DNA of 55,363 nucleotides, the filler included, from Jimgerdemannia flammicorona (lineage: Eukaryota): the NCBI GenBank assembly GCA_003990765.1. It is 3 parts of 3 records of this genome, joined end to end, with 100 filler letters (N's around TTAATTAATTAA, not from the genome) between each part and the next. Parts side by side here need not be neighbours in the genome. Positions count along the whole stretch, not along the records: positions 1 to 18,390 come from RBNJ01002221.1; 2 more parts are not named here. One strand, 5' to 3'. The position numbers were made by a program, and so were the translations under genes. The notes beneath the pieces were generated by a model. The model saw only the letters and a program-made list of their open reading frames with translations. It did not search any database and was not told where the DNA came from. This document shows, one piece after another, positions 1 to 55,363 of the stretch (the stretch's first letter is position 1; each line of letters starts with the position of its first letter).

Positions 1-1153
1 TTTTTTTTTTTTTTTTTTTTTAATTACTCAGACTTTACATTTATTACTTATTTGGTTTATTAAGATATAATTACAGTACTCTAACCCACTACCCAATCTC
101 CCTTGGGAGACTCTTCTATAAACTTTTATAATTGAAAGCCATCTTACTATCTGCTACTATAGCCCTCTTCTCACTCTGCCCATATATCTCTCTATCAAGT
201 AGTATCTACAATCTCTCTACAGACTCGATCCCAGCCATCAACCCATCAAGACATCCTCCATCAACTCTTCTCATCTTGTTAATTACTCTCTCAAGCTCAA
301 CTACTATCTCTCCTCAAAAATAAATAACCAGTATCCAGCCAATCTCACATATATAGCCAAAACTCACCTAATAGTAAGCTACTTATTTCCAAATCCACCC
401 ACCAATCTTTCTCTCAAATTCTCCCATTGATCTCTCTCATCATCTCTCCTCCTCAAAATACTCAATCTATCCCCAACTGCTAACCAAAAGTCTTTAAATA
501 TCTCGCACTCTTATAGCTAATATTCTGATATCTACATAATTCTCTCTTTCTGTTCTATATTATAACACTCCTCACAGTCAAATTGTCCACCTTCCACAAG
601 ATGACTAGAATGAAGTTGAGCATGATATTTCTTCTTAACAAGTACTACTATACTACCCAGAACTCGGAAAGCAGTCTGTACTATATTTAGAAACTCTACT
701 AGACTCCATTCTAGTCTTACTCTTTAATAATATCTGCCATCTGCCAGCCACTAGGGCATATATTCTGTTGACCCTCACTAGTACTCTACTCCATTACCAA
801 TAACAAAGTCAATTAATAAAGTACCCCACAATAACATATAATGCTATCAACATATTGCCAGATTTCACAGTATCTCTCCCTCAGCACTATACTAGTTGTA
901 AGTGCATAACCTCCAAGCAACCGAAGTTACATGTCACCCTCTGAACAAGCCACTGAAACCACATGTGAGCTCTGAACAAATCTGGAAATCACCTGCTTGA
1001 TCACAAAGCTGAGTCAATACAAAGTCACAGAATACAAGATTCATACAAATGGAATCTTATCAATCAGGACCAAATGCAAATATACTGAGCACCGAGATAT
1101 GTCGAATCAGAGAACCAAAACAAAAAACAACCACAACTTCCAAATACACAAAC

Positions 1154-2248
1154 ATGACCACTGAGATCTATACCTGTATCCATGCTGACATTTGGAATGC
1201 CATTGTCAACTGAGCCACACCCCCTCAGCCCCTCATGAATATCCATAGTCTAGCACCCCTCTACTTCATGGAAGCCTGATGGAATGCTCTGAACATGCTT
1301 AGCAAGGCCCATTGAATTGGACAAATCTCAAGCTACTACCAGATCGGCCACCTCCTGGAAGACATGATCGAACACCACTACAATACAGACATTATCCAGA
1401 TATCTCAACACCAGCTCATCACCTGCAAACATCAAGAACTCTTCTATGAGTATAGCACTATTATTCCCTACCTCCAAGTTACTACAGCCGAAATGGTTGC
1501 TACCCTGTCCTATGGCCAAATTGATGACATGATACAAGAACACAACCACAAGTATCTCAAGTACATCGAAACTACAGACAGAACCTTTCCACACCCCAAT
1601 GATCATATCCTGCAAATGCCCTAAGTTGGATATGCCATGAAGGACATCTATGATATAATCCACTTTGATGAAGATGAAGCAGAAGACAATGATCCCTCTG
1701 ATGCCAACATGACCTCTAGCCAAGGATCTCTACCAACCCTGATAACACCGCCAACCTTGCCAATGAACTTACAACAATTCATAACAGCATACAAGACTTA
1801 TTGGAACAATGACCACTGGCATGAATACCAACCCATGTTCATGCCCAATTACTTCAACTACAATGAAGAGACCGGAGAACACAACCTGTACCTCCAGACA
1901 ATCCTCAAGATTGAACCAACCACCCCACCACCTGAGTATGAGTGACATGAACCACAGCCACCAGCTTACTACAACCTTATGACTCATAGTGCTGTAACCT
2001 ACAGAAGGTATGCAGACAGCGAATCCGATGAAAGTGAAGACAATGCACCCCTCCTTTGCCCACCAACACCTTATCCAGCATATGAGACAGATGATGCTAT
2101 TCTGTAGGATAGTGATGAAGTTTCAATGTATTATTACCTCAGTGAATAAGGAGAAGTAATCCGTGAACCACTCTTCCTAGATGACTACTCTATCAGAGAT
2201 GATGCAATCAATAGTGATGTCATCGAGGACTACCCAGACAGCATCTAA
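1154..2248 (+). pseudogene. LTR-internal ORF of unknown function (365 codons, acidic C-terminal half), interrupted only by transition-type stops
   Basis: A single frame runs from ATG 1154 to TAA 2246-2248 and joins track ORFs 1364..1624 and 1637..1945. Internal stops are TGA/TAA/TAG. Where another copy can be read, it often has CGA, CAA or TGG at those positions. Confidence 0.85.
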
Positions 2249-2441
2249 ACCTATAAATAGCATAGCAGTCATATGTAGTATAGTTAGATTAGCCTTGTAT
2301 GATGTGACTGTGAACTGACTCGGCAGTCAGATGATCTCTTGACATATCAGATCACACTTTTACTATGTGACTGTATTCTGACTCAGCAAGGTACTTAGTG
2401 CTACATCCATATTCAGCATAGTCTAGATAGCCCCTCACTAG

Positions 2442-2570
2442 TATAAATACCCCCTCCCCCAGACCTCAGAATCTTAGACTCGAGCACACAAGAACATTCC
2501 TGAGCACTTCCCTACAATATCCCTTCACACAACTACTCCTAGTATAGTAACATCATAAATAGTGAATAAA
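2442..2570 (+). promoter_or_regulatory. Putative LTR TATA box (TATAAATA 2442-2449) and polyadenylation signal (AATAAA 2565-2570)
   Basis: Both motifs are retained at equivalent positions in copies B, C and D. Their order fits a U3-R-U5 organisation. Confidence 0.6.
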
Positions 2571-3485
2571 CCTATTTAATAACCTATAAACCACTCTTAA
2601 GTAAATCCACTCTCTGTTAGGTCCCACTCCTAACTCCGTTACGAAATTTCCTAATTGGGTATTGTCTGCAGTGATATGCCAATTCAACTAAGCTGGTCTT
2701 AGTTTCTTAAACTTCCTGAAATACGGAAAATCCTAAACATCCAGAACTAGTCCAAAAAAGGACTTTGGTTGAGACATCAACCTGATCTTGAAATCAATAA
2801 GTGTAGAGGACATACTCCATATGAAATTGATCTTGACCAATAGAAAACGGTCTTCCAGAATATCCAGAACCTCCAGAAAACCTTTCCAGAACTATATAAT
2901 GGTTACCCTAAAAAGCAACCCTCTTATACTAGTAAAGATCAATATAGTGTATTTCATCAACTACTCTCTACCAGAAGCCCTTATATTATATACACTTACT
3001 ATTCCTAAGTCCCACTAAAGACAATAGATACCCCAATAAGTCTCTCAGTAAAAATCTCATCTCCCAAACCTTCTGTATCAAGAGAACTCAGCTGTCTCTC
3101 CTTAGTTCTACAGCTCTCTTCAGCCACCATGTTCTTAGATAATAAAGTCTCTTTGAGAAGTCAACTAGTCTATGACCCCCTCTATCTACTGATATTGACA
3201 GAATATCTTAGTTAATCTGATTCTGCCTCTCAGCCCAGACCCAGTCCTTGGCCAGCTTAAATAGCCTCTTCACCACCTAGGCCAGAAAGTCCAAATAATA
3301 TATCAAATACTATACATTCAGAAGTCAGTATCATTCAGAATTGAAAAACAGTCTATAAAGAGATATATTGATTACCTCAGCTCTACAGGATCTCTCTCCA
3401 AATAACCATCTGCTAATCCTACTAAGTTTTAGGCAGAACTGACTTATATACTGAAAGAAAAATGCTCAAGTATTATATATATATA

Positions 3486-6400
3486 TTTTTTTTTTTTTTT
3501 TTTTTATAGTCACTTGGACTCTGCCTTTATTACCAGTCTATGAATAAGTATACATCATCACCACCCACTACCCAATCTCCATAGGGGGGCCCCTCTCCAC
3601 CTCCTCACGAATAAAGATCACTCTTTTACCAACTACTCCAACTCTCTCCCCACTCTGTCCACAAATTTTCTCTACTAAGCAGCACCTCTGACCACCCTGC
3701 AGCCCCCAACCAAGCCACCAGCCTGTTAAGGTGTCTTCCATAAGCCTATGCCACCACAACAACCAGTTCCCCAAATCCTGTCTCCTCCCATCCTTAAAAA
3801 CAAATAGCCAGTGACTGGCCAGCCCCACCCAAATAGCCAAAGCCCAGTCCAAAGTAAGCCACTCCTTCCCTATCCCCCCTACCAATCTATCCCTCAAGTC
3901 CTCCCACCTCCCCCATACTTCATCTCCCCTACACTGTACCCCCAAGCATTTCCCAATTGCCTGCCAAAAATCCCCCAACACCTCACCCTCTCCTAGCTAA
4001 TATTCAGGTATCTGTACATAACCCCCCTTCTGCCCTACATTATGGCACTCCTCACAGTCAAAGCAACCCCTTATGATAAGGTGCCCTGAGCAAAAGTTGA
4101 GCATAACATTCCTCTGCAGTATGCGCCACCAGACCACCCAGTACTTTGGCGGCATCCACTTTCTCACTGCAGCACTCCAGGTCTATGCTCAAGTACTATA
4201 TGGTATCTCCAGTGTAGACAATAGTTCTAATGTCATCTCCTCTTACTAAACCATTGCTAAATATCATCATTTATATTTATATTAGTTGAGTTTTATCCCA
4301 GAGTGAGCCTCATAACACTCTACTGTTTTCTTAAGCACTTACATATCTGCAATTAATCCAAGTCCAACTACTATATCATCTGCAAAGGCTCTAACTTCCA
4401 GATCATCCCAAATATCAAGAGCTCTACTACTTTGTAATAAATCCTATCTATCAATGGCTCTAAGAATAGAGTATACAAAATAGGAGACAATGGGTCACTC
4501 TATGAAATACCTCTATCTAGAGAGAATATCACACTCCAATGATCATTATATATGAGTACTATACTGCTCTCTTCTATTAAGTTGATTATAGATACTCAGA
4601 ACTACTAAGAGACCACAATCCTATCCAGCACCTTCACCAACCAGACTCTTTAGATATAATTATTGGTGTTCTTCTAATCCAGAAAGACCAATCTTCTATC
4701 TAGCTTACAAGCTTGAGCCCTCATGAATCTAAGCCATATTATTCTGAATAAGTCAGTCCCTAATAAAGCTCTGTTATTTTTTACTCAATACTTGTTAGAC
4801 CACCTTCTGCAGCCTTACAATAATTACCTTGGTGACTATATTTCTGTCTATATCTAGGAGCATAATATGCTACCAGTTCTTTCAATCCTCTCTCCTACTC
4901 TTATTCTTATACAACAGTATCACCAGCTCCAGATTCTGTCCTCCCACCTACTTCTCTGACTATAGTACAGAGTTACAAAGTATCATTATTATGCCCAGTA
5001 CTCCAGAGACTTTACCATCTTCTTCCAGAAGTTTCAGGGCAGTATATCCTCCCCTAGTACTGTGCTCAGTTTAGATATAGCAATAATCTAATAAATCTCC
5101 TCCTCTTGAACTGGCAGCACTAAACTGCCAAGTCCATCCACTTGTAGTAAGTACCAATCCTTCAGAGTATATTCAATAGTAGCAGCATTAGCCCCACCCT
5201 CCTTCTCACTCTACAGACCACTCCACCTTTCCTTCAGAGAGCTTAAAATATTTTGTAAATTATAGACCAGTAGACTCTTAGTATCCAAAACCACTTTTAC
5301 ATCTGCCTCATCCCCCTAGTTTGAATAAGTCTTAAGAGATACTTAGAGGGACTCTCTTCCTCCTCAAGTCCCAGTCAATGCAGCCATATAGCCATTCCTC
5401 TTACAAGAGTCTCCTCCTCCTTCTTCAATACTTGTTATAACTCTATGACCTCCAGCTTTGCTTGTATTAATTTCCAATCCTCTAGCCCCTCCAAGGTCAA
5501 TAGATCAGCCCATTTCTTTTGAAGCTGAACCAACCTAGTAGAGGTCCAAGTCACTCTTATTCTTTACTATTGTTCTACTACCTTGCCAGTCTCACCTTAG
5601 TAAACTCTAGTAGCCTCCTTCTGCCTCACTCACTAAGTATTTACTGGAATGTTTTTTTTTTTTTTTTTTTTTTTTTATAGTCTCTTGGACTTTACCATTT
5701 ATTATTGATCTATCATTATAATTAAAATAACCCCATCTACTACCCATACCCCTAGGGAGCCTCATCTTTATATTCTTATACTTAAATACTACCTTACTAC
5801 CTACTATCCCAACTATCTCCTCACTCTGCCCATAAATTTTCTCTACTAAATAGTATCACCAATCTCCCTACAGATACCATCCCAGCCATCAGCCCATCAT
5901 GACATCCTCCATTAATCCTTCCCACCTCAACAACTACTCTCTCAGATACAAATTCTTCCCTTTCTCAAACATAAATAGCCAATAACCTGTCAGCCCCATT
6001 CATACAACCAATACCTAACCCAAAGTGAGCCACTTCTACCTCACCCCCTGCCACCAATCTATCCTTCAGATCCTCCCATCAACTCCTCTTATCATCTCCC
6101 CTATTACTGGAATGCCCTGTCAGACCCAATAATCTGCTTTCTGTCTGATGCTCTCAGCTAAAGTATCCTACAACCACTTCTCAACTAACAAAGAAGAATT
6201 GAGGTACTAATATCCAGGCCCATTCCCACTACTCCCAAACTGACCATGCTCTAATAAGTCCCAATGATCTGGCTATAGATACTACTCAATCTTCAGAAAT
6301 CTCCAGATATCCAGACTCTAGTAATTGGCTATCAGCACCCTATCAATTCTAGTCTCAAGACCACCTATAGACTCTCCTATCTCCCTATATTGCTCAACCA

Positions 6401-9005
6401 GCATCTATTCAGGATCTAAGTTACTCTATCTCCTCTCAACCCTTTAGGCTACTACTTCTGCTCTCCGCATTTCTCTCCTCATTGGTTCTGTCCAACAGTA
6501 CTATTTGAACTATATTGAATTCCTCTCCAAGCATATCCACTCCTGCCTCCACTAGTACCTGACTATCCAAAAGACCATCTATCCACTCTACATACTTACT
6601 GCTAACTATAGAGCAGTAATAAGATTCAACCAAATTAGCTCCTACTCTAGCTAATACCATTCGCTCCAAACTAGTCAATTTTCCCAATTTCTGCTTTCAT
6701 ATATTTCACCTTGCTCTTTCTGCACTAGTAGCCTACTCTTGCTATTCAAAACTATATTTTCTCTCTACTCTCATCCACTCCTATTGATCAAGGTCCTCCT
6801 TATAATACACATTCTATCAAAGAAAGAGATCAGCTTCCATTTCCTTCAACTAAGTGAAAATGTTATACTATCTCTCAGAACCTCTCCAGTTTTTCATATT
6901 TAATAAAAAAATGTTAGTTATACTGTTCATAGGGAATAATATTGTAATAAATATATTCTCTTTACAGATCTATATTCATCTCCTCTCTAGCTAAGTTTAA
7001 TCTATATTCTCTGGTTGCCTCTTCTCTCTCAATCTACTTAGCCATTGCTGCATCATCCTTCTCCTCTATCTCCTCCCAGTACTCCAAGCAAACCCCTTGT
7101 CAGATCTCCAGTCCATGTCTCTGTTCTCACCAGAAAGCTGTATGCTCCCTAGTATTCACTATCAACTCAACCTCCCTCACCTTATCTATCTCATATCCTT
7201 CCTCATCTAGGAATACTACCAATATCTCAGTCTCTAGAGATACTACAATACTATCTCTCTACAGTACTCTTGCCCAGTACTCCTCACTGATAACATATAG
7301 GTCTACATCTCCTAACTTCTCAGCTGCTAAGTTGTTTATCACCCAGAACATCCACTGTAGATCACTAATCAACTTGCTCCCATGGGTTGCTGGTCTGCTA
7401 TCTTTTAGCATCATTGCATCTGCCCTAATACTTTCTGCCTCATCTCACTCCTCCTCAGAAACATCCACCAGCTCATCCTCCTCAATATCAACTATCTGCC
7501 CTCTACTTTTTATCTCAGATACTCCAAATTGAATATAGCAAGTCCCCAATATCTCTACATTCCCACCAACTTTTGGCTATATGATCCCAGATCACCTTCT
7601 TCTATCCTTGCTCTCCTTCTATATCTCTAGTATAACATCATCATAGAGAGCCTAATTCTCTATCTCCTAGCTCTCACCCATAGTTTTCACACTCTTCCCC
7701 ACATCATTATCAGCCCAGACACTCTTCTGAGCACCTCCTGAGACTCTATCAGAACTGGGTAATACCTTCTCTTTCTCCTTCAAACTCACCAGCAACTACT
7801 TCTACTACTTATACCTCTGAGCTCTCTCTCACTACTTATTATCTCTCTAAATACACTTTTTATCCACCATCTCTAGGTGTATTGAGCCTACATATATCTG
7901 ATATACCTTACTTCACTACTCTTCTATCCTACTGAGCTCTTTTAGTATCTCTACCAGATTCTTCTCCTCCTCTATACTCTCCTTTACTTCTGTCTCTTTA
8001 TACATAAATATATCCAAGTTCTGAAGCTTCTCTATAGCTTTCTTTCCAGTTAGCTCCAGCCAGATATCCTCATCTTCTATTCTGAACAAAGTCTCCTCCT
8101 AGATCTAGAAACTAATATTAACTACCTCACTATACTTAGCTATGACTTCCTCTACTCTCCTCTTTGTCTCAACCATCATTATTATAAATACTCTCTTCAC
8201 TGTAGCTAGATTATCCTGAGGTTCCACCTCAGACAGCTAGCCATTAGGACCACCTTTTCTCTCATAGTCAACCTGGTCTTCAATATCTCCTCCAAGAGAG
8301 CAGTCTTCTCAAAGCCCACCTCAACTCTCTCAAGCCCCTTCAAGAGCTTCATCAAGACAGCTCTAACTATCTGCTTCAAGATCAGTCTTAGTATCATCTT
8401 TACCATTACTGATAAGTCCTGGAAGTATAATGTGACTGTAAACTCTAAGATTGATTTCTTGAGTAACAGAACTACTACCAGATAAATTATACCATCAGTC
8501 AGATTCCTCTACACCTGTTGGTTACTCTAGATAGCTCTATCATCATTACATCTCTTTTTTTTTCCAGATTCCCCATCATACTGCCATCAGTAGTCATATT
8601 ACTACCTCTAGCCATAATCCCTCCTGCCCCTATACTTGCTCCTCTGGATATAGGGCCCACTACTATCTCCAAGATAGCTTTGTCTTTCCCCCAGCTATAT
8701 CAGTCTAAGCATCTACCTGCTATCTACTCTCCTTAATCTTATCAGCCTAACTAAAGGACTTAAATCTGCCCTCATTTGTGTCTGACATTGGCCCCACTCC
8801 AGATCTTTTTCCACTATTTATACCTCCAAAAAAGCCTGTCCCCAGATCATATCTCCTCTCCACTTACTGTCAGCTGAATGTCCCAGATCCCCCTAACTCA
8901 ATACACCTATCTGAACTCTTGCTTAATAATATATTACTAGTGTCTTTTCTCTGAGTTTTGTTGAAAGGTATTGCTTGTATAATGTAAATTATACCAGAGA
9001 AAGCA
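3486..9005 (-). mobile_element. Degenerate near full-length L1/Tx1-like LINE (ORF1 plus APE endonuclease/RT ORF2) with internal deletions
   Basis: Poly-T tail at 3486-3505. RT-region remnants at about 4300-5100, endonuclease at about 6200-6930, ORF1 remnant 8206..8406 (KLLKGLERVEVGFE). The 5' motif near 9000 is shared with other copies. Confidence 0.85.
5652..6103 (-). mobile_element. Short 5'-truncated LINE 3' end nested in another LINE
   Basis: Poly-T at 5652-5676. An 11-bp TSD TTACTGGAATG lies at 5641-5651 and 6104-6114. Confidence 0.85.
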
Positions 9006-9894
9006 TTATAGCTATATCTAATTCTTAATATAGTATAGTATTATAATTAGCAGTCACCTATTCTCACAGTTATAAAAGATTATTTATAGAAAAAGAATTC
9101 TTAACTAAGCAACTTTATAGCTAGCAAACTTATATAAATAACCTAAATACATATCTATAGTAAATAAATCTTAGACTAAAAGAGTTTAAGGCTTAATTTA
9201 ATAGTCTAAAATATAATGAGATTAGATAGATATTATCTATAACTCTAGGAAGTAAAAAAGAGATATAGAAATTTGATACAATTTCTAGATTATATATCTA
9301 CTATATCAATTTTAAAATTCAATTAATATTTAATTTATAGTTTTTTTTGAACTTATTTTAAATTTCAATAATTCTAAAATTCAAAATTTTTTGAAACTAA
9401 AATTATATTAATTAAATGATATTGTAGAGAAGAATTTTTTTAATAAAGTTATATATTTTATATATTGATATATTAAGTTAATATTCTAATACTCCTACTT
9501 AATAAGATATATAACTTAAAAAAAAAACAAATATAAAGTAAACTGTAACCAAATAAAAACTAGAATAAAAAGTAATATATAATTTATGTATAACTAGAAC
9601 TATATAACTCAGAATTATAACTATTAAAAAAATATTATAAGTTAAATAGTAATCAAAAATATTAGAAATATCTGCTCTTAGATTAGAGATATGAATATAT
9701 TACCTATAGAAATATAATATATATATATTTAATATACTATTATACCTAATTAGAACTTATAAGATATATTGTAACTTTGTTAAAAATATAGAGTAGAGAA
9801 GAAGAAGGATATTTATTATTTTAGATTATATATATTTATAAATTGAAATTAATAATATAATTTAAAATAATATAATTATATATAAGTTATATAT

Positions 9895-12059
9895 TATAAT
9901 AATATCTTAAAAACGATGATATCAAAAGCCAATAAGTTTCTGGTTATAAATTGTAACTCACCTATAACTCATCTTGATCAGAAGATGATTTGTATCTGAA
10001 CTTATTGTGACTCATAATGATCTCAATAGTATACTACTCCAAAAAAAGATAACTTTACCTCTGGACTAAAGAGGAAGACCTCCTTAAGATATAAAAGAAA
10101 CATTGAAAAGAAATATAAGACATTATCTGCAAATAGGAAACTCACTACAAAATGGAATACCTGCTCTCTGCCAAACAATAAGATCAAGAAACTATCTAGA
10201 TCTATCAGTCTAAAATCAGATATTCTCTGATATCAAAAGAGCTATGAGGATAGGTACAAGAAGTACTCTAAGCTTGAACCATATTACAAGTAACCTATAC
10301 CACTACACTCTCAACTATTATGAAATAGAAACAAGAATCTCTACTACTACTGAGTGTCTCTGGATATGATATAAGTTAAGGTATCATCTTTGCAAAGATC
10401 TCCCATAAGCCAACTCTGAAGAAATTATATATACCACATACCTGTATAGATATGAACAGAAGTTGGCTAAGAGAGTCTATCAGACCTTCAGGCATATACC
10501 ATGGGCCATTCCTAACTTGGAATTATCAAAGTTTTAGATATCCAAGAACTGATAAGCTACTCTATAGATCATCTTGAAGAAATGGTTATAGAAGAAGCTC
10601 AGTCTACTATCACAGGCAAGAGTGATGAGGTTCAAGACCTTTGGATCTCTGTTCTAGAAGACAACTCAGATCAGTTCCTTCAAGATCTGATTACATTGTT
10701 CTAAGGCCCTCCTCTGAGAGTCTGCTATTTTCAGAATTCCACAAATATATCCTACTTTGTGGATAATAATACTATCAGTTAGAGATCTCAATAACCAGAG
10801 TAAGTGAACTACTTATCTCATAGGAAGAAGACCTTAACAATCTCCTTAAGGAGTATTTAAGTCCACTATCAGCACTTACAGAGCTCTCTACTAACCTTAG
10901 CATAACTATAGAGGATACAGAAAATGATTTGGCCAGACTCTCTTAAGAAAATGAGTAAGTGGATGAGGATTATATAATCCTAATAATATTAAACTTTAAG
11001 TTATATAAGGATGGCTCTATTAGTCAAATTTGAGTAAGTTAGTTAGTTATACAAATATTGACTACCTAACTAGCTAAATTTGACTAAGTTAATTGTTATA
11101 CAAAGAGTGACTATCTAACTAGCCAAATTTAAGTAAGTTAGTTAGTTGTACAAATAGTAACTATCTATTAACTAGCCAAATTCTTCACAAATATAAATTA
11201 GCCTTATTTAGCTAGTTAGTCACTTGATTTCCAAAAGTGTACCAAATAGTATCTCCTAGTAATTGTGAGTTATAACCAATTATATAGTTTTATATATAAT
11301 CTGAAATTTATATAAATACTCTCTTGACTTGTAGTAAATAAATCTCAGTCTATTTGTGTTTGAAGTAAAAGGAATTACAGAGAAACCCACTGTCTCTAAG
11401 AAATAGGAATAATTCTAAGAGATAAGATAACTAAAGCAATAATTACTTAAGGTTTGAGTTTTTAGAATTTCTCTTACTATAGACTGTTACAGAAATCAGA
11501 TACAAAACTTAGAAAATATCGGAATGTTGTCAGGAAACCTTGCCAAGGATACCAGAATAATTGCCAATCTATCAGAAAGCTCAGCAAACTTATGAAAACA
11601 CTAGCCAGAAACCCAAGAATAAGTCAGTCAAAATTACCACTACTAAGAAAACTGCTAGGAAATCTACCAGATAAGAAAATGCTACCACAGTCAGTAAGAA
11701 AGTAACTGTCATCAGGATTCAAGACCCAGGAAACTTCGGAACAGCCAAAAGATATGTTAGACTATCAAGGAATACAAAAAACCCATGAAAATGATTACCA
11801 GAGCCTGTGATATCATTCTTTCACTCTTTGTTATTCTGAATGACTAGTCATATAACTAATGGCTCATGATATATAAACTCAGTAATGTATGAACTCTAAC
11901 CTGAGGTAAGAAATGTAAACAAATTAAACAGCAGTTGAACTAAACATTGTATTGAAATATTATTAGAGATAAAGTGATACATAGTATATAAATAACCAGT
12001 AGAACATTGATCTATACAATTTAGCAAACAATTGATACAAATTGCACACTATAATATAT
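9895..12059 (+). mobile_element. Family-2 LTR-like repeat, copy 1 (highly mutated), with degenerate ORF at about 9960-11033
   Basis: Colinear with 12060-13362 and with the minus-strand copy 45300-49438. Start TATAATAATATC corresponds to TGTGATGATATC of copy 2. TATAAATA at 11311 and AATAAA at 11337. Confidence 0.7.
11021..11185 (+). repeat. About 50-bp tandem repeat x3 (TAGCCAAATTTGAGTAAGTTAGTTAGTTGTACAAATAGTGACTACCTAAC-like) in family-2 LTR
   Basis: Three units are visible here, two at about 13175-13290 and one at about 46095-46152 (minus). Confidence 0.85.
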
Positions 12060-13362
12060 TGTGATGATATCTTAGAAACTGATGACATCAAAACACAGGA
12101 GACTGCTCAGACTTTATAAATCTCCAATTATAAATTATAACTCAACTATGACTCATCTTGATGGAAAGATGATCTATATCTGAACTCATTATAACTTACA
12201 GTGACCTCAGTAGTATATTACTCCAATCAGATGAATCTATCTCTAAGGCAACTCTTAGGATATAAAAGAAGTATCAAAAGAGAGTATAAGATACTATTCA
12301 CAAATAAGAAACTCACTACAAAACAAAATGCCTACTATCTGCTAAATAGTAAGGTCAAGAAACCACTTAGGGCTATCAGTTTAATATCAGATGTTCTTTG
12401 ATATCAAAAAGGCTATGAGGATATATACAAGAAGGACTCTAAGCCTGAACCTCTTTATAAAGAATCCATACCACTATATTCTCAAATGCTATGAAATAGA
12501 AATAAGCATCTCTATTACCACTAAGTGCCTCTGAATATAGTTAGAATATGAGTTAGGGCATCATCTCTACCATGATCTCTTAAGAAATTATAGACACTAT
12601 ATGTCTGAATAGATATATATAGAAGTTGGTCATGAGAGTCCACCAGATCTTCAGGTATATACTCTGGGGTATTCCCAACTTGAAATTTGTCAAGATTTCA
12701 GATATTCAAGAACTAACAAGTTACTCTACAGACTATCTTGAAGAAATGGTTACAGAAGAAGCCCAACCTACTATCATAGTTAAGAGTGATAAGGTTGAAC
12801 CCCTTTGAAACACCATTTTAGAAGATAACCTAGATAAGTTCCTTCAAGGTCTGATTGCATTATTCCAAGATCCTCCTCTGAGAGTCTACTACTCTCAGAA
12901 TTTTACAGATATATCCTACTTTGTAGATAACAATACTATTGGTTAGAGATCTCAAGAACTAGAGTAGGGTGAACTACTTATTTCATAGGAAGAAGACCTT
13001 GACAACCTCCTGGAGGAGTATATAAGCCCTCTTTTGTTATCTACTAAATCCACCACTAATCTCAAGAGGATACAGAAAATAATTTAGCAGGACTTCCTGA
13101 AGAAAATGAGAAAGAAGATAATAATGATATAATTTCAGTCATATTGAACTTCAAGTTGTATAAAGATGACTCTATTAGCCAAATTTGAGGAAGTTAGTTA
13201 GTTGCACAAACAGTAACTACCTAACTAGCCAAATTCAAGTAAGTTAGTTAGTTGTACAAATAGTGACTATGTATCAACTAGCCAAATTCATCATAAATAT
13301 AAAATAGTCTCATCTATCTAGTTAGATACTTGATTTTCTATGCTAAATAGTATCTTCTAGCA
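12060..13362 (+). mobile_element. Family-2 LTR-like repeat, copy 2, truncated by the following LINE
   Basis: Begins TGTGATGATATC. Contains ORF remnants 12201..12401 and 12626..12808. Homology to copy 1 stops at about 13362, where a LINE 5' end begins. Confidence 0.75.
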
Positions 13363-16300
13363 ACACCTTTCTCTGCTACAATTCTCATTACACATACTTT
13401 TACAATATACTTTGAAGTCATTTATTGGAGAAAGATATTAAGGCAATGGTAATCAGTAAGTAAGCAGATATGTATACTAGGTCAGATGAACCTGGGGCCT
13501 TCAACTAGCAACATATCAGATAAGGGTATGGGCTTTGGATGGGGTCTTCCAGTGGCTCAAGTGGGTAGGGCAGCTCAGACAGTAGAAGTGAGACTGGTGG
13601 TGAGGCTGGAGGGAAGAAGGGGAGGGCTTTGTGGACATGCTGCAGGCTAGAGGTTGGCTGGTGAGAACTCAGAGTGGGCAGGTAGGAGGGAAGGAGAAGT
13701 AGAAGATTGGGGAAGCTGGAGGTGCTGGACCTCAGCCAGTGGGAGATAGGGCTAGTGGAGTAGCTGCTGGGAGTAGTGGCAGGACTACTGATGGAGGTGT
13801 AACTGGAAATCTGGAAAAAAATCCAGATGTAACTGTTGATAGGAGGGCTGGGCAGACTGGCCCAAAGAGGAAGAGTGATCTAGCAGATAGTGTGATGGGG
13901 CTGGTGGTGGCACCATTACTGAAGAAGTCAATCTTAGAGTTTGTGGCAACCTTGTGCTTCTGAGGCCTAGCAGTGATGGTGAGGATGATTGTGGGGATTA
14001 TCTCGAAGCAGGTGGTGGAGGCTGTCTCAGTGAAGTTCCTGAAGGGATTGAAGAGAGTGGAGGTGGGTTTTGAGGAGACAGGGCTGCTGGAGGAGGTGTT
14101 GAAGACTAGAGTGGCTGGAGGAGAGATGGTGGTACCTATGGTATAGTGCTTGAGGTGGGACCCCAGAGTTGTTCAGCTGCTGGTGAAGGGGGTTACTACA
14201 ATGCTACATACTGGAAGGCCTGCAACTCCAGGGGGGAAAGAGGTGGAGAACCTACTGTGGTTGTATCAGATGATGAACAATTTTGCAGCTAAAGAGTTGG
14301 GAGATGTGGACCTGCAAGTGATGAGTGAGGAGCATTGGACATGGATCTTATAGGATAATGGGGTTGTAGAGGCACTGAAGGTGGAGGTGCTTGCAATTCT
14401 TCTAGAGGAGAAAGGATATGAGGTTGATAAAGAGAGGGAGGCTGAGCTGGCAGTAGTTGTGGGTGAGCAGGTGCCTTCTGTTGGGCAGAGCGACATGGGC
14501 TGAGACTCTGGCAGGAGGCCTGCCTGGAGTATCATGAGAACTTCAAGGAAAAGGAGGATGGGGAGATGGCTGAACTTCTGGTGGGATTGGAGACAAAGGA
14601 GGTTGAAGAGGAGGTTTTGACTGATGAAAACAACTTGGACTTGGTATGAGAGGAGAGGCATGTGGATTTGTAGAGGATGGACTGGATATTTCTTCTAAAA
14701 AACATTTTATTTAATGAACAGTACAACAAGTATTTTCTCTCTGAATGTGAATAGACTACAGGGATCTGGGCAGCATAGGAACATTTTTAATTAGCTTAAG
14801 AGTTTGGAGGCTGATCTCTTTCTGCTGCAGGATGTTTGATGTGAGGATGATGAGGATCAGGAGGCATAGATTAGATAAAGGGGAGGAACTGCAGCTTGGA
14901 TTGGCAAAGTGGCTATTTTGGTGCAGGGTGGTAAAGGGGACTTGGGTGGAATAGAAAGCTGGGGAGACCATTTGGTGTGAGGGGAATAGCATAGGCCTGG
15001 GTGGGTACTGGTAAAAGTTGGGTCTTGTTATTGCCCAATTGTTAGGGGTGAGAGAATTACATAGATTAAGAGTCTTTTGGAGAATGGCACTCTTATGGAG
15101 GAGGGGGTCAATATTCTGGAAGGAGACTTTAATATGGTGTGGGATATTCAGTTGGATAGGACTGATAGAGGGAGGAGTGCTGGTGGTAGAAGTGGTGGCC
15201 TAGACAAGTAGGAGGAGGTGGAGAACCTTAGCTCTCTGGGAGATATGGGCAGGACAGAGTGGGGAGACAGAAGGATTTATATGCACTGGGTAAATGGACT
15301 GGATACAAGAATTGACTGGATCCTGATGGCCAGGTGCTGGGGAATTGATGTTTTGAAGACTCTGGAGGTGGAGTGGTACCTATGATCTGATCATTGGGGT
15401 CTATTGGGGTGGGAGCAGTTTGGGGAGAGTGGAGATAGACCCAGACATTGGTGCCTTAACTCCTCTCTGCTTGCTGAGAAGGTTTTGTAGGACCCATGGA
15501 TGGAGGATATCTAAGTGAAGATTACCAGCTGGGCATACAAGGGTTTACCAGTAGGTGTCTGATAGATAAATTGAAAGAGGCTAGATGGGTTTACTGGGGA
15601 GGGGCCAGTAGAGAGACAGGGAAGCAGAGAAGGAAAAGAGTGAGGTGTGCTTCTAGTCAGTTGGTTAGATTGTAGATGGAATGGTCAGATTTGTTAAATT
15701 CTGGTGAGGTCAATAACTGGTGGTTGGCATGGGCAAAACTGGAGGTTATGGAGTGCAACAGATGTTGAGAGAGGAGGAGGAGATGTGCATGAGAGGAATG
15801 GCAGCTAGGCTGAGGAAGCAGGGGCTTGAGAAGGGAGAGAGAGAGGCCTACTAGATATTTATCAAGACTTCTCTAGTCGAGGAGGGTGTGGCATCAATGG
15901 GATGGGGTCCTTGATACAGAGGAGGAAATGGTGCATGGCCCACAACAGATCTTGGAGGTGCTGAAGGAGAGGTGGAGGGGTCTGTTGAGTGAGGAGAAAG
16001 GGGTGAGGATGAGGTGGCAATTAGAGATATGCTGGAGAATTGGGATCTACTGCAAGTTGAGAGCCTTGGTGACTTGATCCTACTGGTCCAAAAGGAGGAG
16101 ATCCAGTGAGTCCTTGTGGCAACTAAGCTTGGGACAGCACCAGGAGAGGATGGGTAACCTTGGGACTTCTGGAAGAAGATGGTGAAGATTCCTGGAGTGA
16201 TAACCCTCTGTGACCATTTTCTCCTAAATGGCAAGTAGGTTGGTGAGCAGGACTTGGGGTTGGTATCCTTATTATACAAAGACAAGAGGAGGAGAGAGGA

Positions 16301-17971
16301 CTGGAACAACTGGAGACCAATCATGGTTCTGGATATAGATAGGAAGATAGTGACCAAGTGATTGTTGCAAGATTGCCCAACAGGTGCTAGGTGAGGAGTA
16401 GTGGGGCTTTGTTGAAGGCAGGCTTATCAGAGATGGGACTGCCTGGGTTCATGGTATTATTGAAGGAGCACAGGTTTGTGGATTGGATGGAAGACTGATC
16501 TTTTTGAACCAGGAAAAGGCCTATGACTGCATTTGGCAGGTGTGGCTGGGCAAGATGCTGGATAGAATTGGTGTTCTTCTATGATTTTGAGCTTCTATGT
16601 CGAATCTATTAGAGGAAAGTAGAGCAACTCTGATGTGTAATGGTCACCAGAGTCTATCATTCCTCTTAGGAAGAGAAGTTCCTCAGGGAGATCCATTGTC
16701 TATCCTCTATACTCTTTTGTTAGAACCTTTAATGGATAGGATATGATGGAAGGTGACAGAGCTCTCTGTATATGGTGTGGTGTAGAAGGTGGGGGCCTTT
16801 ACAGATGATATGGTAGTTAGACTTGGCTCAGTGGCAGATGTTGAGGTACTTAAGAAGACTGTGGAATGGTATTAGATATATTCTGGGGTAAAGCTCAACT
16901 GGCATAAGTGTAAGATAATGGTGCTGGGAATGGGCTAGTGGGAGGGGATGTCATTGGGACAATTGTCTCTACAGGAGAAGCAGTATGGTACCTGGGCATC
17001 TTCCTTTTAGTGTATGGGTCTGTCTTGCCAAGAGTGTGGTAGGAGAGGAGGGTGGCAATCTGTGGGGAGGCTCTTAGAGGTTGGGGAGGTCACCACATCT
17101 CCCTAGTAGACTGGGGTGTCAATTCTAAATGTCTACTGATTCCACAAGTTATGGTATGTTACTTATCATTTAGACTTTCCAGCTTGGGTGGTGAAGAGAC
17201 TAATAAAACTGGCTAGGGATTGGATTTGGGCAGGGAGGTGGTCTCAGATTAGTTGGGATACTCTTGCAATACCAGTGGATAGGGGAGGGCTAGGCCTAGT
17301 GGATTTTCCTAAGAGGCTACACTGCCTGCAAGATTGGTGGTTGGGTGCCACTGATGCAAAAGGTGTGGGAGATGAGATTCTCCCCATGAGGGTCATCAGG
17401 AGATTTGCTATCTCTGGTGGATCTGGATAGAAGCCAATGGTTATTGTATCAGGTTTTCTAGTGGCAGGTGGTAGATAGAGCATACTGAATAAGCCTGTAC
17501 TGGCAAAGCAATGAGGAAGAGATACTGTGGGGTCCGGCTATATAGTAATGGGGCAGCCTGCTTCTGGGGGGTATTCTACTTGCTGAATTTGACATTGGTA
17601 AAGGAGTGGCATATCAGCAGAGACTTGGTCAGAATCTATAGCCAAGTAGCTGGCAGGTAGTAGAGATTAGTAAGGAGTGAGACTGGGTAGGAGTCTGGTC
17701 ATAGAGTGCTGAGGTATAGAGGTGGCTTCCTCCCAAGTTCTGGGTGGTATGGTGGGGGATGCTGCAGAGGAATATCATGTTGAATTTCTATACTAGACAT
17801 CTGGTAGATGGTGGATGATTAGATTGTGAGAAGTTTTATAATGTAGGATAAGTTAGGAGATTTGTGCAGATGCCAGAACATTGGCTGGAAGAGTGTGAGG
17901 TTCTGGGGGACTTTTGGATGGCAGTAGGAGACCAGATGGGTGTGGAGAGGAGGCTGGATGGAGAGAGAGAT
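13363..17971 (+). mobile_element. Degenerate L1/Tx1-like LINE (ORF1 with internal deletion; ORF2 EN+RT)
   Basis: Conserved 5' end CACCTTTCTC. ORF2 start at about 14713 (MNSTTSIFSLNVN). Motifs GDFN, RIDW, SDHW, NWRPI, QEKAYD, PQGDPLS and GGLGL are readable with stops. Confidence 0.9.
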
Positions 17972-18390
17972 CGCCGGGGTCGCGGCATCTCTTTCCAGTA
18001 CCATTCAGGTTACACAACCTTTGGAAGGCACTTTCGACAACGTTTTCAGCAAAAAGAGACTAACAACATAGCAACCAACAGACAACCTGAGGTGCGTACT
18101 GGGCAGGGCAGCCCGAGCGCTTTCGACTGGCAGCAGGTGGGGAGGGGGCCAGGCCTGGGGGGCGGTATGAGGGGCCTGCTGGTGGGTGGACGTGGAAGGG
18201 GAGGAGGAGGTGGTAGAGGATCAGGATCTGGGAGGGCTAGCTTTGCGGAGATGGTGAAGGGGAGGCAGCAGGCATCGGGGCTGGAGGGCTGGCTGAAGAA
18301 GGGCAAGGGGACCGAGAAGGAGACGGTGCTGGGGGGTGCAGCCCTTGGAAGGGGGGGTGGTAGAGCTGAGGGAGGAGTGGCTGGGGGGGG
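17972..18390 (+). mobile_element. 5' end (UTR plus Gly-rich ORF1 start) of a young, CpG-intact LINE, cut by a gap
   Basis: Similar to the 5' ends at 13363, about 9000 and about 29108. Encodes RASFAEMVK. Many CpGs are retained and the frame is open to the gap. Confidence 0.75.
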
Positions 18391-18490
18391 NNNNNNNNNN
18401 NNNNNNNNNNNNNNNNNNNNNNNNNNNNNNNNNNTTAATTAATTAANNNNNNNNNNNNNNNNNNNNNNNNNNNNNNNNNNNNNNNNNNNN
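18391..18490. other. Assembly gap with artificial TTAATTAATTAA linker
   Basis: 100-nt N run with a centred six-frame stop linker. The same construct occurs at 36880-36979. Confidence 0.95.
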
Positions 18491-21400
18491 AAAAAAAAAA
18501 AGAGATGAAGACCTAGTCTAGGTCTCCTCAAATGTTTTGCAGCAGCAGCAGGGGCCAGTGCTACTGCTGGTGGGGCTGGTGATCAGGAGAGGCCTGCTGG
18601 TGTTGAGAGCTGGTATATAGTAGTAGGGGGCCAGAGGGCCACTACTAGGCCCATGGGAGTAGGATAGGAGAGACATAGTATTGACAGAGGGAAGAGTCAG
18701 GTGACCGGTCAGATGGTGGGTCAGGTGACTGCCAGGGGACAGGAGTCTGGAGGCATGACAGTTGGGACTGGTTTTCCTGGGGCTGGGCTAGTGGCTGGAT
18801 CAGTGACTGGTGAAGAAATTGCTAGTGGACTTCCTAGAGCTAAAGGAGTGATAGTAGGAGTTTCAGGAGGGAAAGAAAAGATGAAAATAGTGGTAGGTTC
18901 TGGTGAGCTAGTAGTGCACCCTTTCTTTTACAAATCGGTGTTGATATGAGCAGTTTTAGTGAATTTTCTGGGGCTGGACAAGTCTGCCAGAGAGGTTTTG
19001 TGGCTGGTGGGTAAGAAGGTTGCTGGTGCAGAGTCTCTGAAGTTTATCCTATTGGCAAAGGTGGTGGAGATTGGCTTTGTGGAGGAGGAGGAGATGATGA
19101 AGGCCCTGGAGAAGGGGTTAGTGGTCAGAAACATCAAGATTGGGATGGCTAGATGCTTAAGATAAGATCTGTATGCCATATGTCTAGTGGTTGAAGGATT
19201 GCCAACTCTGGGAAGACAGAAGACTATGAGGATGGTGGCAGAGGCACTTGGGGGCTTTGGTGAAATGGTCAATTTCTATTTTATATTCTAGGAGAGGACC
19301 AAGCTGAGGAATAGCAACTGTGAGATGATGGTAAGGCTGGAGGACAAGGAGGCCACTGGGCAAGGGAGAGACTGACCAGAGGTGATTCATATTAGTGATT
19401 AAGAATATAAGGTGTGGCAAAGGAAGAGATCTGAGTAAGAGGAGGAGGAATCATTATTTACCTTAGAGGAGAGAGAGGTGGTGAAGGATTTGAGAAAGAG
19501 GAAATGAGAGGAGTTTACCAAAGACTGGGTCTGGATCCCAACTGATGGGAGGAGGAAGAGATGGTAGAAAGAGAATTGGAAACATCTGCAAGCAGTCCTC
19601 CAGGGTTCAAAGACTGAGGAGATAGTAAGGGCTGAGGCAGCCAAGAACCAAATAGAGGAGGTGGAGATGGCTGAGGTGTCTTTCTCATAGCTAGGAGGTG
19701 TGGAGAGTTCTGCTCATATGCTAGTAACAGGGAAGTAGGTAGATAAGGAGGAGGTGGGAGAAGAAGGTTTTGAGGGTATCACTGAGATAGTTCTGGAGAC
19801 TTAGCTGGAGGATGTTCAGATGGCAGGAGCTGCAAATATTTATTGGGAATGTCTAGAGGCTAGTGAAATAGTGAGGCTAGAGAAGATTACTGAGGAAGAT
19901 GATCTAGTAGATATGGTCTCTGATGTGTCAGCTGATAGAGAGATGCTTCAAGAGCTGAGTAGGACTCCAAGGCCAGCCACTTCTGGGCCTCTGGTGATGA
20001 CAATTAATAGTTGGTATCAGACAGTGCTTAAGGAGTTTGCAGAGGAGGATATCAAGAAAGTGGATGTGTTTCATAGTTCTCAGAAGGCTTGGGAGAGATT
20101 TCTCAATATTATGATGTAAGGACTGAAGTTGATGATAGTGATAGTGGCAGCACTGCTGGATGATAAGGGGTATGATATTGATGAGAACAGAATGGTGGAC
20201 ATCAGAAAGATGGCATTGGAGTAGGTGAAAGAATTTTGCAGAAGTGCAAATAGGGTATGCATCTGGAGGGCTATCTGTAAGAAATAAAAGGAAATAATCT
20301 GTAGCAGGGCTGAGAAGATAGTAGTGATTTCAGCTAAGCTTTAAACAATTTTTTTGATGATGATGAACAGTCTATATATATTATCTCTAAATATCAATGG
20401 GCTATATAATAGAATTAAGCAGCTGTAGTTGTTTCATTGATTGAAAGTCAGGAGATATGATGTGGTACTTCTTCAGGATGTTCAAGCTTATGGTGAGTAG
20501 AATTATATTGAGTAGAGTAGAGAATAGTATGGGGGTACTGGCTGGAATGAGCAGGTGGATATCTTAGTGGATATTGGAAGAGGAAAGCTAGTAGAGGTGG
20601 AAATCTACAGAGATTGACTGGTATGGGGTAGGCTGAAAGGAAGAAAGGGTGATAGACTGATAGTGGGCTCTATCTACTTTCTGGCAATTGGTAGAGAGTG
20701 AAAGCAATGAGTAGAGGGTTGGCTGGCATGGAAAGATCAAGAAGGGATAGAGTTAGACATTTTGGGGAGAGACTTTAATATAGTGTGTAACAGGATACTA
20801 GATAGGTCTGATAGTGGGGAGAGTGTGGCAGTCTCTGCTAAGCTCTCTCAGTGGCTCTAGGTTGAGAGAGATATGAGATTGGTGGATGGTGTCTGATAAT
20901 GTCAAGGGGAGAAGCCTGGACCCTTTACTCAGTAGCACTCTGTGGGTGAGAGTCTGGTAGGAACCAGGATTGACTGAATTCTGATGGCTGAGGGTTGGGG
21001 TAATGTACTGGATACCATGGGGGTATGGTGGTACCTTTGGTCAGATCACTGGAGAGTGGAAGTGTGTGGTAGATTTCAGGCTATCAGTGAGAGTAAGGGT
21101 TGCTGACAGCTCAATATGATACTTTTAAGAAGGCAGACAGAGTGGGAATAATTTGTGAAAATTGTAAGGCAGGAGGTATCATATTGGAAGGAGGAAGGAC
21201 AGCTAATAGAACAGTGGTGGGACAAATTTAAACAGTTGGCAGGTATCTATTGACATAATGTTGGGGAGATTGCCAGTAAGGAGTAGAAGAATAAGGAGAA
21301 GAGGGTTGAATGTGGACTGTGATAGTGGTTGGAGTTGATGGAAGAGGGGAACTTATCAAGAAAAGAGTGCTCTCAACTGACAGCAGAGGTGGTAGAGTTA

Positions 21401-23555
21401 TAGCTAGACCTCAGGGCTGCTGAGGATAGAGTAGTAGATAGTCTGCTAGTAAGATTGTAGGCCAGGTGACTGAAAGAAGGAGAGTGGCCTACAAAGTATT
21501 TATTAGATATTTTGAAGGCTAGAAAGGTGTGATATAGCTGGGCCTCAGTATTGCAAGAGGATAGCACTGAGGTCACTAGAATTGGTAAGATGCTGGGTGA
21601 GATTTCCAGATAATGGCAGGCTCTCTAGCAGGATAAAGGGGGGCTAGTGGAGGGTATAGTATATATTATAGGAGAACAATGATAATTTGGTAGGTAATTG
21701 GTCAGTAGTAGTACAATCCAAGATGGGCAGGGCAGTAATGAATATGGTGATCCTTGATGAAGTATTAGAGATATTAGAGATAATAGACAGATTTATCACC
21801 AGGGAAGGATGGGCTGCCTTGGGAATTCTGAAAGGAGTTCCAGGCTGAGTTCAGTGTCTGGCTAGTGGAAATGGTGAACTTTGTATTGAAGGAGGGTAGC
21901 TGGATTGGTAATGACTCCTTGGGGCTGGTCTCTCTACTGTATAAGGAGAAAAGAAATTGGCAGAAATAGCAGAATTGGTAGCCAATCATGTTGCTGAATA
22001 TGGATAGAAAACTGGTGTCCAAGATTCTGACTAGAAGGTTGCAACAGTGGATTGGTAGACTAGTGAGTGAGGACCAGCAAGGCTTTGTCAAAGGGAGACA
22101 GATTCAAGACAGCATAGCTGAGGTGCAGAATGTCTTAAAGGGCTGTAGGAGCCAACAAGTGAATGGAAGAATAGTCTTCTTGGATCAGAAGAAGGCATAT
22201 AATAGAATATGGTAGAATTATCTAGAATCAGTAATGCAGAAGGTGGGGTTCAGTGCAGTAGAGACAGAGAGATTGATGAGCTTAGTGTGTGACTGCAGAG
22301 TAGCTATCCTGATGAATGGGTGGAGTGGTCCAGAATTTGCCCTGGGGAGAGATGTGCCACAGGGTGACCCTCTCTCTCCTCTACTCTACATTCTCTCCTT
22401 AGAGCCTTTGCTGACTTAGCTGAAGGGATAGCCTATAGAACTATGAATAAGAGATATGGTCTGAAAACTAGGAGTGTTTGCTGATAATATAGTGGTTGGA
22501 TTAGGCTGCTTGGCAGATATAGAATATCTACAGGAAGGGGTTGGACAGTATGAGAGATTGGCAGAAGTGAAATTGAACTGGGGCAAGTATGAGACAATGG
22601 AGCTAGGTGCTGGCTTAGAAGAGAATGGGAAATTTGGACAAACAGTGGCCATGGGGAATATAGTCTGATATTTAGGTATTTGGTTCTTGGTATATGGAAT
22701 AGTATTATCAAAGGAGTAGTGGTGTGGTATAATACAGAAGTGGGAGGGGATACTGACAGGCTGGTCAGGGAGGTGCTTCTCCTTGGTGAAGAAAGTGGTG
22801 GTTTTGAATGTATATTGATTGCTGAAGTTGTGGTACTTTGGGTACCATATGGACTTTCTTGGATGGGTGGTACAGAGGCTGAAGAAGGTGGTGAAAGGAT
22901 GGCTATGGCAGAGAGAGTGGCCACAATTTGGTTAGGAGATAGTGGTATTGAGGACTGCAGATGGGAGTCTGGGGCTGGTGGACTTCCAGTAGCAGTTGAA
23001 GATACTCTAGGATTGGTGGGAGCATTGGTTGGTAGAGTTAGAGGAGGATAGTTGGGGCAGACTGGCTATAGATAATTAGGAGGTCAGGTTCTGCTCCTAT
23101 AGTGAGGTTTGGAAGGATATGCCAGGGCTGCTTCAGGTTGGAAGGGTTAGCTATTTGTGGTTTAAAGGTTTTTGGTGGGGTATTGTAGAGGCCAGGCTGG
23201 CTATGGGGTAGCAGGGCCAGAGTTAGTTGGGGGTGAGGATTAGGGCAGCAGTGGTGGTGGCTAGAGAGTCTTCACATTGGTGGCCACCAGTTGATAGAGT
23301 ACTCTCTGATAGAGGTGATGGAATGAATCAGGTCTGGCCCTCTTGAAAGGTGGCCTGTAGGTTGGCAGAAGGCTGGGCTCAGAGAGGGCTGGGATTGGGA
23401 GCAGGTCTGGAGTTAGGGGGCTACTTTACTTAAGGTAGTACCTCCTAAGTATTGGGTGGTATGGTGGTGATTCTTGTAGAGAAATGTGATGCTGGGTTAC
23501 TGAACAGAGTGGATGGAAGTGGAAGGTGGTCAGGAATGTGAGTAGTGCAGTGAGC
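18491..23555 (+). mobile_element. Degenerate LINE, second subfamily (ORF1 to about 20345, ORF2 from about 20360), 3' truncated
   Basis: ORF2 start MNSLYILSLNINGL. RT motifs LLNMDRKLVSKIL, DQQGFVKGRQI, DQKKAY, PQGDPLSPLLY and FADN. PPKYWVVWW near 23450. Confidence 0.9.
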
Positions 23556-26500
23556 CCTTCCCTATTGAATACTATCTCTGATCCTACAACTGTCATCTGC
23601 CCCTTACTCTTAATACAAATACTCTCCACCAGCTTCCACCTATGCCCTCCCCTGCTCCCCCACCCCCTCTGCCACTTAGAGAGTACATCAACCAACAATC
23701 ATTCCCATCTCACCAACTTTTCCCCCTCAGATATCCTCCTTCCATCCTCGAATACTGCCTACCAATATCCTGCTAACCCTACTCAAATTGCTAAAACCCA
23801 ACCAAAGGTATGCCACTCATTGCCAATACTTTCCAACATCCACCCCTTTAATGTTTCTCAATGACTATCTCCCCAAACCTTATACATTCCCCCCAATCGC
23901 TATGCCACTTCCTCCCAGAATACTTGTAGTACTTTGTACTCCCCCAACCAATGTTCTGGTATCTGCACATTGTCTCTCTCCTTGCCAACTCTATAGCACT
24001 CCTTACAGTCAAAGATGCCACTCACTACTAGGTGCCCTGACCTAAAATTCAACATGACATTCTGCCTCATCATTCTCCATCAGGCCACTCAAAACTTAGG
24101 GGGCATCCACTTCTTAACCTCTGCCCCCCATGCCCATAGCTCCACCCAGTTCCATTCCTCTCCAATTCCAATCTGTTGCCATCCCTCTGGCCAAAGGTTC
24201 TAGCCTATACCTCTCTGACTCTCTACTCCATCCTCTATATCAAAGTCTATCACTGGCACTCCTCCCAACAGAAACCTGTGCCAGTGCTATATCCCTGAGT
24301 CTATCCAATCATCCTCTATATTTCTATCCCATCAAAGTCCAATCCTGTGGACTCCCTTGACCACCCCCTACCAGAATCTCTGATATCATAACCTCCTACT
24401 TCCACCACCTCCCACCATTGTCCTCAAATCACCTGCCAACTCTCTTAGTGCATACCACACCTCCCACACCTTCTGCATCAAGGGTACCCATCTCCCTCCC
24501 TTCAATCCTGCTGCCCTCTTCAACCACCATACTCAAAGACAGTGGAGCTTCTTTGAGAAATCCACCAGCTCCAGTCCACCTCTGACTACTGGCAACAATA
24601 GTACCTCCCAGCTAATTTGACTATACAGGCCTGCCCAGATCCAGTCCTTAGCCAACTTCTGCAGCTACTTTACCACTCATGATGGGAAGTCCAAGTGATA
24701 GACCAAATACCATAGTTTTGATATCCAATAAATATTCAATATCATTACCCACCCTGCCAGAGAGATATATCTTCCTCTCCATCCCTTTAGTATATCTTTC
24801 CAGAGCTTCACTCTACTTTCCCACCAAGCTTTTGGCAGTACCAATCCATATACTGAGAGGTAAATCCTCAGGTATCTCATTATCTCTCCAGCTGAAACTA
24901 TTGATCAAATGACATTGTCACCAACTATACCATTACTGAGCACTATTGCCTCACACTTATGCCAGCACATACAGTATAGGAGACAGTGGATCTCCTTGTG
25001 GCACACCTCACCCCAGGGAGAATGATGAGCCCTGATACTCATTTACCATAATGGCTGCTTTACTTCTCTCTAGTAATTGAATCATAGAGTCACCCAGTTC
25101 ACTTGAGATTCCAATTCTTGTCAAAACTTTCCTCAGCCAGACTCTTTACACTCTATCATATGCTTTCTCCTGATCCAGAAAAACTAGCCTTCCATCCACT
25201 CCTACAGCCCTTGCACCTTCAATGATACCATGAACCCAGGCTGTACTATCTCTAATCAGCCTTCCTCCTATGAATCCTCTCTGTTCTTCTTCTAAGACCT
25301 GTTGGGCCACCATCTGCAATCTTGTCACCAAGACCTTCATGATCAATTTTCAGTCCATATCCAACAATATGATAGGCCTCCAATTCTTCCAGTTCTCTCT
25401 TCTTCTCTTGTCCTTGAACAGCAGTGCCACCAGTCCCAATTCCTGTCCCCCCAACCACTTTCTAGAACTGATGACTTCATTATACATCTCTTGTATCTCT
25501 CTGAGTACCCTATCTACTTCTGCCATCTTTCTTCAAAAATCCTAGAGCAATCCATCCTCCCCTGGTGCAGTCCCCTTCTTTGTGGCTGAGAGGACTCTTG
25601 AAATTTCCTCCTTCTTGATCAGCTTTATCAGATCCTCCAGCCCTTCCATCTGAGGAGGCTTTCAATCTTCTAGAAATGCCTCCATGGACTCACTATCTTC
25701 CCCTCCCTTCTCCTCACTCCACAGTTTTCCCTACCTCCTCTGAAGCACTCTTAATATTCCTTGTATACTAGTAACTAAGGACCCATCATCTCTCTCAATA
25801 CCTTCCCACCTCTGCTGAACCCTCCTTGCTCTAAGCAATCTGAATAGGTACTTTGTAGATCACTCCTCTTCCTCCAGACCCTGCCACCTCAGCCTTGCTA
25901 TCATGCTCTGTACTTGCTCCTCCTCTTCTCACTGCTGCCCCATTTTGAGCTCCTCAATTTCCATTTTCATCCTTTCTACTCTCCAATCCTCCTCCTCCTC
26001 CTGTATCTCCATAAGCCAAAGTAGTAGGTGCTCTAACTACCTTGACACTGCCCCTCTCTTTCTCTTTCTTGCACTACCTTTCACCTGGCCTACTTCCCCC
26101 CAGAATATCTGAGCCATGTCTTTCAGCTTCAGCCATTACTTCTTTACTGGTAGACTCTTTTTTCTCCACCTAATAACATTTTCGATAACCTCCTTCTACC
26201 AGCTTTCCCATACCCCCTTGTTCTCCAAAAGGGAACAATTCAGCCACCAATAGTCAGGTCCATCTCTACTTCCCCCAAATGAGCCTTATTCAATAATCCC
26301 CCAGTGATCTGACCAAGGATACCACAGCACTTCAATTTCCTTCCAGACATCAAGACCCCAGCAGTCTGCTGTGAGAATCCAGTCAATCTGTATCCCCAAT
26401 CCTTCCACCCAATGTGTGAAAACCTTGTATCTTCCCCACTTTGCATGTCCAGCATCCCTCAAAGCACTCAGCCTCTCCACTTCTTCCTATCTCTCCAGTC

Positions 26501-29108
26501 CTCTACTCCTACCAGTAACTCCTGATCCTCTATCTGACCTATCGACTGTAGCATCTCTAACCATATTGAAGTCCCCCCCCAGAATGTCCACCCCAGCTTC
26601 TGCCAAAGTACCATATTCTAGCAACTCTTCCATCCATGCCACCCACAGCCCTTGGACTACAGGGCAGTAGCAAGATCCCACTACTACTGGCCCCCACCCT
26701 GACCTTGTCCAAATCTCCCACATCAAATGTTCTCCCCATCCCCCAATGTCCTTTAGATCCCCTTTACCTTTGTAAATTAGAATTCCAACTTTCCCATACC
26801 AAACTACTATCCCTCTCCATTCCCATGTCTACTCCTGTTTATCTGCTTCTTTTTCACATCATACATCCTGTAGCAAAAACAAGTCAGCCTTTAGATTTTT
26901 AAGCCACTCAAAATGTTTCACCTTTGCACTGAGCTCCTTAACCCATTGATGTTGATCAAAAAAATGTTAGTTGTACTATTCATAATGAATAATGTATAGT
27001 TGAGTAATAGCTATTCCCTCTTATAATTCCAAATTCTATTCCATCTTAGATAAGTCCACTGTCCTCTCAGCTTCTACTTCAATTTCTTTATCTGCTTTAG
27101 CTTCTAATGCTGCCAAGACCTCCTGATCCACCATAGCCAGTTTGTCCTCCATCAGCTCCTTGTAATCCTCACATACATCCACCCATATCCTCCCACCATT
27201 CCAAGTACTCCAGCTCTCCACCACTTGTCTCCTAGCCTCTATCTTCAATTCCTTCTCCCTTATGGTATTTACTGCATATCTCTCAGCTTCCAACATTATC
27301 ACCAGGTATTCTGCCATTACCTTCTGTGAAATCCCAACACCCACCAGAATGTCACTCCATTCCTTATCAGTTACAACATGAAAGTCAAGACCTCCTAGTT
27401 CTTCATCTGCCAGTTCCATCAATATTCAGTTCAACCATAGTCTGCCTCCCAAATGCTCTCCTCCAGGAGTCCCAGATCTTTTCCCTACTGCCCTCCTCCC
27501 CTGTTGTCCAATACTTGCTGACTCATCCCACTTCTTCTGTGAAATATTCACCAGTTCTTCTTCCACAACTCCAACATGTCTTTCCTGAGCTGTATCTGGA
27601 ACCCCAAAGTGTACATTTTGCATTCCTTTCATCACTACATCTTCCCTCTCCTCTGCCAGCTTCCTATTATCCTCCTTGCTCATTTCTCAAAATTCATCTA
27701 CCCCTTCTTTTTCCTGCCTTTCATCTGACTTAGAGCATAGACTGACTGTTGGAAGCCCCCAGAGTCCATCTCCCCCTCAGTGGTCATCCAGCCTCCACTA
27801 TTCTCCCTCCTCTCAGACCCCTCCTTGAAGCTTACCAGGAGGTCCCATTGTCTCATCCTCCCTTGTTCTTTCTCCCAAGCCACCTTATCAACCTGTACCT
27901 TCTTATTGTTGAGCTCTACAATCACTTTCTTCTTCTCAAATAGCTTCCAAGCTTTCTGCTGTTGTTTAACTGCTCCCTCTATTTCCCAGAGTATTGTCAA
28001 CAAGTCCTCCTCATCCTCCTCATTCTCCTTAATTCTCAAGACTTTATACTCGAATGGTTTCCACTTGAGTACTCTGGGCCAGTCACCAGTCTTTCCTGTT
28101 ACCTCCTTCCCCTCTACCCTCAGTCTCACCTCAACATCTCCAGTCCTGAACACCATTCCCTCCCACATCTGAAAACTGATATCTACCACCTCTCTATACT
28201 CCTGCATCACCTTCCCAATTCTCTCCTTCATCTCCTCTATTGATACAGTTAGGATACCTTTGACCACTAGGTGTACCACTCTAGAGTCCCATTGCAAACA
28301 CCATGCCATTGACACTATGACTTCCCTAATCATCACATCTTTAGCCACTGCTACTGTCAGATGCTCCTCCTTGATGAATCCCACTTCAACTCCTTCCAGC
28401 CCTTTCAAAAACTTAACAGATACTACATCCCTAAGCTGCTTCCCCAGGATCGCCAATACTATCTTTACAGTCACTGCCAATCTATAGAAACTCAAGGTGA
28501 CTGTGAATTCTGAGATCAACTTCTTGAGCAATAGTGCTGCCACCAGTCCCATAATACCATTGGACAGATTGCCCCTATGTGTCCCACCTGAGTCTTCAGG
28601 TTTTCCCTTGCATCTCTCAGCAGTCATATCTCCTTTTTTTTTTCAGATTATCAGCTATCTGCCCATCAGCAGTCACCCCTCCATTTCCAGTCACACCTCC
28701 TCCAGCCCCTTTCTCTCCTCCAGCAGCCAGCACTCCTCCAGCCCTACCATCCTTCTCCTTCCCCTTTCCCACAGTCATCCATCTGCTGTCTCCATCTCTT
28801 CCTCCTCCTCCATTCTTCACTATAGCTGTAAAGCTCACCAGCCCTCCCACCCCAGCTGCCTTGCTCAAACCCTAGCCTCTCCCTGCCCATCCTCCTCCTT
28901 CTGATGGACCAAAGAACCCTGTTCCCATACCTATCCCTCCCTTCCCATACTGCCAGTTGAATGCTCCACCTTCTCCAGATCTAGTACACCCACCAGTTCC
29001 CTGTCTTGTTGTCATTTTCTTAGTTGCCTTTTGCAATAAACAGTTGAAAAGTGTATCAAAAAGTGTGCCAGAAATTGGTGTAACATGAGTGGTAGCTGAG
29101 AAAGGTGT
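23556..29108 (-). mobile_element. Degenerate near full-length LINE (ORF1 about 28950-27036; ORF2 about 26983-23560)
   Basis: Track ORFs 27698..28627 and 27036..27422 (ORF1), 26487..26726 (GGDFN), 26286..26480 (IDW, WSDHWG), 25146..25346 (DQEKAYDRV) and 24677..24880 (SKLWY). Conserved 5' motif at about 29108. Confidence 0.9.
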
Positions 29109-29109
29109 T

Positions 29110-29392
29110 TGAATTGAGGTTAAATTTGATTCAAAGTCGGATTTGAACTCTATTTTTAGAAATTTAATAACTTGACAAATATATATCCAAATTCAATGAT
29201 CTTTAGCTTGTTAGATTTCTCTTATATAGAGGACGTCAAGTTATTACATTTATAAAAATAGGGTTTGAATTGGACCCTTAATTTAATTTAAATTCAATTT
29301 GATTTGAACTCAATTTGAATTAAAAAATCCCCAATTCAATTTGATTTGAATGACCCTCAATTCAATTTGATTCAAATTAATTTGATTCATTT
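29110..29392. repeat. AT-rich segment with repeated AATTCAATTTGATT-like motifs and a degenerate arm related to the palindrome at 55059
   Basis: Several direct and inverted copies of the motif. TAACTTGACAAATATATATCCAAATTC...GCTTGTTAGA resembles TAACTTGGCGAAATGATGTCCGATTTT...GCTTGTTGGA. Confidence 0.5.
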
Positions 29393-29666
29393 GGGAGCAC
29401 TAGGAGGAACAATGAGACTCAGGAATGTGGTAATAGCATGGCTACTACTAAGAGGATCACTAGCAATAGAGATTGATATAAGGACTAGTGTGGGGAGCCA
29501 GCAAGAGGTTGGGCAGGATCTGTGGCCAGAAGGCTGGCAATGAGCAGGGATAGACAAGGAATAGGACTGGCATGATCTATGGACTTGGGGAGTAGAGACA
29601 AAGAAGTAGATTCCCCCCAAATTCTAGATAGTATAGTAGAGAGTACTGCAGTGAAATATTATATTG

Positions 29667-29672
<6 letters not shown>

Positions 29673-29702
<30 letters not shown>
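29673..29702. repeat. (TA)n microsatellite at the 3' end of a LINE
   Basis: About 15 TA units, next to a minus-strand AATAAA near 29716-29721. Confidence 0.9.
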
Positions 29703-29704
<2 letters not shown>

Positions 29705-32700
29705 CAATCTGAGACTTTATTCACTCATGATACTAGTTATTCATACATTTCTGTTCCATGCTCTCTCTATCTATCCTTGATGAGCTATTTGAAATATGCT
29801 TTAATTTATCATCCTACTCCTTCCTTCTATCTCACCCCTCCTTCCCCTAATACAAGTCTGCCTTGACTTACCTCTATTATCCTAATAACCTTCCTCAGTA
29901 CCATTTTACCTCTTCACCTACCTTGATACCACCATTCTTGTACTGTCTCCCTTATTACCTCTTTCCACCTTTTCACTAGATCCCCTGCTCCCAACTATAA
30001 GGCACCATTAAATACCCATCTCTAGTATATTGCCATCAACACCCATACCCCAATTATTCATTCTAGTCCTCCCCACATATCACTAATGTCACCAATAAGC
30101 CTTCTTCACAGTATAACAGCTACTGTCTCTCCTGCCCTCTCTTGATCATCTCTTCACAATATTTCAATCTGTCTTCAATAACCTTCTATCTCTCAGCAGT
30201 CCACCAATATATGCTCTAGTATTTGTACAAAGACTACCCCAAACTTCTTGTACTATTTGTATTCTTGGTGACCTTCTGTGTGCATCTAACCTGTTCTGTA
30301 TGTAAGCATTATATTTCTTCACAGAAATCTCCACCATACCACCCAGAACTTTGGTGGTATAATGAGTCTCATTCTATCAGCCTACTTCCAAATATTTCTC
30401 CATATCTATTCCTCACCAAATCCTGCCTTTTGCCAATCTACTGGCCATTTCTCCAATATGCTATCTCTCAGTCTTTCCACCACTTCATTAAGTAAATATT
30501 TCTCCAATTTCATTCCTCCAAAATAAATGTTCCTCAAATCTCACTTGACTGATTCTCTCTCCTCTCATTCTATCCCTTTGGGTCCTTTCATCCCCATGCT
30601 TATCTATGCTTCACCATTCTCCACCAAAACCTCTTAAACTGAAGCTATCCAACATTCTTTGTTCTGAGTATACTTCAGAAGTCCTGATTATTCTCACTTC
30701 TTTGGTAAAAACAAATTCTCTAATTGTCCTTAGCCAGTATTCCCCACTCCTCTTCACTAAGTTCTATCATTCTCTTTCCCTGCAGTCTTCAATGTTAAAA
30801 TATCCCAACTCACTTGAGGTCTTTTTCCTTTCCACAACTACTCTGTATTGCTTTCAAAAGTCTTTTAATCACCTATTCTGGGAAATTGAGATGATAGCCT
30901 AAATACCAAAGTTTGGAAAGTTAATAAATGTTCAAGATCAATACATACCCCATTAATAAAAGGTTCCTTCTAGCCCATCCTTTCAATATTGCCTTCTAGA
31001 CTTCGACTTTGATCTTCTATCAGTTATCCTTCAGTACCATTCCATATACTGAGAACCAAATTCCCAAGTATCTCACAGCCTCCCCTTTGGTCAAACCTTC
31101 CAACATCTTCTAGCCCTCCTCTAATGTTCATCATATCATACTTATCCTAGTTCAGCTTTATACTGGAAACTATCTCATAACTTCAATATTCTCCAATTTT
31201 CCCATTTCTATCATCATATCATCAGCAAAGACCCCTAGCTTCCAGTTGACTTTACCAAGTTGCAGGCCATGCATTCTCCTTCTCAATCCATCCAACAGTA
31301 GTTTCAATGATAGAATGTATAATAATGGAGATAGTGGGTCACCTTGTAGCATACCCCTGGATCAGTGATACAGATGCTGAGATACTGATACCTATAGCCT
31401 GAACAAGAAACCAGTCTTGGAAATCTTGTGGCTTATTGACTTGTGGAATACTTAGTAGGTTGATATGTGGACCAATAGGAAAAAGGGGGCAAAACTATCA
31501 CACTAGTGATGTATAGCAGCTGGAAGTATCTAGGGCAAACTCTTTATTACACCATTTATTTATAAGAATGGCTGCTTTTCCACCTCTCAAAAGTCCCACC
31601 ATCCTCTTGGTCTCCCCTGCTTCAAACCCCACCTTCTTCAGTATAGATTCTAAGTAGTTCCAATATACTCTGTCATAGGCCTTCTCCTGATCTAGAAAGA
31701 CCAGCCTTCTATTCAAATTCCTACTATAGTAACCTTCTAGAACATTTTGGACCCAAGCTATACTATCCTGAATTTGACAGCCTTTCACAAATCCTCTCTG
31801 ATCTCTACTAACAAAAGCTCCAATTTTCTCCTGTAGACATCTTACAAAAATTTTCGACACTAACTTATGATCAACATTTAGCAGCATTATGAGTTGCTAG
31901 TTTTTCCACATCCTCCTGTCTCCCTTATTCTTATATAATAGTGACACCAGTCCTAGTGGGCTATTATTAAGCTATTGTCTCTATACCAATACTACATTCA
32001 CCATTTCTACTAACCACCCTCCAAATTCCACTTGAAATTCTTTCCAAAATTCCCAAGGCAGTCTAGTCTATCCACTCTTAGGGAAGATCCATTCTGCCCA
32101 TTACCTAACATATTCTACACCTCCTCTATCATTACTGGATACAGGACTATTCTGCTAATGTTCTAGTCCTTCTGCACCTTCTAGCTATTTAGCATTAACT
32201 CTCTTTTCTCTTCCTCTTCTATCTGATTGTTTGAATTCATCTCATCTGATCACAGCTCTACCTATTTCTTCAAAATCTTTTTTATCATTTTGCTCTGCTC
32301 TGTTATCTCCTGCCCATCCTCACACAGTACTGCTGACCAGCTCTTGTATACCTCTCTAGCCTTCAGCAATTCTGTTAAGTACTTAGTAGGTCTTTCACTG
32401 TCTTCCAATTTCTGTATCCTCATTCTTGCTAGTAACCCATCAATCTTCTTCTCCTCTGCCACTCTTAGATCCTTCTGTAGCTCCAATATATCTCATGACA
32501 ATATCTCTCTTTCCTCCCAAGTCAAATGTGTGCCTGATTCTCCAGTTTAAATCTCAGGTTACTCTGCTTTCTTTCTCTTTCCTCACCTTTCTATTGACCT
32601 CTCCTATATCTTGCCAATAAGTTCCAGCCAAATGTTTGAATTTACTCCACCACTCATTAATTATTTGTCCTTTCTTCTGCTATTGATCCACCTCTCTCTT

Positions 32701-33504
32701 AGCAATTTGCACAAATTCTCCCCAAGATATTGTATCTTTTAATAAGCTGACATTCAGTCTCCAGCATCCACTCTCCTCTTTAGTCACTCTGAAAATTCCT
32801 CTTGCCTCAACTCCCCAATGGTCTGACCAGGGGCACCACTGTATGCCAACCTTATCAAAAATATTTCCCCAATATTCCCCAACAAGAATCCAGTCAATAT
32901 ATGTGCCTACAAGTCCCCCATCTACCATATGCTACCTTATAAATAGTCTGATCTCCTCTCTCTACTGTAATCAGATACCATCTACCAATTCCAATTCCCT
33001 TTCAATCTGTAGTCATTTTATCAATCCTATAGAGACTGCAATATCCATTCTTCCATCTGATCTGTCCAATTTCCTATCACATATCATATTGAAGTCTCTT
33101 CCTAATATATTGAAGTCAATATTCTCAAGTTCCTCTCACTGTAGCTATTTCTCCAGCAAGTTTTTATGCTCCTGTACTATTACCAGAAAATAACCAGATC
33201 TTACTATAAGTCCATCACCTTTTCTCTCTTTCAATTTACCCCATACCATTCTCTCCCCCCATTGTTCAATAGTTTCCTGCTCTCCATATTCTATTCCAAT
33301 TAAAATACCAACTTTCTGATTCCATCCTGAGCTTTCAAACCATTCTTTTTTCTATTGTTCAAAATCTTTCTCACTATAGGCTCTTACATTCTGAAGTAAT
33401 ACTATATTATATCATTTGCTTTTGAGCTATCTGAAGATCCTCCTCCTCTTCATCTCATTGTATAGTCCATTGATATTCAGTGATAATATTTGTAAGTTAT
33501 TCAT
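29703..33504 (-). mobile_element. Degenerate LINE ORF2 (EN+RT+C-terminal region), same subfamily as 18491-23555, ORF1 absent
   Basis: Starts MNNLQILSLNINGL at 33504. Track ORFs 32680..32928 (IDW, WSDHWG), 31498..31887 (DQEKAYDRV) and 31170..31352 (QGDPLSPLLY, FADD). Confidence 0.9.
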
Positions 33505-33529
33505 TATTAAAGTATGAAAATGTTCAGAT

Positions 33530-35825
33530 TTGGTCACCTTGACAGGATCAATGGAATCTACTAGAGATTTGGAAGAGGCATATAGTAATTTTGGGGAAAT
33601 CTATAAATATTAGTATAGAAGAGACTTAGGAAATAGACAATTCATAGATATATAGTGGCTCTGTTACTAAGGAGGACTCCTTCTAGTGTAATGTTACCTC
33701 TATATGTTCCAGCAAAGTGGGAAGAGAGATCAGCCTTTTTGAAAATACTGGCAATAGCTCTCCCTGAGGATCTAGGGATTCTAGCAGGAGATATCAATAT
33801 GGTGGAGAGTGGAGAACATAACTGATAGCCTCAGAGAGATTGGACACCTTCAGGACAGTAGCATAGATGGATGGAACTGATGTATGAGAGAGGACTAGTG
33901 GATGTACACTAGCAGCATTCTCCAGATGGACCTGATGAAATGACAAAATGGACTATCCATAACAGTGGGATGGTGGGTTCTAGAATAGACCAGATATATG
34001 CTAATGAGGAGTAGATAGAACTTATACCTGATTACTCAACTCTACACTGTCCCTACTTTGATCATGAAGGAGTACAGGGATACATTCATAAACCTCAGAA
34101 TAAGGAGATAGATAGTGGCTATTAGCAGCTCAATACAGTACTGCTGAAAAGGAAGGTGATTATTCAGAGATTTTATGATCAGTGAGAGATATATCTAGTA
34201 AGAAGAGAGGAGCCTATAGAGGAGTGGTGACAATTCAAGTCTTGGGTATAGACATTCTTTGTAGAGGAAGGAGAATATTTTTGACACTCCCAAAGAAGGC
34301 ACTTCAAGTGTCTAGAACATAGATTGTAGGAACTAACTACTAGGATCTCCAGAGAGAGTGTAATCTATATAAATAATGTAGCAGAGATACAAGTGCTAGT
34401 GGAAGAACTTCATATTAAGGAGAATGAATATATAGAAGAATTGCAAGTTAGAGCTTATGTGAGATAGGTGGAAGAGGGGTAGAGGTCTACTCAGTACTTT
34501 GCCCAGCTGATTGGTGCTAAGAGAGCTCACAAGAGCATGACAGGAGTGCTACTGGACAATAGAGTAACAATTGTCACAGAGACCCCAGAAATGGTAGCTA
34601 GGGCTCAGCAATTTTATGTATAGCTATATGGTGCTAGGGAGATAGAGACTGAAGCTGCAGAAGACTTGATGACATGTGTGAATACAAGAGTAGAGGCAGA
34701 GGCATAGGCCCAGGTGGGGTGGGTGATAACAGCTGAGGATGTCCTGGAGATTATTGGGAAGGGCAAGAAGAACAGTGCTCTAGGAGGTGATAGACTACAA
34801 TGGGAGTTCTATAAGATATTTGCTAAGACTATTGCCCCTATGCTGGCCAAGCTACTTATACTTATCATCCATGGTGAAAGTATAATACTAGATTCCTCCT
34901 ACATAGCTCATATCTCACTACTCTTCAAAAACAAAGAAAGGGAGAAGGATCTGCATAATTGGCAGCCAATTTCACTTCTCAACTATGACTAAAAGATTCT
35001 TACAAGAATACTGTCTGGCAGAGTACAGGGTGTGGCCTCCAGAATTATTCATACTAGCCAAATTGGGTTCATCAAAGGGAGACTCATTCAATACAATACA
35101 ATGATGATTACATAGATTCTTGATCATTACCAAAGGATTGGAGGCAAGGGTGCCCTTATAATCTTGGATCAGAAGAAGGCATATGACAAGGTGAACTGAG
35201 AATATCTGATGTTAACCCTATCATAGTTTGGTTTCCAGAAGAGTATCTGTCAAGCCATCAAAGCAACACTGGAACATCTATCTGCTTCAGTAATGGTAAA
35301 TGGATTTGTGAGTGAAGAATTCTCCATTGAGCAAGGCCTTCTCCAGGGTGACCCCATGTCACCAATCCTATATGACATTACTCTTGAACCAGTATTATAC
35401 TGTATCTGATAGAGAGTTGCTGAACTGGGAGTCCCCCTATCTCCATTCAAGCTGAGTACCTTTGTGGATAATATGGTAGTTGGTGTATAAGATCATAAGG
35501 ATGAGGAGAAATTAGTGGAGGTGCTGGGACTTAATGAAAGGGCATATAATGCTAAGCTGAACTATGGCAAGAGTGAGATACTTTGATTGGGAAGTACTAC
35601 AGAGGATGATATTCATGGTATAGGTGGTACTATAGCCCTGGAAGGAACATTCAAGTACCTAGGTATTACCTTCTATGCAAAGCCCTTCCTCTTTCTGCCT
35701 CCTTCTACAATAGTATCTTGAAGAATCTAGGCCTAATAGTGAAGAGCTGGCAGCAGCAGCACCTTTCCCTAGCTAGAAGAATACTAGTGGTAAACTCAAG
35801 GCTACTTAGCAAACTCTAGTATATA
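33530..35825 (+). mobile_element. Degenerate LINE ORF2 fragment of a third, more divergent family
   Basis: Motifs ILAGDIN, SRIDQIY, DH, NWQPISLLNYD, QIGFIKGR, LDQKKAYDKV, QGDPMSPILY and YLGI. Interrupted at LSKL*YI by the LTR at 35826. Confidence 0.85.
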
Positions 35826-36879
35826 TGTAAGCGGGTTACTTTTTAGAGTAACCGTTACATAGTTCTGGAAGGGTTTTCTGGAGGTTCTGGATATTCTGGA
35901 AGACCGTTTTCTTATGGTCAAGATCAATTTCGTATGGAGTATGTCCTCTACGCTTATTGATTTTAAAATCGGGTTGATGTCTCAACCAAAGTCCCTTTTC
36001 AGACTAGTTCTGGATGTTCAGGATTTTCCGTATTTCAGGAAGTTCAAGAAACTAAGACCAGCTTAGTTGAATTGGCATATCGCTGCAGACAATACCCAAT
36101 TAGGAAATTTCATGATGGGGTTAGGAGTAGGACCTAACAGGGAGCGGATTTACTTAAGAGTGGTTTGTGGGTTATGAAATAGGTTTATTTGCTATTCATG
36201 ATATTGCTATACTAGGAGTATTTATATGAAGGGGTATTGTGGGGAAGTGCTCAGGAGTTGTGTTCGGATTGTTCAAGTCTGAGATTCTGAGGTCTGGGGG
36301 AGGGGGTATTTATACTAGTGAGGGGCTATCTGGACTATGCTGAATATGGATGTAGCACTAAGTGCTTTGCTGAGTCGGAATGCAGTCACGTAGTACAAGT
36401 GTGATCTGACATGTCAAGAGATCGTCTGACTGCTGAGTCAGTTCACAGTCACGTCGTACAAGGCTAATCTATCTATACTATGACTGCTAGACTATTTATA
36501 GGTTTTAGGCACTATCTGGGTAGTCTTCGATGACATCACCATCGATTGCATCATCTCTGATGAAGTAGTCGTCTAGGAAAAGTGGTTCGCGGATTACTTC
36601 TCCTTGTTGGCTGAGGTAGTAATACATTGGGACTTCATCTCCGTCCCATAGGATAGCATCGTCTGTTTCGTATGCTGGGTAAGGTGTTGGTGGGCGAAGG
36701 ATTGGTGTATTGTCTTCGCTTTCGTCGGATTCGCTGTCTGCGTACCTTCTATAGGTTATGGCACTATGAGTCGCGGGGTTGTAGTAAGTTGGCGGCTGTG
36801 CTTCATATCGCTCGTACTCAGGTGGTGGGGTTGTGGGTTCGATCTCGAGGGTTGTCTGGAGGTACAGATTGTGTTCTCC
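35826..36879 (-). mobile_element. Family-1 LTR copy B (3' half, least mutated), cut by a gap
   Basis: Terminal TGTAAG at 35826. Reverse complement of about 1890-2928. Retains many CpGs and a stop-free C-terminal part of the LTR ORF ending DYPDSA*. Confidence 0.9.
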
Positions 36880-36979
36880 NNNNNNNNNNNNNNNNNNNNN
36901 NNNNNNNNNNNNNNNNNNNNNNNTTAATTAATTAANNNNNNNNNNNNNNNNNNNNNNNNNNNNNNNNNNNNNNNNNNNN
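36880..36979. other. Assembly gap with artificial TTAATTAATTAA linker
   Basis: N run with a centred linker. Confidence 0.95.
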
Positions 36980-37083
36980 AAAAAAAAATTTATCAATAAC
37001 ACGAAAATCTAAAAACACGGCCATCTTCCCTCCCGTCTATTCCCTCACACCAACTCACGACATCTTCGCACCACAATATCATG

Positions 37084-38717
37084 CTACACCGCTTGCTCCC
37101 CCATCACAAGAGGCGGCGTTCTCCTTAACACCTCCAACCTCTGCCCTGCCTGTGCATCTTGCTGCTCTGTCCTTCGTTCGCCCTCGACATTCTCGTTTAG
37201 CTCCATTGCCGTGCCGGTAGTGACGGCTTCCAGCTCTTCCTCGACATATTTGCGGCGGCGGAGATAGCTATACAATTGTGGGGTGCCGGAGTATTAGAAC
37301 CAAGGTGTAAGCACGCATATTGACCTGCGTTTTGTATTAGTAGATGGGGCTGAAATAGGACGTACCTTTTTGTCTGTGGTCGACACAGAACGTACAAGCA
37401 ATTGAGGAAGGGATTATTGAAATCGAACGGGTTCGGGAAATGTTGACGACGAACCATAGAGGCGCGGAGCTGGAGAGACAATAAAAAGCGGAGGAGTGTT
37501 ATGGAGCAGTCAGCAATTGGGATGTTCTCACTTTATCTCGACTAAATATCTTAAGCCCCTCTGTTTCAAACCTCATTTCTTTCCCACAAGCACTGAACAG
37601 TAAAAGGGTAAAGAAGTCCTCACCTGTTCGTGTGTCGTCACGTTCCGACTGATCAAGAACAAATGATACCCTGTCAACCCCCCCACTGACCATACCAAAA
37701 CAAAAGTGATGAACACGAGCACAAAGCTGACCGGAGCTTGCCCGATCGCCGTCCCAAACCCGTAACCAGGAGTTTTGGATCTGCCCTGCATATACAGGAT
37801 CACCACGTGCGCTAGTGATAGTGAAAGTACGTAAAGGCACATCACGGTAGCGGTGAAGATGAATGTGAAGAACGGACGATAGTTGCGGCGGCCGATGCAG
37901 TTGTTGAGCCAGATGCAGTGGTGGTCCTCGTTTTCTGCAAGAGAAGAAGGGCGCGAAGTCAAGGTCACGGGTAAAAACATTGCTCCGACCAAAAATCATC
38001 GGGGATAGATTGCACCTCCTCATTTTCTTCGCAAATAAATACAAAGTAGGCCCCATTGTTCGCCTTACTCACCGACACAATTATCGCACTGCCGACAATG
38101 ACTCGCCCTCGGCGGTCTGTAGATCTTACACGTCTCGCAATACTTGAGTCGGATGTTTGTATCTTTTACTTTGACGTCCTTGGGAAGTGGCATGTTGCGC
38201 GAAAACATACTGCCATAGGCGAATGAATTGCGGTTCGATGATACGAGTTCGTCAAAATCGTCTAGGGGCGGGGAAGGGTCGAGGTTGCGCGGAATGATCT
38301 GGCGAGAACCCGGAAACGGTAGGTTAGGTGAAGTCGCTAGGGGTTAAAGTAGGGAGTGAAGATATTAGGAAGAAGAGAATCGTTTACTAACCCCAGGATC
38401 GGTCAATGAGGTACGGAGCATGGAGGCAATGGCGAGGACAAACATGTACGCAAAGATAATTGGCAGAGCGGGGTGGATATTAGTCCAGAGCCATGGACAT
38501 CTGATGCGAATAATACCAGGGCGGGAGAGACGGAAATCAGGTTAGTTTATTGTAGGTCAATTCACAGAGGTGTGCCTCGCAAAATGAATCCCTATGCGCC
38601 TGACTATTGTTCTTCGCACTCAGCCCTGCCGACTATTCCATATTTCTGGAGTGTTACTAATTTCAGTCATCTCAGAAAACTGACGGTTACTCTCGGCCCG
38701 AATATTTTTCATAAAAG

Positions 38718-38748
<31 letters not shown>

Positions 38749-39827
38749 ACTCACGTAAACCCGGCAAACAGCCCACCGGGAATAAGCACCAAACTGAACG
38801 CGATCAAAAACGCCCAATGCTCTCGACTTGTCATCAGCCTCCCACCGCAGAAGAATACATTTCGACCTGGAAACACCTGATAGTTTCTCTGCCTCTTCCC
38901 TCCCCTCACCGTGGTCGAGTGACGCTGCGCGTTGGGCAGCGCGCTGACCGATATGGGACGCGACGAGGGGCGGGGCGGCCGAACGGTCTCGGTAGTGGTG
39001 CGCATCGAGTCACTAGGCTTGGTGGTGTCGCTTGAAGAGGCGGGATTGTACGGGTTGGCCGGCGTGGAGACGGTAGTGGCTACGGTGGAGGTGAGGGTAA
39101 GGGGGTCGGCGGTTGGGGAGGTTGGGGGAGATGCGGTCGCATGACTGGTGTGAACGGTGGAAGTGGTGTGGGAGGTGGTCGTGCCAAGGTCGTCAAGGTT
39201 CTCAAGGGACTCTGCAAGAGAAATCTCGGAAGGGTCCGACGTGTATCCGAGGGCGGTAACGGTGGCTTGGGGATCGAAAGGGATGTGAGGTTTGAGAACG
39301 GTGGAGCGTTTTGTGGAGGTGGAGCGGCGGATGACAGAGGAGGCAGGGGCGAACATGGTAGTGGGGTCGCCGAAGGAGGGCATGGAGAGACCTAGGGAGG
39401 CAGGGACTAGCTGGTCCGCGCCCACGGGATGATCAATCTCTTCGGAGGCCGATTCTAGGGATTGGTACAACGATGGGCTGGCAAGGCTGAGGGAGGCAAA
39501 TGCGGGAGAGGTTTGGGCACCGCCGAGCAGGGAAAAGGTAGTTTGGGGGCTAGTGATGTCGTCCATTGGGGAAGTGATGGTGATGGAGGCGCGTTGAGGT
39601 GGGGAAGGTGGGGAGATGGTGGTGGTTGGCGTAGGTGGTTCTCCAATATAGGAGAGATGACGTTGCTGGTTCAGGGAAGGGGAAGGTGGTGCGCGGGCGA
39701 GGATAGTGGACATGGACTCTTCAAATGAAGGGGAACCGATGATGCTCGCTCTTGGCCCCGAGGGTGCTGGCGGTGGTGTGGTATGGAAGAGGGGAGGTGG
39801 ACGAGATTTTGTCGGTTGTTCCGACAT
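37084..39827 (-). CDS. ERF2: DHHC-type protein S-palmitoyltransferase, ERF2/ZDHHC9-14-18-like; exons 39827-38755, 38500-38392, 38298-38073, 37934-37624, 37469-37366, 37267-37084
   Basis: The spliced translation through GT-AG introns gives [80 protein letters not shown] and NPFD. Splice phases are consistent. Confidence 0.92.
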
Positions 39828-40356
39828 GTTGGTAACGTCTATGAGGGGCTACCGGCCGTCTATGTTTTGGGGAGTGGAGACCAGTATATTGGACGACAAA
39901 GGCTCCTGTCGGATCTTTGTTCGCTGGCTGTTCAGGCGAAGAGGTAAGGATATTTGTTTACAGTTTGTAATCACGGTTTAAGAATCGGATGAGGTATGGA
40001 AGTGCAGGTGGCCAGTGGAGGTTGTGTGACAACACAAATGCCACGTTCGACACTCGTAGCGCTTCGCGAGCTGCCAACACGTCCGCTGAAAGAGTGGATA
40101 GTGGAAAGAAGGCAACCGCGGCTAAGGTTCTTTCCCTGGGGTGTGCATCGAATGACGCGAACCCCGCAGCAATCGTCGTGCACTGGGCAGAGACTTCCAA
40201 ATTTGTATCAATTAAATAGGAGGTTTTAGAAAAATCCGGGTCTGTTACCATTAATTGTTTTATGGTTTGGTGGTCTCCGTGCCTTGGCATCTGATCCCTG
40301 AGCGACTGAATGACACGAATACTGCTACTGCCGCTCAGGCTGGTCGGTCGACTTGC

Positions 40357-40468
40357 CATACAATTACATGTCTAATACGGCCACAAGGTTTACGCATACA
40401 ATTACATGTCTAGTACGGCCACAAGGTTTACGCATACAATTACATGTCTAGTACGGCACAAGGTTTAC
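40357..40468. repeat. 38-bp tandem repeat x3 (CATACAATTACATGTCTAGTACGGCCACAAGGTTTACG) in a divergent intergenic region
   Basis: Units start at 40357, 40395 and 40433 and differ by 1-2 nt. Confidence 0.95.
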
Positions 40469-40683
40469 AAGACCACATTCTCCGCTATTTTTGTTTGCTA
40501 CACACAACACAGTGCTAAAGGAGGGGTCCCCAGCCAGTAGTGCAGTAAGGCGGTTTCACGTGGCCAGATCATCTCTGTAGGAGATCGCTGAGTGACTGAT
40601 GTGACTGATCAGGGACAGGGCAGGGCGAACAGACAGTCCCAGCCGAGGGATAAAGTGATACTGCGGGGAACAGTAGACCCACC

Positions 40684-40729
40684 CCAATCAGCTTGTTACA
40701 TGTCGCCAAAGCGTGAGCCGTCTGATTGG
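40684..40729. promoter_or_regulatory. Inverted pair of CCAAT boxes upstream of the MYND gene
   Basis: CCAATCAG at 40684-40691 and CTGATTGG at 40722-40729, about 100 bp before ATG 40827. A CACGTG also lies at 40557-40562. Confidence 0.45.
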
Positions 40730-40826
40730 ACAAATCCGGTTTAGCACCACTAGATCATATACAACTCTTACTCTTCCCTGCTTAACTCTTCTTCCCCCCC
40801 AACCCTCTCGCCTTTTTTCACATACC

Positions 40827-42302
40827 ATGACCGAATCCGCTCACGTTCACGGCCCCAACTGCGACCATGATCACCATGATCACGACCACGAACATGGCCA
40901 GGGCCACGACCTTGAGGAAAGCTCCTACCAGGACCGTTTCCTACAGGGCAGCAACCGCCTGATCGCGTACGATCTCCTTGTCGCGAGCAATAAGGTAGAC
41001 GAGACCAATGACCCGGACGTGGCCCGCTACATCGAGGCCAAAGCCGAGTTCCAGAAGGGCTATGATAAGTGCCGGCTGATCCCGGCCACCTTGGACGACG
41101 AGACCCTCGACACCCACCGCGCCGAGATCACTGAGGCCGCCGAGACCATGGTCCGCGCGTGGTTAATCGATGACAAGGCCGCGCCCATGTCCGAAAGGGT
41201 GCTGATTCTTGGCCAGCAGTATGAGAAGGTTTTGCTCAAGGATGTGCCGGAGGAGAAGAGAGAGGGTTTCTTCGTCAAGGAAAGTTTGCTGTTCTCCGCT
41301 TGGATTCTGTTAATCGGGAAGCAATACGCTCACTGGTAAGACATCTTTTATGGGTTTGGGGTGGTGTATGAAGGGATTGAAAGTGCTGGGTTGGCGAAAG
41401 AGATTGGAGAGGGTAGCTGTTTCCTACAGGCATAAGCTCCGTGAGAATCACCCCGCGTTTCTGTACCTGTGGCTAACCCTCTTCCCGAATTTTATCCCAG
41501 CATCACAACTCTGACCCTTGCGCTTGAAACCTACGCAGACCAACTCCCTGCGCGCATCTACTTTCTCCGTGCTACCTGCCACCTCAACCTGGGCCAGTTA
41601 AAAGATGGCCTCGCGGACCTCCAGAAAGCCGTCATTCGTGATCCCAACTTCGCTCTCCCCTACTCGGTCATGGGCTCCATTCAAATGAGTTCTAGCGAGC
41701 GTTTCAACGCTAGCAAGAACTTCCGCGCCTACATCGAGAAGGGCCATCCGGACACCGTTGAATACTCCAATGCTCTCTTTGCCCTCTCAGTCCTGACCCT
41801 AGGGCCGGGCCAGAAGAAAACCCAGGAGTCCTCGGAGCTCTACCAGCGCGGCAAAGAAGCCGAAAAACGCTTCGAGTACCTTTACGGTCACACCCCGAAC
41901 CTCAATGACATTAAGCGTAACGCCATCGTCGCGCACGAGCCGCCAGAGGTCTCGGCCCGTGTCATGGCACAATGGAACGCGCAGATGAGGTTGCAACAGC
42001 AGCAGCGCGCCCAGGCCGAGAAGGAGTCTCGCATCGAAAGACTCATCCAGTCCGGCATCCTGTCCAGCAAGCTACCTTCCGAGAAGATTTCCACGTCGTG
42101 CGCCAACTGCCACGCCGAGAAGAGGAAAGGCGACCCGGACAAGGCTCTCATGATCTGCTCGGCATGCAGGAGTGTGTGGTACTGCTCCCGGGAATGCCAA
42201 AAGGCCCATTACAAGTCGGCACATAAACGCGTGTGCGAGGAAATGAGGGCAATCAATGGGGTCGTGGTGGTGGGGAAGGAGAATGGGAAGCCGAAGAAGT
42301 AG
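40827..42302 (+). CDS. His-rich N-terminus / TPR-like / C-terminal MYND zinc-finger protein; exons 40827-41335 and 41501-42302
   Basis: ATG 40827 (MTESAHVHGPNCDHDHH). Intron GTAAG..GCTAAC..CCCAG is phase-consistent. TPR-like IYFLRATCHLNLGQLKDGLADLQKAVIRDPNFALPY. MYND motif CANC..CSACRSVWYCSRECQKAHYKSAHKRVC. Confidence 0.88.
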
Positions 42303-42626
42303 ACGGCGCGACGAGTCAAGGATATGTAGGGTTAAAATGGACGTTGGTACAAGATATTATTTGACATCCTGAGATTGGGTATCGGATTGTTGCGTTTGAC
42401 AATTTTGATGGGTTTTGTATGTATTTCATTCGGCGATATCGCCAAAATATCCTTTTTTTTTTTGCCTGAATAGACCAGAAATTCAAACTACTTGGTAGTT
42501 GTGAATAAAAACAAATCTAGATCCAGCCTATTTGACGTCACATTTACAAATAATATATAATTATAATTATAATTATATATACGCAACAAATTTTCTATGC
42601 CACTCTACCACCTGACAGAAACAAAC

Positions 42627-45081
42627 ATGGCTTTTTCTGGCGCCATAGTTCTTGCTGACCTTAATGACTACATCGCTCCGTCTCAGGCCTGCATAAAACC
42701 CGTTGAGGTCAAAGTGACAAAGAAAGACGTGGATCAACCGGTAATTCTTTAGCGGCACTGCTGTTATACTCCCTGCAAACCTCTCCCAACCAAATCCTTG
42801 TTATTTTGACCTTTATATCTCAGACCTCCATCAAGATTGATGACACGGGCGGCTACTACGAGGTCACCCAGGATGGCGGGGAGACAAAGCTTGAGAAGGC
42901 CTCAATAACCCTTAACGACTGCCTAGCATGCAGGTGCGTTCCATTGTTACTCTGCCAACTATGAGCAACAACTGCCGCACTTTTCAATTAACATCTGCAC
43001 ATATTACGTGCCCAAATTTAGCGGCTGTATCACTTCCGCAGAGAGCGTTCTGGTCGCAATGCAGTCGAATGAAGAACTTTACAATGTCCTGAAGAGCAAC
43101 CAGGAAGTCTTGGCGGTACGTATCGTTCCGAACACGCCATTTCATACTTAAATACACACAGCACTCGAAAGCAGGAGCCAGGCTAACGCCTGACACTCTC
43201 ATCGCCAATCCTTCCGGAACAAAAACGTTCAGAATCACCGCACCATCGTCGTCTCCCTTTCCCCTCAATCCCGAGCTTCCCTCGCTGCGAAGTATAACAT
43301 CACCCCTTTGCAGGTGGCCCGCCGCCTCACCCACTTCTTCAAGCAGCTTGGTGTGCATCATGTCTTCGACACTTCTCTCTCGCGCGACCTCTCGCTCATC
43401 GAGTCCGCCCGCGAGTTTGTCGAGCGATACCGCCGCCACCAGAGCGTCAAACCCCCGGCCTCGGCCACACCTGAGCAGACCGACGACGGTACCGTAGTGA
43501 AAGCACGCCGCATGGTGGGGCGTCGCGCGGGGCGGAACGAGGCTGTGGCTGTAGCAGATGGTGCGGGCGCCGCGGTGGGGGCAGATCTGCCGATGTTGGC
43601 GTCGTCATGTCCCGGATGGATATGCTACGCGGAGAAAACTCACGGTTACGTGTTGCCGCATGTAAGCACGGCGAAGTCACCCCAACAAGTCATGGGTTCG
43701 ATTGTGAAGGACTATTTAGCGGGAAGGTGGGAAGTTCGGTAAGTTGGCGATACGGATAGATGGGCTGAGGTTGTGATTTCGGAGTTTAGGAGGGTAGGAG
43801 AGGGAATGTGGGAGGATAGAGGGATGAGTTTATGGGTGGCTATGTGGTAATACCGAGTGTGGATAGGCGTGTTTGAGCAAATCTTTGGTATCACTATATT
43901 TGCAGCTTTTGGGCATCGCATCTCACCTTTATCTATTATCCAATTCCATGGCTACCTCCACCCCCGTTCTCAGACCAAATCAGATATATCACGTATCCAT
44001 AATGCCTTGTTACGATAAGAAGCTCGAGGCAAGTCGTCCTGACTTTTACGATGAGGAATGCGCCACGCGAGATGTTGATTGTGTGATCACTACAGGCGAG
44101 GTTGATAAGATGCTGGAGGAGCAAGGAGCAAATCTTAGGATTATGCCGGAGGCTGAGCTCGATCCTGTGTAAGTTGAAGTTAAATGATCGTGTATTTGTT
44201 ATTTTTGGGCCTTTATTGATCGTAATTCCTATTCCATCGTCCATCAATTGTCACCTCTCACTAGTTTTACAAAGATGATCCTCGACGCGACCACCTCCCA
44301 GCCCGTTCTCCTCGGCACCCCCGGCACGGGCTCCGGCGGCTCCCTCGAGTTCATCCTCTCCTATGCCGCGCGCGAGCTCTTCAACCTCCCCTCCCTTCGT
44401 ACAGACCTCCCTCCCGATGCGCCGACGTCCTTCCCGGGCCTCACGATCCGCACAGTCCGCAACGTCGACCTACGTGAGTACACGCTGGAGCTACCTGCGA
44501 CGCCCGATTCGCCGGCGGTGCCTGTCCTCCAATTTGCTGCCGCCTACGGGTTCCGCAACATTCAGAACCTCGTGCGCAAGATCAAGCAGGGCAAGTGTGC
44601 ATACCATTACGTCGAGGTTATGGCGTGTCCCGGCGGCTGCGTCAACGGTGGGGGACAGCTAAAGCCGCCCGAAGGGTCTGATGTTGTCTCTGCTAAGGAA
44701 TGGGTCGCGCATGTGGAGAGAGTATATCGGAGCGTGGAGGGGGTGAGTCCAGAGGAGAATTCGGTTGTGAGAGGACTATATGGGTAGGCTTTCGGTTTGT
44801 CTCTATTGCGATTGATGAATCTAATAGGGACGAGTACCGTTGTTTCGTCCTTCGTGTATATTTAGGGGTTGTAGTTATGAAAGCGATTACCCAGGCATCC
44901 TTCTATTGAGTGAATTTCCTCACAGTCCTAACGCCTCTTTTATCATCAATCATCTTACAAATCAAACAACAGCGACGAATGGCTCCAGGGGCCCGATTCA
45001 TCCAAGGCCCGGCGTATGCTGCGCACGCAGTACCACGCCGTCACACAAAATCTACAGAATCCGCTAGCCGTGAAATGGTGA
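42627..45081 (+). CDS. NAR1: Cytosolic Fe-S cluster assembly factor Nar1/IOP1 (iron-only hydrogenase-like); exons 42627-42740, 42824-42933, 43022-43115, 43233-43738, 43974-44168, 44265-44783, 44973-45081
   Basis: [103 protein letters not shown] and terminal TQYHAV..VKW*. All introns are GT-AG and phase-consistent. Confidence 0.95.
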
Positions 45082-45299
45082 AGATTTGTCATAGGAGAGG
45101 GGTTAAGTGGGAATGTGGTAGAAAGTTATATACGGGTGGTAGTGGTGTACTTGTATATACTGTATTTCTGGAATTTCTAAAAGAATACAGTGAGAAAACA
45201 TTCTAAATAGATGTATATATATCAAATACATATCTTTGAAAATATTGTTAATTCTAATCAAGGAAAGGATATGAAAGAGTATGTATATTTCTTGACAGG

Positions 45300-48200
45300 T
45301 GTAAGAAAAGTAAAGAAAAAAAATATATATTAAGTTATATAATTTTAATTTTTATTAAAAAGTCAACTAAAGTTTATTAAAATAAAAATTAATAATAATA
45401 ATAGTAAAACTAAAATTAATAAGATTATAAAATTTAAATACTTTAAAATAATTTTATTATAAATAAAAATATTTATTATAATATATAATATATCTCTTAT
45501 TACTTCTGTATAGCTCAATATGCCTCTAAATTGTCTATATACTATCTCTTGTTTATTTCTTAATAGTATTTCTGACTCAATATTCACATCAACTACTATT
45601 TGGTTTATTTGAGTCATTGGTCACATAACTGGTCATTTAGTTTATACATCAAAAGGTCAATTACTTATATTATATATTATTCTTGAGTTTTCTAGTAAGT
45701 TGGTAATTTTAGTATTTTTGATTAGATTTCTTGGGTCTTGTATCTAATTTCTATAGTGATTTTAACTAACTAACTTATATCTTGAATATGTAGTCTTGAT
45801 CTTATATCTTAAGTTCTATAGTAATAAGAGTAATTCTTTAGCTCTTAGAGTCTTTTTTCCAAAGTTCTTACACTAGACTTTCTTGTCTTTCAGAACTTAA
45901 GTTAATATTGCAGACCAATTGACTGAGGTTTATTTACTACAGATTAGGGGATATTTATATAGTTTTCAGACTATATATAAGGCTAGATAATTAGTTATAA
46001 CTTATAATTACTAGAAGATACTAATTAGTATAATTTTGGAATTCAGATAACTAACTAACTGAATAAGGCTAATTTTGTATTTATGATAAATTGAGCTAGT
46101 TAATATATAGTTACTATTAGTCTAACTAACTAACTTACTCAATTTGGCTAATAGAGCTATTCTTATTTAACTTAAAATTTAGTATAATTGAGATTATGTC
46201 ATCCTTATCCTCCTTATCTTCAGGGAGTCTAACTAAATTATTTTCTGCATCTTTCACAATTGTGCTGAAGTCAGTGAGAGACTTTGGAGATAAGAAAAGA
46301 AAGCCTGCAGATTTCTTTAGGAAGTTATTGATATTGTCTTCTAGTAAAATAAATAGGTTACTATTATTTTCTAAATTGTTTTGAGAGGTGATATTATTGT
46401 TAACAATATTATCAAAGAGTATGTAGTTATTTTGCTCTTAAGATCTTCAGTCAATAGTGATATTATTTATAAAGTAGAGAATATTGTAAGAGGGTTACTT
46501 TTTAGGGTGACCGTTACGTAGTTCTGGAAGGGTTTTCTGGAAGTTCTGGATACTCTGGAAGACCGTTTTCTTATGGTCAAGATCAATTTCATATGGAGTA
46601 CATCCTCTATGCTTATTGATTTCAAGATCGGGTTGACGTCTCAACCAAAGTCCTTTTCCGAACTAGTTCTGGATGTTCAGAATTTTCTGTATTTCAGGAA
46701 GTTCAGGAAACTAAGACCAGCTTAGTTGAATTGGCGTATCGCTGCAGACAATACCCAATTAGGAAATTTCGTGACAGGGTTAGGAGTAGGACCTAATAGA
46801 GAGCGGATTTACTTAAGAGTGGTTTATGGGTTATGGAATAGGTTTATTTGCTATTCATGATATTGCTATACTAGGAGTAGTTATGTGAAGGGGTATTGTG
46901 GGGAAGTGCTCAGGAGTTGTATTCGAATTGTTCAAGTCTGAGATTCTGAGGTCTGGAGGAGGGGGTATTTATACTAGTGAGGGGCTATCTGGACTATGCT
47001 AGATGTAGATGTAGCACTAAGTGCCTTGCTGAGTCGGAATGCAGTCATGTAGTACAAGTGTGATCTGACATGTCAAGAGATCGTCTGACTGCTGAGTCAG
47101 TTTACAGTCATGTCATACAAGGCTAATCTATCTATACTATGACTGCTAGACTATTTATAGGTTTAGGCACTATCTGGGTAGTCTTCGATGACATCACCAT
47201 CAATTGCATCATCTCTGATGAAGTAGTCATCTAGGAAGAGTGGTTCGCGGATTACTTCTCCTTGTTGGCTGAGGTAGTAATACATTGAGACTTCATCTCC
47301 GTCCCACAGGATAGCATCGTCTGTTTCATATGCTGGATAAGGTGTTGGTGGGTGAAGGATGGGTGTATTGTCTTCGCTTTCATCGGATTTGCTGTCTGCA
47401 TACCTTCTATAGGTTACAGCACTATGAGTTGCGGGGTTATAGTATGCTGGTGGCTGTGGTTCATGTCACTTGTACTCGGGTGGTGGAGTGGTTGGTTCGA
47501 TCTCGAGGGTTGTCTGAAGGTACAGGTTGTGTTCTCCAGTCTCTTCATTGTAATTGAAGTAATCAGGGGTGAATGCGGGTTGGTATTTGTGCCAGTGGTC
47601 ATTGTCCCAATAAGTTTCATATATGGTTATGAACTATTGTAGGTTCATCAGCAAGGTTGGTGGAGTGATCAGGGTTGGCAGAGATCCTTGGCTAGAGGTC
47701 ATGTCGATGTCAGAGGGATCATTGTCTTCTGCTTCGTCTTCATCGAAGTGGATTATATCATAGACATCCTTCATAGTGTATCCAACTTGAGGCATTTGTA
47801 GGATATGGTCATTGGGGTGCGGGAAGGTTCTGTCTGTGGTCTGGACATATTCGAGGTACTTGTGGTTGAGTTCTTGTATCATGTCATCGATTTGGCCATA
47901 GGACAGGGTAGCAACCATTTCGCTGGTAGTAACTTGGAGGCGGGGAATAAAGGTATTGTACTCGTAGAAGAGTTCTCAATGTTTGCGGGCGATGAGCTTC
48001 TGGTGTTGAGACATCTGGGTAATATCTGTATCATGGTGGTGTTCGACCATGTCTTCTAGGAGGCGGCCGATCTGGTAGTAGCTTGAGATTTGTCCGATTC
48101 GGTGGGCCTCACTAAGCATGTTCAGGGCATTCTATCAGGCTTCCACGAAGTAGAGGGGTGCCAGGCTATGGATATTCATGAGGGACAGAGGGGGTGTGGC

Positions 48201-49438
48201 TCGGTTGATAATGGCATTCCAAATGTCAGCACGGATATGGTTGTAGATCTCTGTGGTCATGTTTGTATGTTTGGAAGTTGTGGTTGTTGTTTGTTTTGGT
48301 TCTCTGATTCGATGCGTCTTGGTGCTCAGTATATATGCATTTGGTCCTGATTGGTAAGATTCTGTTTATGTAGATCTTGTGTTCTGTGACTTTGTATTGA
48401 CTCAGCTTTGTGCGCTGTGACTTTGGTTTAACTCAGCTTCGTGATCAAGCAGGTGATTTCCAGATTTGTTCGGAGGTCGCATGTGATTTCAGTGGCTTGT
48501 TCAGAGGGTGACATGTAATTTCGGTGGCTTGGAGGTTGTGTGCTTACAAATATCTATAAAATTCTGGGAGAAGCAAACTCTCAAGAAAAGGTCTTGAAAT
48601 AGTGCAATCAAACTATAGATGAATTAGTCTAGATTGTTCTCTAGAATAGAGTTCCAAAGGTCTTAAATCTCATTACTCTTGACTATAATAGTAGATTGGA
48701 CTTCTTCTGTAACTATTTCTTCAAAATAGTCTGTATAGTGGCTTATTAGTTTTTAAATATCAGAGATTTTGACATATTTTAGATTAGAAATAGCTCAGAA
48801 TATGTCTAAAGATCTGATAAACTCTTTTGATTAATTTCTATTTATATCTATTCATATAAGTAGTATCTGCAATTTCTTAAGAGCTGGTTTATAAGAATTC
48901 TTAGTGAAGGTAATATCTCTTTTCATATTCTTGCTATATCTAAAGATACTCAGCAGTAGTGATAATTCTTGTTTCTATTTTACAGTAGTTAAGAGTACAT
49001 ATAGTGATAAGAATTTCTTGAATAAAGGTTTAGACTTAGAGTTCTTTTTGTATGTAATCTTATAGCTCTCTTGATATTAGTAAATATTTGTTCTTAAACT
49101 GATGAGCCTAGATACATAGCTTCTTGATCTTACTATTTAACAGATGACAGATATTTTATTTTCATAATAAGTCTTCTATTTAATGCTTGATACTTTTCTT
49201 CTTATTACTTCTTTTATATATATCTTAAGAGTCTTCTTCTTTAGTTTAGAGAGTAGGGTTACCTAATTTGGAGTAGTATACTACTAGAGTCATTATGAGT
49301 TATTATGAGTTTAGATATAGATCATCTTATAAATAAGATGAGTCACAGTTAAGTCATAATTTGTAACTGATAGCTTGTAAAGTCTAGATAGTCTTCTGTA
49401 TTTTGATGTTACTGATTTTGAAGATATATATCATTATA
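45300..49438 (-). mobile_element. Family-2 LTR (probable 3' LTR of a Gypsy element), about 2.07 kb net, split by family-1 LTR copy C
   Basis: Reverse-complement similarity to 9895-13362 on both sides of the insertion. Begins right after a PPT-like tract. Candidate end CTTACA (TGTAAG on plus, 45300); this left boundary is less certain. Confidence 0.65.
46485..48548 (-). mobile_element. Family-1 solo LTR-like element, copy C (2064 bp, complete)
   Basis: TGTAAG (46485) and CTTACA (48548) termini. 5-bp TSD AATAT at 46480-46484 and 48549-48553. Removing it restores the family-2 sequence. Carries the same ORF (track ORF 47634..47918). Confidence 0.93.
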
Positions 49439-50287
49439 TCTATCTCTTACAAAATTAGAGCTATTCTTAGTGATAATAGTTATATAAGAATAGCAGATCT
49501 TATTCCTTCATTGAACAAACTATTAATATATTTATAAGGACTAGTTATCCTTGTCTAGAACAAGAGCTCTCATTATTATAATTAGAAGTTCAAATCTCTC
49601 AGAAATGGATTTTTCTATAATCTGAGACAATTTCTAGTAGTAATATCTATCATATGTATAAATAAGCTTAAAAATAGTTCTAGTATTGTTAGCTTCTTGA
49701 GTTTTAAAGGAAGCATCCATCATTCTTTAATAAAAATAATACAGATAGAGTAAAAGATATTATTCAAATATATTTTACTTCTACTAAATAGTAAGATCTT
49801 ATATAGTTATAGTATATCTTAGTCTTGAGTATAACTCTATCTAGGGTCTTAAGTTAGTATATAGATGTAATTTGTAAATCTCTGATATATGAGATAGAGT
49901 TCTTCTCATTTTGAGTTAAGTTTGACACTTCAGTTTTCTTCTATGATAGTATAGTATATCAAAACTTATTTTTCAATAAGTGGAGGTTCAAGGTCAGCTT
50001 TGTAGTCATAGTACTTCTTTTATTATTCTTATATTTTAGTAATAAATACTTATACTTATTAGTATACTTTATATAACTGAGTGATCTTTTCAGTAACTCA
50101 TTTTATTAAATTTAATTAGATCAGTTTAGTGGAGTCTTATACTTCTTGGCCATATACTAAATAGAAAGAGGTCTATTAGGTAGTAGATATCTTTGAAGTG
50201 CAGATATTGAATAGGATTACTAAAAGATAAATATCTCAGTTTAATTGATCTCTAATTTTGTTGAGGCCTTATTTGATAGTCTAGTTT
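49439..50287 (-). mobile_element. Ty3/Gypsy internal remnant: integrase C-terminus plus PPT-like tract
   Basis: Degenerate translation TIK*GLNKI..ILFNICTSKISTT**TSFYLVYGQE, KKYYD and SVKLNSK*EELYLI, matching the TPFxLxYG and KLxPKWxGPY motifs. TTTTGTAAGAGATAGA lies immediately before the LTR start. Confidence 0.65.
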
Positions 50288-51978
50288 TGTAGAAGATTAC
50301 TTGTTAGAGTAATCATTATGTAGTTCTGGAAGAGTTTTCTGAAAGTTCTAGATATTCTGGAAGACCATTTTCTTAAGGTCAAGATTAATTTCATATGGAG
50401 TATATCCTCTATGCTTATTGATTTCAAGATTGAGTTGATGTCTCAACCAAAGTTCTTTTTTGAACTAGTTCTGAATATTCAGAATTTTCTGTATTTTAGG
50501 AAGTTTAAGAAACTAAGACCAGCTTAGTTGAATTGGTATATTACTGCAGACAATACCCAATTAGGAAATTTCATAATAGAGTTAGGTGTGGGATTTAATA
50601 GAAAGTAGATTTACTTAAGAGTATTGTATGGGTTATTAAATAAGTTTATTCACTATTTATAATATTACTATACTAAGAGTAGTTGTATGAAGGAATATTA
50701 TAGAGAAGTGCTCAGGAGTTGTATTCAGATTGTTCAAGTCTGGGAGAGGAGATATTTATACTAGTGAGGAGCTATCTGGACTATGCTGAATATAGATATA
50801 GTACTTAGTACCTTGCTGAGTCAGAATATAGTCACATAGTACAAGTATGATCTGATATATTAAGAGATCATCTGACTGCTAAGTTAGTTCACAGTCATGT
50901 CATACAAGGTTAGTCTAACTATACTATGACTGCTAAGCTATCTATAGATTTAGATACTGTCTGGGTAGTCTTCAATAACATCACTATAAATGATATTATC
51001 TCTGATAAAGTAGTTATCTAGAAAGAGTTGTTTATAGATTAATTCTTCTTATTCACTGAGATAATAATATATTGGGACTTTGTCTTCATTCTACAGGATA
51101 GCATCATCTGTCTTGTATGCTAGATAAGATGTTAGTGGGTAAAGAAGAGGTATATCATCTTCACTTTCATTAGATTTACTGTCTGCATATCTTCTATGAG
51201 TTACTGCACTATGAGTTGCTGGGTTGTAGTAAACTGGTAGCTGTGATTCATGTTGCTCATACTCAGGTAGTGGAGTTGTTAGTTTGATCTTGAGGATTGT
51301 CTAGAGGTATAGGTTATATTCTCTAGTCTCTTCATTATAGTTGAAGTAATCAGAAGTGTATATAGATTGGTACTTATACCAGTGGTCATTATCTCAATAA
51401 TTTTCATAAGTGGTTATAAACTGTTATAAGTTTATTGGTAAGATTAGCAGAGTGATCAGAGTTGGTAGGGATCCTTAGCTAGAGGTCATGTCAGCATCAG
51501 AGGGATCATTGTCTTCTGCTTTATCTTTATCAAATCAGATTATATTGTAAATATCCTTTATGGTATATCTGACTTGAGACATTTGCAGGATATGGTCATC
51601 AGGATACAGAAAGGTTCTGTCTGTAGTCTGAATGTACTCAAGGTACTTATGGTTAAGTTCTTGTATCATATTATCTATTTGGCCACAGAACAGAGTAGTG
51701 ACCATTTTGGCAGTAGTAACTCGAAGGCAGGGGATAATAGTACTATACTTATATGTAAAAGAGTTCTTGATGTTTACAGATAATGAGTTTCTGGTATTAA
51801 GATATCTAGGTAATATCTGTATCATGATGGTGTTCAATTATATCTTCTAGGAGACAACCAATCTGGTAGTAGCTTGAGATTTATCTGATTCAGTGGGCTT
51901 CACTAAGTATGTTCAGGATATTCCATCAGGCTTCCACAAAGTAAAGAGATGCTAAGCTATAGATATTCATAAGGAGCA
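50288..51978 (-). mobile_element. Family-1 LTR copy D (older, 5'-truncated)
   Basis: Colinear with copy C from its terminus to the start of the ORF. Almost no CpG remains and there are many extra stops. Confidence 0.88.
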
Positions 51979-51986
51979 GTATTCAT

Positions 51987-52790
51987 AGAGGGGAAAGTAT
52001 ACTGATTGCCTCTACCTTGAGATAGAATAGTGAAATTGAAGATGAAGACTGGGTTCAAATGGGGTAGAGAATGAATGTTATTGGATCTCTCTATATGAAT
52101 CAGCTTGAGATAATACTCATAGAGTGCTCTTTACTGAGTGAGCAGCCTTATGGGAGCAAAGTATGGAGCAATAGGTCAAAAATTATATAGAGCATGAAGG
52201 ATGCCTTGGATAGAATTTTGCTGATTGTACTAAGGGATTCTAACTACCAGGAGCTGCAATAGGTCTTTGTCATCAGTGTCCAGATCATTGGTATACTGCT
52301 TGACAGATATTTGTTTATTATTCAGTTATTATTCAGTTATTATTCAGTTATTATTCAGTTATTATTTATTTAATAAAATTTGAAACTCAACCAACAGATC
52401 ATAAAGTTATGGTCTATATCATGAATCTTACTTACAACAAGATATACAGGTTTCAGGAGTTTGATATATTCAATTTACCTCTAAATAAGTATGATATAAA
52501 ATATCAGTTTGAATCAATGTTATTAGGATTTTTGTAGTTAAAGGTAAGGCTTACTTCCATTATCTTCTATCATTATTTTCTTCCTTATACTGCTTGGTTA
52601 ACATTTCTGTTTCCATTTATAGTCATATTTAGATTGTACAATCTGTTACTTAGAGGAACTTTGTAAATATTATACAGGATAGTCAGAGTTAATCAGAAAT
52701 AGTATTGTTGAGCAGATGATACATTACTCAGTATACTCAATACCAACACTAGGTTGGGCTCAACAAAACTCAGACAAAAGAGGACAATAG
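51987..52790 (+). pseudogene. Spliced pseudogene fragment, putative restriction-endonuclease-fold (Crinkler REase-like) family; introns 52291-52397 and 52544-52622
   Basis: Translation RGESILIASTLR*N..MG*RMNVIG..LEIILIECS..KVWSNRSKII*SMKDALD..VFVISVQII / HKVMVYIMNLTYNKIYRFQEFDIFNLP. GT-AG introns keep phase. The family assignment is from motif recognition only. Confidence 0.55.
52315..52367. repeat. 11-bp tandem repeat (TTATTATTCAG) x4 within a pseudogene intron
   Basis: Directly visible. Confidence 0.9.
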
Positions 52791-52867
52791 CCAATACTAT
52801 TAGAGTCTACTTCATCTTTAGGTAGAAAGAAGTTAAAGGAGCAGAAGATATAGTATATTCTAAGTAT

Positions 52868-53205
52868 AGGAGTTATAATGCTAACATATATGGGGGTTAT
52901 AATACTGACATATGTAGGGATTGTAATACTGACATATGTAGGGATTATAGTGCTAATATGTGTAGAGGTTATAATGCTGACATGTGTAGAGGTTATAGTA
53001 CTAATATATATTAGTGTATAGGTACTATAATGCTGACATATATAGGGATTACAATACTGATATGTATGAGAGTTATAATACTGATATATATGAGAATTGT
53101 AATGCTAATATATATGGGGGCTATAATGCTGACATATATGAGATTATAATACTAATATATATAGGATTACAATGCTGACATATATGAGGGTTATAATTCT
53201 GATGA
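52868..53205. repeat. 24-bp minisatellite, about 13 degenerate units (GGGGTTATAATGCTGACATATGTA-like)
   Basis: Periodic TAATRCTRAYATRTRT motif every 24 bp or so. Confidence 0.9.
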
Positions 53206-53344
53206 GCGTGGGTTGCCCTAAAAGGCTTATGACAGTTGGTGTATATAGTATATAGGTATTTCATAACATTTCTATAGCTAATATTTATAAAAAATCTCTT
53301 TATATTGCATGTTAGTTATTGGTATATGATGTATGTTGGATTAT

Positions 53345-53590
53345 ATCTGCTCACTATTCTACCACTCTACTATTCTACTCCACCACTCTATTATTCCACT
53401 CTACTACTCTACTACTTCACTACTCTGCTCTACCACTCAACTGCTCCACTACTTTTTGCTCTACCACTCAACACTCTACTGCTCAGTACTCTACTGCTTA
53501 GTGCTCCACTACTTAGTACTTCACCACTTAGCACTCTACTGCTCTACTATACCTCCATTCACTACTTCACTCTACTACTCCATTATTTAT
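53345..53590. repeat. CTACT/CCACT-rich low-complexity repeat
   Basis: Degenerate 5-15 bp units that generate spurious ORFs. Confidence 0.85.
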
Positions 53591-53662
53591 CTTAAGTCAG
53601 GCTTAGATAGACAGATTTGGCTATTAATGGCTATTACTACTAGTCATATCATTATAGCCCAA

Positions 53663-54000
53663 CTTGCTACATATCCTATCCTATAGCCAAATAGATGATA
53701 TAATACAAGAACTCAACCACAAGTATCTTGAATATATTGAGACCACAGACAGAACCTTCCTACACCCCAATGACTATATTCTGCAAATGCCTTAAGTCAG
53801 ATATACTATAAAGAATATCTATAATATAATCTGATTTAATAAAGATAAAGCAGAAGATAATGATTCCTTTGATACTGACATGACCTTGAGTTAAGGATCT
53901 CTGCCAACCCTGATCACACTGCTAACCTTGCCAATAAACTTACAATAGTTCATAATCACATATGAAACTTATTGGGATAATGATCACTGACACAAGTATC
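53663..54000 (+). mobile_element. Family-1 LTR internal fragment (copy E)
   Basis: Matches about 1495-1830 (IDDIIQELNHKYLEYIETTDRTF). Confidence 0.85.
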
Positions 54001-54756
54001 TGAACTTACTTCATTATAAATAACACTTTTCTAAGTACTGACAATACTAATGGATTCACATTGGCTTCCAGAAGAATAGTGAGCTTTATGTTTTTGCTTT
54101 TTATTTACTTTGGGATTTGACACTATTACTAACTAATATGAGGTATATGGCTCTCAGGATCTTACAATAATTAGTTATATATATTGGTTAAAATGGAGAG
54201 ATAAGATAAAAGAGGCAAAGGAAGAAGGTTTGGATATCAGGGCAGACAGGTGTATGTGTAGTGAGTAGCAGATGTATTCTCACTCTTCTATTTATTTTTA
54301 CCCAATCAGACTTCCATTGCCCTCAAAGAGCTTTTTTTTCTCTGAACTTCATAGGTATGTAGATAGAGGAAGGGTGGGCATGCAGGTGGGCATGTGGGTG
54401 GGTGGATTTCTGTATACTACATTGTTATTATTTATTATATCATCCTTTGGCAGGTTCATTTTCATCACCCATACACCATATATGTCACCATGTCTATATC
54501 TACAGTCTCCACTACATCTACTGCTATACTGTATTTGTTCAAACCATTTCTGGTATATGGATTCAACATTCTGGAGTTCATTCAATCGAGCTGTTGGCCT
54601 GGATAATCACTCTTATTAATGAATTAATGGTGATCTTTCACATTCTAATGCCCTTTATCTCTATTATCTAGAATTCAGCAGGTTCATTTTTAGCCTCAAC
54701 AGATTCTATTTTAATACTTTACATAGAGAATTCATTAACAACAGTATCACGGCAAC

Positions 54757-54820
54757 AACCACCTGGCTCCAACCACCTGGCTCCAACCACCTGGCTCCAA
54801 CTGCCTGGCTCCAACTGCAC
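54757..54820. repeat. 14-bp tandem repeat (CAACCACCTGGCTC) x4
   Basis: Directly visible. Confidence 0.9.
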
Positions 54821-54960
54821 CAGTTCCACATCTATAAATCCTGGTGAAACATTTTTATACTGACGAAAAATGGTGATATAGGCAGCACCAGTGCCAATGA
54901 TGAGGAAGAGAACAAGCATAGATAGATAAATAACCCTGGCTAGCCAGTAGATATGTAAGC

Positions 54961-55313
54961 AGGCATATTTGCCTGCATTGGGGTTACATTATATTTATTA
55001 AATATTAAATTTCCTGGGCATGAATAGCTAAATTTGGTTCCACATTGACATGTTGGCCGTTTTCGCGTATAACTTGGCGAAATGATGTCCGATTTTGATA
55101 TAATTAGGCTTGTTGGAAAGCCACGATTCAGGGCATTCTAACAAGCCTAAGCACGTTAAAATCGGATGCCATTTCGTCAAGATGTGAGAGAAAACGTCAA
55201 TGTAGGCATATTTGCCTACATTTATATATATGGTCTTATATGAGTATTATAAAGTGTAGATTGCAGTATTCCCTCCGAACTTTCACAGACATATTTGCCT
55301 ATGTTGGGGTTAA
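54961..55313. mobile_element. MITE-like element with a long internal palindrome (55042-55203) and repeated CATATTTGCCT motif
   Basis: Arms of about 64 bp (55059-55122 and 55132-55195) are imperfect inverted repeats, with an outer ACATTGAC/GTCAATGT pair. Motif copies lie near 54961, 55204 and 55290. GGGGTTAA at 55306-55313. Confidence 0.55.
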
Positions 55314-55363
55314 GTATGTGTACTTATCTTATGAGTTTTTTTTTTTTTTTTTTTTTTTTTTAT

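Follow-up and report, generated by a model that had tools for sequence, protein, structure and literature searches.

The window, that is, the whole stretch of 55,363 nt analyzed here, contains a family of repeats whose five copies or fragments (at least five, as counted within this window) share 81 to 93% identity in a self-BLAST comparison. The first-pass annotation had described the unit at 897-2928, our copy A, as a solo LTR with TG..CA-type termini and had reported exact 5-bp target-site duplications in two copies. The duplications were borne out, since the CTAGT repeats next to the TG-type start and the opposite end of copy A agree at 5/5 positions, as do the AATAT repeats (plus strand) around copy B. 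For two copies to show 5/5 duplications at identical element ends would be expected by chance about once per million. In copy A, the terminal CA has been altered to TA by one C>T step. The flanks of copy A match a paralogous sequence at 17000-18000 on the minus strand, with an anchor spacing of 133 versus 137 nt once the element is removed, and those of copy B align contiguously to an uninterrupted site in which the target ATATA is present once. A discrete insertion of the integrase type is supported. The unit has a terminal inverted repeat of only 6 bp (TGTAAG/CTTACA); a repeat search of copies A and B yielded neither a longer inverted repeat nor terminal direct repeats, the longest direct repeats being internal tandems of 31 to 40 nt. 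Among the other members, copy C is the one most heavily mutated by C>T/G>A changes, and copy D is 93% identical to copy B. The features are collected in Table 1.

Table 1. Coordinates of the repeat family and its sequence features within the window
Feature	Position	Strand	Remarks
Copy A, left target-site duplication	892..896	.	CTAGT; read directly
Copy A, full length	897..2928	+	2,032 bp, ends TGTAAG...CTTATA; read directly, self-comparison
31-nt motif with TGAGTCA	1008..1038	+	Present as a tandem pair in copy B; inverted relatives at 2286-2388
TATA-like AAATATAC	1078..1085	+	CATATATAC in copy B; about 70 nt 5' of ATG
Decayed ORF of copy A	1154..2248	+	364 codons + stop; 7 in-frame stops
TATAAATA right after ORF stop	2252..2259	+	Kept in 3/4 copies
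Two 40-nt repeats, 63 nt apart	2286..2388	+	With TGACTCG/TGACTCA; inverted relative to the 1008-1038 motif, downstream of ORF
TATAAATA	2442..2449	+	Kept in 4/4 copies
AATAAA	2565..2570	+	Kept in 4/4 copies
Copy A, right target-site duplication	2929..2933	.	CTAGT; read directly
Paralogous uninterrupted ("empty") site for copy B insertion	12880..12950	+	Flank alignment
Copy D, 3' half only	35826..36879	-	Cut by contig end, linker at 36880-36979
Copy B, target-site duplication	46480..46484	.	AATAT on plus strand (ATATT on element strand)
Copy B, full length	46485..48548	-	2,064 bp, TGTAAG...CTTACA; read directly, self-comparison
Decayed ORF of copy B	47163..48260	-	365 codons + stop; 5 in-frame stops
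Copy B, second target-site duplication	48549..48553	.	AATAT on plus strand (ATATT on element strand)
Copy C, partial	50288..~51985	-	5' end missing, lost from about 51977-51985
Fragment E, 327 bp of ORF region	53672..53998	+	Self-comparison

The unit is organized in one direction. Downstream of its long open reading frame (ORF) lie the conserved motif and the AATAAA already pointed out in the first-pass annotation, both retained in all four copies that could be compared; the former (2442-2449) is presumably the LTR promoter, in the region of the U3/R border, and the latter (2565-2570) a putative poly(A) signal close to the R/U5 border. Upstream of the ORF, the TATA-like box may represent a promoter of the ORF's own, and the 31-nt motif is a putative upstream activating element. 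TGASTCA is not enriched in the whole window (13 matches versus 10.45 expected); 7 of the 13 matches fall in element copies, and as these copies are mutually related, the promoter role of the motif remains putative.

This anatomy suggests that the 2.03-kb unit is probably a solo LTR, i.e., the single repeat that remains once an integrated LTR retrotransposon has undergone recombination between its two LTRs, and that it holds a formerly selected gene in its U3 region. The reading is based on the TG..CA ends, the 5-bp duplications, the TATA motif followed by AATAAA in the 3' quarter, and the absence of internal terminal repeats. Of the solo LTR originally proposed, the integrase-type insertion stood, but within the window 0/5 copies form a pair flanking an internal region. 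A TGG-type primer-binding site follows 0/4 of the 3' ends, which run CTAGT.., ATATT.., AAACT.. and TATAT.., and a purine tract precedes 0/2 of the 5' ends. No gag, reverse transcriptase (RT), or integrase domain was detected in the scanned frames of the window, a scan of low power in such heavily decayed DNA (six frames for 1-13800; minus frames for 13801-23500, 32000-35827, 48549-50288, and 51986-55363; plus frames for 23500-32000). An L1-type endonuclease-like stretch is visible by eye, yet was missed by this domain scan. The length of 2 kb is atypical, as fungal LTRs mostly measure a few hundred base pairs.

Two other accounts of the unit have to be weighed. It could be a DNA transposon that is non-autonomous, has terminal inverted repeats of very short length and a 5-bp duplication, carries a passenger gene, and is mobilized by a cut-and-paste DDE transposase encoded elsewhere. 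The discrete nature of the insertion, its 6-bp inverted repeat, and its 5-bp duplication would agree with such an element, as would the lack of any copy beside retroelement genes in the scanned frames of the window. However, the inverted repeat ends after 6 bp and does not reach 10 bp, the ORF carries no transposase domain, and TG..CA ends combined with a TATA motif that precedes AATAAA on the same strand of the 3' quarter form the LTR pattern. To our knowledge, the DNA transposon families that make 5-bp duplications have other termini. Furthermore, the sense strand of the unit is G-poor (15% G versus 26 to 29% C), in which it resembles the other strand-asymmetric repeats of the window, and a cut-and-paste element offers no obvious reason for this skew. 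We therefore regard a DNA transposon as unlikely.

Alternatively, the unit may be complete as it stands, an undescribed non-autonomous retroelement that was inserted as is by a retrotransposon integrase and was never one of two LTRs. Indeed, copies A and B, the two that can be judged, both stand alone with their own duplications, and the unit contains an apparent full transcription unit. Canonical LTR-type reverse transcription, however, needs terminal repeats in the RNA to rebuild integrase-competent ends, and terminal direct repeats are absent from within the unit; solo LTRs, in contrast, are a common and simple account of exactly such anatomy. This alternative appears quite unlikely to us.

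In copy A, the ORF runs from an ATG at 1154 to a stop at 2246-2248, between the unit start at 897 and the TATA motif at 2442; across copies, it begins 258 to 289 nt from the 5' end of the unit. An in-frame TGA lies 16 codons from the unit start in copy B, so the ORF does not enter from outside. The first-pass annotation had described 1154-2248 as one continuous frame. Copies A and B show no frameshift within it, yet the frame is closed by 7 and 5 in-frame stops, respectively; the two alternative frames carry 15 to 37 stops. As that annotation had noted, the stops are of transition type, all C>T or G>A: a single such step separates each of them from a codon for Arg (CGA), Trp (TGG), or Gln (CAA/CAG), the pre-stop codons being read from another copy or from the relatives P0003 and P0004 described below. 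The codon pair GAG CGA is kept in one copy as reported, which is the copy at 35826-36879 (copy D in our lettering). The A-B indels in the ORF are multiples of 3, and the 3-nt indel that sets copy A apart from copies B and C was confirmed. In copy C, a 4-nt insertion overlooked in the first-pass annotation breaks the frame. The 365-codon frame was a real gene and is now dead in every copy present here.

The first-pass annotation had treated a dN/dS near 1 as evidence against a gene, and the values between copies proved to be far lower. We obtained 0.18 for each of the pairs A-B, B-C, and A-C and 0.09 for B-D, below nulls matched for trinucleotide context (500 draws per pair) whose means were 0.42, 0.31, 0.36, and 0.22, respectively. 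Draws as low as the observed value numbered 0/500 for the first three pairs and 3/500 for B-D. In the other frames, dN/dS amounted to 0.7 to 1.2, with the exception of a single value of 7.9, obtained for B-D over 375 nt. The A-B differences were distributed over first, second, and third codon positions as 45:24:74 (third > first > second). Synonymous and nonsynonymous private changes numbered 12:6 in copy B, 9:3 in copy D, and 16:14 in copy A, compared to 27:38 in copy C and 6:10 in fragment E, the neutral expectation being about 1:1.5. The ORF was under purifying selection while the element family diversified: the signal lies between element subfamilies, so selection acted while the element carried the ORF.

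New stops, on the other hand, have arisen at the neutral rate (3 versus 3.0, 5 versus 4.3, 11 versus 11.6, and 8 versus 9.2), and none of these copies is therefore under selection now. Transitions make up 85 to 93% of private changes, and the ORF was killed in each copy here by C>T/G>A transitions. Counts of private changes by sequence context are confounded by parallel hits. We considered classical Neurospora-type RIP, with its CpA>TpA bias and TpA excess, and rejected it, as the TpA observed/expected ratio is 0.88 to 0.89 in the repeats; the clear signal is CpG depletion, with CpG observed/expected ratios of 0.23 in copy A and 0.55 in copy B versus 0.95 in neighboring genes. The proposal that the gene is left behind in every solo LTR holds for ORF relics but not for working genes, all copies here being dead.

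Relatives of the predicted protein were found in other public assemblies. P0003 is an uninterrupted partial relative of 247 aa (66% identity, 83% positives), and P0004 one of 128 aa (91% identity) that shows R, W, and R at the positions of copy B stops; both come from contigs of about 1 kb (998 bp for P0003, 1,180 bp for P0004) and from gene callers that report open frames only, a selection bias under which their openness has to be read. The P0004 contig can accommodate some 800 nt 5' of the ATG, compared to 258 to 289 nt in the unit, and the surplus would be either unrelated flank or, in the case of a 3' LTR, a polypurine tract together with the 3' end of an internal region. A HMMER profile search of 1.84 billion representative proteins of any length returned only two proteins, both of them short-contig relatives of the ORF, with neither a cellular homologue nor a fused form, and a search for shorter homologous proteins gave nothing besides P0004. 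The protein had been described as devoid of gag, RT, integrase, or transposase motifs, and this is supported by our searches: no Pfam family matched at an E value of ≤0.1 (one DUF matched at 0.18, far under its cutoff), and no PDB sequence matched at an E value of ≤1. Metagenome scans with the protein alignment and with a 22-nt conserved LTR block gave no match, nor did a scan of viral contigs or Rfam and tRNA searches. Two public sequencing runs of one organism, possibly RNA, had shares of sampled words of 0.42 (X1) and 0.40 (X2), and a root metatranscriptome and a soil metagenome had shares of 0.09 (X3) and 0.08 (X4), figures from which we draw no conclusion on expression, copy number, or habitat.

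A further possibility is that the unit is an LTR whose ORF derives from a host gene or gene fragment, picked up by chance and transported as a passive passenger instead of serving the element as an accessory gene. LTR retrotransposons are known to capture genes, and the ORF has no domain typical of transposable elements. Such a capture is nevertheless rather improbable, given that the profile found no cellular homologue among the 1.84 billion representative proteins and that the signal of purifying selection lies between element subfamilies. Least probable, and already disfavored, is that the frame is a never-coding by-product of A/C-rich, T- and G-poor composition: such skewed DNA offers numerous long frames with almost no stops, and every copy has stops, but dN/dS fell under all 500 context-matched nulls for three pairs with other frames near 1, codon positions and A-B indels follow a coding pattern, and the relative with 66% identity has 247 uninterrupted codons. 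A sliding scan for low stop density could not separate coding from noncoding in this skewed sequence.

The predicted protein is acidic (pI about 4.3), rich in Tyr and Pro, free of Cys, and without a membrane segment, with a predicted helical N-terminal half. An AlphaFold2 model from a 4-sequence alignment (mean pLDDT 31.5, pTM 0.18) was unusable and gave no structural support for a function; in the ESM Atlas, P0003 reached TM scores of 0.30 or less, and P0004 hit only unnamed or unrelated clusters. A late-domain function was considered and dropped, as the PPxY-like motifs of copies A and B (PPEY and PPAY) are absent from P0003. Our guess, made with low confidence, is that the protein was a trans-acting accessory factor of the element, a regulator or adaptor; with equally low confidence, we guess that it was not a structural or enzymatic replication protein.

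If TATAAATA at 2442 and AATAAA at 2565 serve as LTR promoter and poly(A) signal, the ORF would lie wholly in U3. The placement of the gene in U3 put forward in the first-pass annotation is putative, being based on these TATA and AATAAA motifs. Such an arrangement could arise when the polypurine tract that primes plus-strand synthesis comes to lie upstream of a 3'-terminal accessory gene, which would bring the gene inside the repeat. Reverse transcription would then copy the gene into both LTRs. The 3' LTR copy would travel on the genomic RNA, and the 5' and solo copies would be readable only from a promoter of their own, for which the TGAGTCA-bearing 31-nt repeat and the TATA-like box some 70 nt upstream of the ATG are candidates.

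A whole, once-selected gene inside an end repeat is unusual for such repeats. If the LTR reading is true, this family shows how an accessory gene at the 3' end can become incorporated in the repeat when the site of plus-strand priming shifts, which would double the dose of the gene and scatter its copies as solo LTRs. Going further, we tentatively propose that, in one lineage of fungal LTR retrotransposons, a selected orphan gene and a promoter of its own were shifted entirely into U3, so that each LTR or solo LTR became a self-contained gene copy and the accessory protein spread through the genome independently of gag-pol; we see this as possible, though doubtful. In that lineage, the protein might have been a counter-silencing factor, or it might have trans-activated via the TGAGTCA-bearing repeats on either side of the ORF. 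The protein family is taxonomically restricted, shows a clear signal of selection, and has no known fold, which makes it a good candidate for a factor of element-host interaction. Should the LTR reading fail, the unit would represent an undescribed kind of mobile element and would be of interest as well.

Among known systems, solo LTRs of Ty3/Gypsy and Ty1/Copia elements resemble the unit in their TG..CA ends, short inverted repeat, 5-bp duplication, TATA motif ahead of a poly(A) signal on the same strand, large number of diverged copies, and location within older repeats. They differ in that the present unit is about 2 kb long with a complete 365-codon gene and that its family shows neither a paired copy nor an internal region in the window. 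TRIM and LARD elements are likewise short repeated units with integrase-type ends and no gag-pol, but they have their own terminal direct repeats around an internal part, which the present unit lacks. Accessory genes within LTRs are textbook knowledge for a few vertebrate retroviruses; we found no description in the literature of one in the LTR of a fungal retrotransposon, and the publications listed on ORFs in LTRs concerned mainly MMTV. MMTV sag, located in U3, and HIV/SIV nef, which overlaps U3, show no sequence relation to the present protein (no Pfam or PDB match), whose host is a fungus and which is predicted to have no membrane segment. Provided that the unit is an LTR, a complete ORF lies between the LTR 5' end and the promoter, and the likeness to sag and nef would be that of an accessory ORF assigned by motifs to U3, duplicated in both LTRs of the DNA form and carried 3'-terminally on the genomic RNA.

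The ~2-kb unit occurs in the window as two full-length copies, A and B, and three partial ones, C, D and E (see the table). The 5-bp target duplications and TG..CA-type termini that the first-pass annotation had reported were confirmed for both full-length copies. Copies A and B are 86% identical and B and D 93%, while C is 81-82% identical to the other copies. A and B are each nested in older repeats, paralogs of which lack the insertion. At the empty site for copy B, its two flanks align without a break to 12880-12950, where the 5-bp target occurs once. The flanks of copy A match 17000-18000 (minus strand); with the element and one duplication excised, 133 versus 137 nt separate the anchors. 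Together, the ends, the duplications and the uninterrupted paralogous sites establish that the unit is a discrete insertion with defined ends, far above chance. The target of copy B is another repeat family of ~1.2 kb (71-76% identity), which includes two direct copies 2.2 kb apart. Copy A lies in the same older array as a ~450-bp repeat (~70% identity) that begins with a T run.

Copies of the unit and other features located in the window
Feature	Position	Strand	Remarks
Copy A	897 (TGTAAG) to 2928 (CTTATA)	+	CTAGT at 892-896 and 2929-2933
Copy B	48548 to 46485	-	TGTAAG...CTTACA; ATATT flanking both sides
Copy C	50288 to ~51985	-	Lacks 5' end; self-BLAST
Copy D	35826-36879	-	Cut by contig end (spacer 36880-36979); self-BLAST
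Fragment E	53672-53998	+	327 bp; self-BLAST
~1.2-kb repeat family	9889-11129, 12054-13288, 48560-49439(-), 45914-46281(-)		
~450-bp repeat	1-450, 3486-3931, 5657-6103		
Blocks with GC skew of ~±0.5	1-9000, 13000-23000, 24000-29000, 30000-33000		36-50% G+C; sign flips between blocks
Very A+T-rich stretches	9001-10000, 45001-46000, 49001-50000		17-26% G+C; adjoin repeats
L1-type endonuclease-like stretch	~32000-35826	-	One stop-riddled frame
MYND-finger/TPR protein	41445-42302	+	Host gene
Iron-hydrogenase-like (Nar1-type) protein	43194-44787	+	Host gene, intron-split
Spacers	18391-18490, 36880-36979		44 N + TTAATTAATTAA + 44 N

We regard a solo LTR as the most likely identity of this insertion, with moderate confidence. 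An LTR is favoured by the TG..CA ends, which form part of a 6-bp inverted repeat, by the 5-bp duplications and by the layout of the 3' quarter, where TATAAATA (2442-2449) and AATAAA (2565-2570) lie 120 nt apart in the same orientation and are both kept in four of four copies. In the 5' part, short tandem repeats of a sort found in U3 enhancers point the same way, as does the G-poor sense strand, also seen in the window's other repeats. Counting against an LTR, none of the five copies in the window is paired around an internal region, no TGG-type primer-binding site follows the four 3' ends (CTAGT, ATATT, AAACT and TATAT are found instead), and no purine tract precedes the two 5' ends, where target sequence is found. 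In addition, 2 kb is long for a fungal LTR. A term search of one survey (PMC3248453) turned up no LTR lengths. As to a DNA transposon, the repeat search revealed no inverted repeat longer than 6 bp at the unit ends, which argues against this alternative. The same search turned up no terminal direct repeat within the unit and thereby ruled out a TRIM or LARD layout.

A Pfam scan returned no retroelement domain; it covered 1-13800 in all six frames, 32000-35827, 48549-50288 and 51986-55363 in the frames of the minus strand, and 13801-23500 and 23500-32000 in those of the G-poor strand. This negative result is weak, since a stretch resembling by eye the N terminus of an L1-type apurinic endonuclease (..LNINGL..KRRRIF..NIVLLQN..) also went unreported by Pfam at E≤0.01. 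The region that contains it probably represents a decayed non-LTR retrotransposon.

The unit contains a 365-codon ORF (1154-2248 in copy A) that had been described as one continuous frame. It is free of frameshifts in copy A but not open, with 7 internal stops in A and 5 in B; the remaining two frames contain 15-37. A single C>T or G>A change separates each stop in the ORF from an Arg (CGA), Trp (TGG) or Gln (CAA/CAG) codon seen in another copy or in outside relatives, in keeping with the transition-type stops first noted. The 3-nt indel noted between A and C is real and separates A from both B and C, but preservation of the frame fails in copy C, where a 4-nt insertion that had been missed breaks it. 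Every copy in the window is dead. That the ORF begins within the unit follows from an in-frame TGA 16 codons inside the 5' end of the unit.

Two partial protein relatives of the ORF were found in other public assemblies. P0003, the sole relative in a near-length search of 5.8 billion clustered proteins, is a 247-aa protein from a 998-bp ENA contig, is open throughout, and is 66% identical and 83% similar to ORF residues 115-364. A length-unrestricted HMMER search of 1.84 billion representatives returned only P0003 and P0004, with no longer or fused form among the matches. P0004 (128 aa, from a 1,180-bp JGI/IMG contig, annotated "hypothetical protein") starts at the same Met as the ORF, is 91% identical to its N terminus, and has Arg, Trp and Arg at copy B stops 42, 43 and 95. 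These relatives speak for a real, conserved protein; they number only two, both lie on short contigs, and gene callers list open frames only.

The copy B protein is acidic (pI ~4.3; 62 Asp plus Glu versus 18 Lys plus Arg), with 29 Tyr, 28 Pro and no Cys, and no hydrophobic segment was found (maximum 19-residue Kyte-Doolittle mean, 0.9). Consistent with the earlier failure to recognize gag, RT, integrase or transposase, Pfam assigned no family to the ORF protein (the sole listed match was a DUF at E 0.18, far below the cut-off) and a PDB sequence search gave no match. The ESM Atlas gave no usable match, and an AlphaFold2 model (mean pLDDT, 31.5) hinted at a helical N-terminal 140 residues and was otherwise uninformative. 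A function for this protein would be a guess from composition alone.

Nei-Gojobori dN/dS in the ORF frame was 0.18 for A-B, B-C and A-C and 0.09 for B-D. As transitions dominate, raw values are biased low, and we therefore built null distributions by redistributing the same substitutions. Reshuffling over sites of like base and CpG class gave mean dN/dS values of 0.53, 0.32, 0.38 and 0.55 for A-B, B-C, A-C and B-D, respectively, and reshuffling over sites of like trinucleotide context gave 0.42 (A-B), 0.31 (B-C), 0.36 (A-C) and 0.22 (B-D). The observed values lie below these context-matched means; with the trinucleotide null, draws as low occurred in 0 of 500 for A-B, B-C and A-C and in 3 of 500 for B-D. 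The other two frames gave 0.69-1.16, except for one B-D value of 7.9 based on just 375 nt. Differences between A and B fall at codon positions 1, 2 and 3 in the ratio 45:24:74. Where at least four copies cover a site, private synonymous to nonsynonymous changes number 12:6 in B, 9:3 in D, 16:14 in A, 27:38 in C and 6:10 in E, against a neutral expectation of ~1:1.5. New stops arise at the neutral rate (3 versus 3.0, 5 versus 4.3, 11 versus 11.6, and 8 versus 9.2). The simplest reading, from a simple model and a MAFFT alignment of copies that are related rather than independent, is that the protein was under selection while the family diversified and that inserted copies then decayed neutrally. 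The original proposal of a solo LTR with its own gene is partly borne out: a mobile element once carried the ORF as a genuine gene under selection, and a solo LTR is the likeliest identity of the unit.

Transitions make up 85-93% of private differences, whose context counts are confounded by parallel hits. CpG observed/expected is 0.23 in A, 0.55 in B and 0.95 in the gene stretch at 38700-45000, and no TpA excess was found (0.88-0.89). This pattern fits repeat-targeted deamination of methylated CpG better than it does classical RIP directed at CpA. Copy C in addition carries numerous C>T changes outside CpG. Decayed repeats make up most of the window; their composition differs strongly between the strands, with GC skew reaching ±0.5. 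The skewed blocks appear to be decayed repeats with a G-poor sense strand, and no Pfam domain was found in those of their frames that were scanned. Ordinary eukaryotic genes occupy ~37-45 kb (53% G+C, CpG not depleted). The three contigs are artificially joined, so adjacency across the spacers is not real.

Should the unit be an LTR, the ORF, located between its 5' end and the promoter, would lie in U3. The priming site of plus-strand DNA synthesis sets the start of U3; each round of reverse transcription would thus give both LTRs a copy of any gene lying between the polypurine tract and R. Such a gene would form the 3' end of the genomic RNA and would be left behind by LTR recombination. For a 5' or solo LTR to express the ORF, a promoter would have to lie upstream of it. 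Two candidates, judged by their motifs, may play this role: a 31-nt element that contains TGAGTCA (1008-1038, duplicated in B) and a TATA-like box (1078-1085, ~70 nt 5' of the ATG). Inverted relatives of the 31-nt element precede the main TATA by 55-150 nt. TGASTCA is not enriched window-wide (13 found versus 10.45 expected), and 7 of the 13 matches lie inside element copies, themselves related.

No description of a gene-containing fungal LTR was found in the literature within reach of the search, which excludes most subscription journals. In passages of PMC12037069 and PMC6673714, phrases of the "LTR ORF" type denote ordinary polyprotein ORFs. In the literature, "LTR ORF" points mainly to the MMTV superantigen.
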